From contig PLXT01000115.1 of assembly GCA_003151535.1 (NCBI GenBank), positions 33,941 through 97,940 on the forward strand: DNA of 64,000 bases, given 5' to 3'. The notes below the pieces were generated by a model. It saw nothing but the letters and a program-made list of their open reading frames with translations, ran no database searches and was not told the origin of the DNA. A program made the position numbers and the translations under genes. Position 1 is the stretch's first letter; every line of letters begins with the position of its first letter. This DNA is from Methanobacterium sp. GTDB lineage: Archaea; Methanobacteriota; Methanobacteria; Methanobacteriales; Methanobacteriaceae. Below are positions 1-64,000 of this stretch, piece after piece.

Positions 1-34
1 ATAGGCTTAATGAAATAATGTATATAAGTCTCAT
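1..34 (-). CDS. 5' end (start codon plus about 10 signal-peptide codons, MRLIYIISLSL) of a paralogue of gene 291..563; the body lies off-window
   Basis: nt 1-45 are a near-exact direct repeat of nt 531-575, which contain the start codon and N-terminal codons of 291..563. Confidence 0.35.
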   Translation of the reverse strand, partial: MRLIYIISLSL

Positions 35-45
35 GATATTATGTT

Positions 46-285
46 TTATTTATACAAATCTAGCCAAAAATCATGTGAAGTTTCCCAATGATCTGGGAAG
101 TCGCCAGTAAATTGACCTACTGTTCTTTCATCTACTTCAATCCAATCGGATGTCTCCCATCTTTCATCATATCCAGAATCGTTATACTCCTGTAAAATAT
201 AATGTCTATTACGAGATTTTACGTAAAAACCATAAACCCATTGGTTATTATCTTTACTTTTGCCTCTAAATTTAATAGCTATCAC
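46..285 (-). CDS. hypothetical protein (79 aa)
   Basis: ORF in co-directional dense array; Trp/Asp-rich; no recognisable motif. Confidence 0.4.
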   Translation of the reverse strand: MIAIKFRGKSKDNNQWVYGFYVKSRNRHYILQEYNDSGYDERWETSDWIEVDERTVGQFTGDFPDHWETSHDFWLDLYK

Positions 286-290
286 AATAT

Positions 291-563
291 TTAATTTGAT
301 TTTTCATATGCGTCATATGCGTCATATGCTTCACAAGGTTCAATCGCAAATTGAATAGGGGTATTAACCTTTACCCCATACAGACTTAACCCAGTTCTTT
401 TTCTAATACTACCGTCATCGCATTTTATGGTGGTCTCATGGTATACACCATCATTTTTAGTGTATATAATATCGTGACCCACAACGATACCTGTTATAAC
501 CTTGTACTTACCACAATTACAGCCCCATAATAGGCTTAATAAAATAATGTATATAAGTCTCAT
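291..563 (-). CDS. small secreted/lipoprotein-like protein with C-terminal (AYD)3 repeat
   Basis: N-terminal hydrophobic signal (MRLIYIILLSLLWGCNCG); 9-bp tandem repeat catatgcgt x3 at 303-330 encodes AYDAYDAYE; TAA stop. Confidence 0.5.
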   Translation of the reverse strand: MRLIYIILLSLLWGCNCGKYKVITGIVVGHDIIYTKNDGVYHETTIKCDDGSIRKRTGLSLYGVKVNTPIQFAIEPCEAYDAYDAYEKSN

Positions 564-582
564 GATATTATGTTAAAGGGCT

Positions 583-612
583 AAAATAGCCCCAGAATAA
601 CTCTGGGGCATG
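583..612 (-). terminator. rho-independent terminator downstream of 616..951
   Basis: perfect 7-bp stem GCCCCAG/CTGGGGC (nt 590-610), followed on the minus strand by a U-rich tract. Confidence 0.5.
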
Positions 613-615
613 GTT

Positions 616-951
616 TTATTTATTCATACATTCTTGCAAAAAAGCGGCCATATCAATATCTTCGATTTTATTCTTATCGAAGTTGGCAAATGATTGTCTA
701 ACATTGGCTTCAATAGCAGCCTTATCATCCTTACTGGCTGTTACCCACTCATGATGACGATTAACCAATTCCTGCCTTTTGCCTTCCACGTATGATTGTG
801 TTTGTTCGAACACATGACGCTCAGCATTTTGCTGGGCTTTGCCTACCGTGTTGGTGTAACCAACGTTTATCCAACCCATGCCGAATCCAAGTCCTATAAA
901 AGCGGCGATTCCAAGAATAAAAATTCCAATAATTGCAAATGTTTGTTTCAT
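616..951 (-). CDS. membrane-anchored protein (N-terminal TM helix, charged C-terminal domain)
   Basis: hydrophobic N-terminus FAIIGIFILGIAAFIGLGFGMGW, then a helical charged region. Confidence 0.45.
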   Translation of the reverse strand: MKQTFAIIGIFILGIAAFIGLGFGMGWINVGYTNTVGKAQQNAERHVFEQTQSYVEGKRQELVNRHHEWVTASKDDKAAIEANVRQSFANFDKNKIEDIDMAAFLQECMNK

Positions 952-1169
952 ATTTATTTTTTTTTTAATCTAAAAGCAAATAGATCTTTCTCTTATTCCT
1001 CTGTTACTACAACACAATATTTCTTTGGTACTTTTACGATATAAGACCCCATTCTGCTACAGAACAATCCTTTATAATGTTTTTTAAGTTCTTTAACGTC
1101 TTGTAGTACTGTACCTTCAAATAGATAACTGTCAACATCGTAATCTTCCTTGAGTCTTACTTTCATATA

Positions 1170-1685
1170 CTAATTTATTACCAAAGGGAAAGGGCTTACA
1201 ATAACTCGTGGTTCAATATAGACAGGGTGAGGTTCGTTATTTTTATCCAATAGCATTACCCATGTACCTTCTGCAGTTGCTGGCATAAATAAACCATTGG
1301 GTTCAGCTTGGGGTAATGAACCGAAACCGCGCTGATAGCCTCCTCCGTATACTTCTTTTTCTGGGTTTGAGTATTGGGTCGCATATGGTATACCATAACC
1401 CATACATTTTCCTAAAAATACCAGCTTGCCTTGCATTTCATTATAGAGGTATGCGTAGTTAATGATTTTCTCATCGTCTCGCAATTCGTAAATCATTTTC
1501 AATAATTTCTTTTCTTGAAAATTTAAAATTGCTGGCATACCTGCTTGACGCTGCGCTTGCTGAAGCGCTTGTTCCTGTTTTTGTTGATCTATTTCATCTG
1601 CCGATTGGGTGGTGACATTATTACAAGCAGTAAAAATAAAGGTCATTACAAATATACCGATAAAAAGAAATCTTGACTTTTTCAT
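1170..1685 (-). CDS. lipoprotein (171 aa)
   Basis: signal peptide plus lipobox-like MKKSRFLFIGIFVMTFIFTAC; TAG stop. Confidence 0.55.
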   Translation of the reverse strand: MKKSRFLFIGIFVMTFIFTACNNVTTQSADEIDQQKQEQALQQAQRQAGMPAILNFQEKKLLKMIYELRDDEKIINYAYLYNEMQGKLVFLGKCMGYGIPYATQYSNPEKEVYGGGYQRGFGSLPQAEPNGLFMPATAEGTWVMLLDKNNEPHPVYIEPRVIVSPFPLVIN

Positions 1686-1912
1686 TTATTTTTTGGTTTA
1701 AATTTGAATCACAAAGATATGTGAAATTAGTATAACCTCCAAGTTTATGTTATGAATATTTTAATCCTATATAAACTGCGTATAGCGAACATAAAAAGAC
1801 AGTTACACTGCCATGTGATCCCCAAATTAAATCCACTATTGAAACTATCCCTAACACATGTATTGCTCTAATATTCATAAAATTAATTTATCGCGGTTCT
1901 AGAGAAAGAGTT

Positions 1913-2095
1913 TCATTTTCTTACCATAGTAAGAACGTTTTTATTAGTACCCATAACCACTCTAATAATATATTTATGCATGTACCGAGTGGCCCCATTA
2001 TTATATCTATTGGCACCGCGCAACCATTTTAAAGAAACCATAATAGGCTTTCCTTCGTTAAATGTAACTGGTATATTAGGAGTGTGAATGTTCAT
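1913..2095 (-). CDS. hypothetical protein (60 aa)
   Basis: ORF only; abuts neighbouring ORF. Confidence 0.3.
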   Translation of the reverse strand: MNIHTPNIPVTFNEGKPIMVSLKWLRGANRYNNGATRYMHKYIIRVVMGTNKNVLTMVRK

Positions 2096-2388
2096 TTTCT
2101 TCTTACTACGTTAATTGTGGGATTAGTAACCGCTCCTGATCTTTCCATTATTAACCCATTTTTATTTAAACAAGCGTACAGATCAGTTGATGACAATTTA
2201 CCAAATGGATTAGTGTGAATTTCTTTAACCAAATCTTCTATAGCGCTTTTAAACGATTCATCTTTATCAGCAGATATCGATTCAAGGGCTTCGATGTATT
2301 TTGTGATCTTTTTATAGTCAGTCAATTTAAGGGTCACTGTAGCTTCAATGCTATCTAGGAAGTTATCTTTACTCATCTCTCCACTCAA
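2092..2388 (-). CDS. hypothetical protein (98 aa)
   Basis: ORF with 4-nt overlap to neighbours (operon-like). Confidence 0.4.
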   Translation of the reverse strand: MSGEMSKDNFLDSIEATVTLKLTDYKKITKYIEALESISADKDESFKSAIEDLVKEIHTNPFGKLSSTDLYACLNKNGLIMERSGAVTNPTINVVRRK

Positions 2389-2881
2389 TTTTTGGACAAT
2401 ACTTATTATATTTAGCTTTAATGAATTCTATTGTAAGGTTTGGTGTCTGAACATAGCTTTTTCTTTTGCGATTTTTAAAATGTTCTATAACTCTAGCAAC
2501 TGACCAAAATAAAAGAATTATTACGCCCATTAGAGCTTCAGCAATCCCAACAGTCATTAACGCTACTAGAGGGGAGTTTTTTGGGAAGTGAATGAATATT
2601 CCCGTAGCACTTACCAATAAGCAAATCGCACCCCAAAGCACAGCCCAAACTGCGATTCCTCTAAAAAATCTAGTACCTGTATCTTCATAGTTGAAATCAT
2701 CTTCACCCGTAAATTTATCCACAATAAGTAAACTTACAGTGACCAAGAAATATGGTACTATAAAAATATACATAATTATAGACTTCCAAAAATATGGGCA
2801 TAAGTTGGTTGGCAGATAGGTGCTATAAAACCATTTGTACAATCTTGCCGATACTGATTTTGCGCTGGGTGTAAGTGTCAT
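2369..2881 (-). CDS. integral membrane protein (about 4 TM helices)
   Basis: multiple hydrophobic segments. Confidence 0.45.
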   Translation of the reverse strand: MTLTPSAKSVSARLYKWFYSTYLPTNLCPYFWKSIIMYIFIVPYFLVTVSLLIVDKFTGEDDFNYEDTGTRFFRGIAVWAVLWGAICLLVSATGIFIHFPKNSPLVALMTVGIAEALMGVIILLFWSVARVIEHFKNRKRKSYVQTPNLTIEFIKAKYNKYCPKIEWRDE

Positions 2882-3117
2882 CTTTTTATTTCTTTATTTG
2901 ATAGTTTAATAAGTTCTTCGAAGTTTACATGAGGGTTAAAAAGGATAATACCATCCACTTTAAATCCTTCCATAATTTCATGCTTTACCGCCGCTTCAAA
3001 CGCTGCATAACAAGTTTTCATAATCTCGTCATCCAGCATATATTCACTCAGGTACCACTTTCTTCCACGCCATTCATCATCATGATCATCTTTGGTGCAA
3101 GGGCATGCGAATTGCAT
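2878..3117 (-). CDS. hypothetical protein (79 aa); overlaps the 3' end of tnpB by about 70 nt
   Basis: ORF; the overlap makes its first codons or the tnpB tail uncertain. Confidence 0.3.
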   Translation of the reverse strand: MQFACPCTKDDHDDEWRGRKWYLSEYMLDDEIMKTCYAAFEAAVKHEIMEGFKVDGIILFNPHVNFEELIKLSNKEIKR

Positions 3118-4358
3118 TTGTATGTATACCCTAGATCCATTAATCTTGTCTGTCCCAATGAACTACCCACCCACACCAAAGGCGATGGATGAGCTTCGGG
3201 TTTCATAGAGTATGCTTTGTCACCAAAGTCTGATTTCCTCTCCACCTTTGTAATCGCCAGTTCCTGACGATATATTTTTAATCCTTCTTTAAGAATGTTC
3301 TTTGCAGCGTTTAAATCACGGTCTAATATGTGTCCGTTTTTACAAGTCCATTCTCTTATTGAAAGATTTAAGTCTTGATTTACCCAACCACACTCACAAC
3401 AGGTTTTAGAACTTGGATACCAGCGATTGATTTTAACAATTTGTTTGTCGTTCCAATCTGCCTTGTATTCCAATAGCCTTACAAAAGTTCCCCAACTTGC
3501 ATCTGATATGTGTTTGGCAAGTTTATGGTTCTTGACCATTCCTTTTACATTCAAATCTTCTAATGCAATTATATCGTAATCAGTTACTAATTTGTGAGAC
3601 ACTTTATGCAAGTTATCCATTCGTGAGTTGGTTATCTTTTCGTGAATTAAGGCTGTTTTTCGTCTTTGTTTTTCAAACGAATTACTACCTTTTCTTTTAC
3701 GAGAAAGATGTTTTTGTGCTTTTGCTAACTTTCTTTCATATTGTTTTGTGTATTTGTTGTTTTTAAATTTTATTCCATCAGATGTTATTGCGAAATCTTT
3801 TAATCCTAAGTCAATTCCACATACAGCACCAGTCTTTTCTTTTGGTTGATACTGTTCTTCGCAAAGAATAGACACAAAATATTTACCTGTTGGTGTTTTG
3901 CTCAAAGTACACTTTCCTATTTCGCCTTTTACTTCACGATGAACATTCACCTTTATTCCTTCTTTAAACTTTGGTGCGTAAAATTTATCTGCTTCCAGTT
4001 TTGCAAATTGTGGGACAGTAAATGTATTCTTCTTTTTCCTCGATTTAAATCTTGGGAACTTTGCATTTCCACGAAAAAAGTTCACGTAGGCAGTATCCAA
4101 ACATCTTAAAGCAAATTGTAATGATTGGCTATTAACTTCTTTAAGCCAAATAGTTTTATCTTTTCTTTTTAATTCTGTTAAAGTCGCTGCTTGTGCATAG
4201 TAATTATCAGACTTTTCATCTGCTTGATACTGTTCTTTACGCTCATTCAGAAAATGATTATAGACAAATCGGATACATCCAAAATACTTATCCAACAGCG
4301 TTTTCTGCTCTTGGTTTGGCATTAATTCAAATTGATATGTCCGAAATATTGTCTTCAT
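3048..4358 (-). CDS. tnpB: IS200/IS605-family transposase accessory protein TnpB (OrfB, RuvC-like RNA-guided nuclease family)
   Basis: RuvC motifs CGIDLG, ALEDL and RDLNAAKNIL; zinc finger CCECGW...CKNGH; HTH-like N-terminus; long C-terminal tail may be read-through into the RNA region. Confidence 0.85.
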   Translation of the reverse strand: MKTIFRTYQFELMPNQEQKTLLDKYFGCIRFVYNHFLNERKEQYQADEKSDNYYAQAATLTELKRKDKTIWLKEVNSQSLQFALRCLDTAYVNFFRGNAKFPRFKSRKKKNTFTVPQFAKLEADKFYAPKFKEGIKVNVHREVKGEIGKCTLSKTPTGKYFVSILCEEQYQPKEKTGAVCGIDLGLKDFAITSDGIKFKNNKYTKQYERKLAKAQKHLSRKRKGSNSFEKQRRKTALIHEKITNSRMDNLHKVSHKLVTDYDIIALEDLNVKGMVKNHKLAKHISDASWGTFVRLLEYKADWNDKQIVKINRWYPSSKTCCECGWVNQDLNLSIREWTCKNGHILDRDLNAAKNILKEGLKIYRQELAITKVERKSDFGDKAYSMKPEAHPSPLVWVGSSLGQTRLMDLGYTYKCNSHALAPKMIMMMNGVEESGT

Positions 4359-4552
4359 TCTTACTATTAAATAGTTTTGAGTTATGCAAAGATACTACTT
4401 TTTGTAAATCCGCTATATCCCTCGTTTGTCTATTGCTCAAATTATCCGTGGGTTAAAACAAGAATCCACACGTCAAATTTAGTTATTACACCCATCTACG
4501 CTTCGTAAGCAATATTGGTATCAGAAGCTACTTTGGTCAGATGGCTACTTCG
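3048..4552 (-). mobile_element. IS200/IS605-family element carrying only tnpB (IS1341-like), approximate ends
   Basis: tnpB without a Y1 tnpA; structured GC-richer 3' segment (about 3140-3250) where an omega/re RNA would map; sub-terminal hairpin-like sequence at 4425-4452; ends not determined. Confidence 0.45.
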
Positions 4553-4780
<228 letters not shown>

Positions 4781-4798
4781 GATTTTAAATATATTAGT

Positions 4799-5008
4799 CT
4801 ACTTATGTTGAAGAATATATACGATACTACCATATCTACTAGTACTAGAACCACTTGTAGTATGAGGAACGGTAACATTATATACAACATAACCATCATT
4901 TAAATAACGTTCCAACTCTATTAATTTTTTCTCGGGTTCGTATTCATCAAAGTTTACCCTAATCACTTTATACATTTTTTTTACGTTTAATATAGTTAAA
5001 GACTTCAA
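4799..5008 (-). CDS. hypothetical protein (69 aa)
   Basis: ORF only. Confidence 0.35.
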   Translation of the reverse strand: MKSLTILNVKKMYKVIRVNFDEYEPEKKLIELERYLNDGYVVYNVTVPHTTSGSSTSRYGSIVYILQHK

Positions 5009-5213
5009 GATAAACTGCTCTTATAGCCCCGATTAAGACAAAAATTGCTATTGAGTAAATTATTGCGAGAAATACAATTCTTGAATAATTAACTATTGCC
5101 CATAGTACTCCACATAAAAATGCAATAAATAATATTACTATGAGAATTGTCCAAATTATCGCCTTAAATCTTATTTTGAGGAGTTTATTTTCCATTTTTA
5201 TTATGTTTATCAT
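4968..5213 (-). CDS. small membrane protein (81 aa)
   Basis: two hydrophobic helices. Confidence 0.35.
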   Translation of the reverse strand: MINIIKMENKLLKIRFKAIIWTILIVILFIAFLCGVLWAIVNYSRIVFLAIIYSIAIFVLIGAIRAVYLEVFNYIKRKKNV

Positions 5214-5469
5214 CTTTAAAAATACAATACAAGTCTTGCGTTGTTACGAATTCACGTATCCTAATAACATGTTGCCAATTATTCTCACCACTTGGTGTAT
5301 ACAAGCAATATGGACCTTGTCTCCAATTTTCGAAAGCTATGATCTCTTGGATGGTGTTCATATTCATGGCCTCCAGTATCCTATCCAAGCTGGGATTTAA
5401 AGTAATTGCTAACTGAAGTTCATCTAAATCAGTATCAAATACCTGCATTAATATATCTTCAGGTGTCAT
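5185..5469 (-). CDS. hypothetical protein (94 aa)
   Basis: ORF with 4-nt overlap to the next gene. Confidence 0.4.
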   Translation of the reverse strand: MTPEDILMQVFDTDLDELQLAITLNPSLDRILEAMNMNTIQEIIAFENWRQGPYCLYTPSGENNWQHVIRIREFVTTQDLYCIFKDDKHNKNGK

Positions 5470-5711
5470 AACTTACTAGCGATTAAATTAATTATTTCTT
5501 CGTCTTGTTTGGATAAAGAATAACTACCTTGTAATAATTTAACAAGACTCTTTTGAAACTTTTGACTATCATAACCTCTTTCACTGTTAAGTATCAAAGT
5601 CGAAGGGTCGTATCCGTCCTGACTTAATACCTCCAATAATTTTAGCTTTTCACGTGTATTACATGCAGATACAAATTCGTCTATGTTAATATCAATATCA
5701 ATGTTTGGCAT
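5466..5711 (-). CDS. hypothetical protein (81 aa)
   Basis: ORF only. Confidence 0.4.
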   Translation of the reverse strand: MPNIDIDINIDEFVSACNTREKLKLLEVLSQDGYDPSTLILNSERGYDSQKFQKSLVKLLQGSYSLSKQDEEIINLIASKL

Positions 5712-5721
5712 ATTCTTAATG

Positions 5722-6024
5722 TTATGGCTTAGCGAATGTTACATACACTAGGCTATCGTACTTATTTGTGTAGTAGCCAACGCTGTCTAACAATCGTTTT
5801 TCTGTTTTTGGGTCGGAAGCTTTTTTATATAAAATAGCAAAATGATTAAATCTTGATATATAATAAGCCAATTCTTTTTGCCTCTTTAATTTTAAAGTGT
5901 CTTGTGAAGGTATCGTTTGTGATTTCGATACAACTGAAATCAATAAAAAAACAACTCCAATTATTAACGTTCTTGCCACCATCGTATAAATTATTTGATA
6001 ATATCGTAACCGTGTTGTGCCCAA
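5722..6024 (-). CDS. membrane-anchored protein (100 aa)
   Basis: N-terminal TM segment. Confidence 0.4.
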   Translation of the reverse strand: MGTTRLRYYQIIYTMVARTLIIGVVFLLISVVSKSQTIPSQDTLKLKRQKELAYYISRFNHFAILYKKASDPKTEKRLLDSVGYYTNKYDSLVYVTFAKP

Positions 6025-6311
6025 AATTTATATGCATTATATCTAGCAGTGATCATTTCATCCTGAGCAACAGGATTTGCACTGTGTATAAGAATTTGTG
6101 GTATTGGTCTGATTGTATTATTATAGGCTTGTTCTTCAATCCATTTTAATACCTCACGACCTTCTAGGAAACCCTCCCCCAAATCATTATCCAATGAAAC
6201 ACATTGAACTTGCCCATCATTCTGAAGTATAAGTTCAATGGTTTCTTCAACCGTATATGTTCTTATGTAATCATCTGGCGTTGGCCGTGTATCGTCAAGA
6301 TATATTCTCAC
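5991..6311 (-). CDS. hypothetical protein (106 aa)
   Basis: ORF only. Confidence 0.4.
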   Translation of the reverse strand: MRIYLDDTRPTPDDYIRTYTVEETIELILQNDGQVQCVSLDNDLGEGFLEGREVLKWIEEQAYNNTIRPIPQILIHSANPVAQDEMITARYNAYKFWAQHGYDIIK

Positions 6312-6847
6312 TGAGAATCATATGATGACGACGAATCTGAAGATGAATCTGAAGACGAATCATCGTTGCTCTGTGTATCGTTGCTCTGTGTATCGTTGCT
6401 CTGTGTATCGCTTTGCACATTGTCTTGTACATCGCTATCTTGTGTAATAACGTCAGAGCTATCTAAATTATTTTGATTTATCTCATCGGCTAATATGCTA
6501 CCAATCTCAGCGCCCAATAAATTACCACCAATTAAGGCACCTGAGTCAACACCAAGAGTTGCGCCCAATATCGCGCTAGTTACAAAATCGCCGCTATTAT
6601 CCTCTTCCAAAATAGGTCTGGGTCTACCATAAACAAAATTATTGATATTATCTTGACCATAAATAATTGCATGGTGATATGGCATATCAGCATGTGGTAT
6701 ATCGGCACGTAGATGTGATTCAGGTATTACAGATACGGGTGTGTTATGAATATCTGGGTAGTGAGTAGGTGTAGTACTTTCTATAGAAAGCTTTTGATCC
6801 TGAACGGGAATATTTTTTTTCTTGCGACGAAACCAATTAAATAACAT
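6308..6847 (-). CDS. protein with Ser/Asp/Thr/Gln-rich low-complexity C-terminus (SDTQSND and SSSD repeats)
   Basis: 15-bp tandem repeat atcgttgctctgtgt x3 (6362-6406) plus 12-bp imperfect repeats lie inside the ORF. Confidence 0.45.
   Translation of the reverse strand: MLFNWFRRKKKNIPVQDQKLSIESTTPTHYPDIHNTPVSVIPESHLRADIPHADMPYHHAIIYGQDNINNFVYGRPRPILEEDNSGDFVTSAILGATLGVDSGALIGGNLLGAEIGSILADEINQNNLDSSDVITQDSDVQDNVQSDTQSNDTQSNDTQSNDDSSSDSSSDSSSSYDSQ
6362..6410. repeat. 15-bp tandem repeat x3 (coding, in 6308..6847)
   Basis: direct reading of sequence. Confidence 0.85.
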
Positions 6848-6900
6848 ACAATATATTTTTTGTAATCAAACTTACAAAAAAATTGTTATAAAACAAATTT

Positions 6901-7203
6901 CTAGTGAAGAAATGTCATTTTAAATAGCCATCCCAATAGCAGTGTAATCCATGGCCCTATGATGAGCATAAAGGTTTCAAGATTAACGTCTCGGTATTCC
7001 CTTTTAACAGTTAAACTGGAACTTCTGAATATACAAGATAAAAATAAAAAAATACCAATGAATTGGATAACACTAAAAAAAGGAAACATGGGGAAAAGAG
7101 GCATTATAAACCAAGTATAGAATTTAAACGTTACATAGCCCCATGAAAATGAACCATATACTAAAATAGCTAAAAAGATAATGATTCCGATAATTACTGT
7201 CAT
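6901..7203 (-). CDS. integral membrane protein (100 aa)
   Basis: 3 hydrophobic helices. Confidence 0.4.
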   Translation of the reverse strand: MTVIIGIIIFLAILVYGSFSWGYVTFKFYTWFIMPLFPMFPFFSVIQFIGIFLFLSCIFRSSSLTVKREYRDVNLETFMLIIGPWITLLLGWLFKMTFLH

Positions 7204-8054
7204 TATTTCATTTTTATAACAAAGATTATTCTATCGAAGCTATCTTTAATATTATCACTACATAATTGATGAAACCTTACTATTGAATGAAACTCCAAAT
7301 AACGAGTTTTTAAAATCCTACTTTCACGTAGTTCATCATCCAAATACACTGTTAAATCCATCCTCTGGTCACGATTTTTTAAAAATCTTTCGGCAGAAGA
7401 TGTATCCTCGCTTGTTAATATTTTTATTCTTATTATTACAATTTTGAGATCGCTTTACGTTTAGACAACACAACCCATCCCCAAAGGTTGTTGTTTCTTA
7501 CAATGGCTACATTCATGTAAGTTGCTATAACAAATCATCTCACCTTCTTTTGGATTTGGCTGTGGACTTTTATCAATATTAATCCATTTATGAAGACCAA
7601 AATAACATTTGAGTTTAATTATAAAATTATTCATAATAAAAATTTTTTCCTACAGCACTTTTATTATTTAAAGTTGTTTCAATGTTTAAGCAAATTAAAA
7701 TACCTGTCGCACCACTACCAATAGTGCAAATACTGTTAGCCTTAGGTTATCCTAGAGTAAGGCATAATGTAATATCTCTAGCCTAGATTTACCATTTATA
7801 TGGTATCTGTCCACAAACAACTTCATTGGTGTGAATAGCAATAAAGGATAGATTATTATCCTGACCCACGACATTTATAGTGGTACGATGTTACTTCACC
7901 GTATTTATTGCTTGTTTGCTTATCAGCAGGTATTTTAAAGAACTTTAAAATTTGATTGTGAATTAGCTGTGCATTCTTTTGTACACACCCCCATGTATAT
8001 CTGGGCTACTTCCAGCGGATTATGCTCATCCTTTTAACTCACAATCGTTAAATG
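7204..8054. other. about 850 bp without any ORF of 60 aa or more; contains a short gene remnant with a GxGxxG dinucleotide-binding-like N-terminus on the minus strand (about 7628-7760)
   Basis: minus-strand translation gives IGSGATGILICLNIETTLNNKSAVGKNFYYE without a Met and bounded by stops. Confidence 0.3.
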
Positions 8055-8854
8055 TTATTTATTTTTAAAAATTTCAAACCACCTTGTTTTTAATAAGGAA
8101 ACATATATATCTGGTGAAAGCCCATATGGACCTATACTCCACATATCCTGAGCTTCTATCAATTCAGTAGTACGCTTAACGCCAAATGTTCCACCTATTG
8201 TGTATGTCTGACGTGTTACAGCAAAATCCAATGAATAAGCATAAGGTGCTGATCTGAAATCCGAAATCGCGCTTTCTATAATTTCTATTTTTGGAAAAAT
8301 AGTATGATCACCTTGATAGTGTTTAATTCCTACCAATTCTCCTTTCTTCACAAAGCATCGATATTCACTCAGCATGTCTACTACTTCAGAAGTCATTACG
8401 ATCATATCTTGATCCAAAGGCTTGTTATCATATGTAGTATTAAACAACTCCTTTCGTGAAGAAGCGTTTCTTATTACACCAGAAGGAAACCCCTTGAACT
8501 TAGAATGTGGTTTCACAAAAACTGGAAGTGTAGTTTCTTTCTTAAACTCACTCAACGGCTTATACTCAAAACTTCTATGGACATAGCTTTCTAATTCTCT
8601 CGGAATATCTATTGGTGTTGGAACTTCAATCCCACAATTAGAAAGAAATCGAGATGTTTCTTCAACATATGCAATAACAATTGGTGGGTGACCTTCCGCA
8701 TCTTTGTTTGTGGTATTTCATCTATATTTTCTCCTTCAAAAAAGAATATGTCACTCCCTAATTGAGAAAACCCATAAAACGCAGTGGACATAATATCGCT
8801 AGGAAATTGCTTTCCATATGATGCTGTCTTTTCTTGTTGAATATAAACTCGCAT
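8055..8854 (-). CDS. ATP-grasp family enzyme (RimK/glutathione-synthetase-like), apparently interrupted by a frameshift (ORFs 8609..8854 and 8055..8555)
   Basis: motifs LPVFVKPHSKFKGFPSGV and EYRCFVKKGELVGI; the upstream ORF continues in another frame with about 100 nt where both frames are open (8612-8715); the 8055..8555 ORF starts at TTG only because of the break. Confidence 0.45.
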
Positions 8855-8892
8855 AACTACTCGCTTAAATGTTTTGGTAACTATATACTTAT

Positions 8893-9525
8893 TTACCCTT
8901 GAATAAATGTTTCACCAATATACTTCGTGTACGCAGGTGGTATGCATTCTTTCAGTCCATTAAAATCCATCCAATCTATACCGTATGCTTGTATTGAATT
9001 TTTGACAGTCTTAGGCTGCATACCTAACTTAAACCTCTTCTCCCTACTTGCTTTACTTGCTGTCGTTACGAGTAATGGTAATTCTGAATGGTTGCAAATA
9101 CTTGGTGCTGATATTTTAAAATTGCACTCAAAGAATCTATGCCTTTGCGTTCTAAGCCCGAACATTGAGCCACAAAGCATTATTGGATTTATTAACTCTT
9201 TTTTTGCGCCTGCGACATTTTCAATGCAAAAAGGTTTTTTCAACTTTATAAGCTCATCCCGTATTATGCTTATCAATTTTTCGTGATTTCCCTTATGCGC
9301 TGTCGGTGTTAAATTGCTATATCCTTGACAAGGTGGTGATGCGTGTATGAAATCGAATAAATGACCATTCTCATGGAGATATTGTACAGCATCTGCCTGT
9401 ATAAACGGGAAAGGATATTTAGGCTGTGGATGTAAGTCAATTCCCAAAATATCAAATCCTGCTAAATTATAGCCCATACCCGCACCACCTTGACAGCAAA
9501 ACAAATCTAAAAGTTTCATTTTCAT
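8893..9525 (-). CDS. short DNA (cytosine-5) methyltransferase-like protein (210 aa)
   Basis: motif I DLFCCQGGAGMG, motif IV PPCQ, ENV motif CIENVAG; truncated relative to typical Dcm enzymes. Confidence 0.6.
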   Translation of the reverse strand: MKMKLLDLFCCQGGAGMGYNLAGFDILGIDLHPQPKYPFPFIQADAVQYLHENGHLFDFIHASPPCQGYSNLTPTAHKGNHEKLISIIRDELIKLKKPFCIENVAGAKKELINPIMLCGSMFGLRTQRHRFFECNFKISAPSICNHSELPLLVTTASKASREKRFKLGMQPKTVKNSIQAYGIDWMDFNGLKECIPPAYTKYIGETFIQG

Positions 9526-9575
9526 ATTTTATAATTTTACTTTTTAGGGTGAATAGGTATATAGTTACCAATGTT

Positions 9576-10337
9576 TTAACTCACAGCCGTTTGCAAATAT
9601 ACGCCTTTATTTTCACGTATGAAAATTTTGTCCAGAGTTTTTAAAAGAATAATATTAATATTTGGCCCGTTATAACGATTCCCACCACTTACACTGCTTC
9701 TATAATTAATGAAGTGTTCACGACCAAATTCTAACCCAGTATTATGATAATATGTATGAGCTTCTCTATCGGTCTCAAAATTTTTTTCAACTAGGCTCTT
9801 TTCTTCTAGGTATCTTTTGTATATTAATAAAATTTTGGGTTGTTGGCTTCCAAAGCATGTCCTTATAATGTTTTCCATAGTATCCATAGAATCAGCTGGA
9901 AAACATGTAGAATAACACGTCATAGTGTTAAGAGCCTTATCTTTAGCGCGATAATTTAAAACAACTACTTTAATACCGTGAATATAAACATATCCTATTT
10001 TCTTACAACTGTTACGGCAATATAATGGGTTGTAATTATCACCCTTATTTTTACATAAATCATTGTACTCGTCAAAGGTTATATCCAAATCATATCGCTC
10101 CTTTAATCTTAAAATAAAATGTTCTGCGTGTTGTTCGAATGTTTTTATGGGGTTACCATCTTTTGTTAAATGTACCCTATCATATTTTATACGTGGATTT
10201 TTAATGTTTATGATCATACTATTTAAGACCTTAATTTTTCTCAAAAGACTACGATTTTTGGAATTATCCCCAAACTTAGTATTTAGATATGCTATCCTTT
10301 TTTCCAGTTCTGGTATCGTTATAGGTGTATGAGACAT
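9576..10337 (-). CDS. hypothetical protein (253 aa)
   Basis: ORF; Cys-containing; no confident family. Confidence 0.4.
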   Translation of the reverse strand: MSHTPITIPELEKRIAYLNTKFGDNSKNRSLLRKIKVLNSMIINIKNPRIKYDRVHLTKDGNPIKTFEQHAEHFILRLKERYDLDITFDEYNDLCKNKGDNYNPLYCRNSCKKIGYVYIHGIKVVVLNYRAKDKALNTMTCYSTCFPADSMDTMENIIRTCFGSQQPKILLIYKRYLEEKSLVEKNFETDREAHTYYHNTGLEFGREHFINYRSSVSGGNRYNGPNINIILLKTLDKIFIRENKGVYLQTAVS

Positions 10338-10351
10338 AAATTATTTATGTT

Positions 10352-10378
10352 TACAAATATACACAATTTATTATAAAC
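10352..10378 (-). promoter_or_regulatory. putative promoter (-7 TATATTTG box) for 9576..10337
   Basis: reverse complement of acaaatata 9 nt upstream of the start codon; -33 element weak. Confidence 0.3.
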
Positions 10379-10598
10379 CTCCAAAATTATTTTCTGGTAA
10401 CATATCTGTATTAATACCATTACTAACGTTCCTATACACCTCAAATCTAATCTGAACATTAATAGTATGCTTAATAAGATTATCACTTAAAAAAGAAAGC
10501 GCATGCTGATGTTTTTGGTGTAACACAACTCGCTGATATATTGGTTTCTCAAAATTAAATAATATAAATGTTTCGATTTGAGCATGAATATTTTTCAT
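10371..10598 (-). CDS. member of small paralogous ORF array (75 aa)
   Basis: shares Ile/Asn-rich IxxxxW(D/E)TI-type pattern with neighbours. Confidence 0.35.
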   Translation of the reverse strand: MKNIHAQIETFILFNFEKPIYQRVVLHQKHQHALSFLSDNLIKHTINVQIRFEVYRNVSNGINTDMLPENNFGGL

Positions 10599-10607
10599 AC
10601 ATTAAAT

Positions 10608-10782
10608 ATTATCTACTATATTATTTTCGATTTCACTACCAGTATTAGCCCATATTTCAATTTGTATTTCACTAAAAATGGTATCCCACAGAGTAATATG
10701 AAAATCACTTCCTACTAGATTGGTTGGATATAATTTTTCAGTATAAGATATAATTTGATTTCTAATATTTTTCATACATTAA
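10608..10782 (-). CDS. member of small paralogous ORF array (about 57 aa, below the ORF-track cutoff)
   Basis: the 5' sequence atgtatgaaaaatatt is repeated at 10584-10607 and 10757-10782. Confidence 0.3.
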
Positions 10783-11021
10783 ATGATTAGATGTTCCTAA
10801 TATAAGGATATTAATATTATTAGAAATACTCTCCTTATACTTAACATTTACTGAAAATCGTTTCATAAATATTTACTTCAATAGTTTCATGAATGTTACT
10901 AGTACTAATAAAAATAGAATACCAAACGTCAACTTCAACTTGTTTCCAAGGGCTATTTATAAGATATTTATATGCAAGACTGAATTGACTCGCCGCATTA
11001 GCATGAATAATTATCATAGAC

Positions 11022-11204
11022 TTAATGTAATATATTATTATATAAGTTGTCTTCTATCTCATTAGTGATATTACTATTTATAATGTCTGGTATTTCGCCA
11101 ATAATGGTCTCCCACATAGTTCCAAAAATATTCGTTATTATTATGTTCTTTTTGTATATATTATCCTCAATATAGAGCCCAATATCATATCTACTATTTT
11201 CCAT
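11022..11204 (-). CDS. member of small paralogous ORF array (60 aa)
   Basis: similar composition and motif (FGTMWETIIGEIPDI). Confidence 0.35.
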   Translation of the reverse strand: MENSRYDIGLYIEDNIYKKNIIITNIFGTMWETIIGEIPDIINSNITNEIEDNLYNNILH

Positions 11205-11209
11205 AATCT

Positions 11210-11458
11210 TTAGTGTTTGTATTTTATTTTAAAAAAAAGATTAAGCCGTAGTCTGTCAAATATATTATCACGGATTATAGTGTTTATGTCTACTCTAATT
11301 TCATTATCCAAATTATATATAATATAATTTTTAACGTTAGCATTCATGATATCTGTTGATGTAGCCCATACCCAAATAATACCGTTAAGATTTTTCATAA
11401 ACCATTTTATGCGAAATATTTGCATTAATAGTTCGACGAATAGAAGAAGGGTTTTCAA
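11210..11458 (-). CDS. member of small paralogous ORF array (82 aa; true start may be internal)
   Basis: IIWVWATSTDIMNANV motif; overlaps next ORF. Confidence 0.3.
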   Translation of the reverse strand: MKTLLLFVELLMQIFRIKWFMKNLNGIIWVWATSTDIMNANVKNYIIYNLDNEIRVDINTIIRDNIFDRLRLNLFFKIKYKH

Positions 11459-11597
11459 TTAAAGAGGTGTCATAAATAATGCTTGTGAGTGCATCAATTC
11501 TACAATACCATTCACTGAATGCACCGTATACAATATCATAATAAATTGGTCCTTTAATTTCAGTATATATCCTTATTTTATTAGCGATGTTAACCAT
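11385..11597 (-). CDS. member of small paralogous ORF array (70 aa)
   Basis: similar composition; a TATATTTG -7 box lies just upstream (about 11625-11640). Confidence 0.3.
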   Translation of the reverse strand: MVNIANKIRIYTEIKGPIYYDIVYGAFSEWYCRIDALTSIIYDTSLIENPSSIRRTINANISHKMVYEKS

Positions 11598-11646
11598 TAT
11601 AGTTATATTAAAAATTATTTGAATACAAATATACGGTGTTTTTAGC

Positions 11647-13251
11647 TTAGGATGCTAATTTTTTCAAGGCTTTATTTAGCTCTCCATGTGACAAACCTTG
11701 TGAAGTTTTGATTTGTATAAATTCTTCTGGGAAATACTCGTAATCATCATAAGCGTTATCATCCAGAATAACGAAGTTTCGTGGCCTGCCATTCCTTTCA
11801 AACCATGTGTTGATTTGCTCAGCTCTCAATTTTTTATCAATATTTATAGTTTTACCCATAATATTACCTGTAACACCAGCATCGCGTAATAAGGTTTTTA
11901 GTTCCTTGAACTTCATTTGATTTTTGCAATCAGATATAATTACAATACTAGCCTTGGTGCGATCTGTGAGTTGATTCAAATTGTTTATACAATCTTTATC
12001 CCAGCCATAGTTGCAATCATGATGTCCATTACTAGCATTTCGAATGTCCGTTATAAGAACACCATGAATATCCAAAAATATAATGCTTTTTTGTGAATCT
12101 AATAGCTCATGATCTTTATGCTCGTAATCAAACTCTTTCAGTATTGTTTTTATTGAATTCAATATGCCACCCAGTTTATCATCTGAATTCACAATGTTCC
12201 AAGGAATATCCTCATGATGGGTTTCCTTTAAAAGCCTATCAATATATGGTGTAAGCTTATCCCAGTTTTCCAAAATATCTCCATCATTTTTGGAGAACTT
12301 CCAGTATCTTAACGGATCTCTCTTCCTTAATTCAAATCTAACCTTTTGTTTGGCTTTATCGATATCCAGCCACATCTTAACGAGAAGAATGCCATTCTTT
12401 AATAGATTCCTTTCCCAATCACATACACTACCCATAAACGCCTCATATTGCTCTGTATCACAATAGCCCATAGCTGGTTCAATAACACCACGATTATACC
12501 ATGATCTATCAAAGAAGACTAATTCACCTTCTTTGGGTAATGCTTTCTCGTATCTCATGAACCAATTCTTCTTTTCCTCTGGAGTGGGTACACCAAACGT
12601 TTCAACACGATAATGCTTGGGATTTAAGAATTCAGTAACGCTTTGAATATTACTACCCTTACCTGCAGCATCACGACCTTCAAATATTACCAACACCTTT
12701 TTATTAGTCTTTACTACCCACTCTTGAAGCTTTAATAGCTCAATTTGGAGGTAATACTTTTCTTTTAAAAACTTATTGTAGGTTATCTTATCTGTGTCAT
12801 CATTAACACTATTGATAATTTCGTACTTTTTATCGGTCTTTATCCTTTCCTTGTACTTTTCAACAATACTCTTAATATTGCTTCGGACCTCTAATAGATA
12901 ATGAGTAACGGCCTTTTCTTGGTCATGGCCGTTAAAAAGCTTTTTAAGGAGCTTTATAAGCCCCAATTCTTTTAGAAGGCTTTCATCGTATTCTGCTTTA
13001 AGATCTAATATAGCCTTCCTTAACGCCTCTGGCGAGGGTTTATCGTACTTGAAGTGGACGAGGGAATCAATTAGCTTATTAGCGAAGAAATTTAGCTTAT
13101 ATTTATACTTGACAGTGTAGCGCAGATTAATCAGCAGATCTTTAACGTTTTCAACTACATCATCCAGTATTGTATCCTTCTGAGTAAAGTAGTTTTCGTT
13201 TAATAATCTTCTTCTTAGTTTCTGAGCCAATAAGCCTTTGATAGAATTCAT
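11647..13251 (-). CDS. polyphosphate kinase 2 (PPK2) family enzyme fused to a C-terminal HAD-like (DxDG) domain, with about 190-aa helical N-terminal extension
   Basis: PPK2 Walker A FEGRDAAGKGS plus downstream PPK2 lid region (FFDRSWYNRG); C-terminal IIFLDIHGVLITD...ILDDNAY HAD-type motifs. Confidence 0.7.
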   Translation of the reverse strand: MNSIKGLLAQKLRRRLLNENYFTQKDTILDDVVENVKDLLINLRYTVKYKYKLNFFANKLIDSLVHFKYDKPSPEALRKAILDLKAEYDESLLKELGLIKLLKKLFNGHDQEKAVTHYLLEVRSNIKSIVEKYKERIKTDKKYEIINSVNDDTDKITYNKFLKEKYYLQIELLKLQEWVVKTNKKVLVIFEGRDAAGKGSNIQSVTEFLNPKHYRVETFGVPTPEEKKNWFMRYEKALPKEGELVFFDRSWYNRGVIEPAMGYCDTEQYEAFMGSVCDWERNLLKNGILLVKMWLDIDKAKQKVRFELRKRDPLRYWKFSKNDGDILENWDKLTPYIDRLLKETHHEDIPWNIVNSDDKLGGILNSIKTILKEFDYEHKDHELLDSQKSIIFLDIHGVLITDIRNASNGHHDCNYGWDKDCINNLNQLTDRTKASIVIISDCKNQMKFKELKTLLRDAGVTGNIMGKTINIDKKLRAEQINTWFERNGRPRNFVILDDNAYDDYEYFPEEFIQIKTSQGLSHGELNKALKKLAS

Positions 13252-13290
13252 GTATATAAATATTAAGAATTCTATTCAAAATAACCTATT

Positions 13291-13542
13291 TCAATCATTT
13301 TTAAACTTTTTGAATTTATAATCAACCCATAGCTCAACTTCGGCAAACAAATCAGGATGATTTATTTTAAACTCTGTATAGATTTTTTCGTTCTCAATAT
13401 CTTCAGGGCTATCGGCTTTGGTGTGAACATAAATGTAGTAGTTATAGGTGATATAATCACCGATATCGGTGATTATATCTTTATCTCCATCTACAGCCAT
13501 TTGAATGGCTTCTTTTAATTGTGCTGGTGATTTTATATTCAT
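13291..13542 (-). CDS. hypothetical protein (83 aa)
   Basis: ORF only. Confidence 0.4.
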   Translation of the reverse strand: MNIKSPAQLKEAIQMAVDGDKDIITDIGDYITYNYYIYVHTKADSPEDIENEKIYTEFKINHPDLFAEVELWVDYKFKKFKND

Positions 13543-13544
13543 AA

Positions 13545-14054
13545 TTACTCGTACAATCCGTAACCAAATGAACTATTTAAATTTGGGTTCCACCATCCAT
13601 TGATGGCTGGAATGTCTTTTACTTCTGATTTCTTGAAGGATGCTTCTTCCAATTCTAAATCTGGTAAAGACAGCTTAACGAATTTAAGCCACAAGTCTAT
13701 GAAATGGGTTACTCCATCTACTGGTGCGTTTTCACCTTCTTCGAATGCGGTTAAATCAAATCCTTCCCACACATCAATACCATGCGCTTTTAGTATTTCT
13801 TCCGCCAATTTGGAAATTTCACTATCTTGATATTTAACTGCGATTTTCCTAGCTTCGAACTCTGGATGATTCCAATGTAACTCAAGCCCAGTGTAATCTT
13901 CACCACCGTTAAACGAAAGACCTGTTAACTTACAAGAATCTTTATAAGCTTGTTGAATCTCTTCAACAGTCTTATTACTTTCATATACGAATACCTCGTA
14001 GTGATTATGACCATCTTCAGACCAATCCCCAATGGTTAACTTTAACTTATTCAT
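13545..14054 (-). CDS. hypothetical protein (169 aa)
   Basis: ORF only. Confidence 0.45.
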   Translation of the reverse strand: MNKLKLTIGDWSEDGHNHYEVFVYESNKTVEEIQQAYKDSCKLTGLSFNGGEDYTGLELHWNHPEFEARKIAVKYQDSEISKLAEEILKAHGIDVWEGFDLTAFEEGENAPVDGVTHFIDLWLKFVKLSLPDLELEEASFKKSEVKDIPAINGWWNPNLNSSFGYGLYE

Positions 14055-14469
14055 GCGTAGATTTTTGTTTATACTCTCTTTGTAAAATATTTTCTCTTGT
14101 GAACTTGCAATACATATAGGACATATAACGGATAATTCGATTAAGAATGTCTTGATCTTCTTGCAAGCTACGTTTTGCTCTTTCTAGCATATCACGGTAT
14201 ATCAATCCGCTCAAATATCTTTTATTTTTTTCATCCAAACATTTAATTACTAATAATTTATTATGTAGTGTTTTAATTAAATTGTCAGATTTACCAAAAT
14301 ATTTATATCTATCTACTTTGAGCAAATATTCAACAATAGCATTGGCCCCTTTGTATTTTCGGTCAAGAAAAGAGTCTCTCCATTTCCTGAATGAATTACT
14401 TGTTGGATCACTTGCATTTATTAAATGTTCTTCAAAGAATTCATGCAGTGTTCTGATGTTCCAATTCAT
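14047..14469 (-). CDS. hypothetical protein (start trimmed to the MNWNIR... Met to avoid a 140-nt overlap)
   Basis: the ORF-track start (14625) lies inside the upstream gene; the internal Met gives a 4-nt-type junction. Confidence 0.4.
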   Translation of the reverse strand: MNWNIRTLHEFFEEHLINASDPTSNSFRKWRDSFLDRKYKGANAIVEYLLKVDRYKYFGKSDNLIKTLHNKLLVIKCLDEKNKRYLSGLIYRDMLERAKRSLQEDQDILNRIIRYMSYMYCKFTRENILQREYKQKSTHE

Positions 14470-14485
14470 AGTTATACTTTTAAAC

Positions 14486-15229
14486 CTACCAAATAAACAA
14501 TGGGAACAACCAAAAATCTGGCACATAATATGGATCATAATATGATTCATACGTGATATATTCCTCAACCTCAACTTCGTCGGTGTCATTGCCGATTGTT
14601 GTTTGCAACAGTTTCTCTCTCTCAACTTCTTTTTTAAGAAGTTCTACCATTAGCTTGCTACCTTGCTCTATGATATCCAAAAGTGTGGATTCGCCCAATT
14701 GTTCTGGGGTAATAGCTGTATTGACAATATTATCAATTTCACTCCAAATATTGTCTGACAATAACTCGACCTGCCAACCAGTTGAGGCAGTGTCAAACCT
14801 ATTTTCGTTGACAAAGGACATGAAAACAATTTCATGGGGATTTAATTTCTTGAATAGACCAACCGCTATTCTAACATCATCAAATCTTGGGTTAACCTTG
14901 AATTGATCCCAGTCAGAATCCGTGTTGAAATCATAATACTTGGCAAATGCAAATTCACCAGCTTCCAGATCAACAAAGGAGAAAACATCAAATACTTTCA
15001 GATACTCAGTATATCTGTCCATAAAGTTATTGAAAGTGTTCACACCTTTTGTGGTTTCAACATAACGGCCAGCAGTTATCTGAATATAGCCTTTAGAAAG
15101 AAGGTCAATAAATAGGGGCTCTAACATCGCATCCGCACCATTAAAAATTGTTGCAAAGACACGATGATTGATAATTAATTCGTTTAGAATTATGATAGAC
15201 TTAAACGATTTGATATCATTTGGGCTCAT
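14486..15229 (-). CDS. hypothetical protein (247 aa)
   Basis: ORF only. Confidence 0.45.
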   Translation of the reverse strand: MSPNDIKSFKSIIILNELIINHRVFATIFNGADAMLEPLFIDLLSKGYIQITAGRYVETTKGVNTFNNFMDRYTEYLKVFDVFSFVDLEAGEFAFAKYYDFNTDSDWDQFKVNPRFDDVRIAVGLFKKLNPHEIVFMSFVNENRFDTASTGWQVELLSDNIWSEIDNIVNTAITPEQLGESTLLDIIEQGSKLMVELLKKEVEREKLLQTTIGNDTDEVEVEEYITYESYYDPYYVPDFWLFPLFIW

Positions 15230-15291
15230 GAGTGTAGTTTATAAAAACAATTACGAAGCATTTCTACTTCGTAATTGCTAAGGTTAAAAAA

Positions 15292-15990
15292 TTACTTTGT
15301 GCGTTGTCTTTTCAATTCTTCCAAGGCAGACGTGGGAGAATCAGTGGTCAGGACTTTATCGATTTGCTCTTGGGTAGATAACGTTGAATTATCCACTTCA
15401 GCATAAGCTTGCGCTCTAAACTCAGTTGCTGATACTTTTTCTTTCATACGTGCCATTGTTTGGACAAGGCCATCGGTATCCACGGAAGACATGGCTTTAT
15501 TGATCTTTTCAGATGCGTCAGCCGTTTTTTGCTGTGATCTAATGAGTTCAACATCATTTTTGGTCTTGTTAATGTTGTCTCGCAGTGATGTCAATTTTTG
15601 ATCCATCACTTTCAGGGCGGCATCTTCACGATCAGCGTTACCACCAGCTTGATCAGCTTGGGCTTGAAAGTCTTTGTTGTACTGTGCTGATTGTGCAGCC
15701 AGATTGTTCAAATTCGCTTTGGTGATTGGATCGGTTTCGGCTTCAGCCTTATCCAAAAGTGTGTAGGTTTTACCCTTCCATTTTTCCGCTTGGTCCAAGT
15801 TGCTTTTTTGATCAGCCCTGTGACCCAAGGCAATTGCCTTAATTTCTGCTTCTGATTCAATACCCTTCTGAAGTTGTTCATTCAACTCCCTTAAAATCTG
15901 TTGGGACATTTCAACTGGATCTTCCAGCTTATCAACTACTGTGTTTGCTTTAGCAGCGCCCACTCTGAATAATCTATCTAATATACTCAT
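15292..15990 (-). CDS. pspA: PspA/IM30 (phage-shock protein A / Vipp1) family protein
   Basis: N-terminal MSILDRLFRVGAAKANTVVDKLEDP and long coiled-coil typical of PspA/IM30. Confidence 0.65.
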   Translation of the reverse strand: MSILDRLFRVGAAKANTVVDKLEDPVEMSQQILRELNEQLQKGIESEAEIKAIALGHRADQKSNLDQAEKWKGKTYTLLDKAEAETDPITKANLNNLAAQSAQYNKDFQAQADQAGGNADREDAALKVMDQKLTSLRDNINKTKNDVELIRSQQKTADASEKINKAMSSVDTDGLVQTMARMKEKVSATEFRAQAYAEVDNSTLSTQEQIDKVLTTDSPTSALEELKRQRTK

Positions 15991-16013
15991 AATACTTTTT
16001 TAATGTTATTTAA

Positions 16014-16784
16014 TTAACGTCTACGTCCACCGCCGCCACCGAAACTGCTTCTACTACCTCCGAAACTACTCCTGCTGCTGCCTCCGAAACTGCTTCCACT
16101 AGAGCTAGACGTATGGCTTGAACCAAATCCGCCACTTCTAACTGGCGCAGATGAATTTCTTGATTCAAAGGATCTTTGACTTGTAGTTGGGCTTGATAAT
16201 GAGCTTCTGGATGGCGCTGAATTTACACTACGAGATTGGCTAGATCTTCCTGATGGGCTGTAGCTTCGTCTTACGATTGTAGTCTGGTGGTAAGATGATG
16301 GGTAATAACCGTAGTGATATAAAGGGGTATAGTAATGATGTGGGGCTAAGAGGTAAGACATCATTAAATAGTCTCCCACACTAAAATGAGATTGGTAACT
16401 ATAATCATTACCACAATAGGTCTGATTACCGTTAATGCTTAGAGTATTGCTTTGTTGATTAATATTCATAGTAGCTACAACTGCTGACTGTGTGCTGGAA
16501 TAATCATCGACCACTTGTAGTGTACCATTTTGCTGTTCAACGACTTTTACGTAATCTACCTTACCATCGTTATTTAGGTCCAAGTTGTTAATGCTGTTGT
16601 TTGGTGCATTAAGAGCTTGCTCAAGACTTTGTGGGTCTTTGGTAGTCTTTAATAGTTGCGCAAAATTGCTAACATTAAACCCTTGTACATTGCTGGGGGT
16701 TACGTCAATATTGACATCGTTTTGCTGTGGTTGAGAACAGCCTACTGTCAATAAAAATAGTAATGGAATAATAAATTTTTTCAT
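16014..16784 (-). CDS. lipoprotein with disordered Ser/Gly/Arg-rich C-terminus
   Basis: MKKFIIPLLFLLTVGCSQ lipobox; C-terminus SSGSSFGGSSRSSFGGSRSSFGGGGGRRR. Confidence 0.6.
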   Translation of the reverse strand: MKKFIIPLLFLLTVGCSQPQQNDVNIDVTPSNVQGFNVSNFAQLLKTTKDPQSLEQALNAPNNSINNLDLNNDGKVDYVKVVEQQNGTLQVVDDYSSTQSAVVATMNINQQSNTLSINGNQTYCGNDYSYQSHFSVGDYLMMSYLLAPHHYYTPLYHYGYYPSSYHQTTIVRRSYSPSGRSSQSRSVNSAPSRSSLSSPTTSQRSFESRNSSAPVRSGGFGSSHTSSSSGSSFGGSSRSSFGGSRSSFGGGGGRRR

Positions 16785-16844
16785 GTTGTATGTGTTTGTT
16801 TTGTTAGACTACAAATCTACAATAAGTTTTAACATTTCCAAACT

Positions 16845-17144
16845 TTATTTTTTTAAAGTGAACAAAATATAACCTTCTTGAATATCTATTGATTCAATTA
16901 ATCTATTAGTAGAATCATTAAAAAACTCCACTAAATTATCGCCTAATAAGATATAAGGACCACCGCTAGGGTCTATCATGGTGATTTTTCGCCCACCTTC
17001 TAGCTCTTCAAAGCCATACCTCATACCTAATTCAAAATAACCACTCATTCTAACTGTGTTATCTAAATCCTCAAAAGTAATTTTGTCTCTGTCTCTATTG
17101 CTGTAAACTATCTTCATATTAATGTCTCTCTTTTTTAACTTCAA
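16845..17144 (-). CDS. hypothetical protein (99 aa)
   Basis: ORF only. Confidence 0.4.
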   Translation of the reverse strand: MKLKKRDINMKIVYSNRDRDKITFEDLDNTVRMSGYFELGMRYGFEELEGGRKITMIDPSGGPYILLGDNLVEFFNDSTNRLIESIDIQEGYILFTLKK

Positions 17145-17344
17145 TTCTCATAGCTGGGCTGAGGTATTTTTTTCTAAAATTAGTTAAATTTTTTGCCCAG
17201 CCCCATAGTTTAAAACGTATACAAGTATTCAGTACTTTGCTAGTTAATTTTAATACTCCATCGTAATAATATCTCTTCATTTATTTATTTAAAAAATAAA
17301 TATCAAAAAATAATTTTACAATTATACACAATGCTATGGCTAAA

Positions 17345-17375
17345 AACAATAAAGCCCAAAAATTTTTGGGCTTTA
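17345..17375 (-). terminator. rho-independent terminator
   Basis: perfect hairpin AAAGCCCAAAAATTTTTGGGCTTT followed by T-rich tract on the minus strand. Confidence 0.55.
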
Positions 17376-17392
17376 AATTTTAATCTGGATAA

Positions 17393-17614
17393 TTAAACTG
17401 TTGTTCCTGAAAGTGGCGTAGGAGGTGTAGGAGGTGTAGGGGATGGCTTACTAACGATTGACCATATTGCACCAACTACTGTTATAATACCACCAATGAT
17501 TTGAGTTTCAAGGGCGCTGCTAATAGTACCTTCTGCAACCAAAATACCACCACCAAAGGTTAAGACGTGTCTAAGAATACCCAGAACTTGAATTTCTGTT
17601 AACTTAAGTTTCAT
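17393..17614 (-). CDS. small membrane protein, holin-like (2 TM, Gly-rich), Pro/Thr-rich tail
   Basis: start trimmed to MKLKLTEIQV...; hydrophobic helices LGILRHVLTFGGGILVAEG and IIGGIITVVGAIWSIV. Confidence 0.35.
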   Translation of the reverse strand: MKLKLTEIQVLGILRHVLTFGGGILVAEGTISSALETQIIGGIITVVGAIWSIVSKPSPTPPTPPTPLSGTTV

Positions 17615-17633
17615 AATGATTTTCTTATAAATA

Positions 17634-18116
17634 TCATCTGAAAACCTTAAAATCACTCCTCATATCAAAAAAACTCTTAAAAATTTGCATACTATCATAC
17701 AACGGAATGTTATACCTATTACAGAAAATATCCACATTAGCTTTTCTAGCATATCCTTCAGGACACACAACCGATATTTTGTTATAATGTGAAAATCTAC
17801 CCAATTCTAACATTGTTATAATACTATCCGTTTCTGGTAAGAAATTAAACAAAATAAAATCAGCTTTCTCCAAGGCATCCAATTCCCAATTAACCTGTTG
17901 AAACATTGCTGGGTTTTCAAACTTTTGTTCCAGTTTAGCATTCCAATCTTTTCGACGTGGGTTAAAAACACCCCAACCTTTACATAAGAAGAAATCTTTT
18001 GCTTGAAGCTGCCAATCAATAGAATTTCCCTGTTCTATCGTACCTGCTAAGAAAACGAATTGTTTATCAATACTTCTATTAGAAATATTCATGGGCGGCT
18101 CAAAGTAATTATTCAT
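17634..18116 (-). CDS. nucleoside 2-deoxyribosyltransferase-like (Rcl/DNPH1-fold) protein
   Basis: N-terminal FVFLAGTIEQGNSIDWQ motif typical of the family; paralogue at 60701..61123. Confidence 0.4.
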   Translation of the reverse strand: MNNYFEPPMNISNRSIDKQFVFLAGTIEQGNSIDWQLQAKDFFLCKGWGVFNPRRKDWNAKLEQKFENPAMFQQVNWELDALEKADFILFNFLPETDSIITMLELGRFSHYNKISVVCPEGYARKANVDIFCNRYNIPLYDSMQIFKSFFDMRSDFKVFR

Positions 18117-18128
18117 TAATCTATTAGT

Positions 18129-18644
18129 TTATTTATTGTATATGACGATTGTTACATCGCAATCTTTTAATTCAGCTTCGATTATTTTTTTTATAGTAGC
18201 CCAAGAACCACCCGCAAGCCCTGCGCCTATTTTGGGTAACCCAATGCGCTTACCTTTAAAAATATTATTTATCTTTCTCATACACAATGTCAGGGCTTCA
18301 TAATCCAGTGGTTTCTTAATACCATCAGAATGATTCTGACCATATTTGTATTGAGTGTAGCAATTAACCACCGTCAATTCAGGTTCATCCTCTGTATTAT
18401 CTGCATCATACAGATCCCACATGGCGTTTGATCCAAGAACAAATGTGTGATAATCTATACAACCCAATTTTTCAATAGTTTCGCCCCAAGTTTCCATCTC
18501 AAATACATCGCAACCAAAAGCCTTGGCCATTTGTGGTGCTATACCCGCACCCATCTTGGAGAAGCAGTTGCAGCCGTGGCCTATTACATCGAAAGCCCCG
18601 TTTCGCCCCAAGACAATTAGATCCCCATCTATTTCTTTATACAT
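18129..18644 (-). CDS. macro-domain protein of the TARG1/OARD1 type (ADP-ribose processing)
   Basis: GHGCNCFSKMGAGIA and LPKIGAGLAGGSW and VTIVIYNK align with the TARG1 pattern AHCISEDCRMGAGIA / MPRIGCGLDRLQW / ITVYTL. Confidence 0.55.
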   Translation of the reverse strand: MYKEIDGDLIVLGRNGAFDVIGHGCNCFSKMGAGIAPQMAKAFGCDVFEMETWGETIEKLGCIDYHTFVLGSNAMWDLYDADNTEDEPELTVVNCYTQYKYGQNHSDGIKKPLDYEALTLCMRKINNIFKGKRIGLPKIGAGLAGGSWATIKKIIEAELKDCDVTIVIYNK

Positions 18645-18734
18645 AAAGTTATTTTTGTTTCCTTAAACATTCCTGTACCCATTCAAGATTTCGTTGCTCC
18701 TATTTTTCTATGGCATCGCCTTTAGCCATAGTTC

Positions 18735-19067
18735 TTATTTAATTTCGTCAAACCAAACGACGCCATTTAATAATGTTCTTTCCATCCTAATATGACCACC
18801 AATACCATATTCCCAATATGAAAAACGATACCCACCATCTGATCCATATGTCGAAACATCTGTGTAGATGGGAAGCTTATATGTAACAGTCTTAACACTT
18901 CCGTTCACCAATTCAACCCTAAAGGTTCTTTTAACCATTGTATGGTCATAATTATTCCATTGTTCGGCTATTACGGTAATTAGTGCTGCTAGGGTAAGTA
19001 ACATTATAATTGATAATGTCGAAGATATCGAAAATATAAATTTCATAACGCTTACGATTTTAAACAT
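18735..19067 (-). CDS. membrane-anchored protein (110 aa)
   Basis: N-terminal TM segment. Confidence 0.4.
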   Translation of the reverse strand: MFKIVSVMKFIFSISSTLSIIMLLTLAALITVIAEQWNNYDHTMVKRTFRVELVNGSVKTVTYKLPIYTDVSTYGSDGGYRFSYWEYGIGGHIRMERTLLNGVVWFDEIK

Positions 19068-19260
19068 TTATCTTTTAAATCCATACCTATTTGCATCCAG
19101 GTGCTTCTTCTACCAATAGTATATCCATTTTCACTATTTATAAGTAAGAACATCCCTATAACACTAGCAACTAAAAATAAAGTGGCGAACATCCAAATAA
19201 TAAAAACTACGTATTTCATAAAGTATTTTTTTTATGCCATTCAATATTGTTTTTCGTCCA

Positions 19261-19608
19261 TCAGACAGGTATTATTAATTCACGTTTATTCTCCAAGTCA
19301 AACTCCAAATTCCAATCGCAACTATTTGGAGTATTATCTTGCCAACTTCTTAGTACTATATCACACACGTACACCTTCTCTTGTTCTTCCATATTACTAC
19401 TCACTACACCTAAATTATTGTTATTATCAAGATCCAATATTTCATTTAATGTGATAGTCTTTTCAATTATCTCATTACTCGTCTCATCACGTAGAAGCTT
19501 ATCAATTCCAGTTAAACGTAATACTACATTACTACTTTCTTTGATTAGGATGCCCTCGCCATTACCCAGTATTGCAACAATACAATCCTTATAAGTAGCA
19601 GTTGTCAT
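19261..19608 (-). CDS. hypothetical protein (115 aa)
   Basis: ORF only. Confidence 0.4.
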   Translation of the reverse strand: MTTATYKDCIVAILGNGEGILIKESSNVVLRLTGIDKLLRDETSNEIIEKTITLNEILDLDNNNNLGVVSSNMEEQEKVYVCDIVLRSWQDNTPNSCDWNLEFDLENKRELIIPV

Positions 19609-19613
19609 GATAA

Positions 19614-21164
19614 TTAGATTATGAGTTTCTTGCGAATTTCTTCAAAAGTAGTGATATTCTCAAACTCACCGTCCCTATACAATACTTTTAATGCACCCTC
19701 TTTTTCTTCGGCCATACTAACTTTTTCAATCAGTTCGTAAGTACCGCTTTCCCCAATCACTTTTCCCAATCCTGTTGCTGATTTTTTAGTACCGTCATCA
19801 GTTATGGGATCTTTGAATATTTCACGCTCTTCACCGTTTACGATGACGAAAGTAGCCTTCATCGCAAACCCAAAGGTGTCACGTGTATTAAACTGATATG
19901 TAAAGCTACCCACACCCAATACAATATTGGTGCTAGCGAAGCCTTTATCTGCTAAGCGCTGACAAATTTCTTCGGCACGTGCAATCGTGATAGAATCTCC
20001 GTACAAAGCCCCAATGTGCGTATCTAAGACTTTATAACCTTGGTCATTAATAGTGCCGCCGAAGACTTCCCATAGCAATTCAATAACTCCTTTGCATGCT
20101 GGGATATCTTTTTCTTCGATAAGCCTATCTGGCATGAATCTATTATCTAGGGTATAATATTTACCGTCAACTATAGTAAACTCTTTGTGACCACAAATTA
20201 TATCAACAGGATTACCACTGTCAGGACGTAAAACCAATTTACCATCACGAGCTAAAATTTCATTCTTCAGTGTACGAACATGCTGGGTACAGACTTTCCA
20301 TAAATCCCATGTGTCAGCTACAACACCCAATATACCTGTAGGATATATAGTGAACAGTCTGCGGATTGTTTCTACTTCATCATCTTTTTTACCTGCGCAC
20401 ATTACGCTGTGTTCAGTTGCAGGTACGGTACCAATAACTTGACCTTGTGCATTATAGTATTTTCTAGCACCATTAATAACTGGCAGTGTATCAGATCCCA
20501 TGAATGATGTGGCATGACCCAATCCAGAAGTTATTGATGGTCCAATGCCATCCATTCCACGCATGCTGAAATCATGCGCCTGCCAATCCACAAACCACGC
20601 TCTTCCTATGTCAGTTTTTTGCTGCCAATAAGACAAAAGTTTACGATAAGAATGTGCAATAGTTGCAGAAGTCATTGGCTTCCACAGCAAGTTAGAGATG
20701 ATTGTTTCAAGGAAGTTTGTAACCCAAAAAAAATCTGGGTGTGTATTTTTTATCGTTAATACTGGAACGCGAATTGGAACCAATGTACCTTCTTCCAATA
20801 TTTTCACTTCAATGGGTAGATACCCTAAGTCATGTAACCGTTCAATACGACTTACATCATAATTAACACCCAAAAGCAAAGAATATTCTCTTTTGATCTC
20901 TTGGCAAACTACATTCTTTGGTTTACTAAAAAACCCATACTGGAAGAGAGAATGTATTTCAATCATTGTCATTTGTTGACCAAATGACACTACTTGTTCA
21001 CAACCTTGTGGAGCATACTTATTACTTCTGGGCGTAAAGTTTGAACACACAAATGTTGTACCATCAGGATATTGAGGGGGGTGAGAAGTTTTGTACCCAT
21101 CACATAATAAAAATGGGTTAATAATGTCTGACACTAATTGCCAATTAATAGATTGATTGCTCAT
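19614..21164 (-). CDS. nicotinamide phosphoribosyltransferase (NAMPT/NadV) family enzyme; alternatively a NARP1-type nicotinamide ADP-ribose transferase
   Basis: LLCDGYKTSH, HDFSMRGMDG, GSDT, ATEHSV, RPDSGNP, GDSI and FKDPI motifs align along the whole NAMPT sequence. Confidence 0.85.
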   Translation of the reverse strand: MSNQSINWQLVSDIINPFLLCDGYKTSHPPQYPDGTTFVCSNFTPRSNKYAPQGCEQVVSFGQQMTMIEIHSLFQYGFFSKPKNVVCQEIKREYSLLLGVNYDVSRIERLHDLGYLPIEVKILEEGTLVPIRVPVLTIKNTHPDFFWVTNFLETIISNLLWKPMTSATIAHSYRKLLSYWQQKTDIGRAWFVDWQAHDFSMRGMDGIGPSITSGLGHATSFMGSDTLPVINGARKYYNAQGQVIGTVPATEHSVMCAGKKDDEVETIRRLFTIYPTGILGVVADTWDLWKVCTQHVRTLKNEILARDGKLVLRPDSGNPVDIICGHKEFTIVDGKYYTLDNRFMPDRLIEEKDIPACKGVIELLWEVFGGTINDQGYKVLDTHIGALYGDSITIARAEEICQRLADKGFASTNIVLGVGSFTYQFNTRDTFGFAMKATFVIVNGEEREIFKDPITDDGTKKSATGLGKVIGESGTYELIEKVSMAEEKEGALKVLYRDGEFENITTFEEIRKKLII

Positions 21165-21173
21165 GTTTTGGGG

Positions 21174-21941
21174 TTAAAAAAGTTTTATTATTGTAAGATT
21201 GTTTAAATCGTATTCGTCATATTTGCTATTGGTACAAAATACCGTTTCGTATAATGTCTCCAACTCTTTATTGGGATTCTTAACTGTCATATGACTTACA
21301 GCTAGATATAATTTACCCACGTTGCGATCCTTAAGCATCTTTGCAAGGCCCAAAAACGTCCCTCCAACCACGCATATGTCATCCGCAATTAAAATGTCTT
21401 TACCTTGGAAATCTTGCCGATCAATAACTTGTGTGAGCTTATGCGTGTGAGGATCACGGGCTTTATTGGCTCCATATACCTCACCATCGAATGATATAAT
21501 ATCGGCTAGCTTATTGATCCATTTGTAAGATCCTGCGTCCGTGGAAAGCAAAATAGGTTTTGGTGGTATTTCTGAAAGAACAGTTTTGATAAATTTGCTA
21601 TTATCAATAATTCGCACATTGTTTAGAAGTGCTGGTGTGATATCGCTATGAGGATGGAAAACATGTACCTTACCAAAGTTACAAGAGTTTATGAAATCAC
21701 ATACCAATTTCAATTCAAAGGATTGGTTGTCTGAAAACCTACGATCATGCTGTTGCTGAAACATACACGGAATTCTCAATTCAACATCTTTAATTCCGTT
21801 ATAATCACAACTGTCTTTCAGTGATTTTACAAAAAATAGATCTTCGTAGGAATTTATTTTTTCTGTAATTATGGGGTTGGTAAAATCATCAATACTGGCA
21901 TACACGCCGTTATCAGGGTATCGGTTTCTTTTATACTGCAT
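21174..21941 (-). CDS. truncated ribose-phosphate pyrophosphokinase (Prs)-like enzyme, 255 aa (candidate ADP-ribose pyrophosphokinase of NARP1)
   Basis: PRPP/phosphoribosyl-binding loop ILIADDICVVGGT and Prs C-terminal half similarity; the N-terminal Prs half is missing. Confidence 0.6.
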   Translation of the reverse strand: MQYKRNRYPDNGVYASIDDFTNPIITEKINSYEDLFFVKSLKDSCDYNGIKDVELRIPCMFQQQHDRRFSDNQSFELKLVCDFINSCNFGKVHVFHPHSDITPALLNNVRIIDNSKFIKTVLSEIPPKPILLSTDAGSYKWINKLADIISFDGEVYGANKARDPHTHKLTQVIDRQDFQGKDILIADDICVVGGTFLGLAKMLKDRNVGKLYLAVSHMTVKNPNKELETLYETVFCTNSKYDEYDLNNLTIIKLF

Positions 21942-22009
21942 TTTAATAAATTTAATTTAACTTTTTAGTATAGCCTCAAAAACCTCCTCTATGTTTCATA
22001 ATTTAATTA

Positions 22010-22942
22010 TTATGCTGGGCAATGAATAATTTCTTTTCCGCGACCAATACTTGGCTTAGCTTTATCTGGGTTATTTCTCATCCATTCTTGGACAAACCAT
22101 AATTGCCCACAGCCTCCGCCTATATCGTCCTGACCTGCTGGATTAAAGACACGAGTAGAAAAACCTCTATTAGCCAATTCAGTTGTAAAATCAAGCGCCA
22201 ATTCTTCTTGCCTTTTATTGGCTGCAGCAATATGTTCATCACGTTCACATATTACAGATATAGTGGCTTCCCAGTGAGTTGGGTTAAATAATTCCAATAA
22301 TCTATCGGCATCCTCTTGGGTGTTATTTTTCTCATGCACACAATAGTTAAAAAATGCTTTTCGGCCTGTAGTAGAATGAAACTTTGTACCCACTTCAGCT
22401 ATCTTACTTAAAGTTAATTTTTTAGCAAAAGGAATGAGTTTATTCCGAGCTTCATCGGAAGATTCATGTACGGAAAATTGTAGACCAATTTTAGGTATTT
22501 CTACCGATAACGAAATTAGCTCATCGTATGAATCTACATCAGGCCCAGATGTGCTTATTAATAGTGCTGCGTTGGGATACAGTTCATGAAGTTTGTTAAG
22601 AGCAATTTTAAGATTCTTGAAGTTAAGGAAAGGTTCCCCCATACTCATAAACATAATTTGAAGTCTACCTATATCCTTAACGTCAACGTTAGTAGTTTCC
22701 AGAAGGTGAACTGGTTGTGAAATTATTTCTTCACTTGTTAAAGACCTTACAAAGTTATCTCCAGCGCCACAGAATCTGCATCCCACTGGACAACCACTTT
22801 GAGTACTACAACAAATAACTGTTCTGTCCTCATATGTTGGATATTTGTATAACACTGACTCGGCAACTGCTGAATCTTTAGTGAAGACAAATTTCTTAAC
22901 ATTAGTATCAGTACTTTGAATTTCTTTAATATCGCTCCACAT
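22010..22942 (-). CDS. radical SAM methyltransferase of the RlmN/Cfr family (310 aa)
   Basis: CPVGCRFCGAG cluster (CxxxCxxC), MGEPFLN, ISTSG and C-terminal GQDDIGGGCGQL motifs parallel RlmN (MGMGEPLLN, LSTSG, GDDIDAACGQL). Confidence 0.65.
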   Translation of the reverse strand: MWSDIKEIQSTDTNVKKFVFTKDSAVAESVLYKYPTYEDRTVICCSTQSGCPVGCRFCGAGDNFVRSLTSEEIISQPVHLLETTNVDVKDIGRLQIMFMSMGEPFLNFKNLKIALNKLHELYPNAALLISTSGPDVDSYDELISLSVEIPKIGLQFSVHESSDEARNKLIPFAKKLTLSKIAEVGTKFHSTTGRKAFFNYCVHEKNNTQEDADRLLELFNPTHWEATISVICERDEHIAAANKRQEELALDFTTELANRGFSTRVFNPAGQDDIGGGCGQLWFVQEWMRNNPDKAKPSIGRGKEIIHCPA

Positions 22943-22973
22943 AAGAAGGGTTTTTAATTAATAAATAAATTAT

Positions 22974-23516
22974 TTAAATATTCAAACATTGGTTGGAATG
23001 GTGTTTTGCCTCGCCGAATCCCAACTTTGAGATAAAGTGTGCGTTTTCTTTTTGATACGTAGTAAACATTTTACTTTTTGTCATCTTGGAATATTGCACA
23101 TTTGCAATTCTATCACATAACTTAACGAACACAGCGGCATTGATCTTAACTATCCCAGCATAATATTTATCATTGGCTCTTTCTTCACGAGTTTTACCTT
23201 TCTCATTAGAGACTGCGTATATTATATCAGCGGCTTCTTCACCCAAATGGCCAAACACATCATTGTAAGACACCCTGCAATCCTCAATTAAATCATGGCC
23301 CCAGCATGCACGTATAATTATTTCCCTGTTATATTCTCGTTTCTCCCGATTATAATTTATACCAGACAGAGTACTATCCAAATACAAATCGATAAAATCT
23401 TTTGCGACATTTACAACCATACGCAAATGAAATTCGTATGGCAAGTATTCAGAATACATGTAACATGTTCTTACATGTTGTTGGATACACCAGTTAGAAA
23501 TTAGCTCTTGTGTCAT
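22974..23516 (-). CDS. HD-domain phosphohydrolase
   Basis: H...HD motif (WGHDLIEDC) with downstream His/Asp residues. Confidence 0.55.
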   Translation of the reverse strand: MTQELISNWCIQQHVRTCYMYSEYLPYEFHLRMVVNVAKDFIDLYLDSTLSGINYNREKREYNREIIIRACWGHDLIEDCRVSYNDVFGHLGEEAADIIYAVSNEKGKTREERANDKYYAGIVKINAAVFVKLCDRIANVQYSKMTKSKMFTTYQKENAHFISKLGFGEAKHHSNQCLNI

Positions 23517-23577
23517 AACGCTTATTTGATTAAATATACTAAATATTTTTGGTTAAATATCAAAACAAATCCTTTAT

Positions 23578-23745
23578 TTTACCATAAAATATCTTAACGG
23601 CTATACTTAGTATGATAGCAATAAACGATACTAACCCCAGTATTTGCATTGTTTGCCAAAAATGAAACAGTAACACGTACACGGCAAATAAAACACACAA
23701 TGTTTTACTGATATTTTTAATTTCAGACGTAGACATTATAAAATT
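23578..23745 (-). CDS. small membrane protein (about 55 aa, below the ORF-track cutoff)
   Basis: minus-strand ORF MSTSEIKNISKTLCVLFAVYVLLFHFWQ... filling the gap between neighbours. Confidence 0.3.
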
Positions 23746-24249
23746 CTATTTTAATCCCTTTGTTAAAACTAAATCTTCTTTATCTTCAAAGTACTCAATC
23801 GGTAAACCATTTTCCTTTGTATATTCTCCTACTGTAGAAGCATCAATAAATCCATTCTTGTGATAGAAGTTTAACGGCTTTTTATTTTTATCGATATAAA
23901 CACATAGTTCAGTGCAATTTTCCTTTATTGCTTTTTCTTCCAATTGATTGAGAACAAGAGTACCTAAATTTTTGTTTCTATATTCATCTAAAACACCAAA
24001 CCACCCTAGCCACAATTGATCTGTAGATCCTGGGTGCAATGAATAAAGGCCACATATCCCTATTGTCTTTCTTTTATATTTGATAATGAAAACTTCCCAA
24101 AAATGTTCTGATTTATCTCCCTTATCTAGCACTCCGCACCACGATAAAATAGCATGATAATAAGTATAACCAAAATCTAAAATAAAGCCCTCTAATATAG
24201 GGCGATAGGCTTTCAGTCGTCGTGTCTGAACTAATGAAATTAAACACAT
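23746..24249 (-). CDS. GNAT-family N-acetyltransferase
   Basis: acetyl-CoA-binding-like segment GVLDEYRNKNLGTLVLNQLEEKA. Confidence 0.5.
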   Translation of the reverse strand: MCLISLVQTRRLKAYRPILEGFILDFGYTYYHAILSWCGVLDKGDKSEHFWEVFIIKYKRKTIGICGLYSLHPGSTDQLWLGWFGVLDEYRNKNLGTLVLNQLEEKAIKENCTELCVYIDKNKKPLNFYHKNGFIDASTVGEYTKENGLPIEYFEDKEDLVLTKGLK

Positions 24250-24314
24250 TAAATAGTCTTTATGGAATGAACTTATAAGTCTGGTTGCTCTTTTTTGTTA
24301 TTTTTTATATTAGT

Positions 24315-24602
24315 TTAAATTGGCAACCATTTTATTTTCCAAAATTCATACCATTTCCTTTTAGCCTGTAACTTACACTCACTAAAAGGATTTGTTCCGA
24401 AAGATACTTTGTTGTAATATTTGGCTGTTAATACATTTATGAATACTTCATGATAGTTTGGTGGTATGCTGGCAAAATCTGATATTATATCCACTGTCAA
24501 ATCTATTGGGCCTTCTTGGGTTATCACAGTTAATACTTCCGACATTCTAACAATCGTGGATGCCTTAACATTAAGGACATCTGATTGAAGGTTATATTCC
24601 AT
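24315..24602 (-). CDS. hypothetical protein (95 aa)
   Basis: ORF only. Confidence 0.4.
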   Translation of the reverse strand: MEYNLQSDVLNVKASTIVRMSEVLTVITQEGPIDLTVDIISDFASIPPNYHEVFINVLTAKYYNKVSFGTNPFSECKLQAKRKWYEFWKIKWLPI

Positions 24603-24638
24603 AATTAAAATTTAATTGATTTCACGAGTTAAAGGTGA

Positions 24639-25580
24639 TTAGAAGCGAATCCCCTTGATATATTCTATATGTTCCTCGGACATTGGTGCCCCAGTGAAAT
24701 TGAGGGTTAAAAAAGTGGTCAACACATCCTCCTCGCTTGCAGACTCAGATAATTCACCCACGGTCAAAGCATCGTAGTTTAAAAACCTTCTTTGAGCATT
24801 TGCTGATAAATCCTCAAAAAAGTTTCCATATTCGTCAGGGAATTTATTCTGTACAAATTCTAATATAGCGTGAAACCGTTGTTTGCCATCTACACAATCG
24901 AAATTAAAGCCATGCCCTGTCTCGATGACTTCTTTTTCGATGTGCGCCCAAGCATGATATTTAAATAAGAATTTACCTATTTCAATACCATTGTATATAC
25001 TGGAGATTAGAAGCTGTTTTTCATGTTTCGTCCATACCAATGGTCTTTGATAATACTTTACACCTTCTGATGTCGTAACATATGGGTTGAAATTAATTCC
25101 TCCATACGTCTTACCAAAATGATCTCCGTCCTCTTTCTTGTCGAAATGATTATAATCTGGGGTGTTAAATAAATCACTTTTTCTACCATATCCACCACGG
25201 CTCAATATACTTTCAATTGAGTTGTTATAAAATCTAACATCAACGGTTCGTTTAAATGGATTTGCACCGCATGCGAATGTGTTTTGTTTAACAAACTCAG
25301 CCTTAACAACTTTATCATCATATTCATAACCTTTTAAAGCAATTTCAGAAGGTATACTGTGACTGTAACTCTCAATGTCATAACATAATCCATGAACTGG
25401 GCTATCGATAATTTTTAGTATATCGCCACTAAGATAAAACACAGTATCCGTAGATGTCTGAACAAATTTACCCTTAACCTTAACCGAACCAATTTTCTTA
25501 TATGGCACCCTAACATCTACATAATCACCAACTTTAATGGGTTTCTGTAATTGGGCTTGTATTTCTTGACTCTTGCTCAT
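24639..25580 (-). CDS. protein with C-terminal ParB/DUF262-like (DGQQR-type) domain
   Basis: FDCVDGKQRFHAILEF resembles the DGQQR motif of DUF262/ParB-like nucleases. Confidence 0.35.
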   Translation of the reverse strand: MSKSQEIQAQLQKPIKVGDYVDVRVPYKKIGSVKVKGKFVQTSTDTVFYLSGDILKIIDSPVHGLCYDIESYSHSIPSEIALKGYEYDDKVVKAEFVKQNTFACGANPFKRTVDVRFYNNSIESILSRGGYGRKSDLFNTPDYNHFDKKEDGDHFGKTYGGINFNPYVTTSEGVKYYQRPLVWTKHEKQLLISSIYNGIEIGKFLFKYHAWAHIEKEVIETGHGFNFDCVDGKQRFHAILEFVQNKFPDEYGNFFEDLSANAQRRFLNYDALTVGELSESASEEDVLTTFLTLNFTGAPMSEEHIEYIKGIRF

Positions 25581-25752
25581 GTTTTAAGGTGTTTATTTTT
25601 GTTATCAGTTCGTTTAAGACTCTATCAAGTTCTCTCCTTTTTGGTGTTTCTGGACTATAAATCAATGCTAAGTCCTTAGAGTATTTGAAATGTTCCCAAT
25701 AATTAAATTGAAGTATTTCTAACTGGATTGTCATCGAGTGCAAATATAACAA
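25534..25752 (-). CDS. hypothetical protein (72 aa)
   Basis: ORF only. Confidence 0.3.
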   Translation of the reverse strand: MLYLHSMTIQLEILQFNYWEHFKYSKDLALIYSPETPKRRELDRVLNELITKINTLKHEQESRNTSPITETH

Positions 25753-25781
25753 AACTTCTTTACTATAGCAAAACTTATTTA

Positions 25782-26300
25782 CTATAACTCGTTAGAGTTA
25801 AGTATTTTACCGTTATTTAAAATTTTTTTTGCTTGAAAAACATTTCCCATTGTTAGTCCTACAAATCTATCAATCAAAAGGAAATTATTCCTTTGCCAAT
25901 ATAACATATCAGAATCATCATCCAATATGACATATTCAGTGAATTGATAATAGGGACCGACCAACGCTTCATTATCTTTAACCCAAGTTAATATCTCATT
26001 GCCTCTAAGACAATTATCACTACGTAAATTTGGTGTGATATCCAATATTTCTCCTTTGAATTTGTGAAATTCAAGTGCGTTTCTGCACTGCTCAATACCA
26101 TCACTTCTCCATGTTGAAGAAATTACAATCTTTGCTTGGGTGTCCTTGCACAAGGAGTTTAGATTTTGAACGCATTCTGGATCAATTTGCGAAAATCTAT
26201 GTGGTAAATTATCGAATGTTTTGTTCTTTTTTATATGGCGTTCTTTATAAAATCTTTCATGATTTAAGACACCATCGATATCCAGAAATATTATCTTCAT
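25782..26300 (-). CDS. HAD-superfamily phosphatase (172 aa)
   Basis: motif I IIFLDIDGVLN, motif II ISSTWR, motif IV ILDDDSD. Confidence 0.55.
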   Translation of the reverse strand: MKIIFLDIDGVLNHERFYKERHIKKNKTFDNLPHRFSQIDPECVQNLNSLCKDTQAKIVISSTWRSDGIEQCRNALEFHKFKGEILDITPNLRSDNCLRGNEILTWVKDNEALVGPYYQFTEYVILDDDSDMLYWQRNNFLLIDRFVGLTMGNVFQAKKILNNGKILNSNEL

Positions 26301-26304
26301 GGTG

Positions 26305-26973
26305 TTATAGTTCTTTTATAGGTAGTTCTCTACCCAGCAAAGCAAAATATAAATTCTGCAGCTGATGTAAATAATGAACTATATTAATATTAACCTTAAA
26401 TTGTTCATTTCCATTATCTCTACTAAGCCACATTCCTAGTGCATCCTTATCTGTGTATTGGCCTTCTGTAGGTGCCCATAAAAATGAAATTTCATCCCCA
26501 GCTGGGTTGCTTATCAATTCCATAGCGCCATCATCTCCAGCTTCACTACCTTCTTGGGTAAATCCGCACTTTTCTAATATGCTTACGGTTAGCACAATTG
26601 GCTCATAATGTTTGACATCTACAGCATCAATTTCCAGACGTTCTGTATTGAAATTGTATCCAATTACATCTTTAATCCTTCTTATTGGATTTTCCGCAAA
26701 TGTAGATAGCTTCAATATATTACCAATTCTTAACTCTTGTATTGTTAACGTTGGGGTTGGGGTTGGTACGACTAATGCTACCTCGTTTTTGGTTAGTAAT
26801 ATTCCATCAATGGGATGCCATTCTTTTTGATTCACAAGATGTGTGCCGCCTGAGTAATCTCCTTCAAGCTCAACTTGGGTTTCTCTTAATCCCACAATCT
26901 TCATCTCTTCACGGCCCCAATAAATATCCGAGTGATAAACAATTTGACCTAGTTTCAATTTACTAACTTTCAT
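26305..26973 (-). CDS. hypothetical protein (222 aa)
   Basis: ORF only. Confidence 0.45.
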   Translation of the reverse strand: MKVSKLKLGQIVYHSDIYWGREEMKIVGLRETQVELEGDYSGGTHLVNQKEWHPIDGILLTKNEVALVVPTPTPTLTIQELRIGNILKLSTFAENPIRRIKDVIGYNFNTERLEIDAVDVKHYEPIVLTVSILEKCGFTQEGSEAGDDGAMELISNPAGDEISFLWAPTEGQYTDKDALGMWLSRDNGNEQFKVNINIVHYLHQLQNLYFALLGRELPIKEL

Positions 26974-26994
26974 ATTTTATTTTAATTTATTTAT

Positions 26995-27219
26995 TTAGCT
27001 GATAGATTTTTGAAAGGTTTTCAGTTCTTCCAATGTTTCAAAGTCATGACTTCCAAACATATTTGAATGAATTGACTTGGTGGTAAACATATCTGTTTTA
27101 CCATTTGTGTATTTTATCTCCAAAGCATATTGGCCCATGTATTCTGTAAAGTCATAAGGAATTATTTCTTTAATAAACATCTTATCTTGGCTTAATTTAG
27201 GCTCTACTTTATGTGTCAT
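26995..27219 (-). CDS. hypothetical protein (74 aa)
   Basis: ORF only. Confidence 0.35.
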   Translation of the reverse strand: MTHKVEPKLSQDKMFIKEIIPYDFTEYMGQYALEIKYTNGKTDMFTTKSIHSNMFGSHDFETLEELKTFQKSIS

Positions 27220-27221
27220 TG

Positions 27222-27782
27222 TTAATATTTTTTATCAAACCAAGCATAAAAAGCTATGTCAGCCTTATGCACACTACCTCTGACGAATGCCTCATAAGCT
27301 ATGGCTTTTACTTGTTCTCTATTCCAACTATCCTTTACAGGAAGGATTATAACTTGACCTGTATAAGCGTTTCCTAGAACTAAACTAATGTTACCATCAT
27401 TATGTAGTTCAATATATACATCCTTAATCTCCCCTTGCTTTCCTATCCATTCGTCCTCTAGCCATGTGGTAGGTATGAGAGGTAGACCAAGTGAAGGATC
27501 TGTAGTGGCTTCTAGTCTCTTCATTTTATTACTAACAAACCCCCACAAATTTTCATCGTGTGATGGTTTAGCTAACGATTTACTATCAAACATTGCCCAA
27601 TCATTATAACCAATTTTTCTATCAGAAACTAAATATAGGTGTTGGTTCCCTTCTGTTTCTATTTCATTATCGGTATTCAAATTTAACTTCTTATCGAAAT
27701 AAGGGTTATTCTCTTCCTTAAAGAAGGGGGGGCGATCATTAGTAGGAAGCATTACAGGATAGCAAAGTAATTTGTTTTCCAT
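27222..27782 (-). CDS. hypothetical protein (186 aa)
   Basis: ORF only. Confidence 0.45.
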   Translation of the reverse strand: MENKLLCYPVMLPTNDRPPFFKEENNPYFDKKLNLNTDNEIETEGNQHLYLVSDRKIGYNDWAMFDSKSLAKPSHDENLWGFVSNKMKRLEATTDPSLGLPLIPTTWLEDEWIGKQGEIKDVYIELHNDGNISLVLGNAYTGQVIILPVKDSWNREQVKAIAYEAFVRGSVHKADIAFYAWFDKKY

Positions 27783-27783
27783 A

Positions 27784-27972
27784 TTATGTCACTTTATGTA
27801 TTGTACAAACGTATGGCTGTAAGCATTTGTTGATATACTCTTCTGCCGACGACATTGAGTTAAAAGTAATTAGAGTACTCCACCAACTAAAAATAATAAG
27901 ATTGAGATCTACTTGTACATGATAAAAATGGTAAAACCCATTTTTCTCTTCTAAAACTCTATACTGTGCCAT
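27784..27972 (-). CDS. hypothetical protein (62 aa)
   Basis: ORF only. Confidence 0.3.
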   Translation of the reverse strand: MAQYRVLEEKNGFYHFYHVQVDLNLIIFSWWSTLITFNSMSSAEEYINKCLQPYVCTIHKVT

Positions 27973-27981
27973 AATTACAAA

Positions 27982-28305
27982 TTATAATTGAGCTAAAATT
28001 GTTTCTTCCACTATTTTATAGTTTCCTTCTACCATACCATTGGCAGTATCATAATAATTTATAAAATTAAGAAGTATTCTTACCAACAATACGTCATCAT
28101 ACTCCAGTTTTTTTATTTTTTTATCAAATGAAATATTATCACCAGTATCAGTGATGGTAAAAAATAATGTTCCTTTCGTTTCTTCACGCCAACAATCATT
28201 ATTGGATGCGAATATATCAAATCTTATTACCGTATCTTTAGTTACAATAATATTATATTCATGATCCCCTTCCGATGTTAATACTCTAAATGTTTCAGTT
28301 TCCAT
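27982..28305 (-). CDS. hypothetical protein (107 aa)
   Basis: ORF only. Confidence 0.4.
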   Translation of the reverse strand: METETFRVLTSEGDHEYNIIVTKDTVIRFDIFASNNDCWREETKGTLFFTITDTGDNISFDKKIKKLEYDDVLLVRILLNFINYYDTANGMVEGNYKIVEETILAQL

Positions 28306-28514
28306 TATATTTTTTTTAAAAATACAAACCTATATACTTCATAGCCCAATAATAAGAAGAAAAATATGTTCTCAACACCCAACAAAATTCGCATTGATCG
28401 TGGCCATTGAAATACATTTTCTATAGGGATTAAGAGAGGTATTGATAACAACAATAAGTAAAAAAATTGTCGCGTTCTTGTCATTCTATTCCAAGGAGCC
28501 ATTAATTTTTTCAT
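28305..28514 (-). CDS. small membrane protein (69 aa)
   Basis: hydrophobic ORF. Confidence 0.35.
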   Translation of the reverse strand: MKKLMAPWNRMTRTRQFFYLLLLSIPLLIPIENVFQWPRSMRILLGVENIFFFLLLGYEVYRFVFLKKI

Positions 28515-28515
28515 A

Positions 28516-29316
28516 TTATTTATTTTCTGGTATTCTATTATCTAAAAATGTTTTTTCTTGTGTGAAAATAGGGCACTCAACACTGACCCACTTATTTCTA
28601 ACTGTATCAGTTAATGCTATTTCTTGATTTGGTATATCTCTTACATCCTGTCCATTCACAAAGGTGATCCTTTCGATAAACCCACCTCTTTTCTTCCTAG
28701 CTGGATAATCATTCCAATTAATGCCTTTCTGAAAAATTAATTCTTGTTTTGCCTCAGAATTAACTCCATGTAATTCTTTGTGAGGATATAAGGATTGGGC
28801 AACGCTGGAAATACTATTCCTAGTACAATCTTGCTGCCGCCAAATAAAATAGTTACTAACCTCAACCCTTTGAGGGATAATAAAAATACGAGCATCGAAC
28901 ATGGCTAGTTTTGGCTTTTGGACATATCTATTATCGAAAGCGTCTCGTGTTAAAAACCTTTGGCTTCTTAGTTCATTAAAAATGGCTGTTGCCGTGGATG
29001 CAGCTACGCTAACCATTTTTTGTACGTTGTTATCAAACCATGCTTGGGTTCCAATAGCATCGAAATCAGTTAACAATATACTGATTTCATCTGATTGAAC
29101 ATATGCAAATTTAGCACCGCTTAAATTCTTACATAAATACTTAGCAGTTTCATCCATGTCTTGAATAAGATCATTATCAAAAGGTCTATCCAAGCCTTTA
29201 GTCCACGTATGAAAGGATTTTCCGTCAATTCTCAGGATTGCATATGTCCTTCTAGGTAATTTAATCCTATAAGCTGTTTCATATTCCTTAATTCTATCAC
29301 CTAATGAATCTTTCAT
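28516..29316 (-). CDS. tRNA-His guanylyltransferase (Thg1)-like protein
   Basis: YAILRIDGKSFHTWTKGLDRPFD and AKFAYVQSDEISILLT match the Thg1 catalytic core. Confidence 0.75.
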   Translation of the reverse strand: MKDSLGDRIKEYETAYRIKLPRRTYAILRIDGKSFHTWTKGLDRPFDNDLIQDMDETAKYLCKNLSGAKFAYVQSDEISILLTDFDAIGTQAWFDNNVQKMVSVAASTATAIFNELRSQRFLTRDAFDNRYVQKPKLAMFDARIFIIPQRVEVSNYFIWRQQDCTRNSISSVAQSLYPHKELHGVNSEAKQELIFQKGINWNDYPARKKRGGFIERITFVNGQDVRDIPNQEIALTDTVRNKWVSVECPIFTQEKTFLDNRIPENK

Positions 29317-29675
29317 AAATCAATTTTAACTTCAATATCTTGGTAGTATGATTTCTTAGTAACTATAAACCCTAACCGATCCCCATAATGAAACCCTGAC
29401 ATAATACGCATACATATGGCTTCAACTTCCTCTTCCTCTTCAGGGTCCAACTCTTCATCATCTTCCTCTTCGTCAGGTTCCCAATCTTCATTTTTACATT
29501 CGAGTATAGTCCAAACTCTATTCTCTTTTTGGGCTAATTCAAAGCAATACAATAATTCATCATCAAAAATTTCGTACAATATGCCATCCCAACTAGCAGT
29601 ATCGTCTAGATGATTTTTCTGAGGTTTATATTTTTCATAAAACTCATCCTTTGTTATTAGTAAAGTAGTTTCCAT
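29313..29675 (-). CDS. acidic protein (Glu/Asp-rich tail)
   Basis: ORF; poly-acidic EEEDDEELDPEEEEE. Confidence 0.4.
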   Translation of the reverse strand: METTLLITKDEFYEKYKPQKNHLDDTASWDGILYEIFDDELLYCFELAQKENRVWTILECKNEDWEPDEEEDDEELDPEEEEEVEAICMRIMSGFHYGDRLGFIVTKKSYYQDIEVKIDL

Positions 29676-30193
29676 TATTTTAATGTTGTATCCTTCTTCA
29701 AGTAGTCAATCAATTCCTCTTTACTCAAATCTTTAGCCTTGTCCAAAAAATTTTCCTTATTAGTTTTGGGGGCAATACCTATGACTTCTCTATCAGAATT
29801 ACTTAAATCACTAACATATTTTTCAAGACGTAAGTGCAAAAATTTTGTAATATCAGAAGGAATTTGTTTGCTAGATGAATCACTCGTTATGAAATTACCT
29901 ACACTGCCACCAGCAATTATAAGCATTGTATCTGTTTTTGAGGGTGTAAGAATATACATTGCCCAAAATAAAATCATAAATGGATAGGCCCACCACATCC
30001 ATTTTTTAGATCTTTCGCCAAGACCATCTTTTGGGCATTCCATACATTCGTCACGACCTACTATAAAACAAATAGTCGCAAGTACAGAAATTACAGTGAA
30101 AATAGTAATAAAAGTAATAAAGAAATCTCTTGCGTTATCAGCTATGCTTAACCAATAAAAAATACTGTACCAGTTTACATTAATAAGTTTCAT
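29675..30193 (-). CDS. membrane protein, paralogue of 31015..31389
   Basis: shared motif PSK..M.I.AGG...NF..SDSS.SKIP...TK with 31015..31389. Confidence 0.45.
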   Translation of the reverse strand: MKLINVNWYSIFYWLSIADNARDFFITFITIFTVISVLATICFIVGRDECMECPKDGLGERSKKWMWWAYPFMILFWAMYILTPSKTDTMLIIAGGSVGNFITSDSSSKQIPSDITKFLHLRLEKYVSDLSNSDREVIGIAPKTNKENFLDKAKDLSKEELIDYLKKDTTLK

Positions 30194-30213
30194 TTTTTTA
30201 TTTTATATTAATA

Positions 30214-30606
30214 CTAAGCTTTTCTAAATCGTTGAATCGATGGATATGGGCGGTAGCCTTTAATTTCCTTTGTAAATTTTTTATGCGCAGTCACTATAAC
30301 ATTGCTAGAAAAACTTTTTATTACTTTTGTAGTGGTTTGATTATTGATCTTTTCACGACAAATAGATAGATATCTTCTTGCAATGTCAGCCATAATTTTT
30401 TTATCATTCATTTTACTTACTTGTCCTAATATTTTGGAATAATGATCAATCACCCTTAAACAACAAAAATAATTGAGACCTCTTTCTAATTCTTTTTCTA
30501 ACTCTCTCATTAATTCTTGCGCAGCTTTTTCAGACCCCACAGTGTTCAAGTATGTTTGATACGCTAATGGGAACTCCTTACTTGGTATACAGCGAGTTTT
30601 TATTGA
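30214..30606 (-). CDS. hypothetical protein (start trimmed to MSIKTRC...)
   Basis: the ORF-track start overlaps 30620..30964 by 110 nt; the internal Met gives a 4-nt-type junction. Confidence 0.4.
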   Translation of the reverse strand, partial: SIKTRCIPSKEFPLAYQTYLNTVGSEKAAQELMRELEKELERGLNYFCCLRVIDHYSKILGQVSKMNDKKIMADIARRYLSICREKINNQTTTKVIKSFSSNVIVTAHKKFTKEIKGYRPYPSIQRFRKA

Positions 30607-30619
30607 CATATGAAGACGA

Positions 30620-30964
30620 TTAAATAAACTGTAAGAATTTGGAGGGTAAGAAATGCTCACCAGTGGATGATTCGATATTTCTTTCTGAAACGCCTTGGCT
30701 TTTGAGTTCTTTATGATATTCAGTTTCAAAGCCGTTGATTAATCTCTTAGCGACAGCTTTACTGCTTTCGTTACGTAGATCAGTCTTATAATTATCACTG
30801 GCCATGAATTCGATTAACTCCATAATAAGCCTAAATGATGACTGTTGGAGAGTTCGATGCTGACGAGAAAATCCTTCAATAAATTCTTTACTCTTGTCCC
30901 TATTTGAGGTGTTTACAAAATTCCCCAATATTTCAGCTAACTCAATGCCAGTAGTGTTTTCCAT
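30620..30964 (-). CDS. hypothetical protein (114 aa)
   Basis: ORF with promoter 10 nt upstream. Confidence 0.45.
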   Translation of the reverse strand: MENTTGIELAEILGNFVNTSNRDKSKEFIEGFSRQHRTLQQSSFRLIMELIEFMASDNYKTDLRNESSKAVAKRLINGFETEYHKELKSQGVSERNIESSTGEHFLPSKFLQFI

Positions 30965-30977
30965 GTATTTTGTTTAG

Positions 30978-31015
30978 GTTGCAAATATACAAACTTGTTC
31001 GGAAAAATCAAACTT
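30978..31015 (-). promoter_or_regulatory. Bacteroidetes-type promoter (-33 TTTG, 20-nt spacer, -7 TATATTTGC) for 30620..30964
   Basis: reverse complement of gcaaatata (30981-30989) and caaa (31009-31012); start codon about 10 nt downstream of the predicted TSS. Confidence 0.5.
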
Positions 31016-31389
31016 TATTTATCCTCCTTCTTCTTCATATCTTCCAAGACCTTATCCATGTAATCAGATACAAGCTTTGTTGCTTGATAAGGTATTTTGG
31101 ATATTGAAGAATCCGATTGTAGAAAATTCAATGTCTTTCCACCAGCCATTATTACCATTGCTTCCTGTTTGGATGGAATCAAACAAGTAACTATAACCGA
31201 TATACAGAAAAGGCTTATTACGGCAATTCTAGGTATAGTTGAGCTTAATATAGTGATTTTACCCCTAGGATAATCATCTTCAAGGATTTTGATAATGAAC
31301 CAATTTATAATATGGCATACGATTAATATTCCAGAATAACGTCTACAGCAAAGAACATTGCTTGGATATAATCCAATCTTGTGAACCAA
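31015..31389 (-). CDS. membrane protein, paralogue of 29675..30193
   Basis: shared motif as above. Confidence 0.45.
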   Translation of the reverse strand: MVHKIGLYPSNVLCCRRYSGILIVCHIINWFIIKILEDDYPRGKITILSSTIPRIAVISLFCISVIVTCLIPSKQEAMVIMAGGKTLNFLQSDSSISKIPYQATKLVSDYMDKVLEDMKKKEDK

Positions 31390-31518
31390 TACAATTTTAA
31401 ATAATTACTCATAAAAAGATTTAAAACAAACATACAAAATATTATTTAAAATTCCAACTATTCTATGTCGGTTCTAGAACTTAGTAAATAGTTGACATAT
31501 TTATATATAAAGGAATAA

Positions 31519-32433
31519 ATGGAAAAAACGTATTATACTCTTTATCAAATAACGAATAAATTAAATGGTATGATTTATATTGGGTCTCACAAAACAACTA
31601 ATATTAATGACGGATACTATGGATCTGGAAAGAATATAAAAAAGATGATAAAAGAATTAGGAAAAGATAGTTTTGAGAAGAAAATTTTGACATATTACGA
31701 TACTAATGAGGAAATGTTAATTGCCGAAAAAATAATGGTTAATAGGGAATTTATAGAAAGGAACGACACGTATAATCTTATTATAGGAGGTGGTTGTAAT
31801 AGTGCTGATACTGTTTTAGTTAAAAATGATCAAGGTAAACATTTTAGAGTTCATAAAAATGACCCAGATTATTTATCTGGTAAATTAATAACCCCAAATA
31901 AAGGAAAAATGATGTTTAAAGATTCAAACGGTAAATATTATAGGCTAGATAAGAATGATCCGATTATCATATCTGAAAACCTAATTCCAGCTGGTAAAGG
32001 TAAAACATTAGTTTTTAATGAAACTAATAATAAAATTTGGGTCTCTGTAGACAATCCAAAATTCATTGATGGAACATATAAACACATCACAAAGGGAATT
32101 GCTAGAAAAAAAGAATCTAATATAAGATTAAGTGAAACAAGAAAGAAGAATAATCTTGCCAAAGGAGTGAACAATCCTAACTATGAAAAAACATTCATTT
32201 ATAATAAAAATTCTAACGAAATAAAAACTATAAAAAAAGAAACATTAAATTATTGGTTAAATATAGGGTGGGTGATTGGAAGACCTATTGAAAAACGTAA
32301 CAACCAGAACGGAACTAGATGGTTGACAAATGAAAAACTAAAATTAAATAAACAAATAAAATTTGACGAAATAAGCACTTTTTTAAATATAGGGTGGGAA
32401 ATAGGAAGGGTTTTCTATAAAAAAGCCTCTTAG
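31519..32433 (+). CDS. free-standing GIY-YIG homing endonuclease with C-terminal repeated NIGW DNA-binding modules
   Basis: YYTLYQITNKLNGMIYIGSHKT...YYGSGK (GIY-YIG); repeats YWLNIGWVIGRP and FLNIGWEIGRV; one of only three plus-strand genes. Confidence 0.75.
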   Translation: MEKTYYTLYQITNKLNGMIYIGSHKTTNINDGYYGSGKNIKKMIKELGKDSFEKKILTYYDTNEEMLIAEKIMVNREFIERNDTYNLIIGGGCNSADTVLVKNDQGKHFRVHKNDPDYLSGKLITPNKGKMMFKDSNGKYYRLDKNDPIIISENLIPAGKGKTLVFNETNNKIWVSVDNPKFIDGTYKHITKGIARKKESNIRLSETRKKNNLAKGVNNPNYEKTFIYNKNSNEIKTIKKETLNYWLNIGWVIGRPIEKRNNQNGTRWLTNEKLKLNKQIKFDEISTFLNIGWEIGRVFYKKAS

Positions 32434-32460
32434 AATTAATTCTAAGAGGCTTTTTTTATA
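32425..32460. terminator. bidirectional rho-independent terminator between convergent genes
   Basis: hairpin AAGCCTCTTAGAATTAATTCTAAGAGGCTT flanked by A-run and T-run. Confidence 0.65.
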
Positions 32461-32471
32461 ATGAGAATAAA

Positions 32472-34274
32472 TTATAAGACTTCTTTATTTCCATCCTTTA
32501 TTTTTTTAAGTAGTTCAAACCCCAATAAGCCTGTTATAGGATTGGAATTATTCCCATCTCCATTAAAAATAATCTCTGGGATTATTTTAATTTTGCCCTC
32601 TGCTATTTTTTCAATTATTTTCAAATTACCAAATTGTGTGCTTCCCATTGCTTCAACTTGTAATGTAAACGATTGAGCCGTTGCTTTACCTATTGCCTCA
32701 ATTTTTGAAGCCTCCGCATCACCTAATAACATTATTTGTTTAGCATCCGCTTCTGCCAATAAAATTTTTGCTTTTGCGTCTCCCTCAGACTTTTTAACAA
32801 TTGACTCGGCTTCTCTCTGAGCAATTTCAACAGATTGTTGAGCTGTAACCATTTTAATCTGAATATCAGATAGCGATTTAGCAGCTTCTAAATTTTTACG
32901 TTCATTCTGAGCTTCGCATTCAATTGTATATGTTAATTTCTGTTCTTGAGCAATTTTACGGTCAGTTAATGTTTTCATCAAATCTGATGGAGGTGTAATA
33001 TCCCCAATTAATGTATCAACAGCATGAACATTATATTGTTCAACAACTCTTCCAATCATTTCTTTAGCATCAGCTTGTCTTTCTTGGCGAGTTCCTAGGA
33101 ATGCGATTACATCGCTGTTTTGAGCACTATTACGAAAATAATTACCGATGAGGGGTTCAAGCACTTGAGAAACCAAGTTTTGAATGCTACCAAAACGAGC
33201 AATTACTTTTGGCGCTTCAGTGGAAGGAATATGTATGATCTGACTTACATCCAAGTTGAATGTAAAACCATCCTTAGAGCGCACTGTTATAGTGCTTAAA
33301 TTCTTATCCAAATTATGCGCTTCGCTACGACCTGTAGCCCAGTTCAACACAAGATTTGTGGTTGGCACAATTTGCATCTTGGTTGTTTGAGGATTGATAG
33401 GATATTTTCCTGGGTCTAACGGCGTATCCCATACACCCTTCTGACCTCTCTTAACAATGTTACCGTGCTTAAAATCACTACCTGTTACATCTTCACCTTC
33501 ATCTCCTACATAGGAGATAATAATGCCCACATTACCGATTGGAATTTCAGTCATGGGTACAGTTTCAAGTTTAACAGCCCATGGATTAATTGTGTAAGAA
33601 CCTGCAAGAATGAATTGTGTCTGTAATCCCTTTTGTCCACCATTTTCCAAAAACTTTTCAAAATTTTGAAAATTGTTATGGCCGTCAACAGGTTTACCTG
33701 CAATTTGTCCATCTTGTAGTGGTACACCATCCAATGTAGTTATAACGCCTACTTGACCATCTTCGATGGCCGTTACATCAGCTAACGTAACTTCGAACAA
33801 AAGAGTATTAATACGATATACACCAGTATTCAAATACTTGGTTTGTTTACCTTTTTGTCCACCATTTTTCATGAACGCTCTTGAATCCTGATAGTTATCA
33901 CATTCAACACTAGGCGCTAGGATGTGCCCGTTTGGTAATTGTGCCCCATCTTTAGCGGAAATTAAACCTATTTTACCTTTACCTACGGCAATGAACCCTT
34001 GTAGTTCTATTTTATACTGCCAAATCCATTTAGCCCAATGTAACCCTGGGGGTAGTGGATCGATCTGATAACCTGCTTCACCATTGGATGCTATGATGCG
34101 TCCGTCAGGTAAAGATTTATTACCGACCAATACAAATTTCTTGGTCACAAGACCAATCTTGTCTTCGGGTATGATAATCATACCAAATAAAACTCTTAAA
34201 ATACGTTTATGTAATAAAATTACTAGGATGGGAATAAGAACCCACCAATAAGCCAATAAACTTTGTGCAGTCAT
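32472..34274 (-). CDS. flotillin-like SPFH/band-7 protein (YqiK-like, 600 aa)
   Basis: N-terminal TM anchor, SPFH core and long Ala/Glu/Lys-rich coiled coil (EAESIVKKSEGDAKAKILLAEADAKQ). Confidence 0.65.
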   Translation of the reverse strand: MTAQSLLAYWWVLIPILVILLHKRILRVLFGMIIIPEDKIGLVTKKFVLVGNKSLPDGRIIASNGEAGYQIDPLPPGLHWAKWIWQYKIELQGFIAVGKGKIGLISAKDGAQLPNGHILAPSVECDNYQDSRAFMKNGGQKGKQTKYLNTGVYRINTLLFEVTLADVTAIEDGQVGVITTLDGVPLQDGQIAGKPVDGHNNFQNFEKFLENGGQKGLQTQFILAGSYTINPWAVKLETVPMTEIPIGNVGIIISYVGDEGEDVTGSDFKHGNIVKRGQKGVWDTPLDPGKYPINPQTTKMQIVPTTNLVLNWATGRSEAHNLDKNLSTITVRSKDGFTFNLDVSQIIHIPSTEAPKVIARFGSIQNLVSQVLEPLIGNYFRNSAQNSDVIAFLGTRQERQADAKEMIGRVVEQYNVHAVDTLIGDITPPSDLMKTLTDRKIAQEQKLTYTIECEAQNERKNLEAAKSLSDIQIKMVTAQQSVEIAQREAESIVKKSEGDAKAKILLAEADAKQIMLLGDAEASKIEAIGKATAQSFTLQVEAMGSTQFGNLKIIEKIAEGKIKIIPEIIFNGDGNNSNPITGLLGFELLKKIKDGNKEVL

Positions 34275-34325
34275 TTTTATATAATTTTTGAAAACAAATC
34301 TACTAAGAGATTATGAAGAAAGAAA

Positions 34326-34604
34326 CTAATTCAACGAAAATCTCGCATATTTAGTAGATTCAAATAATGCACATTCTTTTTCATCTATTACACCTTTAAC
34401 AACATCGATATTGTGGGTAATACAATTTAATCTTTTTTGAATATCCTCTAGAACTTCTGACTCTCCCTTCATGAGTTTGTCAGCATACAACATGTCTAAA
34501 ATAAAAACACCTCTTGTAAGATTTTCTTTAAGCTTAATTAATTGTGGCAGAGTATGCCCTTTAAAGAACTGGGGGTTACTTAAATCTTGGTCTGATTTGA
34601 ACAT
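34326..34604 (-). CDS. hypothetical protein (92 aa)
   Basis: ORF only. Confidence 0.4.
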   Translation of the reverse strand: MFKSDQDLSNPQFFKGHTLPQLIKLKENLTRGVFILDMLYADKLMKGESEVLEDIQKRLNCITHNIDVVKGVIDEKECALFESTKYARFSLN

Positions 34605-34607
34605 GGC

Positions 34608-35135
34608 TTATTTTTTTGTTATGTATTTTAACTTCTTTTGCAATGTAGAAACACTAGCTGCAATATTCCTGTAATCTTCTTTTGTAAGTATTGGGAGGTG
34701 GGATGTTTTATCAATTATACACTTTCTTCTTAGCCTTGCAGTAATATTTCTAAGATCATTTATTGCAAAGAGGGCGTGATCCAAATCTGTTTTTTTACCA
34801 GCCTTTATAATGTCTTTGAGGATTTTTTCTTTACCATAGTACTTAGAGGGTTTTGGAGCTATTTTTTTGAGATTCAATTCCACATATTTTTCCAGCATTT
34901 TACTATTCTCTTTAATAATGCTGTCAAAAATGTTTTGGCTAATTTCTAGAACTTTAGGTTCTAGGGAAGCATCTTTAGCCATTATTCTTAAACTGTTATA
35001 TGATAAGTCGGGGTAGTAGCCCTTAAAGATCTTATTCAAATCTTTATTATGTTCTATTATATACAGTGTTTTTAGGATGTTAAATTTAACTTCTTCCAAA
35101 AGTTCCATTCTAGCAGGTTTAACACAAATATACAA
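34608..35135 (-). CDS. hypothetical protein (175 aa)
   Basis: ORF only. Confidence 0.45.
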   Translation of the reverse strand: MYICVKPARMELLEEVKFNILKTLYIIEHNKDLNKIFKGYYPDLSYNSLRIMAKDASLEPKVLEISQNIFDSIIKENSKMLEKYVELNLKKIAPKPSKYYGKEKILKDIIKAGKKTDLDHALFAINDLRNITARLRRKCIIDKTSHLPILTKEDYRNIAASVSTLQKKLKYITKK

Positions 35136-35154
35136 ATAATTTTGGAATAAAAAT

Positions 35155-35182
35155 ATAAAAGACCCTATGGGTCTTTTATATG
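35155..35182 (-). terminator. rho-independent terminator after 35193..35591
   Basis: hairpin AAAGACCC-TATG-GGTCTTT followed by T-rich tract on the minus strand. Confidence 0.5.
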
Positions 35183-35192
35183 TTTGAATTAA

Positions 35193-35591
35193 TTATTTAA
35201 TATCCATTGCCGATCTAACCTTTGCTAATTCTTCATCATCGAATTGATAATATGATCCAGTCTCAACGTTTTTAATTTGCTTGACTTTCTTTCTGAATAA
35301 AGAACGATTTACACCCTTTTCGTCATCTTCTATACCAATCAATTTCATGATATCAACCATGGAGGGTCCACCCAACTTTTCGAAACCTCTTTTTACATCA
35401 GCATACTCTTTTTTCCCAGAAGTATTCTCAGTGTGTTTTTTGATATTTTTATTTTTTTCATGGCCATCCTTACCCCCATTATGGTTAAGCCTATTATTAT
35501 GCCTATGTTTTTGCTTTTCATTAATATTGAATAATTCATCTATGGCTTCGCGTAGTTTAATTTTTATATTTTCTTTGCTCATATAATACAT
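35193..35591 (-). CDS. basic Lys-rich protein (132 aa)
   Basis: ORF only. Confidence 0.4.
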   Translation of the reverse strand: MYYMSKENIKIKLREAIDELFNINEKQKHRHNNRLNHNGGKDGHEKNKNIKKHTENTSGKKEYADVKRGFEKLGGPSMVDIMKLIGIEDDEKGVNRSLFRKKVKQIKNVETGSYYQFDDEELAKVRSAMDIK

Positions 35592-35658
35592 ATTATACTA
35601 TATAAATATCTTACAATAAGAAAAAATATACTTTAGAGGTATGGTTTTGGGGGGTATT

Positions 35659-36519
35659 CTAATAAAGGATCTTCCTAACGCCTATTTTTAGTTTTTCTAA
35701 GGAGGAAATTTTTATTTGTCTAATCATTTCCCTAGTCAGACCAACTTCTTGTGACACTTGGTCAAGCGTCATGGGTACACTGCCATTGAGCCCATAAATA
35801 TTGATCATTATCTTTTTATCCCTAGGTTTCAACACATTCAATAAGGTATCTAACTCTTTTTGAACGTCTTTTTGAGTTAAAGAAAAATCAGGTGACCTCA
35901 TACTTTCATCCATAATTACATCATACAACGATGTTTCGTTATCACCATGAGAAAACACTCCGTCTAACGAATCGACTTTGAGATTCAGGAATTTTTCAAA
36001 ATTCTTAATTTCTTGGGGTGGTACCATACCTTCCAGTTCTTCCAGTACTTCGATAGCATCCACATGTCTACCACGTTGTTGTTCCAATTTATCCATTTTG
36101 AGGTTGAACTTAGATATGCTAGATACCTTATTACAGGGTATCCTGATCATCTTGGATGTATTGGAGATATATTCATATATAACCTTTCTAACCCAATACA
36201 CAGCATAGCTAATGAATTTAAAGCCAGTCTTTGCATCATATCTATCTGCGGCCAATATCAATCCGATATTACCCTCATTTACCAAATCTTCCAACGGCAA
36301 GTTTGTTGTTTCAAATTTTTTAGCAATCGTTACTACAAACCGTAGGTTCTTTTTGATAAGCTCTTCTTTAGCCCTTTTATCGCCATTGGCGACCTTCAAG
36401 CAACATTCATTTTCTTCATCCAGCGTAAACAATGGGATACTTGCAATATCATTAAGATATTGTTTGAATGACTGGGTGGATTTGTTTGTGATTTTCTGGG
36501 AAACTCTTAATGATCTCAT
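35659..36519 (-). CDS. RNA polymerase sigma-70 family factor
   Basis: region 2 (EGNIGLILAADRYDAKTGFKFISYAVYWVRK) and region 4 HTH (LTLDQVSQEVGLTREMIRQI). Confidence 0.8.
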   Translation of the reverse strand: MRSLRVSQKITNKSTQSFKQYLNDIASIPLFTLDEENECCLKVANGDKRAKEELIKKNLRFVVTIAKKFETTNLPLEDLVNEGNIGLILAADRYDAKTGFKFISYAVYWVRKVIYEYISNTSKMIRIPCNKVSSISKFNLKMDKLEQQRGRHVDAIEVLEELEGMVPPQEIKNFEKFLNLKVDSLDGVFSHGDNETSLYDVIMDESMRSPDFSLTQKDVQKELDTLLNVLKPRDKKIMINIYGLNGSVPMTLDQVSQEVGLTREMIRQIKISSLEKLKIGVRKILY

Positions 36520-36535
36520 AAGTCATTGAATTGAT

Positions 36536-36970
36536 TTAATTGTTATCTAACTGTCTTTTAATATCCCTCTCCTTAATACTCTCTTTCCGATCTGGCGCAT
36601 TTTTCCCTTTGGCAACGCCTATTTCTATTTTAATGAAAGAAGTGTCAGAAATTAAAACGTTCAAGGGTATGATGGTTAGGCCCTTTTCCTTGATCGCCTT
36701 TGAAAGCTTATTGAGTTCACCTTTGCGTAAGAGTAAACACCTATCCCTGCTGGGCACATGATTTGTATACTTGATATTAGCATACTCACTAACATGCATA
36801 TTTCGTATGAATAAGTCACCACCCGTAAAAGAACAAAAAGCTTCGTTTATTGATGCTTTTAATTGCTTTATTGATTTAACCTCAGTTCCAGTGAGTTGAA
36901 TACCAGCAGTATATCTATCTGTAATGAAGTATTCATGGCTGGCCTTTTTGTTTCGGATGATAATCTTCAT
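36536..36970 (-). CDS. smpB: SsrA-binding protein SmpB
   Basis: KKASHEYFITDRYTAGIQLTGTEVKS..., RDRCLLLRKGELNKL and basic C-terminal tail match SmpB throughout. Confidence 0.8.
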   Translation of the reverse strand: MKIIIRNKKASHEYFITDRYTAGIQLTGTEVKSIKQLKASINEAFCSFTGGDLFIRNMHVSEYANIKYTNHVPSRDRCLLLRKGELNKLSKAIKEKGLTIIPLNVLISDTSFIKIEIGVAKGKNAPDRKESIKERDIKRQLDNN

Positions 36971-37141
36971 TAAACGAATTGAGGATAGTTATGCGCAAAA
37001 GTGTGGAAAAAAAGCAACTAATTCTTAGAGATCACTATGAAATACGCTGGCGTACTTATTGCATGAGATAATCTACTGAGAACTAAAGCGTAGACAAATA
37101 TACACAGTGTGTGGAAGAAAAACAACTAATTCTAAAAAGAA

Positions 37142-37792
37142 TTATAAATAAAATGATATAGGCTTATTTCTATATCTGTAGCTCTCTCCCAAGGAGCTAG
37201 CATTAACAAAGGTAGTACCATCCATAATTTTAGTCCCATAACTATGATGAACATGGCCACAGACGTGATATCTTGGCTTAACTTCTACAATTTTCTTATA
37301 TAATTCCTCACAGCCAACCCTTAGTCCAGCGTAAGTGTTATCCAGTATGCCATATAGTGGTCCGTGGGTCATAACTATATCCATACCTTGTGGTATAGTC
37401 TCCCATTTCTTTGCAATGGCGGCTCCCCTGTCCACATTAAACGCCCAATCATTAAATCTAGGCTGCCAAGGGCTACCGTATATCTTTATACCATTCAATT
37501 CAACCATTTTATCCATAAGATACACAATACCCATATCCTGGAACATTGGTGCGATCTCATGGTTATCCTCAAACGCCCAATCGTGATTACCAGCAATGAA
37601 GCATTTATAGCGACATTTTAAATTGCCAAACCAAGTTAAAAAGCTTACAATTTCCTTTGTTTTACCCTGCATAGTAATATCTCCAGCATGTAAAACTATT
37701 GTATTTTCATAATCCGTTATGAGAGAGGCTAAGTCTTTTGATAACTCATAATGTCGATTATGGGTGTCACTAATAGTAATTATTTTTATCAC
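37142..37792 (-). CDS. calcineurin-like metallophosphoesterase
   Basis: DTH, GD, GNHD and GH motifs (ISDTHNRH, AGDITMQG, AGNHDWAFE, CGHVHH). Confidence 0.6.
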   Translation of the reverse strand: MIKIITISDTHNRHYELSKDLASLITDYENTIVLHAGDITMQGKTKEIVSFLTWFGNLKCRYKCFIAGNHDWAFEDNHEIAPMFQDMGIVYLMDKMVELNGIKIYGSPWQPRFNDWAFNVDRGAAIAKKWETIPQGMDIVMTHGPLYGILDNTYAGLRVGCEELYKKIVEVKPRYHVCGHVHHSYGTKIMDGTTFVNASSLGESYRYRNKPISFYL

Positions 37793-39693
37793 ATCGCAAT
37801 CATTAAATTGATATTTTTACGTTCAATATCAACGCTGGTTACTTGGACAAGAACTTCATCGCCCAATCGTATAACACGCCCAGTATTATGTCCTTTCACA
37901 CAGTAGTGCTTCAGGTCAGTTATATAAGTATCCCCTTGTATTTCGCTAACTCTTACCATACCATCAACCTTGTTTTCAATCAATTCGACGAATACACCAT
38001 ATTCTGTAATGCTTGTTATTATACCCTTATATAAGAACCCAATTCTTTGACTCATATACACACTCTGCATATATTTAATACTCTCCCGTTCAGCCTTTTG
38101 CGCTTTGAGTTCACAATTGCTTAAGTATAAAGCCCAATGTTCCAATTGTTCAATACTGGGTGTGGGCTTTTGGGTTAAAAATCTATTTAAGAGTCTGTGT
38201 ACTATAATATCAGGATATCTTCTAATGGGGCTTGTAAAATGAGCATAATCTTCAAACCCCAATCCATAATGCCCCATATTTTTTGTAGTATAAAAAGCTT
38301 TTTGCATTGTTCTAACAACCAAATTAGAAACTAGATTTTCTTCAGTCTTACCCTTAACATCCACCAATAATTTATTCAAAGATTTTGCAATTTCTTGAGG
38401 AGAGGTTATCCTAATGTCATAATCAAACTCTTTTATAAATTTTTTCAAATCTAAAAGCTTTTCAGTGCTTGGTTCTTCGTGAACCCTACTGATAACAGGA
38501 TAGCTGTTATTTTTTAAAATACGTGCAACGGCTTTATTAGCCAAAAGCATAAATTCTTCAATCAACTTATTAGCATCTTTACTAGTCTTGAATATTATAT
38601 CAGTAGGCTTACCATCTACTAATTTAAATCTTATTTCATCTTTATCGAACGTTAGAGAACCATCTTTTAACCTATCCTTCCTTAACTTATTCGCTAGAAC
38701 ATTCAAGTCGATAATACACTTATCAGTACCATATACACTTGAATTATCTTCAATAACCATTTGTGCTCCTTCATACGTATACCTATGATTGGAATGGATA
38801 ATTGTCTTGCCAAACCACTCATGTAGAATATTAGCATCTTTATCCATTGTAAATATAACCGAGAAACACAACTTATCTTCATACGGCCTTAAGCTACATA
38901 GTTCATTGGATAGCCTCTCTGGTAACATAGGGACAACACGATCCACTAAATACACGCTAGTACCTCTGCGATAAGCCTCTTTATCTAAATCAGTGTCTGA
39001 TTTTAGATAATGCGATACATCAGCGATATGTACGCCAACTTGTATATTTCCATCAGCCCATTCCACAGATAATGCATCGTCAAAATCTTTAGCGTCTTCA
39101 GGATCAATTGTAAATGTTGTAACATTACGCATGTCTTTACGGCTTAAAATTTCATCTTCCGTTATTTCGGCAGATATAGATTTTGCTTCAGCCAAAACAT
39201 CATATTCGAAATTATACGGTAAACCATATTCATGTAGTATTGAATGAATTTCAGCATCATTATTGCCAGCATCCCCCAAAACCTGTATAACTTGTCCGTG
39301 TGGATTTTTACTATTTTTAGCCCAGTATTTTATCCTAACAATAGCTTTTTGACCATCTTTAGCTTTATTTAATTCGTTTAAAGGAATAAAAATATCCACG
39401 AGCAATTTATTACTATCAGGAATTAAATATGCACCAGTGGAAACCATGTTAATTGTACCAACATAGTCTTTTTTTGTCCTCCCAACTATTTTTGTAACAA
39501 CACCCTCTATATTTCTCCCGCCACCTTTAACTATAAGCACTTTAACAAGATCCAGATGTAATGCGTGATTAGTATTAGCTTTACTGATATATATCTCTTT
39601 AGGTAGCTTATCACTCTGAAGATAAGCGCTACCACTGGAATTAAAATTAATCGTACCTTTCAAAACATCTCCAATATTAATCATGTCGCCCAC
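37789..39693 (-). CDS. RNase R / RNase II-family 3'-5' exoribonuclease (RNB domain plus C-terminal S1 domain)
   Basis: RNB catalytic motif DPEDAKDFDDALS, cold-shock-like N-terminus, S1-like C-terminus (GIITSITEYGVFVEL). Confidence 0.8.
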   Translation of the reverse strand: MGDMINIGDVLKGTINFNSSGSAYLQSDKLPKEIYISKANTNHALHLDLVKVLIVKGGGRNIEGVVTKIVGRTKKDYVGTINMVSTGAYLIPDSNKLLVDIFIPLNELNKAKDGQKAIVRIKYWAKNSKNPHGQVIQVLGDAGNNDAEIHSILHEYGLPYNFEYDVLAEAKSISAEITEDEILSRKDMRNVTTFTIDPEDAKDFDDALSVEWADGNIQVGVHIADVSHYLKSDTDLDKEAYRRGTSVYLVDRVVPMLPERLSNELCSLRPYEDKLCFSVIFTMDKDANILHEWFGKTIIHSNHRYTYEGAQMVIEDNSSVYGTDKCIIDLNVLANKLRKDRLKDGSLTFDKDEIRFKLVDGKPTDIIFKTSKDANKLIEEFMLLANKAVARILKNNSYPVISRVHEEPSTEKLLDLKKFIKEFDYDIRITSPQEIAKSLNKLLVDVKGKTEENLVSNLVVRTMQKAFYTTKNMGHYGLGFEDYAHFTSPIRRYPDIIVHRLLNRFLTQKPTPSIEQLEHWALYLSNCELKAQKAERESIKYMQSVYMSQRIGFLYKGIITSITEYGVFVELIENKVDGMVRVSEIQGDTYITDLKHYCVKGHNTGRVIRLGDEVLVQVTSVDIERKNINLMIAM

Positions 39694-40198
39694 TTTTTAT
39701 TTCTGTTATATCAAAGGCGATATCCTTCGATGCACCCCAAACTTTAAATTCGGCAATGTGTAGTTCACGGTCTTCAAACATGTGAATAGTTTCAATCTTT
39801 GGGCACTTACTAATTAACCCTTCTAAATAATTTAATTTAACTTTCAATGTCTCTCCACCAGTGTTATACAAATATGTATCAAAAGTTAGATCGTAATGCT
39901 CTAATAATTTTTCAACCTCTGGAGACAATTTTTTTAGTCTCCCAGTCATCATTACCATAAGAGTATTTGGAGCATCCTTTTCTTTTATATAAGCAGCTAT
40001 TGTCTCTGGGATGACTGGCATTTCAAACATGTTAAAATCCAAACTCTGGGCGATTGACCACCACCCCTTGTGAGGCCATTTTTTTCCTGTTTTTTCCTCA
40101 TACTCTTTGCGGCCAATAGCAGGCATTGGCGTGTCGATGAGTGTCCCATCTAGATCAAATATCGCCAACCTATCTATTTTATTTAATTCCTTACCCAT
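39677..40198 (-). CDS. HAD-superfamily hydrolase (173 aa)
   Basis: motif I LAIFDLDGTLIDT. Confidence 0.5.
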   Translation of the reverse strand: MGKELNKIDRLAIFDLDGTLIDTPMPAIGRKEYEEKTGKKWPHKGWWSIAQSLDFNMFEMPVIPETIAAYIKEKDAPNTLMVMMTGRLKKLSPEVEKLLEHYDLTFDTYLYNTGGETLKVKLNYLEGLISKCPKIETIHMFEDRELHIAEFKVWGASKDIAFDITEIKSGRHD

Positions 40199-40518
40199 TT
40201 TAATATTCTTTTTATAAAACTATTATCCTCTTCCAAAGTATCTTTTTCCATTACAGAACCGTATATACGCTTTGTTGCTGAACTTACAAATTGCATCGTT
40301 ATTGCACCATGTGCGTCTATTGTTTGCTTTAAGGCACCATTTATTTTACGTAAAGTTACAACTTTTTTTCGGTTTAGTTTGTTTATCGTGATTAAATTAT
40401 TTTTTTCATACTCATCCACATACAATAAAATATTATTAATGTCAGGCTGAGCTTGATATAGCTCACGTATGATTTTATTTTTTAGCTTCTGTTTTCTAGT
40501 TCTAAAAGGTCTAGACAT
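40183..40518 (-). CDS. hypothetical basic protein (111 aa)
   Basis: ORF only. Confidence 0.4.
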   Translation of the reverse strand: MSRPFRTRKQKLKNKIIRELYQAQPDINNILLYVDEYEKNNLITINKLNRKKVVTLRKINGALKQTIDAHGAITMQFVSSATKRIYGSVMEKDTLEEDNSFIKRILKWVRN

Positions 40519-40545
40519 ATTATACGTTATTTTAATCCGTTAGGC

Positions 40546-40917
40546 TTAAACGATTTGAGGAGTTTGAAGCATTAGTATATACGGAGCATACACTGTAGGT
40601 GCTAACATGGGTTGTACTGGGACAAGGTGATTAGGGATAGGCTGATAAAAACGAGAGTTAATATTTTTATTACCCAATGGTCTTGGCCTCCAAAAATAAT
40701 CAAAGTTAAAACCTTTGTTTTGCTTATAGCACCAACTTTTAACGTACCATTTTATTTCTTTTCTTTTTAAATTGAAAATTTTTTCAAGTTCAAAACACAA
40801 GCTAAACTGGCTTTTACTATAGTTTAAGGAGAAGGAGTTAGATGCATTCTTATTAACAATTTCACCATCTTTAACAATGAAATTTTGTGTTAAATAATTA
40901 TGAATGAGTCGTTTCAT
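40546..40917 (-). CDS. hypothetical protein (123 aa)
   Basis: ORF only. Confidence 0.4.
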   Translation of the reverse strand: MKRLIHNYLTQNFIVKDGEIVNKNASNSFSLNYSKSQFSLCFELEKIFNLKRKEIKWYVKSWCYKQNKGFNFDYFWRPRPLGNKNINSRFYQPIPNHLVPVQPMLAPTVYAPYILMLQTPQIV

Positions 40918-41105
40918 TAATTTAAATTAAATGGTTGATCATCTTCTTTATCATCTTCGTCTTCAACCTCATCATCGCTATTTCGCACATTAATCGATTC
41001 TATTATATCACCACCTTCATCATATACCTCAACATCCAAATCACTATTATTTTCGTTGTAGTTAATAATTATAACATATTCTTTAAGATCGATTGTTTTT
41101 CGCAT
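40917..41105 (-). CDS. small acidic protein (62 aa)
   Basis: ORF only. Confidence 0.3.
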   Translation of the reverse strand: MRKTIDLKEYVIIINYNENNSDLDVEVYDEGGDIIESINVRNSDDEVEDEDDKEDDQPFNLN

Positions 41106-41377
41106 AGCTTTAATTTTTCTGGTCTACTTAACTGCTTTATTCGATATTCTTCTTTAGCTGCTAAACTTCTATTTTCAGCGAAGAAAAACGCAGCAAGTTT
41201 AACTGGTCTTCTTATTCTAGTATACTTAGCCCCTTTACCAGCATTGTGTTGCTTAATCCTTCTATTAATATCGTTTGTAATACCAGTATATAATGAATGA
41301 TCTGAACATTGTAGGATATAGACATACCATTCACGTATACAATTATTTTGCTTTTCGTTCATTAATCTTCTTTTCAA
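41069..41377 (-). CDS. GIY-YIG nuclease-superfamily protein (YhbQ/UPF0213-like, 102 aa)
   Basis: WYVYILQCSDHSLYTGITNDINRRIKQH...GKGAKYT. Confidence 0.6.
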   Translation of the reverse strand: MKRRLMNEKQNNCIREWYVYILQCSDHSLYTGITNDINRRIKQHNAGKGAKYTRIRRPVKLAAFFFAENRSLAAKEEYRIKQLSRPEKLKLCEKQSILKNML

Positions 41378-41817
41378 TCTTTTTCATTAATCTATCCAAT
41401 TGTTCTAAAGCTAACATTTGTGCAGTGTGCAGCATGGGTTTAGCCTCCTTCAAAGTAGCCCATCTATAGCCATCCATTTCTGGGAAGCCTCCCTTCTCAG
41501 GGGCCACATTTGAATTACATTTCAATTCAAACGATTCGAAATCAAAATTATTCTGGGTTTCAAATACTGCATAACAATACAGTATTTTTTTATCCGTTTC
41601 ATATTCTATAGGGTCCAAATTATGCATCACCTTCCATTCAGCCAAATCTACATTGGTCTCTTCGAATGTTTCCCTTAGAGCACTATCTAATAACTCCTCA
41701 CCCTTATCCACACGGCCTTTCGGTATGCTCCAAAAATTTGGACTATGTTTCGTTGGATGACATAATAGAATTTTATTATCTTTTCTAACTAAGAAAATCC
41801 CTGCTATTTTAACCATT
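41343..41817 (-). CDS. Nudix hydrolase (start trimmed to MVKIAGIFLV...)
   Basis: Nudix box GRVDKGEELLDSALRETFEETNV. Confidence 0.65.
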
Positions 41818-41818
41818 T

Positions 41819-43420
41819 TTACGGTTTTAAAGTTGTGTATTGTCCATTTATAAAGAAAATATGCTGTGCTTTTCCATCTTGATGTATGATAACATGTGCA
41901 TGTAACCAAGAACTAGCACCATTATTATAACCCAATCTAAGTTTGGTTGTTGTACCAACACATAGGGCACCGTCTTTGCGTTGAGGCGTATGCGAATGTG
42001 CGACTACAATCTTAGTATTTAAGCCCCTAAATTGAATGAATGTGCCTCTGCTGCCATTTTTACCAATATGTCCATGCTGGCCCAGTTCCCAATTTTTGAC
42101 TTTATAAGAATCATTTAAACCTAAGCTTTTAAATGAAGGATGATGCTTTTTTATTATTTCAGGTAACACACCCTTAACACCATCATTAACATCAACATGT
42201 TGTTTTAATAATAATGTACTATATTCCATATACACCATTGAATTCTTTGGCGTGGGTTGCTTTCGCCAATCTTCATTCGCCAACCAACGGTCTATAAAAT
42301 CATCATGATTACCCCTGGAAATAACGACATTTTCAAAATCATTAAAAGGTTTTAATCCTTCGATCAAAGCATCTATTTCCCCTTGTACGGAATTAGTACC
42401 ATTAATTTCTTTAGCGTATTGAACAAACGGATTTTTCATCTCATGATGATTAATTGATGCCCCATCAAATGCATCATGTATCACGACATGCTTTGGTTTT
42501 AAAAGACTAGTCAATTCAAACGTTTTATTTAAAACATCTTCATCATGTTGGCCATAATGTAAATCACCCATTATTAAAGCTTCGCATTCATTTATCGTTT
42601 GGACTTTACCTTCTTCCACTTTGAAGTAAAGGTCGGTGAAGGCACCAGTGACATCATCTGCAGTTACTTGTCTAACAAAAAACATTTTATCATCCTTTAT
42701 CTCAACAACTACAAATCCAAACGTATGGTGAAACTCGCCCTTTTTACCTGCTTTACTGTCAGTATAATTTATTAATGTTACAGCACCTGTGGTTAACATC
42801 ATTTTAGGATAATTACCTTGAAGAACTGGAATCATTTCCATTTGTACCTTGGGGCTACCAAAAATACAAGAATTCATTCCGCTCATTGCTTGTAGACCAC
42901 TCATTGGGTTAGTTGCAGTGGGTTGAATTTTAATATCACTCATGACCGATAAATATTTATGTATGTCATGACGATTAGCATCTAAATATGGTAGAACTTC
43001 ATCGACCCAAAAATCAGAATCAACATCAGTAAAAACACTTGTTGGATTCTTGTACCTTCCAGCTATTATATGTAAGCCAGCATCCAAAAAATTTGTGTAT
43101 GCCAATATATTTTCAAAAAATGCTTTATGTACGGGCGTATTATTCTGGGCGAAAGTAATAATGAATCTTTTTTTAGTAGTGTCAACAACCTTTATCTTAG
43201 CCAACTTATAATGTTCAGATTCAACATCTTTTTTTTCTTTTAGACCCATATTTTCGTTGGTCCATTTTCTCATTGTGCGCTGAGTAACACCAAATTCATT
43301 AGCCAATTTAGACGCGCGATCTTCCCAAGAACCATTCTCCTTATCAAAATATACTTTTTTAATATAGTCAATATCTTTTTGTTTTAAATCTTTAAATTTT
43401 TTAACCTTTCTTTTGCTCAT
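41819..43420 (-). CDS. metallophosphoesterase-domain protein with basic N-terminal HTH-like segment (533 aa)
   Basis: DLHYGQ, GNHD-like (RGNHDDFIDRW) and GH-type motifs; function unknown. Confidence 0.35.
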   Translation of the reverse strand: MSKRKVKKFKDLKQKDIDYIKKVYFDKENGSWEDRASKLANEFGVTQRTMRKWTNENMGLKEKKDVESEHYKLAKIKVVDTTKKRFIITFAQNNTPVHKAFFENILAYTNFLDAGLHIIAGRYKNPTSVFTDVDSDFWVDEVLPYLDANRHDIHKYLSVMSDIKIQPTATNPMSGLQAMSGMNSCIFGSPKVQMEMIPVLQGNYPKMMLTTGAVTLINYTDSKAGKKGEFHHTFGFVVVEIKDDKMFFVRQVTADDVTGAFTDLYFKVEEGKVQTINECEALIMGDLHYGQHDEDVLNKTFELTSLLKPKHVVIHDAFDGASINHHEMKNPFVQYAKEINGTNSVQGEIDALIEGLKPFNDFENVVISRGNHDDFIDRWLANEDWRKQPTPKNSMVYMEYSTLLLKQHVDVNDGVKGVLPEIIKKHHPSFKSLGLNDSYKVKNWELGQHGHIGKNGSRGTFIQFRGLNTKIVVAHSHTPQRKDGALCVGTTTKLRLGYNNGASSWLHAHVIIHQDGKAQHIFFINGQYTTLKP

Positions 43421-43430
43421 AATTTTAATT

Positions 43431-43649
43431 TTACCAAGAATCGTAGTCTGTTATGTTTTCATCCAATTCAGGAACGTCTGATCTACCTACTATTATAATA
43501 CATCCAATTCCTGTTGGAATGAATTTAAACCAATGACCTCCACCAGCAGCCCCAAAATGACCTGCGGATATTTGTGGGAGTTTATTTAACCACTTATTAT
43601 ATTTTTCCTCTTCCGAAGGAGACAAATCAAAATTATACGACATCTTCAT
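43431..43649 (-). CDS. hypothetical protein (72 aa)
   Basis: ORF only. Confidence 0.3.
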   Translation of the reverse strand: MKMSYNFDLSPSEEEKYNKWLNKLPQISAGHFGAAGGGHWFKFIPTGIGCIIIVGRSDVPELDENITDYDSW

Positions 43650-43986
43650 TTTTTTTCCATAACCGAATATTGTATTTAGTTTTATAATGGCCTAAATCAA
43701 AACTGCCAGTATATAGTAGAATATCCAAAGCTGTTGGTAATTCAGATAATAAGAGATCCCAACCAGCTTTTTGTTCTGGCGTGTAATCTCTGAAATCAGA
43801 TGGGTCAAAAATTTCAGGCTTACCATTTAATATTAAATCAACTTCTTCATAAATATTAATCAAATCCTGTGTTTCATTTTCCCCAAATTGCGATACATAC
43901 AAAGTATTAGCATATTGAAGATTCCACCTCAGCTTGGTTAATAGTAAAATGTGTTCTTTTTTTAACTCAAATGTAATTACACTCAT
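43633..43986 (-). CDS. hypothetical protein (117 aa)
   Basis: ORF only. Confidence 0.4.
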   Translation of the reverse strand: MSVITFELKKEHILLLTKLRWNLQYANTLYVSQFGENETQDLINIYEEVDLILNGKPEIFDPSDFRDYTPEQKAGWDLLLSELPTALDILLYTGSFDLGHYKTKYNIRLWKKNEDVV

Positions 43987-44000
43987 ATTATTAACGGATT

Positions 44001-44417
44001 TTATGAAAATCCTTTTCCTAGTTTTTTCTGCCTTATTTTTTCAAGTTTTTCATCAACACGTTTCTGAACCTCTTCATTAAACTTTCTAGTTAACAATTTT
44101 TCGCATAATTGTTCCGCTATCGTGTCAAACTTATAATTAACGTAAGCTTCTAGTTCTTTTTCAAGTCTATGTATTTTATCAACTAAAATATTCTCAATTC
44201 TTTTGCGTTCAAGAATAAGTGTATCATCTTCTCTTAAATTGCCAATCTCGGCTCTAATAAATTCGCGGATCACAAGTATTGTTTCTTGTTTTGTAACAAG
44301 AAGAATATCACCATTATTATTCTCAATTGGCAAATAATCACCACTATCCGCTTTTTTTAATCTGCGAGGTAGTGGTTTTTGGTTTAAAGACGTTACATTT
44401 ATCCCTACTGCTGGCAT
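44001..44417 (-). CDS. hypothetical coiled-coil protein (138 aa)
   Basis: ORF only. Confidence 0.4.
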   Translation of the reverse strand: MPAVGINVTSLNQKPLPRRLKKADSGDYLPIENNNGDILLVTKQETILVIREFIRAEIGNLREDDTLILERKRIENILVDKIHRLEKELEAYVNYKFDTIAEQLCEKLLTRKFNEEVQKRVDEKLEKIRQKKLGKGFS

Positions 44418-44451
44418 AAAATCAATATATTAAAAAATAAGAAAAAGAAAA

Positions 44452-44925
44452 CTATTTTCCTTCTTTAATTAGATCCTCACGTACCTTTGTGACTATTTCA
44501 CCCAACCAATTTGTTCCTTGCCATTGGCTTTTATCTTGGATTCTACTATCGGTTTCACCTAAACCAATACCCCAAATTTTATCAACAGGAGAAGCTTCAA
44601 CCAGTTCGGTACCAATAGTTTCCATAAGACTATTATAGAAACTTTTATTTTGCGTGAACTTTGCATAATTACCCTTATACACAATGTCCTTACAAACTGC
44701 TTCCCATTTCTCTTTATTAAACCCACGGATTTGGCGACCAAGTGCTTTCTGTTCTGCTGGATTTTTCGTTGCCAGTATTTTTTTGAATATCTCACGGTCT
44801 TCAAAAAGCAAAGCCTTTTGTGCCATCATGAATTGTTCCGCTGTTCCATAACCAATGCCGTCAACAACGAAACTTGAACGAGCCCATTGACTGAACGGAC
44901 CACCGTAGAAAAATGTGTATTTCAT
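44452..44925 (-). CDS. NADAR/YbiA-family (DUF1768) protein, putative ADP-ribose/N-glycoside hydrolase
   Basis: FFYGGPFSQWARSSF...DGIGYGTAEQFMMAQKA...W.G.N.LG pattern of the YbiA/NADAR family. Confidence 0.6.
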   Translation of the reverse strand: MKYTFFYGGPFSQWARSSFVVDGIGYGTAEQFMMAQKALLFEDREIFKKILATKNPAEQKALGRQIRGFNKEKWEAVCKDIVYKGNYAKFTQNKSFYNSLMETIGTELVEASPVDKIWGIGLGETDSRIQDKSQWQGTNWLGEIVTKVREDLIKEGK

Positions 44926-44926
44926 A

Positions 44927-46225
44927 TTACCCTATTTTAAAACCCATTGAATTACCTACTAAATTTTGACTAGAATAAAACCCTTTATAAGACTCAGTAA
45001 TCAAACTTATAGTATCTTCCAACGACCAATTTGGATCATCCTCGGACATTTCCTTAATATTATCGGCCAAGTTTGCAATAAAAGCCCCTGTGATATCAGC
45101 TTTTTTACCATTAATCCTATCATTTAACGCAGCATATACTTCCTTGATGTGATACTTTACAGGTAGATGAATTTGACACACTTTTTCAATCTGCTCAGGA
45201 GTTAAGAATGTATAATCTAATGTCATGTTGAAACGCCCTGGTCTTTCAGCGGCCTTATCTACTAAACCCTTATCATTCGTGGATGCCAATAAACTGATTT
45301 TTCTCTTTTTAACACCATCAAAGAATGATAAAAATTCACCCAGTAATTTGGTATAACTACCATTATCCCTTGACCCCAAATACAGATCAATATCATCCAT
45401 TATAATTACACCTCTTTCAAAGATCTCACACGCTTCAAGTATTACACTTAAATCATCACACGTGGTAAAATCTGGTATTATAAAAGTAACTTGTGGAGTT
45501 AATACTTTAATAATATCTCGTATACTTTGGGTTTTGCCCGTTCCAGGCGCACCATTTAATAGATACCTAGCACTACTACCCCTTTTCACACGATTAACGA
45601 AATGATCAATATATTTTCTCTGTACGTCACTTAATATGAGTTTGGAATCATCCTTTTTGAATTCAATAATTTCAATACCCCTGAATCTACCCTCTTTTAA
45701 CTTAACCTTAATACACTTTCCACAATACTCGGAATTGTTGAAAGCTAATTTTTTTAACTCCTTTAATTTATTACCCAATGCATCGGCTGTAACCCCTTCT
45801 TTCACACTTATATGTATTTCAGTAATAAGCTCCTTAGTGTTATCTAGAAAAATTTTAGTGGAGATAATATAATCATTATCATCATTATCAAACTTTCCGC
45901 CAAACCACCAACCATCATTAGCATTAAAACTACCACCATGATTAATTCTACCTACATCGTCCGTATAACCATAGGATGTTACGCTTATTGGTGGTACCGA
46001 TTTACGATACATAGAATATAGATACTTATTTATAATAGCAAATTCTATAAAACTTATAGGAAACGTGCAACTCCTACTGTCATATATATCATTATCTATG
46101 TCTAGATCTTCACCATCATAAGTCTCTTCCAAACCAAGCATTTCTTTTATCTTATCAAAAGCCTCAATATCATATTCACTAGGTTGTTCTGGAGATCCAG
46201 TTTTAAGATTGTTTTTTCTTAACAT
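44927..46225 (-). CDS. AAA+ ATPase-domain protein (432 aa)
   Basis: Walker A LLNGAPGTGKTQS, Walker B VIIMDDIDLY. Confidence 0.6.
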   Translation of the reverse strand: MLRKNNLKTGSPEQPSEYDIEAFDKIKEMLGLEETYDGEDLDIDNDIYDSRSCTFPISFIEFAIINKYLYSMYRKSVPPISVTSYGYTDDVGRINHGGSFNANDGWWFGGKFDNDDNDYIISTKIFLDNTKELITEIHISVKEGVTADALGNKLKELKKLAFNNSEYCGKCIKVKLKEGRFRGIEIIEFKKDDSKLILSDVQRKYIDHFVNRVKRGSSARYLLNGAPGTGKTQSIRDIIKVLTPQVTFIIPDFTTCDDLSVILEACEIFERGVIIMDDIDLYLGSRDNGSYTKLLGEFLSFFDGVKKRKISLLASTNDKGLVDKAAERPGRFNMTLDYTFLTPEQIEKVCQIHLPVKYHIKEVYAALNDRINGKKADITGAFIANLADNIKEMSEDDPNWSLEDTISLITESYKGFYSSQNLVGNSMGFKIG

Positions 46226-46823
46226 TCGTTTTTATATTTTTAAATCTACTAATTATTTCTTTATACGAAATGGGTGTATAGTTTATTACATTGCAACCCA
46301 CATCAATTACTCGCCTGTTTTTATAATAATCTGCAGATTCACCATGATGTAAGTTACCGTGAGAGTGGCCATGAATATGAGAACTACCATGATGCATTCT
46401 ATTCCATGAATAGATAGGATAATGCATAAGAACAAAATGCTCATTCGGATGTTCTGGATCTCCATCAATATTCAAATCCACATAATCATTCACGCTTTCA
46501 AATCTTTTATAATCCACAACATCGTTGTACTTATCGTGATTACCAATAATATAATGAATCTTACCCCTCAAAGCAAAAATAACACTGTTAGCCCACTCCT
46601 TTCTTCCGAAAACTAAATCACCCAAATAAAAAACAATATCATTATCACCCACTGTATCATTCCAATTTTTTATTATTGTTTGATGCATTGCCAATACATC
46701 TGGATTACCAGCTTCATCTAAAAAAGGTCTATTATCAAATCCTATTACATTCTTATGCCAAAGATGAAAATCGCTTATAAAGAATATATTCTTCCCATCA
46801 CTCACATCAACTTTTATTTTCAT
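46203..46823 (-). CDS. calcineurin-like metallophosphoesterase (206 aa)
   Basis: FFISDFHLWH, LGDLVFG, GNHDKY and GHSH motifs. Confidence 0.6.
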   Translation of the reverse strand: MKIKVDVSDGKNIFFISDFHLWHKNVIGFDNRPFLDEAGNPDVLAMHQTIIKNWNDTVGDNDIVFYLGDLVFGRKEWANSVIFALRGKIHYIIGNHDKYNDVVDYKRFESVNDYVDLNIDGDPEHPNEHFVLMHYPIYSWNRMHHGSSHIHGHSHGNLHHGESADYYKNRRVIDVGCNVINYTPISYKEIISRFKNIKTNVKKKQS

Positions 46824-47197
46824 CCAGCATTCTTTAAAAGATAAAATGTTATAAACAATTGAGCGAAGTGTAGATACTGATCAGCGCCGATGCTTACAAA
46901 AAAATTATGGATATCCCCTTTAGCGTATAATTTTGAATTCAATCTACTAGTAAAATAATCAGTTACCCAATGACACCCAAACGTTATTAACGCAAAAAAC
47001 TCCATGTTATAATTTTGAGTAACTATTGTATATGCATTTGCAAAGAAAAACCACACTAAAGAATATGTTGCAACATGTTGCGTTAATGCCGCATTGCTTT
47101 TACTTTTATTTTTTGCTTGTTCATCTGATTGAAGAACAAAGTCTGAAAACCAATGTATTAAAAGAATAACTAAGATCTCTGGTAACGTAATACTCAT
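46820..47197 (-). CDS. integral membrane protein (125 aa)
   Basis: 4 hydrophobic helices. Confidence 0.4.
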   Translation of the reverse strand: MSITLPEILVILLIHWFSDFVLQSDEQAKNKSKSNAALTQHVATYSLVWFFFANAYTIVTQNYNMEFFALITFGCHWVTDYFTSRLNSKLYAKGDIHNFFVSIGADQYLHFAQLFITFYLLKNAG

Positions 47198-47493
47198 TTT
47201 TTCGTATTTAAAATCAAATAATAATGCATACCCACGTTATTATCAACCGCATAATAAACCCATTTCAATTCTTTCTTTGCAACCCTTTCACCTAATTCTC
47301 TGAATTTTTCTTGAGGTTCATTTTCAGCAATACGTACATATTTTTTACTATCAAACCTAGGAGCCTTTGTATCAACAGGTGGTAACGTTTCTATACCGTT
47401 TTTAGTTATTTTTAACCTTGGCGGTAATTTATTCACCACTTTCTTTTTGTTTATTGTTTTTTTAAAACTTTTTTTCTTTTTCATATAAAACAA
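47194..47493 (-). CDS. basic protein (99 aa)
   Basis: ORF; a TAGATTTG -7-like box about 12 nt upstream. Confidence 0.4.
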   Translation of the reverse strand: MFYMKKKKSFKKTINKKKVVNKLPPRLKITKNGIETLPPVDTKAPRFDSKKYVRIAENEPQEKFRELGERVAKKELKWVYYAVDNNVGMHYYLILNTKK

Positions 47494-47534
47494 TAAACTT
47501 TTACAAATCTACTAAGTAATTATTGTAGATGCAA

Positions 47535-48086
47535 TTACTGTAGATTATAATTTTTCTTAGTACCATCCGATTTAGAATATATAAAATTTTTAATTTCAGG
47601 ATTGGTTAGCTTCACACCTGAAAATTCCTTGATGTATTTCTTCGCTGTACCCTTCTTCAGATAGGCTATCGTACAATGTGGATGATAATTAGGAAACTGA
47701 CAAGTATGTGGTAATTTCTTGAAGAGTTTATTTAATTTGACTAAATCAGAACTCTCAATATCAAATTTTAAGACATCGAAATCATCATTAGTAAAAGAAG
47801 TAATGCTACCAAACTCAATAAGAGGCTCCTTAATCGTTTCAATTAAGTCTTCAACATCCTTGTCAGGTACATCGGTGTGAATACCGTATAATACTGTTAT
47901 GTGTGGGTTCATCTCACGACCAGCACCAGTTTCATAAGCGCTTATATCCTCATCAGATATTTTACTTTGAAACTCTTTCCATTCGTCCGAATCAACTTTA
48001 AGGATAACAGCTACATTATTGTAATCATACACCCTTTTGGCTTCTAATAAAGCTTGTCTTAATTTATCCTTTAGATTCATCTTCAT
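47535..48086 (-). CDS. hypothetical protein (183 aa)
   Basis: ORF only. Confidence 0.45.
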   Translation of the reverse strand: MKMNLKDKLRQALLEAKRVYDYNNVAVILKVDSDEWKEFQSKISDEDISAYETGAGREMNPHITVLYGIHTDVPDKDVEDLIETIKEPLIEFGSITSFTNDDFDVLKFDIESSDLVKLNKLFKKLPHTCQFPNYHPHCTIAYLKKGTAKKYIKEFSGVKLTNPEIKNFIYSKSDGTKKNYNLQ

Positions 48087-48357
48087 TGATTTTATCTGGA
48101 GCGCTAAGGATACTTGAAATGCTGTGAATGCAAGTTGCTACTAAGCTTTCTTTATCACCATATTCATTATGGTTAGCCATCAAGATTAAAACACTCAATG
48201 CTTCTGAGATACAAGCAATGTCATCTAAAATCATGGTCTTTGCTTCTTCTTTGTTACTGGGTGGAGCTATCGATGCTGGTTTGCTAAATGAAATGGGGTT
48301 TTCCCTTTCTGTATCGATATCAATGTAAATTGCGTTTTTCATATAATTTTTGAACAA
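48064..48357 (-). CDS. hypothetical protein (97 aa)
   Basis: ORF only. Confidence 0.4.
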   Translation of the reverse strand: MFKNYMKNAIYIDIDTERENPISFSKPASIAPPSNKEEAKTMILDDIACISEALSVLILMANHNEYGDKESLVATCIHSISSILSAPDKINEDESKG

Positions 48358-48433
48358 TTATACTAAAACAAAATAATAAAATCAAGTGTAGTTATACTAC
48401 TAAATGAAAAAAGACGCTGAGAACGTCTTCTAG

Positions 48434-48504
48434 AGCAGCTAGATGGGCTCGAACCATCGTCCTCGATTCGGCAAACCGATGCACTACCACTGTGCTATAA
48501 CTGC
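48434..48504 (-). tRNA. tRNA-Gly (anticodon GCC)
   Basis: manual cloverleaf: acceptor GCAGTTA/TAGCTGC, T-loop GGTTCGAGCC, anticodon loop TTGCCGA. Confidence 0.6.
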
Positions 48505-48588
48505 GAATGAATTGAAACTGTTAACTATTTAGCCAGCCTAAGCTGTTTCTAGTTATTACCACGTAGAGGTAAGTTAACATTAATAACC

Positions 48589-48660
48589 AGCGGCATTTCG
48601 GTCTCAAACCGAACCCCTCAGCTTGGAAGGCTGACATGCCATCAACAACACCTATGCCGC
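48589..48660 (-). tRNA. tRNA-Gly (anticodon TCC), non-canonical T-loop
   Basis: perfect acceptor GCGGCAT/ATGCCGC; anticodon stem TCAGC/GCTGA, loop CTTCCAA; T-loop TTTGAGA. Confidence 0.5.
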
Positions 48661-48915
48661 ATTTTAATAAATATTAAGAAAGTAAGATAGCCACGATTTT
48701 GTGTTTAAACTCATCATTTATCTAAAGATATTTCTATCAATCGGAGCCTAACGGCTACCGCGCACCAACCCGAAATCTTAGGGAACCAGACACCCTCATT
48801 CTGTTTGGCTTGCTACTTCTTTGGTATAACAACTTCACAATTGGTATTGTGTCATTTTCCAAATTATGGTTTGTAGTCGTGAACTTCCTCTGTTACCAGC
48901 GATGAGTTCTTTTTC
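48661..48915 (-). ncRNA. 255-bp non-coding interval between the tRNA-Gly pair and the next gene; candidate structured RNA or leader (unassigned)
   Basis: no ORF; GC-richer internal segment (cggagcctaacggctaccgcgcaccaacccgaaatcttagggaaccagacaccc); no tRNA cloverleaf found by hand. Confidence 0.2.
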
Positions 48916-49155
48916 TTAATAATTATTATGTTTTATTTTTTGAATATACTTATCTGTAACCAATTTTCCATTACGTCCAACATGGTATTTACCACAAATA
49001 GCACATCTATACGCTACAGCTTTGGTTAACTGATTATCCTTTAAGTTAAGACTCTTAGCCGCTGTTATAGCCTCATCCTGTGTGTTAAATTCAAATTTGG
49101 GTTTGTATACTCGTTGCCCATCTAAACCAATATGCGAAAATGTTTGACATTTCAT
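48916..49155 (-). CDS. small zinc-ribbon protein (start trimmed to MKCQTF...)
   Basis: CxxC-type pair CAICGKYHVG plus upstream Cys; predicted promoter immediately upstream. Confidence 0.4.
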   Translation of the reverse strand: MKCQTFSHIGLDGQRVYKPKFEFNTQDEAITAAKSLNLKDNQLTKAVAYRCAICGKYHVGRNGKLVTDKYIQKIKHNNY

Positions 49156-49176
49156 ATATAAAAATTTAACAGTTTT

Positions 49177-49205
49177 ACAAATATACAAAAATATATTCAA
49201 AAAAT
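49177..49205 (-). promoter_or_regulatory. putative promoter (-7 TATATTTG box) for 48916..49155
   Basis: reverse complement of acaaatata; -33 spacing suboptimal. Confidence 0.3.
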
Positions 49206-49231
49206 ATTTTCTTCAAAGAACTAATTATCGG

Positions 49232-49319
49232 TCCCCCCGACAGGATTCGAACCTGTGATGGTGATTTCTCACATCTGATTAAAAGTCAGGACCGTTCGGC
49301 CAACTACGGATACGAGGGG
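49232..49319 (-). tRNA. type-II (long variable arm) tRNA with atypical anticodon loop CUUUUAA (formal anticodon UUU)
   Basis: acceptor CCCCTCG/CGGGGGG, T-loop GGTTCGAATCC, variable-arm hairpin GTGA-GAAA-TCAC, discriminator A; Leu/Ser/Tyr-like architecture does not fit the anticodon. Confidence 0.45.
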
Positions 49320-49328
49320 TTGTGTTAG

Positions 49329-49402
49329 TTCCTCCTGCGGGACTCGAACCCAGCAACCCAACGTTTAAGAAACGCTTACTCTACCAATTGAGCTAAGGAG
49401 GA
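49329..49402 (-). tRNA. tRNA-Lys (anticodon CTT)
   Basis: acceptor TCCTCCT/AGGAGGA, D-arm GCTC/GAGT, anticodon loop TTCTTAA, T-loop GGTTCGAGTCC. Confidence 0.6.
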
Positions 49403-49493
49403 ATGTGCATATATCTCCCCTTATCTCAAAGAGGAGGTTATCGTTTATATTTTCGCTTAATAGTCATACAATACTTTTTATTAATTTAAAAAT

Positions 49494-49570
49494 TGGAGCC
49501 TCTTGAGTTACTCGAAAACTCTCTATTCCTCATTACAAGTGAGGTGCTCTACCATACGAGCATAAGAGGC
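49494..49570 (-). tRNA. tRNA-Thr (anticodon TGT), CCA encoded
   Basis: acceptor GCCTCTT/AAGAGGC, anticodon stem CCTCA/TGAGG, loop CTTGTAA, genomic 3' TCCA. Confidence 0.6.
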
Positions 49571-49637
49571 AAATTTTGAATTTTCTATATACCTTACCGT
49601 AACAGGCAGTTTATGCAAATTCTAAACAGTTCCAAAG

Positions 49638-49722
49638 TGGGGCTGATAGGACTCGAACCTACTAAGCCTTTTGAGCAGAAGTTTTACAGACTTCCCATAC
49701 ACTCCAACGTATGCGCATCCCC
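49638..49722 (-). tRNA. tRNA-Tyr (anticodon GTA), type II
   Basis: 85 nt; acceptor GGGGATG/CAGCCCC (A5.G68 mismatch), anticodon stem GAAGT/ACTTC, loop CTGTAAA, long variable arm. Confidence 0.55.
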
Positions 49723-49745
49723 ATTAATATCAAACAATTCCAAAG

Positions 49746-49833
49746 TGGGACTGATAGGACTCGAACCTACTAAGCCTTTTGAGCCTCTGATAAAAGCCAG
49801 AGATTACACTTTCCAACAGTGTACACCATTCCC
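49746..49833 (-). tRNA. tRNA-Tyr-like paralogue with disrupted anticodon arm (8-nt loop GCUUUUAU); possible pseudo-tRNA or non-canonical decoder
   Basis: 3' half (T-arm, variable arm, acceptor) nearly identical to tRNA-Tyr at 49638..49722; anticodon stem CTCTG/CAGAG encloses an 8-nt loop; 3 nt between D- and anticodon stems. Confidence 0.35.
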
Positions 49834-49857
49834 ATTATATCAATCTTCTAATACTAG

Positions 49858-49930
49858 TTGTTCTGTCTGGACTTGAACCAAAACTAATCCACCTTCAGAG
49901 GATGGTGTGCTTGCATTACACTACAGAACA
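49858..49930 (-). tRNA. tRNA-Gln (anticodon CTG)
   Basis: U1-A72 acceptor TGTTCTG/CAGAACA, anticodon stem CCATC/GGTGG, loop CTCTGAA. Confidence 0.5.
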
Positions 49931-49991
49931 ATACATGAATTTCTACGCTTCCTTCCAATACGTTCTATGAAATTCTAACAGTCTCCTGCAG

Positions 49992-50062
49992 TTCCCCCCG
50001 AAGGACTTGAACCCTCACCCAATGCGCTCAAAACGCAAGATACTACATTATACTAAGGGGGA
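49992..50062 (-). tRNA. tRNA-Gln-like (anticodon TTG) with weak D-arm and one anticodon-stem mismatch
   Basis: acceptor TCCCCCT/GGGGGGA, anticodon loop TTTTGAG, T-loop GGTTCAAGTCC; D-stem GTAT/GTAT is wobble-only. Confidence 0.4.
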
Positions 50063-50068
50063 ATATTG

Positions 50069-50139
50069 TTGCCCCACTAGGATTCGAACCCAGACAAACA
50101 GAGTCAAAGTCTGTCGAACTACCATTATTCTATAAGGCA
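50069..50139 (-). tRNA. tRNA-Gln (anticodon TTG)
   Basis: acceptor TGCCTTA/TGGGGCA, D-arm GAAT/GTTC, anticodon stem ACAGA/TCTGT, loop CTTTGAC, T-loop GGTTCGAATCC. Confidence 0.5.
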
Positions 50140-50144
50140 ATATG

Positions 50145-50233
50145 TCAGGATGACAGGGCTCGAACCTGCATAAGATTTTTAAGGTCCATTCTCCGTTCCA
50201 AGCGGAGTCGTCTTCCATTGACTACACATCCTG
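50145..50233 (-). tRNA. atypical 89-nt tRNA (anticodon loop CUUGGAA, formal UGG) with 21-nt variable region lacking a clear hairpin
   Basis: perfect acceptor CAGGATG/CATCCTG, T-loop GGTTCGAGCC, anticodon stem CTCCG/CGGAG; 3-bp D-stem. Confidence 0.4.
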
Positions 50234-50258
50234 ATTATTTTATTCAAAGAACTTAAAG

Positions 50259-50330
50259 TCTAACTGACAGGGTTCGAACCTGCGTGGTCTACATCCCAAA
50301 TGTAGTGCCTAACCATTCGGCCACAGCTAG
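50259..50330 (-). tRNA. tRNA-Pro (anticodon TGG)
   Basis: acceptor CTAGCTG/CAGTTAG, anticodon stem CTACA/TGTAG, loop TTTGGGA, T-loop GGTTCGAACC. Confidence 0.55.
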
Positions 50331-50336
50331 AAAATA

Positions 50337-50365
50337 AAAAACCCCAATTTTTACAAACTGGGGTT
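50337..50365 (-). terminator. hairpin plus U-tract between the promoter/small-ORF unit and the tRNA cluster (terminator or processing element)
   Basis: AACCCCAG-loop-TGGGGTT followed by TTTTATTTT on the minus strand. Confidence 0.4.
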
Positions 50366-50387
50366 AAATTGTTATTGTTAGTATTTT

Positions 50388-50480
50388 TTATAAATCGTTA
50401 AAATACAACATACCCAGTCCATTAAGAGGTGTGCCCCCTTGTGGTTTTTGTTTCGGTTGATATGTGGTATACGTTGTCAT
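50388..50480 (-). CDS. small ORF (about 29 aa, MTTYTTYQPKQKPQGGTPLNGLGMLYFNDL) in the leader unit upstream of the tRNA cluster
   Basis: ATG about 11 nt downstream of the predicted TSS of promoter 50498..50536; followed by hairpin 50337..50365. Confidence 0.25.
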   Translation of the reverse strand: MTTYTTYQPKQKPQGGTPLNGLGMLYFNDL

Positions 50481-50497
50481 TGTTAATATAAATATAA

Positions 50498-50536
50498 GCA
50501 AATATACAAAAGATTTTTTAAAAAGCAAATATTTTT
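50498..50536 (-). promoter_or_regulatory. Bacteroidetes-type promoter (-33 TTTG / -7 TATATTTGC) built on a doubled GCAAATAT motif
   Basis: reverse complement of gcaaatata (50498-50506) and caaa (50526-50529), 20-nt spacing. Confidence 0.55.
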
Positions 50537-50555
50537 AAAGATTTTTTTAAAAATA

Positions 50556-50713
50556 AAAAAGTGGGGATTTATTTGCCTCCCCCATAGCTAGTTAACCATT
50601 TATATTAACGCCAGTGGCATCTGCTTTTTTCATTCTTTGTTACTAGTTAGTTAGCGATGCTAACCAAGAATTCTGTATGACGATATCCATACACCCATTA
50701 CTGGGAGGACCAT
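50556..50713 (-). ncRNA. candidate small transcript (about 150 nt; contains a 17-codon ORF) from promoter 50726..50757 to a terminator hairpin
   Basis: promoter upstream; hairpin GGGGAGGCAAATAAATCCCCAC plus U-run at 50556-50590; no long ORF. Confidence 0.35.
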
Positions 50714-50725
50714 GTGCAGTCCGAT

Positions 50726-50757
50726 GCAAATATACGAAAGGTTTTATTAAAATCAAA
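50726..50757 (-). promoter_or_regulatory. Bacteroidetes-type promoter (-33 TTTG / -7 TATATTTGC)
   Basis: reverse complement of gcaaatata (50726-50734) and caaa (50754-50757), 20-nt spacing. Confidence 0.5.
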
Positions 50758-50953
50758 TAGCTTTCGTAATTTTTTTATGTTTTAGTTGTTTTTCAGCAAC
50801 TGTTGAAGCTTCTTTGGTTTCTTGTTTACTTTTGCCGCGTACTTGTTCTTTCCACAAGCTTTTAGGTACATACTTCCAAGCAGAGCCGACTTTAGTATCA
50901 GCAACTTCATTACTAACTCTTTGAATCTCGTTATCCTTTTGGATTGTTTTCAT
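50753..50953 (-). CDS. small basic protein (66 aa)
   Basis: ORF only. Confidence 0.3.
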   Translation of the reverse strand: MKTIQKDNEIQRVSNEVADTKVGSAWKYVPKSLWKEQVRGKSKQETKEASTVAEKQLKHKKITKAI

Positions 50954-51341
50954 CTTTTGGTGTGTTTAGTTTATTAATTTTGTCTCTCAATATAATAGCC
51001 GTTTCAAAATCTTCTATCTCCAAAGCATCTTTAAGTTGCTCATCCAATGTTGTCTCTGAAGGTGTTTCAGCTAATTCGGTAGCGATTTTTACAAACTGTC
51101 CTTGTGGTGTGTTCCAAACGGATTTTTTATATACGTAGCCTTCTTCTGTGCTTTCTTCAATTCTATCTGGTGGGCCCAATTCTTTTTCAATTGAATTACC
51201 CAAATTTTCTTCAATTCCCATGTGTCGGAAATTTTGAAGGGCTTCAATAATTTTATTTAAACCCAAATTTTCTTGTCCTTGTTGGCTAGGTTTTTTGTTA
51301 TTAAAGAACTCATTAAAGAGATCATCAAATGTTTTTCCCAT
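50931..51341 (-). CDS. acidic protein (136 aa)
   Basis: ORF only. Confidence 0.4.
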   Translation of the reverse strand: MGKTFDDLFNEFFNNKKPSQQGQENLGLNKIIEALQNFRHMGIEENLGNSIEKELGPPDRIEESTEEGYVYKKSVWNTPQGQFVKIATELAETPSETTLDEQLKDALEIEDFETAIILRDKINKLNTPKDENNPKG

Positions 51342-51594
51342 TTTTAATTAATTTTAAACGGCCAGTTATTTTTTTTGCATTGTTATGCAAATGTCTAAAA
51401 GGATTTATTCTTAAAAATATAAAAGCAAATATAAAGAATAGGGCCGCAAATACATATAACAAAAGCATTGTAATCCAATAGCTTTTCGTTAATTGCGTCA
51501 GCTCGTAAACTAATATATCGTAGCCAAAGGGATTTAAAAAAATGGCTATCATAAAACAAATTGTGCCTAACCTTTTTCTCAGTTTCTCGGTCAT
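51325..51594 (-). CDS. small membrane protein (89 aa)
   Basis: hydrophobic ORF; alternative frame 51395..51604 also open. Confidence 0.3.
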   Translation of the reverse strand: MTEKLRKRLGTICFMIAIFLNPFGYDILVYELTQLTKSYWITMLLLYVFAALFFIFAFIFLRINPFRHLHNNAKKITGRLKLIKNGKNI

Positions 51595-51736
51595 CGCTAC
51601 TCATTGGTTGTTAATTAAAAACAACAATATTACACAGATGTCCACATGTAATATTGTTCTTATCCTTTCAAATTTTATACCAACGTATAAAAATAAGGTA
51701 AAATATGCCTTTATATCAAAAAGCTGAAATTATGTC

Positions 51737-52201
51737 TTAGTTATTAAAGTTGATGGTAGTACCAAGCAAAAAGAATGTTTGTCTTTGCATAAGATCATAA
51801 CCATAACCCACAGTGACTAAATTATTCAATATACCAACAGTAGCTGCATAAGATAGGCTAAACGCATTTCCGTTGACATTAACGCCAGTTAATACAGTTA
51901 GAGGTGATATGCTCACGATTGAATTCCAACGGCCTGTACTGTCATCAAATTTAAGATACTGCAATGCAATACCCCCACCAACTGTTACAGTTGAAAACTG
52001 TCCGTTTTGATATCTACCTAGAGGAACAACAGCAATTGGTCTCCAAGACCACATCGTGATTGGGGTTGTTAGTGGTGCAACAGCCGTAAGCTTAGTTGAT
52101 TTTGTCTTATAGCTCTCTGGCTTAGCGATTGGCTTAATAAGCTGTCCGAATGATAATTCTGCTGCAAATAAAAGGGTTAAACCTAAAAATAGTTTTTTCA
52201 T
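51737..52201 (-). CDS. secreted, beta-rich protein with signal peptide (start trimmed to MKKLFLGLTLLFA...)
   Basis: the ORF-track start overlaps the tRNA-like gene at 52253..52322; the internal Met gives a classical signal peptide. Confidence 0.45.
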   Translation of the reverse strand: MKKLFLGLTLLFAAELSFGQLIKPIAKPESYKTKSTKLTAVAPLTTPITMWSWRPIAVVPLGRYQNGQFSTVTVGGGIALQYLKFDDSTGRWNSIVSISPLTVLTGVNVNGNAFSLSYAATVGILNNLVTVGYGYDLMQRQTFFLLGTTINFNN

Positions 52202-52252
52202 AAATGTTTTTTTGTATATTATTATAAATATCTCAAAATTTTGAAATATCTG

Positions 52253-52322
52253 TGTAGGGGGTTGGACTCGAACCAACGACACAAGGTTTTCACGCTTTGT
52301 TCTACCACTGAACTACCCCTAC
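52253..52322 (-). tRNA. tRNA-like gene with canonical acceptor, D- and T-arms but a non-canonical anticodon arm (possible pseudo-tRNA; Phe/GAA-like loop)
   Basis: acceptor GTAGGGG/CCCTAC, D-arm GTTC-AGTGGTA-GAAC, T-loop GGTTCGAGTCC; anticodon region AAAGCGTGAAAACCTTGTGT cannot form a 5-bp Watson-Crick stem. Confidence 0.35.
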
Positions 52323-53071
52323 AAATTAAATCTAATTTTATCCGCTTTTTCTCTCAAGTGAGAAAAAGTCCAACGATCTGCAGCTTGTCCAATGTCCAAG
52401 GTAACTTTGGGGATATTACCGTACTTAGCAATTTCAGGGCCGATTATTTTACTAGCAGGACCAGCACTGTATACTACAAGAGGTGCATCAATCTTATGCG
52501 CCTTTTTAATTACATCATCTGCTTGGCTCCAATGTGATAACGCCAAATAAGTTACTTTAACATTTAATGCATATTTCGCCCTTATTTGCATTGCATCTGC
52601 TGTGTGAAGATTTCTGTGTATAAAAAGAACATGTCCAGCTTTTTTAAATAAATTTTCTTTCATCGGTTCATCCCATTGGTTAGGGAAAAAATTATCAACA
52701 TAGAAACCGCGTGGAGAGAATTCATCCACATTGTACTGCGGAAATTGTATTCCTGCTAGTGATGCAGCAAAATAATCTGAATTCTTGGCCGCTGATAATA
52801 ACCGTTCTTTTAATGTACTTATTGGAATATCTGAAACACCAAAATTTTTCAACCATTCAGCACTGAACTGTTCAGTGGGCTGAATAAACTCATTGTCATG
52901 GTTTTTGTTACAAAGATCTAATAACAGTTTTTCTCCATCAGCCATTCTGACAATACTCAGACTTTCTTTCCTAGAAAGCGCATTTCCAACTAACATGTAA
53001 AATGTGTGACTACTAATAGTATTTAAACATCTTAATATCTCGTTACTATTTAATGATTTTAACTCCCACAT
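52319..53071 (-). CDS. hypothetical protein (250 aa)
   Basis: ORF only. Confidence 0.45.
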   Translation of the reverse strand: MWELKSLNSNEILRCLNTISSHTFYMLVGNALSRKESLSIVRMADGEKLLLDLCNKNHDNEFIQPTEQFSAEWLKNFGVSDIPISTLKERLLSAAKNSDYFAASLAGIQFPQYNVDEFSPRGFYVDNFFPNQWDEPMKENLFKKAGHVLFIHRNLHTADAMQIRAKYALNVKVTYLALSHWSQADDVIKKAHKIDAPLVVYSAGPASKIIGPEIAKYGNIPKVTLDIGQAADRWTFSHLREKADKIRFNL

Positions 53072-53350
53072 TTATAAATGTTTTTTACGCCACTCAACAT
53101 ACTTTTTAACATCTGGATGATTCAAAAGTAATTCTAACGTATTATACTCTTTACCCATATCTTTTTCCGATATGAACTTATGTATTTGACTATGACAAAA
53201 GTGCCTACAAATCAAAACACCATGACTAACTAAATAATCGTGATCAAAATTCTTCTTAAAATATTTGTTGGAATGTAGCGTTCTAGGTATAAGATGATGA
53301 AAATTTAAAACGTCATTCTCAGACCCACATAACTCACATTTGTCAGCCAC
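53072..53350 (-). CDS. HNH endonuclease (92 aa)
   Basis: CELCGS...HHLIP...HSQIH HNH/zinc motif. Confidence 0.6.
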   Translation of the reverse strand: MADKCELCGSENDVLNFHHLIPRTLHSNKYFKKNFDHDYLVSHGVLICRHFCHSQIHKFISEKDMGKEYNTLELLLNHPDVKKYVEWRKKHL

Positions 53351-53352
53351 AG

Positions 53353-53562
53353 TTAATATTTTAAAATCAATTTAATACCCTTTATAATGCAATACAGGGG
53401 TACAAATAACCCACCGCCTAATACGGCAAATAACATTGCAAAGTTTGGTGTATTACCAATGACCCCATCTATAGAGATTTTTTCGTTCTGCTTGGTAAAA
53501 ATATATACTGTAATTGGTATACAAATCAACCAATATATAACTAAAATTGTTGCAATGTTCAT
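53353..53562 (-). CDS. small membrane protein (69 aa)
   Basis: 2 TM helices. Confidence 0.35.
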   Translation of the reverse strand: MNIATILVIYWLICIPITVYIFTKQNEKISIDGVIGNTPNFAMLFAVLGGGLFVPLYCIIKGIKLILKY

Positions 53563-53597
53563 CTGATTCGATTTAAATCAAATATACACAACGAATT

Positions 53598-53795
53598 TTA
53601 AAAATCAAACTTTTCTGAATTATTTTCTGGTTCCTCTCGTAGTTGAGTAGTTCCCCTTATTGAAGCGATGAAAGGGCAATGACGACATTGGTTTCCGCAA
53701 CAAAATGCTCTTCTCATGAGATAACGTCCTGTATAGACTACAAGACCATTCTCTATATAATAATCAACCCCTTCAATAAATTCTCTTTTCGCCAT
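53598..53795 (-). CDS. small Cys-rich protein (CCGNQCRHC)
   Basis: ORF with Cys cluster. Confidence 0.35.
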   Translation of the reverse strand: MAKREFIEGVDYYIENGLVVYTGRYLMRRAFCCGNQCRHCPFIASIRGTTQLREEPENNSEKFDF

Positions 53796-53816
53796 TCAAG
53801 TTTTTAAATAAATATC

Positions 53817-54452
53817 TTATATTTTAACTTGTTTCATTTCTTGATTATATGACTCGGGGTCTTTATTCCTCAATCTTTCAAACCAATCATTTGTTTTTAT
53901 CTTACAGTAGTATAACTGACTGGTTTTTTTTGTTTGAACGGTTCCCTTGCAGATCACACCTTCGCTCAATCCAAACTCATTTTCTTTTACACGGCTAACA
54001 AACTCTTTATTTAAATTACCATTGTAGACTACTCTAGGAATACCAGCTTCACCAAAATTATTCATAAACTCTTTTGGCGCTATTAAACCTTTTTTATATC
54101 TAGAAATATCAAATAAGGTAATATCAAACGTATCGTTTATAAAATCATGCTGCCCAAAAGAAGATCTAATACCCAGCAATTCTGCGAAACACACAAACGA
54201 TAATGAATCACGATATTCTTTAGATTTGAATATTCGAGTTAACTTCTCTTCGTACTTGTCCTTGAATAGTTTAATTGCAAAGCCCCATGTCTCATGGTTC
54301 TCATCAATCATCATATTTCTCGTACCGAATTTATAAAACCCTCTTTTAGGGGAGTATTCCACCCTTATGTTTGATCCATCTAGCTTATCAAACGCAACAA
54401 TGGGGATACCCCAGTTATCCCCATAATAATCTATAGTATTATATGCTTTCAT
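53817..54452 (-). CDS. RNA ligase, Rnl2-like nucleotidyltransferase domain (211 aa)
   Basis: motif I KLDGSN (lysine adenylyltransferase KxDG) near the N-terminus and downstream Rnl2-like conservation. Confidence 0.55.
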   Translation of the reverse strand: MKAYNTIDYYGDNWGIPIVAFDKLDGSNIRVEYSPKRGFYKFGTRNMMIDENHETWGFAIKLFKDKYEEKLTRIFKSKEYRDSLSFVCFAELLGIRSSFGQHDFINDTFDITLFDISRYKKGLIAPKEFMNNFGEAGIPRVVYNGNLNKEFVSRVKENEFGLSEGVICKGTVQTKKTSQLYYCKIKTNDWFERLRNKDPESYNQEMKQVKI

Positions 54453-54453
54453 A

Positions 54454-54861
54454 TTAACAATATGGTAAAACCAAAGGATCTTCTGGTTTGCCGCTTAAAT
54501 ATTTATCTTTAACTCTAATTGTTTCTGCCTCAAGAAGTTTATTGGTAACTTCTTCATCTAATGTAGCAAAATGAGAATAACCCCATAAATCTCCTTCACC
54601 ACTACCATATCCACTATCGAGACTATGCGTTTTACCTTCTTCTATATCAACTTCATAAGGAGAGTCGTTAATAATGTACTTATTAAATTGCACTATTTCT
54701 TTTGTGCCGTCAGTACTATAATACGTCCTTTCACCTTTCTTTATCTCATTTATTATGATTTTTCTAAGCGTAGCACCAGTCCTATCTGAATGGATAATAA
54801 ACATTGTACCCAAGTTTGGTTTAATTAAACCCTTCTTTAACATATAGTCTTGCTTATTCAT
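54454..54861 (-). CDS. hypothetical protein (135 aa)
   Basis: ORF only. Confidence 0.4.
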   Translation of the reverse strand: MNKQDYMLKKGLIKPNLGTMFIIHSDRTGATLRKIIINEIKKGERTYYSTDGTKEIVQFNKYIINDSPYEVDIEEGKTHSLDSGYGSGEGDLWGYSHFATLDEEVTNKLLEAETIRVKDKYLSGKPEDPLVLPYC

Positions 54862-54878
54862 TATACAAATATATAAAT

Positions 54879-55358
54879 TTATTTTGTATTACCAAGTTTT
54901 TGCTTTTCGTATATCCTATTATTAAAATCATCCAATAAGCTTTGAGGAATTTTAATCCTCCTGGAATCAAACTCATTCAATATTTCTTTCTTTGTAAAGC
55001 TACCTTCGACAATTCCATCGGTCCATTGATTTAACCATAAGCCCCAGCTCTTTTTACCTGTAATAACACCTCTGATAATATTGGGATGTCTGGTAATGAT
55101 CGAATTAATTTTATACTTCCCATTTTCAAATTCTTTGAATGTAAGTTTACCTTCTGGGCCATTAATATCAAAATCAATATCTATTTGGCTTCCACAAAAT
55201 GTAAGTATTCCAGATCTATATGATGTAAGAAAAAATGAGAATATCTCATTAAAATTGTCGGAGTATTTTTTCCTTTGTCTGGTACCCAGTGAGTTTTTTC
55301 TTATTTCACTGGGTAGAATGCGTCCTGCTGTTTCATGTTGCTCAATTTTGTAAAGCAT
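54879..55358 (-). CDS. hypothetical protein (start trimmed to MLYKIEQ...; overlaps the tRNA 3' end by a few nt)
   Basis: the ORF-track start lies within the tRNA at 55351..55420. Confidence 0.4.
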   Translation of the reverse strand: MLYKIEQHETAGRILPSEIRKNSLGTRQRKKYSDNFNEIFSFFLTSYRSGILTFCGSQIDIDFDINGPEGKLTFKEFENGKYKINSIITRHPNIIRGVITGKKSWGLWLNQWTDGIVEGSFTKKEILNEFDSRRIKIPQSLLDDFNNRIYEKQKLGNTK

Positions 55359-55420
55359 GCTGGATTCGAACCAACATTGCCCGCTAAACGCGGGAGTTCT
55401 AGCCATTAAACTAATGCTTC
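55351..55420 (-). tRNA. tRNA with anticodon TTA (UUA; would read UAA) - candidate ochre-suppressor tRNA
   Basis: canonical cloverleaf: acceptor GAAGCAT/ATGCTTT, D-arm GTTT-AATGGCTA-GAAC, anticodon stem CCCGC/GCGGG with loop GTTTAGC, T-arm GTTGG-TTCGAAT-CCAGC. Confidence 0.45.
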
Positions 55421-55652
55421 TAACTGTTAGTATCACATCGGCAAACATAATACTAACAGAAAGGACTTCAGCCTTTAATGAGATTGCCGCCTCATGTATA
55501 GCTATACCTTTTTTGTGGAGGATAAGAAATATGATTTCTTCTGTTCTTCCTGATTGCAAATCAGGTGACCACACCTAGCAGTCCCATCCCCCATATTAAA
55601 ATGGTCCAATAAGTGATTAATTTATTGTTCGGTCATCAACCAACCATATTAG

Positions 55653-55726
55653 TAGCCCCACACGGAGTCGAACCGAAATTTACTCATGGAAAGTGAGTCG
55701 TCCTAAATCCATTAGACGATAGGGCC
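55653..55726 (-). tRNA. tRNA-Glu (anticodon TTC)
   Basis: D-arm GTCT...AGGAC as in bacterial tRNA-Glu; anticodon stem ACTCA/TGAGT, loop CTTTCCA. Confidence 0.5.
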
Positions 55727-55786
55727 ATATGATGTGTTAGGGCCAGCAACTAGCCCCATTCTCGGTGGACACATCAACCACACCTG

Positions 55787-55858
55787 TGGTACGGGTGAGA
55801 CTTGAACTCACAACGCCAGCCTCTTCAGGGCTGCGCTCTACATTGGAGCTACCGCACC
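55787..55858 (-). tRNA. tRNA-Phe (anticodon GAA)
   Basis: acceptor GGTGCGG/CCGTACC, D-arm GCTC/GAGC, anticodon stem CAGCC/GGCTG, loop CTGAAGA, T-loop GAGTTCAAGTCTC. Confidence 0.6.
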
Positions 55859-55996
55859 ATATAACGAAGGCATATCGGTCGTTCCCATTTTACTTTAACC
55901 CCTGCCATACTTTCTAAGTCGCTAAACTTATATCCTTTGAGATGTTAAAAATGATAAACAAATAATCTGCACACAATCATTTATTTATTTCGTTAG

Positions 55997-56067
55997 CGGA
56001 ATATCACGGATTCGAACCGAGAACATCTGATAGACAATCAGAGATTATACCATTTCACTAATATTCC
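55997..56067 (-). tRNA. tRNA-Asp (anticodon GTC)
   Basis: perfect acceptor GGAATAT/ATATTCC, discriminator G, anticodon stem TCTGA/TCAGA, loop TTGTCTA, T-loop GGTTCGAATCC. Confidence 0.5.
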
Positions 56068-56074
56068 ATTAAAA

Positions 56075-56110
56075 CAAAAAACCCTTCAACTTTTAGGCTG
56101 AAGGGTTAAT
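56075..56110 (-). terminator. hairpin plus U-tract between the promoter/small-ORF unit and the tRNA cluster
   Basis: 7-bp stem CCCTTCA/TGAAGGG followed by TTTTTTGTTTT on the minus strand. Confidence 0.45.
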
Positions 56111-56126
56111 CATTAGTTATATTCCG

Positions 56127-56210
56127 TTAACTTTTGACAAAACTCAGCCTTCTGGGACGATCCGCCTCAGTTGCAAAATTAAATTCAAATATGTTGTTAA
56201 CGTTTGTCAT
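56127..56210 (-). CDS. small ORF (27 aa, MTNVNNIFEFNFATEADRPRRLSFVKS) in the leader unit; N-terminus MxNxNNI shared with 60541..60618
   Basis: promoter 36 nt upstream; terminator-like hairpin downstream; conserved start with a second unit. Confidence 0.3.
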   Translation of the reverse strand: MTNVNNIFEFNFATEADRPRRLSFVKS

Positions 56211-56252
56211 TGTTTAATTGTTGTGAGACTATGTCTCGGTTTATAAATATAT

Positions 56253-56285
56253 GCAAATATACGAAAAGTTTCTATAAAAGCAAAT
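56253..56285 (-). promoter_or_regulatory. Bacteroidetes-type promoter (-33 TTTG / -7 TATATTTGC)
   Basis: reverse complement of gcaaatata (56253-56261) and caaa (56281-56284), 20-nt spacing. Confidence 0.55.
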
Positions 56286-56300
56286 ATTTTTTAAGTTTTT

Positions 56301-58091
56301 TTAATTTAAAAGATTCATTAAGGAATCCTTTGATAAGTTGGTTAAATCGATATCAGCATTTTCTTGGACTATATCAAACCCAGCATCTAATAATAGAATA
56401 TCCAATGGCAAGTAACAATCCAATGTTGATAATGCGTATTCTGTATACAGATCAGTTACATTATTGGTTGACACACGACCTTTACCAGTTCTGAACTGCG
56501 CCAATATAAACTTATTATTCGTAATAACACCCAAGCTTTTTTCCTTGGAATCCATTTCACAATCAACCATTACTAATACGTTGTTTGGGTCAACCATGTA
56601 ATTCCTTGATATGTTAATAATCTTTTCCTTGGCCAAGAAGAATTTGAATTTGCTGTTAGGCTGTCCATAATACAAATTAACTTTAACGATGCAAGGACCA
56701 AAATTATTGGATGTATAAAACAATTCTGTAGCTTCTGGTTCAGCAGATGTCATATCACCAGAATAAACGATGCTGCTATTAGCATTTTTATATGCCGAGT
56801 CCCATCCGTATTTCTGGCCATCTATTGACATCAAGCTCAAATCCAAGTCTCTCGCACCGTCCTTACCTTTCCAATTAATCCCAACGATGGCATCTTGATC
56901 AGCTAAGTCAAAGGAAGTACCTAATGGGTAGTTTCCAATGAAAGATTTTTCACTTGTTGGAAGCGTTAAGTTAACACCTTTTGGTAATGTTACTGAGCAA
57001 GCCTTCTTACTTAAGCTCTTAACCAAATCATTATAAATGAGCCAATACACACTTTTCAAATAAGACTCGTTATGCGTATTCTTCTGGACCTTGATATATA
57101 ATTTCTGGTTTCTAACCAAATATGCATTAATTTCCAATTCCTTTAACCTGATATTGATTGTTTGTAACAACAAAATCTTTTTAAAGTTTGTAATCTTGAG
57201 CAATTCCTTGTTTACATCACTTAGAGGTCTCTGATTTGTTAATAGACTTTCAAAAAAACCAACTTCCATTGGTTCATGAAATTTAACTGCTAACTTGCGT
57301 AATTTATTAATTATTTTAATATTGGATTTGTTAGCGCTCTTAAATGCAAGGAATAAAGGCTTGAACCTGTAAAACACGCTGGCTAAGTCTTCTACACCGA
57401 AGACAATAATAAATGTAGATACATCTAAACCAGAAAGTTTAATTTTACCTATTGTCGCTTTATCCTTAATCAATAAGGTTTTATCGGTGCATAGATACAC
57501 TAAAAAGCGAACAAGTTCAACGGCTTCTTTTGGAAGCGTAGCAGTTGTCTTATGTAAGAACATTTTTGCTTCCTTATTCTTAACTTTATTAATATCTGTT
57601 CTATGATTAAGCCAGTTTAAAATTGTTAAGATGTCCTCGATAGTTTCTTGTTTTAACGCAATACCACTACAAAGCATTTTTTCACAACGAACAATTAAAT
57701 CGCTCTTAGTGATAGGTGAAATCACTTTAAAAGTTGTAAACGCTGGAACATCAGCAATTTCAGTTGGAATATATGGCTCACCAGTGAAATTAGTGCCATA
57801 TGTCGAAGCATAATGCATCAACTGATCTTCAAATAATTCAAACCTACTTTTGCTGATAACTGAACTCCATTTCTTGTAAAAGGTAGAGCTATAATCAACA
57901 GCTTGTGATTTTAAATAATCTAAAATCACTGCGTTACACAACGCAGAGTGTACTAAATAACCAAGTTTAACAGCCTCTTTATTTACACCTGCAAAATCTG
58001 TTTTAGCATTATCTGGTACAGCTGAGTTAAACAGCTTAATTGTCAATGCGGAAATAGAAGTGTTGGTCGTAGTTAAAGCAGTCTTAGCCAT
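56301..58091 (-). CDS. large hypothetical protein (596 aa)
   Basis: long ORF with its own promoter and a 130-nt leader carrying direct repeats. Confidence 0.5.
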   Translation of the reverse strand: MAKTALTTTNTSISALTIKLFNSAVPDNAKTDFAGVNKEAVKLGYLVHSALCNAVILDYLKSQAVDYSSTFYKKWSSVISKSRFELFEDQLMHYASTYGTNFTGEPYIPTEIADVPAFTTFKVISPITKSDLIVRCEKMLCSGIALKQETIEDILTILNWLNHRTDINKVKNKEAKMFLHKTTATLPKEAVELVRFLVYLCTDKTLLIKDKATIGKIKLSGLDVSTFIIVFGVEDLASVFYRFKPLFLAFKSANKSNIKIINKLRKLAVKFHEPMEVGFFESLLTNQRPLSDVNKELLKITNFKKILLLQTINIRLKELEINAYLVRNQKLYIKVQKNTHNESYLKSVYWLIYNDLVKSLSKKACSVTLPKGVNLTLPTSEKSFIGNYPLGTSFDLADQDAIVGINWKGKDGARDLDLSLMSIDGQKYGWDSAYKNANSSIVYSGDMTSAEPEATELFYTSNNFGPCIVKVNLYYGQPNSKFKFFLAKEKIINISRNYMVDPNNVLVMVDCEMDSKEKSLGVITNNKFILAQFRTGKGRVSTNNVTDLYTEYALSTLDCYLPLDILLLDAGFDIVQENADIDLTNLSKDSLMNLLN

Positions 58092-58140
58092 AAGAAGATT
58101 TTTAAAAAAGGCGAATAGTAAGTTTACATTTAAATTGTTT

Positions 58141-58215
58141 GATAGGAACTATTTATGCCTTTATGTTGATTAACGAATAGTAAATTTCCAATTTTGATAG
58201 GAACCATTTATGTCA
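58141..58215. repeat. two about 22-bp direct repeats (tttgataggaacNatttatg) in the leader of 56301..58091
   Basis: direct reading; possible operator/regulatory sites. Confidence 0.5.
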
Positions 58216-58222
58216 ATCGTTT

Positions 58223-58256
58223 GCAAATATACAAAGTCTTTTTATTAAAAGCAAAT
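58223..58256 (-). promoter_or_regulatory. Bacteroidetes-type promoter (-33 TTTG / -7 TATATTTGC) for 56301..58091
   Basis: reverse complement of gcaaatata (58223-58231) and caaa (58252-58255). Confidence 0.5.
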
Positions 58257-58277
58257 ATTTTATTTTAAAAGTGAGAA

Positions 58278-59099
58278 TTAATTAAAATAATCTTCCAAGG
58301 AGCCGATTAATTTAACCATGTTGCAATTATAAAACCCAGCACTATTAATATTATTAATTTCAATAATTTTTAATTCATCATTGGCTAAACAAATATCCAT
58401 TACAAATGCTTCGGCTGGTTTATACTTATCAACCATTTTTTGAGCAAAGTCAATAAAAAATAGCTCATCGTCATAGTTCTTATAAACAATACGTGAACCA
58501 ATTTTATAAGAACTAGCTGTAACAACTTTACCACCAACAACCCAGCATCTTATCTCTTGTTGAATGTCTTTAACTGGGCTCACCAATACTTTTGTTTCTT
58601 CAGAAATTACCTTAACAAGATCGTTATCATTGCATAGTTTAATATAATCACCCCATTGTTTTTTAGAAAAAACAGTTCCAGAAAATACTTTACTATCTAA
58701 TGTTGGTCTAGAAAAAAAATGTTCATCGTCAAAGGGAATGGGATCAGTAAGATTAATTATATACCCATCACCATTTAACATATTTTCAAGACCATATTTT
58801 GACGCATAGATATTAAAATCATGATTTTCATTCAGCATCGAGCCTGGCTTCCAATTTCTCTTTGTAGCAGCAACTGACATTCCAACAGCACCAAAACAAA
58901 AAACATTATTATGAGTTGTTTCGTAAACTTTCAATACATGCTCTTTAGATGTGTCAGCTGAATCATACCATTCATAGATGTCCTCTGCAAAGGGGAGATA
59001 TTTCACTATATCATATTCAAACTTGAAACGATTCATTATATCTAACAGAAGTTCATAATGATGCTCCTTAAAAAGATTTTCTTGTATGACGTAAAACAT
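58278..59099 (-). CDS. ATP-grasp family enzyme (start trimmed to MFYVIQENLF...), paralogue of 8055..8854
   Basis: EIRCWVVGGKVVTASS matches the RimK-type ATP-grasp motif; the ORF-track N-terminus overlaps tRNA-Leu. Confidence 0.55.
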   Translation of the reverse strand: MFYVIQENLFKEHHYELLLDIMNRFKFEYDIVKYLPFAEDIYEWYDSADTSKEHVLKVYETTHNNVFCFGAVGMSVAATKRNWKPGSMLNENHDFNIYASKYGLENMLNGDGYIINLTDPIPFDDEHFFSRPTLDSKVFSGTVFSKKQWGDYIKLCNDNDLVKVISEETKVLVSPVKDIQQEIRCWVVGGKVVTASSYKIGSRIVYKNYDDELFFIDFAQKMVDKYKPAEAFVMDICLANDELKIIEINNINSAGFYNCNMVKLIGSLEDYFN

Positions 59100-59111
59100 A
59101 ATATTATTTTG

Positions 59112-59195
59112 TAGCCGCGAAAGGACTCGAACCTTCACGCTTTTAAGGGCGGCAGATTTTGAGTCTGCAGTGGCTACCAATTACACCACGCGGCC
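59112..59195 (-). tRNA. tRNA-Leu (anticodon CAA), type II
   Basis: 84 nt; acceptor GGCCGCG/CGCGGCT, D-loop AATTGGTAG, anticodon stem GCAGA/TCTGC, loop CTCAAAA, long variable arm. Confidence 0.55.
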
Positions 59196-59396
59196 ATTTA
59201 TTATTACAATGATTTCACGTGGTCTTACCAACGTTGCCTTTCCTGTAATTTCTTCTATTCTTTTCTTCGGAATATCATAATGATCTTTATGAAACCAGCA
59301 TTTCTTGATATTCAAATCATTTGCCATTACATGCAAATTTTCAATTGAATAAGGTTTACACACCAAATGTCTCATAGTATCATAATAATACTCCAT
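59181..59396 (-). CDS. small hypothetical protein (about 72 aa, start trimmed to MEYYYDTMRHLV...) between two tRNA genes
   Basis: the ORF-track N-terminus overlaps tRNA-Leu(TAG). Confidence 0.3.
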   Translation of the reverse strand: MEYYYDTMRHLVCKPYSIENLHVMANDLNIKKCWFHKDHYDIPKKRIEEITGKATLVRPREIIVIINGRVV

Positions 59397-59398
59397 AG

Positions 59399-59480
59399 TG
59401 ACCCTGACAAGCATCGAACTTGCATGCCTTGCGGCCTCCGTTTCTAGGACGGAGCTGTATCCCAATTCCAGCACAGGGCC
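59399..59480 (-). tRNA. tRNA-Leu (anticodon TAG), type II
   Basis: acceptor GGCCCTG/CAGGGTC, anticodon stem TCCGT/ACGGA with loop CCTAGAA (C33), variable-arm hairpin GCC-GCAA-GGC. Confidence 0.45.
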
Positions 59481-59484
59481 ATTG

Positions 59485-59608
59485 AGAAGGAAGCAGGTGT
59501 CGAACCTGCACAAGAACTAAGCGGCTAGCCCATTGCTGGGTTCAGGATGATAGTTACTCCCTCTTTTAACCGTCCACTGCGTGTACCAATTCCGCCATTC
59601 CTTCCTTC
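59485..59608 (-). ncRNA. 124-nt tRNA-like RNA: perfect 7-bp acceptor (GAAGGAA/TTCCTTC) and canonical T-arm enclosing a large non-canonical insert (intron-containing or aberrant tRNA, unassigned)
   Basis: T-arm GCAGG-TTCGACA-CCTGC; D-loop-like AATTGGTA near the 5' end; no canonical anticodon arm; packed 4 nt and 2 nt from neighbouring tRNA ends. Confidence 0.35.
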
Positions 59609-59610
59609 AG

Positions 59611-59722
59611 TAGGGCGAGAGGGAGTCGAACCCTCACGGGCATTTCTGCCCAATAGATTAACGGAGCGACGAATAGAAGACCCCGTTAAGTCTATCTCGG
59701 CTACCAATTACGACACCGCCCC
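59611..59722 (-). ncRNA. 112-nt tRNA-like RNA (Leu-like type II features; anticodon stem ATAGA/TCTAT enclosing a 13-nt loop CTTAACGGGGTCT and an extra 21-nt segment)
   Basis: acceptor GGGGCGG/TCGCCCT, D-loop AATTGGTAG, variable-arm hairpin GGGCA-GAAA-TGCCC, T-arm GAGGG-TTCGACT-CCCTC; too long for a standard tRNA. Confidence 0.35.
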
Positions 59723-59724
59723 AT

Positions 59725-60006
59725 TTACCAAATAATTTCTTGGTATGTATAGTTTCTAGAAGTATACTTCGTTATTTTAAACTTCAATGGTTTTTTCATC
59801 CATTGTTTTTTATTTTTAGAAACTAACTTCCAACTTGGATATTTAATATCCGCTTTACCGTTATATTCAGCTATACGGTAATAATTTTGTTTTTCTCTCT
59901 TAGAACATTTTATACAACATCCTGTAACACATTTAATGTGTAGAATGTTATGTGTTCTTCTGTGTGTGGTTTCATTTATAAAACCACGTTGTGTGTCTTT
60001 TCCCAT
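59725..60006 (-). CDS. Cys-containing basic protein (93 aa)
   Basis: ORF only. Confidence 0.35.
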   Translation of the reverse strand: MGKDTQRGFINETTHRRTHNILHIKCVTGCCIKCSKREKQNYYRIAEYNGKADIKYPSWKLVSKNKKQWMKKPLKFKITKYTSRNYTYQEIIW

Positions 60007-60052
60007 ATTGTATTAAGCATTTGAGCTTATTACAATTGGTCGGTAATCTTTT

Positions 60053-60268
60053 TCATTTGTGTTGTGTTTTACGATTATGTTTCCAAGAACGATACATTCG
60101 AACTTGGTAATTTAAAATTTGTTTCTTTTTCCATTTAGCTAATCCTCTAGACTTATGGTATACCATACCTTCATCCCAATAGGGGTCTAAAAAATTATCA
60201 TTTGTAACAATCCTGTATTCCTTATTACAAGTTGTTCTTTGGCTAATCTCACCTTTGAATGGTCGCAT
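60053..60268 (-). CDS. basic protein (71 aa)
   Basis: ORF only. Confidence 0.35.
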   Translation of the reverse strand: MRPFKGEISQRTTCNKEYRIVTNDNFLDPYWDEGMVYHKSRGLAKWKKKQILNYQVRMYRSWKHNRKTQHK

Positions 60269-60316
60269 ATATTAGGGTTTTTAACCTAATGCATGTCAAA
60301 CAATTTTTTCATGATG

Positions 60317-60388
60317 AATTTTTAGTAGTCCCTGAGAATTCTGAGATCTCGACCCTCGCCATGTAAAGACGATGCTCTTCCTCTGAGC
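60317..60388 (-). tRNA. tRNA-Val (anticodon TAC) with non-canonical T-loop
   Basis: acceptor GGTCCCT/AGGGACT, D-arm GCTC-AGAGGAA-GAGC, anticodon stem TCGTC/GGCGA, loop TTTACAT; T-loop CTCAGAA lacks TTCGA. Confidence 0.4.
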
Positions 60389-60405
60389 TAAGGGACCATA
60401 TTATT

Positions 60406-60476
60406 TTATACGTGAACTGGGTGTAATAATCGAAATTACGTAGCAAGATTTGCAGTCTTGAGCCTAACCACTCGGC
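60406..60476 (-). tRNA. tRNA-Cys (anticodon GCA)
   Basis: acceptor GCTGGGT/ACCCAGT, discriminator U, 3-bp D-stem GCC/GGC, anticodon stem CAAGA/TCTTG, loop CTGCAAA, T-arm GTAAT-TTCGATT-ATTAC. Confidence 0.5.
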
Positions 60477-60494
60477 CAACCCAGCATATAAACG

Positions 60495-60525
60495 AAAAAC
60501 CCAGCCTTTTAGAGCTGGGTTTTTA
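60495..60525 (-). terminator. hairpin plus U-tract between the promoter/small-ORF unit and the tRNA-Cys/Val pair
   Basis: AACCCAGC-loop-GCTGGGTT followed by TTTTCG on the minus strand. Confidence 0.45.
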
Positions 60526-60540
60526 ATTAGTTTGTATTAA

Positions 60541-60618
60541 TCAAACAAATAGCCCAGCAGTGCCTAGTAACACTAGTACACATAAACTAAGGACCAATAT
60601 GTTGTTAAAATTTTTCAT
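60541..60618 (-). CDS. small hydrophobic ORF (25 aa, MKNFNNILVLSLCVLVLLGTAGLFV) in the leader unit; N-terminus MxNxNNI shared with 56127..56210
   Basis: ATG about 9 nt downstream of the predicted TSS; terminator-like hairpin downstream. Confidence 0.3.
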   Translation of the reverse strand: MKNFNNILVLSLCVLVLLGTAGLFV

Positions 60619-60633
60619 TTCTAATAAATATAA

Positions 60634-60666
60634 GCAAATATACAAAAGGTTTTTTAAAAAGCAAAT
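60634..60666 (-). promoter_or_regulatory. Bacteroidetes-type promoter (-33 TTTG / -7 TATATTTGC)
   Basis: reverse complement of gcaaatata (60634-60642) and caaa (60662-60665), 20-nt spacing. Confidence 0.55.
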
Positions 60667-60700
60667 ATTATTTCAATAAATATTTACATGTTTTATTGAA

Positions 60701-61123
60701 ATGAGTATTTTAAATAAAAACATGAAAAAAGTATTTTTAGGTGGAACAACCAACAACTCTAACTGGAGGGACGAATTAATTAAAGATATAAAGATAGATT
60801 ATTTCAATCCTGTTGTTTCAAATTGGAATGAAGCCGCCCAAGAAAAGGAGATCGAAGAACGTAAGACGTGTGACTACGTATTGTACGTTATAACGCCCAA
60901 AATGGAAGGCGTCTATAGCATTGCAGAAGTTGTTGATGATTCAAATAAGCGCCCAGAAAAGACTCTATTTGCCTATATAAAGGAAGATGATAAGGAGTTC
61001 AGCAAACACCAAATTAAATCATTGGATATGGTTGGCAAAATGATTAAAGAGAATGGTGGAAAATGGTTTAAGAGTTTGGGTGAGGTGGCCGATTATTTAA
61101 ACTTTAAAAAAAATGAGCGTTAA
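60701..61123 (+). CDS. nucleoside 2-deoxyribosyltransferase-like protein (paralogue of 17634..18116)
   Basis: N-terminal VFLGGTTNNSNWRDELI resembles VFLAGTIEQGNSIDWQ of 17634..18116. Confidence 0.4.
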   Translation: MSILNKNMKKVFLGGTTNNSNWRDELIKDIKIDYFNPVVSNWNEAAQEKEIEERKTCDYVLYVITPKMEGVYSIAEVVDDSNKRPEKTLFAYIKEDDKEFSKHQIKSLDMVGKMIKENGGKWFKSLGEVADYLNFKKNER

Positions 61124-61440
61124 GGGATACGTATACCTATTGGTTGAAATAGATCATGAAGGCCAAGAAAACATAAAATAGGAATCAGCAAGAATCATCC
61201 AGACGAGCGCGTAAAGCAGTTAGCTACAGGAAACCCTAACGAAATTAGAGTTTTAAATTTTTATGAGAGTTTTGAATATAAGAAAATAGAAAAGATCTTA
61301 CACGCCAAATACAAAAGGCAACAAACCCTAGCCGAAAATGAGTGGTTTAAATTGTCAGACCCCCAAGTTTTATCTTTTATTGAAGAATGCAAAAAAACAG
61401 AAGGTGTTGTTAATGTTTTAAAAGATAATCCATTCTTTTA
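61113..61440 (+). CDS. T5orf172 / GIY-YIG-like domain protein interrupted by a -1 frameshift near 61178-61195 (pseudogene, recoding site or sequencing error)
   Basis: frame a gives MSVKGYVYLLVEIDHEGQENIK then a stop; the -1 frame continues KIGISKNHPDERVKQLATGNP...EWFKL...; the joined product matches the T5orf172 domain; A-rich run at the junction. Confidence 0.45.
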
Positions 61441-61539
61441 AATAAAACGACTAACTTTCTCAGCAATGTCTGCAGCTTTAACTAGTTCAACTAGGTCAGT
61501 TATTCCCACCTTATTATCAGCACCTGTGATTGTTAATTT

Positions 61540-61895
61540 ATTTATTTTCATAATATATCAATTAGTTTGTCCTGATGTTTCTATAGATGCTATCACTGAT
61601 AATTTTCATAATATCTCAATTAGTTTGTCATGATATCACCCTGATGTTATTATAGATGTTATTCTCGATGATATTACTGATGTTAATACTGATGTTAATA
61701 CAGGTATTAGCCCTGATGTTATTATAGATGTTATTCTCGATGTTAATACTGATGTTATTACTGATGTTAATACAGGTATTAGCCCTGATGTTATTCCAGA
61801 TGTTATTAGTGATGTTATCCCTGATGTTATCACTGATGTTATTCCAGATGTTATCACTGATAATTTTCATAATATCTCAATTACTTTACCGTAAA
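61540..61895. repeat. 12-bp tandem repeat array (about 19 units of NNtgatgttaNN with about 72-bp higher-order periodicity) flanked by three copies of an about 30-bp repeat (tgataattttcataatatctcaattagtttg)
   Basis: direct reading; the period is a multiple of 3 and is translated as tetrapeptide repeats. Confidence 0.85.
61628..61870 (-). CDS. tetrapeptide-repeat protein (NNIx)n encoded by the 12-bp repeat array (alternative frame gives (ITSG)n)
   Basis: ORF begins 4 nt inside the end of 61867..62181; which frame is expressed is unresolved. Confidence 0.3.
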   Translation of the reverse strand: MKIISDNIWNNISDNIRDNITNNIWNNIRANTCINISNNISINIENNIYNNIRANTCINISINISNIIENNIYNNIRVIS

Positions 61896-62181
61896 CTTGT
61901 TTTGTCCAACCATTAATGTGGCCTTTATTATTACCAATCTGACAACCCTTCACATCATTCTTAGCTTTAACCAAATGTGTAAAAAAACGTCCTCGACATT
62001 TACAATACACGATGTCACCTACCTCAACTTGTTCCCAAGTAGCTGGTGCCAACTTATGATCTTGTCCAGATTTTATAAGCGGCACCATTGAATTACCCTT
62101 CTCACTAGTAACAATGGTTTCTCCATTATTGAGCTTCTCTAATTTCCAATTCATGTTCAAACTTATTTTGAATATTATCAT
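61867..62181 (-). CDS. S24/S26-type peptidase-fold protein (LexA/UmuD/signal-peptidase-like, 104 aa)
   Basis: GNSMVPLIKSGQ (Ser nucleophile region) and VGDIVYCKCRGRFFTHLVKAK (Lys region). Confidence 0.45.
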   Translation of the reverse strand: MIIFKISLNMNWKLEKLNNGETIVTSEKGNSMVPLIKSGQDHKLAPATWEQVEVGDIVYCKCRGRFFTHLVKAKNDVKGCQIGNNKGHINGWTKQVYGKVIEIL

Positions 62182-62359
62182 TCATATCATCAAGAAAAAC
62201 ATCAAAGGTGTTATAAAGGATAAAATTAATAGAAGCAAAGGTTATATCTTTAATATGATCACTAATGTCATCGTATATATTAGATTCGACACTGATATAA
62301 ATTCTACCCGCTTTAAGCCTAATCCTTTTCATACACACTATTTTTAAGATATGTTTCAA
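62126..62359 (-). CDS. hypothetical protein (77 aa)
   Basis: ORF overlapping neighbours. Confidence 0.25.
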   Translation of the reverse strand: MKHILKIVCMKRIRLKAGRIYISVESNIYDDISDHIKDITFASINFILYNTFDVFLDDMNDNIQNKFEHELEIREAQ

Positions 62360-63329
62360 AGTCTTGATAAATCTCTGTCATATCTGTTTGAATAATATAT
62401 TCATCAAATGTTCTATTTAAACTAATATATGCTTTAAACCCATTTATCTTATCACCCAATTTTTTACCTTCAAGGCCATATGTTCTCATTATATCCCCAC
62501 CATTGAACTTAGCTTGAATATACAGCTTCTTGCATTCAAGGTACTCCAATCCTCTGATTTGTCTAACCATGTTCGCTTCAGGGAATGTCTTATTGATTAG
62601 CTCAAAATAAATTGACTTATCATCCACGAATTCAAATTCATGATTTTCATCGGCGACATTTTTATCTATCCAAGCTAGTAGGCTTAGATATGATGCTCTC
62701 TTTTTATTTCTATCCCTGTTTATTTTATTCAATTCAACCAACTGAAATTTCTTCCAATTGAAATATGGGGATTGAGCAACAAATTCAAAAATATCCTCCA
62801 GTTCGTCAAACCCTTCTTCAAAGCGTTTATGCGATAGACCCAAGAAATTAAGGATCTTTGGGTAGTCCTCAGATATGATTATTTCACCGATACTGCTACC
62901 CTTAAAACGATAGTTCAAGCATAACCCATTTTGGCCATATTTTAATCCCAAGGCGTGAGCCAAGCGACCCACCATATTACCTAGATCCGAATTTCCCATA
63001 TATTGCAGTGTTGACCTAAAATGTTTATCATCTGTTATTATTAAATCAACCTGAGTTTCTTTATAGTCAAATGACCAACAATTTCCATTGTGGAATATTT
63101 CATTCGGGGCAAAATTATTGATTATATATTCTCTAATATCAGCGTTTATATTAGTTGTGGATACTATTATATCAATATCACCAAAAGATTCTTTGTTCTT
63201 GAAAAATACAGGGATATCGAAGTGTATGAATGTTTTACTAATTACATTTATTATTTCACTTGAAATAGTGTCGAATTCAAGACGATTAATTCTTTTTGTA
63301 TATGTATTTTTTAATGCTTTGCCACCCAT
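62319..63329 (-). CDS. nucleotidyltransferase-fold (Pol-beta superfamily) protein (336 aa)
   Basis: G[SG]x(n)DhD-type segment KESFGDIDIIV; substrate unknown. Confidence 0.35.
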   Translation of the reverse strand: MGGKALKNTYTKRINRLEFDTISSEIINVISKTFIHFDIPVFFKNKESFGDIDIIVSTTNINADIREYIINNFAPNEIFHNGNCWSFDYKETQVDLIITDDKHFRSTLQYMGNSDLGNMVGRLAHALGLKYGQNGLCLNYRFKGSSIGEIIISEDYPKILNFLGLSHKRFEEGFDELEDIFEFVAQSPYFNWKKFQLVELNKINRDRNKKRASYLSLLAWIDKNVADENHEFEFVDDKSIYFELINKTFPEANMVRQIRGLEYLECKKLYIQAKFNGGDIMRTYGLEGKKLGDKINGFKAYISLNRTFDEYIIQTDMTEIYQDFETYLKNSVYEKD

Positions 63330-63331
63330 AA

Positions 63332-63925
63332 TTATAAATTTATGTAATGGTAATACTTTTCTTGCGATATTTTCATTATTTTAACTATTTCACGTATTGA
63401 TTTATGATCTTCAAATCTTAATTTTTTCAACTTACTTATGTCCTCATCTGTAAGTTTTTTGAACAGTGGGCTATCCTCACCAGTTAAAATTACTCTATTT
63501 TTAATAACGCTATTTATATGCTCCCTTGTTTTTGGATAGTCATAACCTCTAAATACAACATTATTTTTCCTCAAAATAGCCCTAACAATATTAAAAGAGA
63601 TTGAATATTTTTCTTTAATCGTTCTTATAGATAAACCATTATTATAATCAATTGTCATTTTATTTACTATCTCCTCTGAAATTTCTAATTTATTTATTGG
63701 TGGTTTTCTAATCGGAATTATATTGTTTTCAATCAATACACTCTTAATCTTTAGTTCATTTAAATTTAACTTTAATGCGATATGTTTTAAATACTCACCA
63801 TTTTTGTATAATAATATTATTTTTTTAACAATTTCATCATCTAATTTTTTATAGTTATTTGGTGGTTTTCCGTCTATGACTATATTTGTTAAAGGCCCAG
63901 TATTATTACATCTTCTGCCTATCAA
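63332..63925 (-). CDS. DNA-binding protein with three to four tandem helix-turn-helix-like modules
   Basis: repeated segments IVKKIILLYKNGEYLKHIALKLNL, IVNKMTIDYNNGLSIRTIKEKYSIS and KKLRFEDHKSIREIVKIMKIS. Confidence 0.4.
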   Translation of the reverse strand: MIGRRCNNTGPLTNIVIDGKPPNNYKKLDDEIVKKIILLYKNGEYLKHIALKLNLNELKIKSVLIENNIIPIRKPPINKLEISEEIVNKMTIDYNNGLSIRTIKEKYSISFNIVRAILRKNNVVFRGYDYPKTREHINSVIKNRVILTGEDSPLFKKLTDEDISKLKKLRFEDHKSIREIVKIMKISQEKYYHYINL

Positions 63926-64000
63926 TTTTATTAATTTTGATTCTATATCATAAGCCTCTGATTCAAATAAATCAACTTTAATTTTAATTATTATAGGTTT

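What the first reader, a model, noticed from the sequence alone, without database searches (positions are those of the whole stretch)
59485..59722. Two tandem over-long tRNA-like RNAs (124 and 112 nt) with perfect acceptor/T-arms and large internal insertions
Both are packed 2-4 nt from neighbouring tRNA ends, as in processed tRNA arrays. Both have 7-bp acceptor stems whose 5' strands lie about 110-125 nt from the 3' strands, canonical T-arms (GGTTCGACNCC) and Leu-like D-loops (AATTGGTA). Neither has a standard 17-nt anticodon arm. In the 112-nt RNA a 5-bp stem ATAGA/TCTAT encloses CTTAACGGGGTCT (UAA-Leu-like CUUAA plus a 6-nt insert), followed by an extra 21 nt and a variable-arm hairpin. These could be tRNAs with small introns, which are very unusual in bacteria and phages, or tRNA-derived structured RNAs or decoys. 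The small spurious ORFs 59525..59707 and 59547..59735 overlap them.
Basis: seen in the sequence. Interest (0 to 1): 0.6.

Follow-up and report, generated by a model that had tools for sequence, protein, structure and literature searches.

The report
Interrupted leucine tRNA genes in phage
Two neighbouring tRNA-like genes in a huge phage genome carry extra sequence where the anticodon loop should be: one is a leucine tRNA gene split by a conserved 26-base hairpin that recurs in other phages and fits no known tRNA-intron type, and the other is an aberrant Leu-tRNA-like gene of unknown use.

Summary
Element A (59722..59611, 112 nt) and element B (59604..59485, 120 nt, not 124) have perfect acceptor stems, T arms and Leu-type D arms. 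Standard ARAGORN and Rfam at gathering threshold miss both.

A is a tRNA-Leu(UAA) gene carrying a 26-nt insert directly after the anticodon. Removing it restores the loop CUUAAAA found in uninterrupted tRNA-Leu(UAA) genes of other phage contigs. I found three more phage tRNA-Leu(UAA) genes interrupted at the same site (26, 26 and 45 nt). Their anticodon-loop bases never vary, while the insert's base pairs change in a compensating way.

The insert extends the anticodon stem into one long helix. There is no bulge-helix-bulge, and 26 nt is too short for a group I intron. The inferred cuts are offset by 2 bp, which is the geometry RNase III leaves (inference). An RNA ligase and end-healing enzymes lie nearby. 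No endonuclease was identified, and splicing is not shown.

B resembles Leu-tRNA genes in its 5' half but has U73 and a weak anticodon stem. No single excision gives a canonical tRNA, and no clear homologue was found, so its role is unresolved.

Phage tRNA introns are already known from Lak megaphages. This short, conserved hairpin type appears undescribed.

The parts
59611..59722 (-). Element A: tRNA-Leu(UAA) gene interrupted by a 26-nt insert (112 nt, discriminator A at 59611)
   Evidence: Sequence. ARAGORN intron mode. 26-nt excision gives tRNA-Leu(taa). Covariance model 130.7 bits (self-match). Homologues.
59660..59685 (-). A: the 26-nt insert CGGGGUCUUCUAUUCGUCGCUCCGUU, lying between A36 (59686) and A37 (59659)
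   Evidence: Its removal gives the loop CUUAAAA, as in uninterrupted Leu(UAA) genes. Insert base +1 covaries with -3, so +1 is not nucleotide 37. Hairpin z = -4.08 against shuffles.
59686..59695 (-). A: 5' strand of the anticodon stem AUAGA (59695-59691), unpaired C32 (59690), and U33 plus anticodon UAA (59689-59686)
   Evidence: Sequence. Invariant C-UUAA in all four interrupted genes.
59653..59659 (-). A: A37 A38 (59659-59658) and the 3' strand of the anticodon stem UCUAU (59657-59653)
   Evidence: Sequence. Pairs counted.
59636..59652 (-). A: variable region U-GGGCAGAAAUGCCC-GU (type II long arm)
   Evidence: Sequence. Identical arm in L157 and covarying arm in L162.
59485..59604 (-). Element B: 120-nt Leu-tRNA-like RNA gene with discriminator U and no canonical anticodon arm
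   Evidence: Sequence. ARAGORN intron mode. Model R1 38.4 bits, E 2.4e-9. Strict scan.
59520..59578 (-). B: candidate anticodon-stem equivalent AGUGG (59578-59574) / CCGCU (59524-59520), enclosing 49 nt
   Evidence: GUGG/CCGC is the pairing in the model alignment; the fifth pair A59578-U59520 is my extension. A rival register (UGG-A-CGGUUA / UAGCCG-C-UUA) is almost isoenergetic: -33.3 vs -32.9 kcal/mol.
59544..59562 (-). B: inner hairpin H1, AGGG-AGUAACUAUCA-UCCU
   Evidence: Present in both constrained folds. It resembles the stem CAGGA/UCCUG of L157 (my reading).
59529..59540 (-). B: inner hairpin H2, CCCA-GCAA-UGGG, which looks like a variable arm
   Evidence: Present in all folds.
59398..59480 (-). 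Neighbour: tRNA-Leu(UAG), 4 nt downstream of B
   Evidence: ARAGORN.
59111..59195 (-). Neighbour: tRNA-Leu(CAA)
   Evidence: ARAGORN and Rfam 48.9 bits.
53817..54452 (-). Candidate sealing enzyme: RNA ligase (PF09414, 211 aa)
   Evidence: Pfam E 3.4e-9. PHROG 548 'RNA ligase'. A link to A or B is inferred only.
47535..48086 (-). 2H phosphoesterase (2'-5' RNA ligase superfamily, also matches Acb1), a possible end-healing enzyme
   Evidence: Pfam. A similar gene lies about 1 kb from the tRNA cluster of L162. A link is inferred only.

Best explanation
A is a phage tRNA-Leu(UAA) gene interrupted by a 26-nt intervening sequence inserted exactly between the third anticodon base (A36) and A37.

In the transcript, U33 and U34 pair with A38 and A37. 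A35 and A36 pair with the last two insert bases (UU). The insert then pairs with itself. Together these extend the anticodon stem into one irregular helix of about 16 pairs, with C32 bulged.

I propose that a protein endonuclease cuts both strands of this helix and that the halves are rejoined to give an 86-nt tRNA-Leu(UAA). That tRNA would read UUA, the phage's commonest leucine codon. The inferred cuts are offset by 2 bp and would leave 2-nt 3' overhangs, which is the geometry of RNase III. The joining enzyme could be the phage's ATP-dependent RNA ligase, either directly or after end healing.

This is a member of a small, conserved class of phage Leu(UAA) inserts. It is neither group I nor bulge-helix-bulge.

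B, 6 nt downstream, is an aberrant member of the same Leu-tRNA gene lineage. Its acceptor stem, D arm and T arm are intact, but its anticodon arm and variable arm are degenerate. It most likely does not decode. It is either a stable tRNA-like RNA or a decaying copy.

Shown: the identity of A as an interrupted Leu(UAA) gene, the insert site, the conservation and the covariation.
Inferred: removal of the insert, the enzymes involved, and the role of B.
For: Identity of A:
- Cloverleaf parts read directly from the sequence.
- Deleting exactly 26 nt gives a tRNA-Leu(taa) call with the loop CUUAAAA. The same loop occurs in uninterrupted Leu(UAA) genes of other phage contigs: L007:7210-7290, L036, L042, L053.

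Homologues:
- L157:5928-6039 (insert 26 nt), L162:12502-12613 (26 nt) and L170:792-920 (45 nt) are interrupted at the same site.
- Rfam's tRNA model scores them 40.4, 44.3 and 44.2 bits, above its gathering score of 29.

Structure:
- 47 of 48 cells pair.
- The six variable pairs all show changes on both sides. Three of them are inside the insert: +1/-3 C-G or U-A, +2/-4 G-C, A-U or C-G, +3/-5 G-C, C-G or U-A.
- 0 of 500 shuffles reach the observed covariation score, and shifted registers collapse to 19-40% paired.
- RNAalifold independently predicts the same helix, plus further covarying pairs inside the insert.
- The hairpin is far more stable than shuffles, z = -4.08.

Selection pattern:
- C32, UUAA and AA are invariant while the adjacent insert pairs covary.
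- Between A and L157 the exons differ at about 15% of positions, mostly in compensating pairs. The insert differs at about 46% (my count).

Need for the tRNA:
- UUA makes up 38% of Leu codons.
- No other Leu(UAA) gene is present in the window.

Machinery in the window:
- RNA ligase
- 2H phosphoesterase
- three HAD 'Swiss army knife' RNA-repair domains, one fused to a PPK2 kinase
- Thg1-like enzyme
- RNase II/R

Geometry:
- The 2-bp offset follows from the sequences once the mature loop is taken to be CUUAAAA.
- RNase III's 2-nt 3' overhangs, with 5'-phosphate and 3'-OH ends that ATP-dependent ligases can join, are established knowledge.

B:
- Model R1 scores it 38.4 bits, comparable with the genuine tRNA-Leu(UAG) at 36.0.
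- Its 5' half (UGGCGGAAUUGGUACACGCAGUGGAC..UUAA) closely matches that of L170.
- Its middle is no more stable than shuffles, z = +0.31.
Against: - No RNA data: splicing is not shown.
- No RNase III, EndA or RtcB gene was seen among the window's 48 ORFs of 150 aa or more. The rest of the roughly 348-kb genome could not be read.
- RNA-repair genes are common in jumbo phages regardless of introns (PMC7824862), so their presence is weak evidence.
- In L157 and L162 the helix above the 5' cut is only 3 bp before an internal loop. This is short for a classical RNase III substrate.
- Related genes (L160/L161/L165) keep a UUAA/UUAA helix but, read as Leu(UAA), lack a good mature anticodon stem. ARAGORN offers a Leu(UAG) reading with a weak stem. 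This hints that the helix itself, rather than the spliced tRNA, may be what is maintained.
- Only four sequences support the covariation.
- Rfam's tRNA model does not reach its gathering score on A itself.
- For B there is no clear homologue, no covariation and no canonical product.
Confidence: 0.5

Rival explanations
1. Neither RNA is spliced. Both are stable tRNA-like RNAs that keep the acceptor, T and D arms, so RNase P, RNase Z and the CCA-adding enzyme can process them. A might even be charged by LeuRS, which does not read the anticodon. The anticodon end is replaced by a long helix (A) or a branched insert (B). They would act as decoys or sponges for tRNA-targeting host defences, as donors of leucine outside the ribosome, or as scaffolds that carry a small structured RNA.
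For: - The arms that give a tRNA its L shape are intact in both.
- A has A73 and a Leu-type D arm and variable arm.
- L160/161/165 keep the UUAA/UUAA helix but, read as Leu(UAA), have no good mature anticodon stem.
- B and L007:6152-6282 share the stem AGUG...CGCU, U73 and a variable loop of about 10 nt, although their other stems differ in sequence.
- No splicing endonuclease was found.
- L157 carries a type-I-bodied tRNA(UAA) next to its interrupted gene, so decoding may not depend on the interrupted gene there.
Against: - The strict invariance of C32-U33-UAA-A37-A38, identical to the functional anticodon loops of uninterrupted genes, is not required by a merely structural helix. Neighbouring pairs covary freely.
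- The insert evolves about three times faster than the exons.
- A is the only Leu(UAA) gene seen in the window, and L162's interrupted gene is the only one in its tRNA set.
- B's insert is no more structured than chance.
Confidence: 0.25
2. They are dead genes: tRNA-Leu copies disabled by small insertions or rearrangements, for example scars left by mobile elements or homing endonucleases in a tRNA cluster. They would be kept only because they are recent.
For: - B has a weak anticodon stem, no variable arm at the normal place, a GG insertion before UUAA, U73 instead of A73, and an unstructured middle.
- Homing-endonuclease-like genes are common around these tRNA clusters: GIY-YIG at 31519-32433, T5orf172 in L006 and L007, GIY-YIG/NUMOD3 in L157.
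- The three contigs that contain the window's sequence are 100% identical here, so they say nothing about constraint.
Against: - For A: the same site, the same 26-nt length and compensatory changes recur in phages as different as the window phage and a phage with T4-type replication genes (family B DNA polymerase and clamp loader, L162).
- All cloverleaf stems are intact in all four genes.
- For B: all 15 acceptor, D-stem and T-stem pairs are intact.
Confidence: 0.12
3. The inserts are classical tRNA introns: archaeal/eukaryal bulge-helix-bulge introns cut by an EndA-type endonuclease, or remnants of the group I intron known from tRNA-Leu(UAA) of cyanobacteria and plastids.
For: - As in classical introns, the insert lies next to the anticodon and pairs with it.
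- tRNA-Leu(UAA) is the classic host of a bacterial group I intron (established knowledge).
Against: - There are no 3-nt bulges. The helix is continuous apart from C32.
- The site is 36/37, not 37/38 and not 34/35.
- 26 nt cannot hold a group I core.
- No group I or other ribozyme family was reported in the window or in L015, L154, L157, L162, L170.
- No EndA-like domain appeared in the Pfam scans.
Confidence: 0.03

Closest known systems
tRNA introns of Lak megaphages (Devoto et al. 2019, PMC6784885)
   Same: Both are phage tRNA genes that standard bacterial tRNA finders miss. Both are interrupted in the anticodon loop by non-group-I sequence that is highly conserved between samples, and in both the removal mechanism is unknown ('enigmatic'). 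Lak-like loci recovered here (L154/163/164/171, and L205 from a Prevotella MAG) carry their insert after the same CUUAA of a Leu(UAA)-type gene.
   Different: The one Lak insert I read in the paper's supplement (Tyr GTA) is 93 nt, and one Lak intron is reported to contain a tRNA-like unit. The inserts in the Lak-like loci recovered here are 90-99 nt. Here the insert is a 26-nt hairpin with a defined helix, covariation and a fixed 36/37 site. The phage has 33% GC and appears to use the standard code, whereas Lak phages have about 26% GC and use code 15.
Archaeal/eukaryal protein-spliced tRNA introns (bulge-helix-bulge, EndA/Sen plus ligase)
   Same: Both are short. In both the anticodon pairs with the intron, and both need an endonuclease and a ligase.
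   Different: There is no bulge-helix-bulge. The position is 36/37 rather than 37/38. The cut offset would be 2 bp within a continuous helix. No EndA homologue was seen.
Group I intron of tRNA-Leu(UAA) in cyanobacteria and plastids
   Same: Same tRNA species, and also in the anticodon loop.
   Different: The group I intron lies between U34 and A35, is over 200 nt long and splices itself. Here the insert is 26-45 nt with no catalytic core, and Rfam reported no group I match.
Intervening sequences of bacterial 23S rRNA excised by RNase III (established knowledge)
   Same: Both are extra hairpins removed by cuts in the helix at their base. This is the closest analogue for the proposed cutting step.
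   Different: The rRNA fragments are not rejoined. A tRNA anticodon loop would have to be religated to function.
Phage T4 tRNA repair (PrrC cut, Pnkp healing, Rnl1 sealing) and jumbo-phage RNA-repair modules (PMC7824862)
   Same: Both involve breakage and resealing of a tRNA anticodon loop by phage-encoded enzymes. The window encodes such a module.
   Different: In T4 the break is inflicted by a host defence on an intact tRNA. Here the proposed cuts remove an encoded insert.
Phage T4 stable RNAs C and D (species 1 and 2) in the tRNA cluster (from my own memory, not checked)
   Same: They are RNAs of about 120-140 nt of unknown function, encoded among phage tRNA genes. This is a possible analogue for B.
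   Different: The one literature search I tried on them returned nothing relevant.

Membership tests
tRNA (Rfam RF00005 / cloverleaf) | Score at or above the curated gathering score (29 bits) | tested here: inconclusive
   A and B are not reported at gathering threshold. With permissive settings the best clan member is tRNA-Sec, at 27.9 and 18 bits. A's homologues L157, L162 and L170 score 40.4-44.3 bits on RF00005.
tRNA (Rfam RF00005 / cloverleaf) | 7-bp acceptor stem, U8, D arm with G18 G19, T arm with UUCRA loop, discriminator | tested here: met
   Read directly for A and B. Chance expectation 0-0.03 per window.
tRNA (Rfam RF00005 / cloverleaf) | 5-bp anticodon stem closing a 7-nt loop with U33 and a purine at 37 | tested here: not met
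   Not met in the primary sequence of either element. For A it is met after removing 26 nt. For B no single excision gives it (plus my manual enumeration of stems and loops).
tRNA-Leu (bacterial type II) | Long variable arm, 3-bp D stem with a Leu-type D loop, A73, Leu anticodon | tested here: met
   A has all four: UAA, A73 at 59611, variable arm GGGCAGAAAUGCCC (alignment). B does not: it has U73, no variable arm at the normal position and no anticodon.
Bulge-helix-bulge tRNA intron | Two 3-nt bulges carrying the splice sites, separated by a 4-bp helix | tested here: not met
   The single-sequence folds and the consensus fold of A, L157 and L162 show a helix interrupted below and between the inferred cut sites only by C32; internal loops lie further up inside the insert. 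L170 adds one C-A mismatch at +1/-3.
Bulge-helix-bulge tRNA intron | EndA/Sen-type splicing endonuclease encoded by the host or the element | not testable with these tools
   None appeared among the window ORFs scanned with Pfam. The host and the rest of the genome are not available.
Group I intron | Conserved catalytic core (P3-P8), length over 200 nt | tested here: not met
   The insert is 26 nt. No group I match was reported in the Rfam scans of the window or of the homologous loci.
tRNA-Sec | Rfam RF01852 gathering score (47 bits); 8/5 or 9/4 acceptor/T stems; 6-bp D stem | tested here: not met
   27.9 and 18 bits. The stems are 7/5 with a 3-bp D stem.
tmRNA | tRNA-like domain plus a tag reading frame | tested here: not met
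   ARAGORN reports no tmRNA, and there is no Rfam tmRNA hit in the window.
Phage tRNA introns of the Lak type | A phage tRNA gene with a non-self-splicing insert in the anticodon loop, conserved between genomes (an operational definition; no mechanism is known) | tested here: met
   A meets it. Removal of the insert has not been shown here. The Lak paper, in the parts I read, predicts its introns from sequence and presents no RNA evidence of removal (PMC6784885).
RNase III substrate | Double-stranded helix of roughly one to two turns, cut on both strands with a 2-nt 3' overhang | tested here: inconclusive
   The helix has about 16 pairs with internal loops. The inferred junctions are offset by exactly 2 bp in the 3'-overhang sense in all four genes. 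Cleavage itself cannot be tested.

The most novel reading that the evidence does not exclude
Phages use a third route of tRNA splicing that is neither self-splicing nor bulge-helix-bulge. A conserved short hairpin inserted at 36/37 of tRNA-Leu(UAA) turns the anticodon arm into a double-stranded helix. An RNase III-type enzyme cuts it with a 2-bp offset, and a phage RNA ligase reseals the loop. The supply of the tRNA for the phage's commonest leucine codon would then depend on phage-encoded or phage-controlled RNA processing. Benefits could include protection of the anticodon loop from host anticodon nucleases or of the gene from homing endonucleases, or control of timing. Relatives such as B would be tRNA-scaffolded RNAs that evolved from such genes.
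Probability: 0.3. Interest if true: 0.85.

Novelty: new variant of a known kind. Interest (0 to 1): 0.62.

Why it matters
Bacterial and phage tRNA genes are generally taken to be uninterrupted, apart from rare group I introns. The only report of other phage tRNA introns that my searches found (Lak megaphages) left them unexplained.

This locus led to a compact, alignable case:
- the same 26-nt hairpin at the same nucleotide of tRNA-Leu(UAA) in at least three phages (a fourth carries a 45-nt insert at that site), two of them clearly different kinds of phage
- compensatory base changes in the helix
- an unambiguous predicted junction

That makes the question of how phage tRNA introns are removed directly testable with a 112-nt transcript, RNase III, cell extracts and one recombinant ligase.

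It also matters for annotation. Standard tRNA finders skip these genes or assign wrong anticodons (Val, Asn, Ile, Lys), so phage tRNA repertoires and codon-usage arguments built on them are biased.

Tried and rejected
Searches that led nowhere:
- Near and distant BLAST of the region against 50,697 phage records gave no relevant match.
- Exact or gapped DNA patterns taken from A and B found nothing in IMG/VR.
- Synteny through the neighbouring 596-aa protein. Three contigs carry the identical region. The next relative is only 67% identical in that protein and its Leu cluster is arranged differently. It supplied the uninterrupted Leu(UAA) gene but no homologue of B.
- Two contig look-ups with window proteins found nothing.
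- A pattern built from the D-arm-to-stem junction shared by B and L007-long gave chance hits in coding DNA, plus one odd tRNA-like with an elongated anticodon stem (L141).
- A scan for A's insert stretch UUCUAUUCGUC found only L162 and an unrelated protein-coding gene.
- Pfam, PHROGs and PDB searches of the two small ORFs just upstream of A (93 and 71 aa) gave no significant match. The 93-aa protein also occurs in L157, next to that locus's interrupted gene, and in L010, where it does not adjoin any Leu tRNA, so it does not track the insert.
- Promoter and terminator scans were uninformative.
- Literature searches for short phage tRNA introns, RNase III-dependent tRNA splicing and the T4 stable RNAs returned nothing specific.

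Ideas rejected:
- The anticodons ARAGORN assigns in intron mode (Val aac and Asn gtt here; Ile tat and Lys ttt in the homologues). They come from forcing a canonical intron site.
- Enumerating all single deletions of 8-59 nt in B. ARAGORN 'finds' dozens of mutually inconsistent tRNAs, none with a good stem together with U33 and a purine at 37. Cutting B at the A-type junction (UUAA|...UU|AG) gives a 73-nt RNA with the loop GGUUAAA, which has G33. I do not accept that as a tRNA.
- The bulge-helix-bulge, group I, tRNA-Sec and tmRNA readings (see the membership tests).
Full report
WHAT IS THERE

The tRNA genes of this window lie on the minus strand. Read on that strand, the stretch 59722..59485 holds two tRNA-like genes placed head to tail.

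Element A runs 59722..59611 (112 nt):
GGGGCGG UG UCG-UAAUUGGUAGC-CGA G AUAGA C UUAA [CGGGGUCUUCUAUUCGUCGCUCCGUU] AA UCUAU U GGGCAGAAAUGCCC GU GAGGG-UUCGACU-CCCUC UCGCCCU A

Element B runs 59604..59485 (120 nt):
GAAGGAA UG GCG-GAAUUGGUACA-CGC AGUGG [49 nt] CCGCU UAGUUCUUGU GCAGG-UUCGACA-CCUGC UUCCUUC U

Only the register starting at 59604 leaves U8 G9 and a D stem. ARAGORN in intron mode and my covariance model both choose it.

B ends 4 nt before tRNA-Leu(UAG), which starts at 59480. A ends 6 nt before B.

Standard ARAGORN and Rfam at gathering threshold report neither element. With permissive settings the best match is tRNA-Sec, far below its cut-off. A strict scan for over-long tRNA-like genes finds exactly these two in the window. 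It finds 0 to 0.03 per window in randomised sequence.

ELEMENT A IS AN INTERRUPTED tRNA-Leu(UAA) GENE

Up to CUUAA, A aligns base for base with type II Leu tRNAs, including the two normal Leu genes next to it.

Deleting exactly 26 nt (59685..59660) gives an 86-nt sequence that ARAGORN calls tRNA-Leu(taa). Its anticodon loop is CUUAAAA. The same loop occurs in uninterrupted tRNA-Leu(UAA) genes of other phage contigs. One of these is L007:7210-7290, on the contig whose 596-aa marker protein is the closest found (67% identical). There the Leu(UAA) gene sits, as here, in a cluster with a DUF4031 gene and tRNA-Leu(CAA).

The whole RNA folds into a cloverleaf whose anticodon stem continues into the insert. 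The hairpin is much more stable than shuffles, z = -4.08.

UUA is the commonest leucine codon in the window's genes, at 38%. No other Leu(UAA) gene is present in the 64 kb.

HOMOLOGUES AND COVARIATION

I scanned the public collections for a Leu-type D loop, then CUUAA, then a T loop 45-75 nt further on. IMG/VR returned three more tRNA-Leu(UAA) genes interrupted at the same nucleotide:
- L157:5928-6039, insert 26 nt. Its acceptor stem, variable arm and T stem are identical to A's.
- L162:12502-12613, insert 26 nt. It shares the 11-nt stretch UUCUAUUCGUC with A's insert.
- L170:792-920, insert 45 nt.

L162 comes from a phage with T4-type replication genes (family B DNA polymerase and a clamp loader). 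The insert is therefore not confined to one lineage.

Among 185,579 bacterial and archaeal species genomes, the same pattern found only a Lak-like element in a Prevotella MAG (L205) plus ordinary Leu genes and chance matches.

Rfam's tRNA model scores the three homologues 40-44 bits, above its gathering score of 29.

The anatomy is the same in all four genes:
- C32 is unpaired.
- U33-A38 and U34-A37 pair.
- A35 and A36 pair with the last two insert bases (UU).
- The insert then pairs with itself.

On a trimmed alignment 47 of 48 cells pair. C32, UUAA, UU and AA never vary. All six variable pairs show changes on both sides, and three of them lie inside the insert:
- +1/-3: C-G, U-A, C-G, and C-A (a mismatch in L170)
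- +2/-4: G-C, G-C, A-U, C-G
- +3/-5: G-C, G-C, C-G, U-A

No shuffle out of 500 reaches the observed covariation score. Shifting the register by 1-3 columns drops pairing to 19-40%. RNAalifold predicts the same extended helix without guidance and adds covarying pairs further inside the insert (columns 44:56 and 47:53).

Two points fix the borders of the insert. First, base +1 varies (C or U) and covaries with -3, so it belongs to the helix and is not nucleotide 37. Second, only a 26-nt removal restores a 7-nt loop. The insert therefore lies between positions 36 and 37.

That TCTAT is part of the insert stretch UUCUAUUCGUC shared with L162. There it cannot pair with the stem CAAGA, and L157 has nothing equivalent.

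HOW IT MIGHT WORK (INFERENCE)

The loop bases are invariant while neighbouring pairs covary. The insert also changes about three times faster than the exons between A and L157 (my count). Both patterns are what one expects if the mature anticodon loop is under selection, that is, if the insert is removed.

A 26-nt sequence cannot splice itself. Rfam reports no intron or ribozyme family here or in the homologous loci. There is no bulge-helix-bulge.

Given the borders, the cuts fall as follows:
- The 5' cut is after A36.
- The 3' cut is after the U that pairs with A35.
- The two cuts are thus offset by 2 bp, and both products carry 2-nt 3' overhangs.

This is the signature of RNase III-family enzymes. 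Their 5'-phosphate and 3'-OH ends can be joined directly by ATP-dependent RNA ligases (established knowledge). The cut site would lie near the middle of an irregular helix of about 16 pairs.

The window is an island of RNA-repair and tRNA-maintenance genes:
- RNA ligase at 53817-54452
- 2H phosphoesterase at 47535-48086
- HAD 'Swiss army knife' phosphatases at 39677-40198 and 25782-26300
- a PPK2 kinase-HAD fusion at 11647-13251
- a Thg1-like enzyme at 28516-29316
- RNase II/R at 37789-39693

The phage could therefore seal the loop whichever kind of ends the cut leaves.

Against this: such modules are common in jumbo phages irrespective of introns (PMC7824862). No RNase III or EndA gene was seen in the 64 kb. 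In L157 and L162 the helix above the 5' cut is only 3 bp before an internal loop.

My rough estimates:
- Identity as an interrupted Leu(UAA) gene: about 0.95.
- Removal of the insert to give a working tRNA: about 0.55.
- The RNase III-like cut: about 0.3.

ELEMENT B

B has intact acceptor, D and T stems (15 of 15 pairs) and the bases needed for the tRNA elbow (G18 G19, UUCGA). It should therefore be folded and end-processed like a tRNA.

Its 5' half (UGGCGGAAUUGGUACACGCAGUGGAC..UUAA) is very close to that of L170's Leu(UAA) gene. It differs by a GG inserted before UUAA. On its 3' side it keeps UU|AG where the A-type genes have UU|AA. The A-type model scores it 38.4 bits (E 2.4e-9), comparable with the genuine tRNA-Leu(UAG) at 36.0.

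It nevertheless departs from a tRNA in several ways:
- The discriminator is U, not the A73 that LeuRS needs in E. coli (established knowledge).
- There is no variable arm at the normal place.
- The only anticodon-stem candidates are AGUGG/CCGCU (model register) and a shifted helix UGG-A-CGGUUA/UAGCCG-C-UUA. These are nearly isoenergetic, at -32.9 and -33.3 kcal/mol.
- The 49 nt in between contain two hairpins. AGGG...UCCU and CCCA-GCAA-UGGG look like the anticodon stem and variable arm of an L157-type Leu gene nested inside.
- As a whole the middle is no more stable than shuffles, z = +0.31.

No single excision gives a 5-bp stem with a 7-nt loop, U33 and a purine at 37 (and manual enumeration). 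No homologue was found by pattern or by synteny.

The nearest thing is L007:6152-6282. It shares U73, the AGUG...CGCU stem and a variable loop of about 10 nt ending in GU, but its interior is different.

I conclude that B is an aberrant member of the Leu-tRNA gene lineage. It is either a non-decoding tRNA-like RNA or a decaying copy, and I cannot decide between the two.

THE WIDER PICTURE

I collected 137 loci (1.9 Mb) through the 596-aa marker protein, mostly from relatives of this phage. They hold about 315 standard tRNA calls and about twenty distinct over-long tRNA-like genes. Examples:
- A 195-nt gene with a 120-nt insert, present in seven loci.
- 98-nt genes with two covarying hairpins.
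- 131-134-nt genes lying between two Val tRNAs.

Lak-like loci carry a 90-99-nt insert after the same CUUAA, and that insert itself contains a tRNA-like unit.

The only paper my searches found that reports non-group-I phage tRNA introns is the Lak megaphage study, which calls them enigmatic (PMC6784885). Further searches turned up no description of a short hairpin type or of a mechanism.

VERDICT

A is a new, well-defined variant of the poorly understood phage tRNA introns. It is conserved, supported by covariation, and has a testable cut-and-seal model.

B is unresolved.

Nothing here shows splicing. That needs RNA data.

Noticed in passing
window 49230-49319 (-) and 50144-50233 (-): tRNA-Lys(UUU) and tRNA-Pro(UGG) are 90 nt long and have long variable arms. 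This is a type II body on anticodons that normally sit on type I tRNAs. The Pro gene only just reaches the Rfam cut-off (29.9 bits).
   Followed up: partly
window 60326-60397 (-): A 72-nt tRNA found by Rfam (43.3 bits) but not by ARAGORN. Its anticodon loop is UUUACAU (UAC, Val) and its T loop CUCAGAA is unusual.
   Followed up: partly
window 11647-13251, 25782-26300, 28516-29316, 37789-39693, 39677-40198, 44452-44925, 47535-48086, 53817-54452 (all -): A dense island of RNA-repair and tRNA-maintenance genes interleaved with 20-odd tRNA genes: PPK2-HAD fusion, two HAD 'Swiss army knife' phosphatases, Thg1-like enzyme, RNase II/R, NADAR, 2H phosphoesterase and RNA ligase. NUDIX, NAPRTase, a weak Macro-domain match and a sigma-70 factor are also present.
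   Followed up: partly
window 3048-4358 (-): A TnpB/IS605 OrfB-type gene (OrfB_IS605, Cas12f1-like TNB, HTH) inside the phage genome.
   Followed up: no
window 8055-8555 (-) and 58278-59099 (-): Two ATP-grasp genes of the R2K clade. One lies directly downstream of tRNA-Leu(CAA).
   Followed up: no
L015:11904-12097; also L060, L061, L062, L063, L066, L098: A tRNA gene of about 195 nt with an insert of about 120 nt in the anticodon loop, conserved just downstream of the homologue of the 596-aa gene. GAU is repeated at both borders, so the mature anticodon could be UCA (opal suppressor) or GAU (Ile). The insert contains a hairpin with a T-loop-like UUCGAA and has no Rfam match.
   Followed up: partly
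L010:13163-13260 and L064:7590-7687: 98-nt tRNA-like genes with normal acceptor and T arms but two long internal hairpins that show compensatory changes between the two loci.
   Followed up: no
L007:6152-6282 and L157:4854-4987: 131-134-nt tRNA-like genes with Leu-type D arms and U73, lying between tRNA-Val(UAC) and tRNA-Val(GAC). The L007 copy shares the AGUG...CGCU stem with element B.
   Followed up: partly
L157:6055-6129 and 6143-6217; L007:8551-8625; L021:1427-2014; L016: Short (74-77 nt, type I body) tRNAs carrying leucine anticodons (UAA, CAA, AAG, UAG, CAG, GAG). Their amino-acid identity is unclear, because bacterial Leu tRNAs have long variable arms.
   Followed up: no
L013:21041-21112; L010:3810-4568: Related phages carry a tRNA(CUA) amber suppressor and split release-factor genes (PCRF, RF-1), which suggests stop-codon recoding. 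The window itself appears to use the standard code (stops TAA 28, TAG 8, TGA 4).
   Followed up: no
L154:3866-4049, L163, L164, L171; L205:1881-2055 (Prevotella MAG): Leu(UAA)-type genes of 175-184 nt with a 90-99-nt insert after CUUAA. The insert itself contains a D arm and T arm (a tRNA within a tRNA), as described for Lak megaphages.
   Followed up: partly
L160:10916-11040, L161:2191-2315, L165: 125-nt Leu-like genes that keep the UUAA/UUAA helix and show compensatory changes in the variable arm. Read as Leu(UAA) they lack a convincing mature anticodon stem; ARAGORN reads them as Leu(UAG) with the junction inside the anticodon and a weak stem.
   Followed up: partly
L006:180-509 compared with L004/L005: One of the three otherwise near-identical contigs carries an extra T5orf172 (GIY-YIG-like) gene next to the nucleoside deoxyribosyltransferase gene. 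This looks like a mobile endonuclease polymorphism near the tRNA cluster.
   Followed up: no
L162:13144-13599 (-): An RNase H-like (PF04308/DUF458) gene sits inside the tRNA cluster of the phage with T4-type replication genes that carries an A-type interrupted Leu gene. A 2H phosphoesterase lies about 1 kb from that cluster.
   Followed up: no
window 61628-61916: Overlapping ORFs on both strands across a low-complexity periodic stretch (translations such as NIWNNISDNIRDNITNNI...). This looks like a tandem repeat rather than genes.
   Followed up: no
L153:6104-6240, L168, L167: Ordinary tRNA-Leu(UAA) genes followed within about 15 nt by an isolated T arm plus acceptor 3' strand ending in CCA (a mini-helix-like tRNA fragment).
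   Followed up: no
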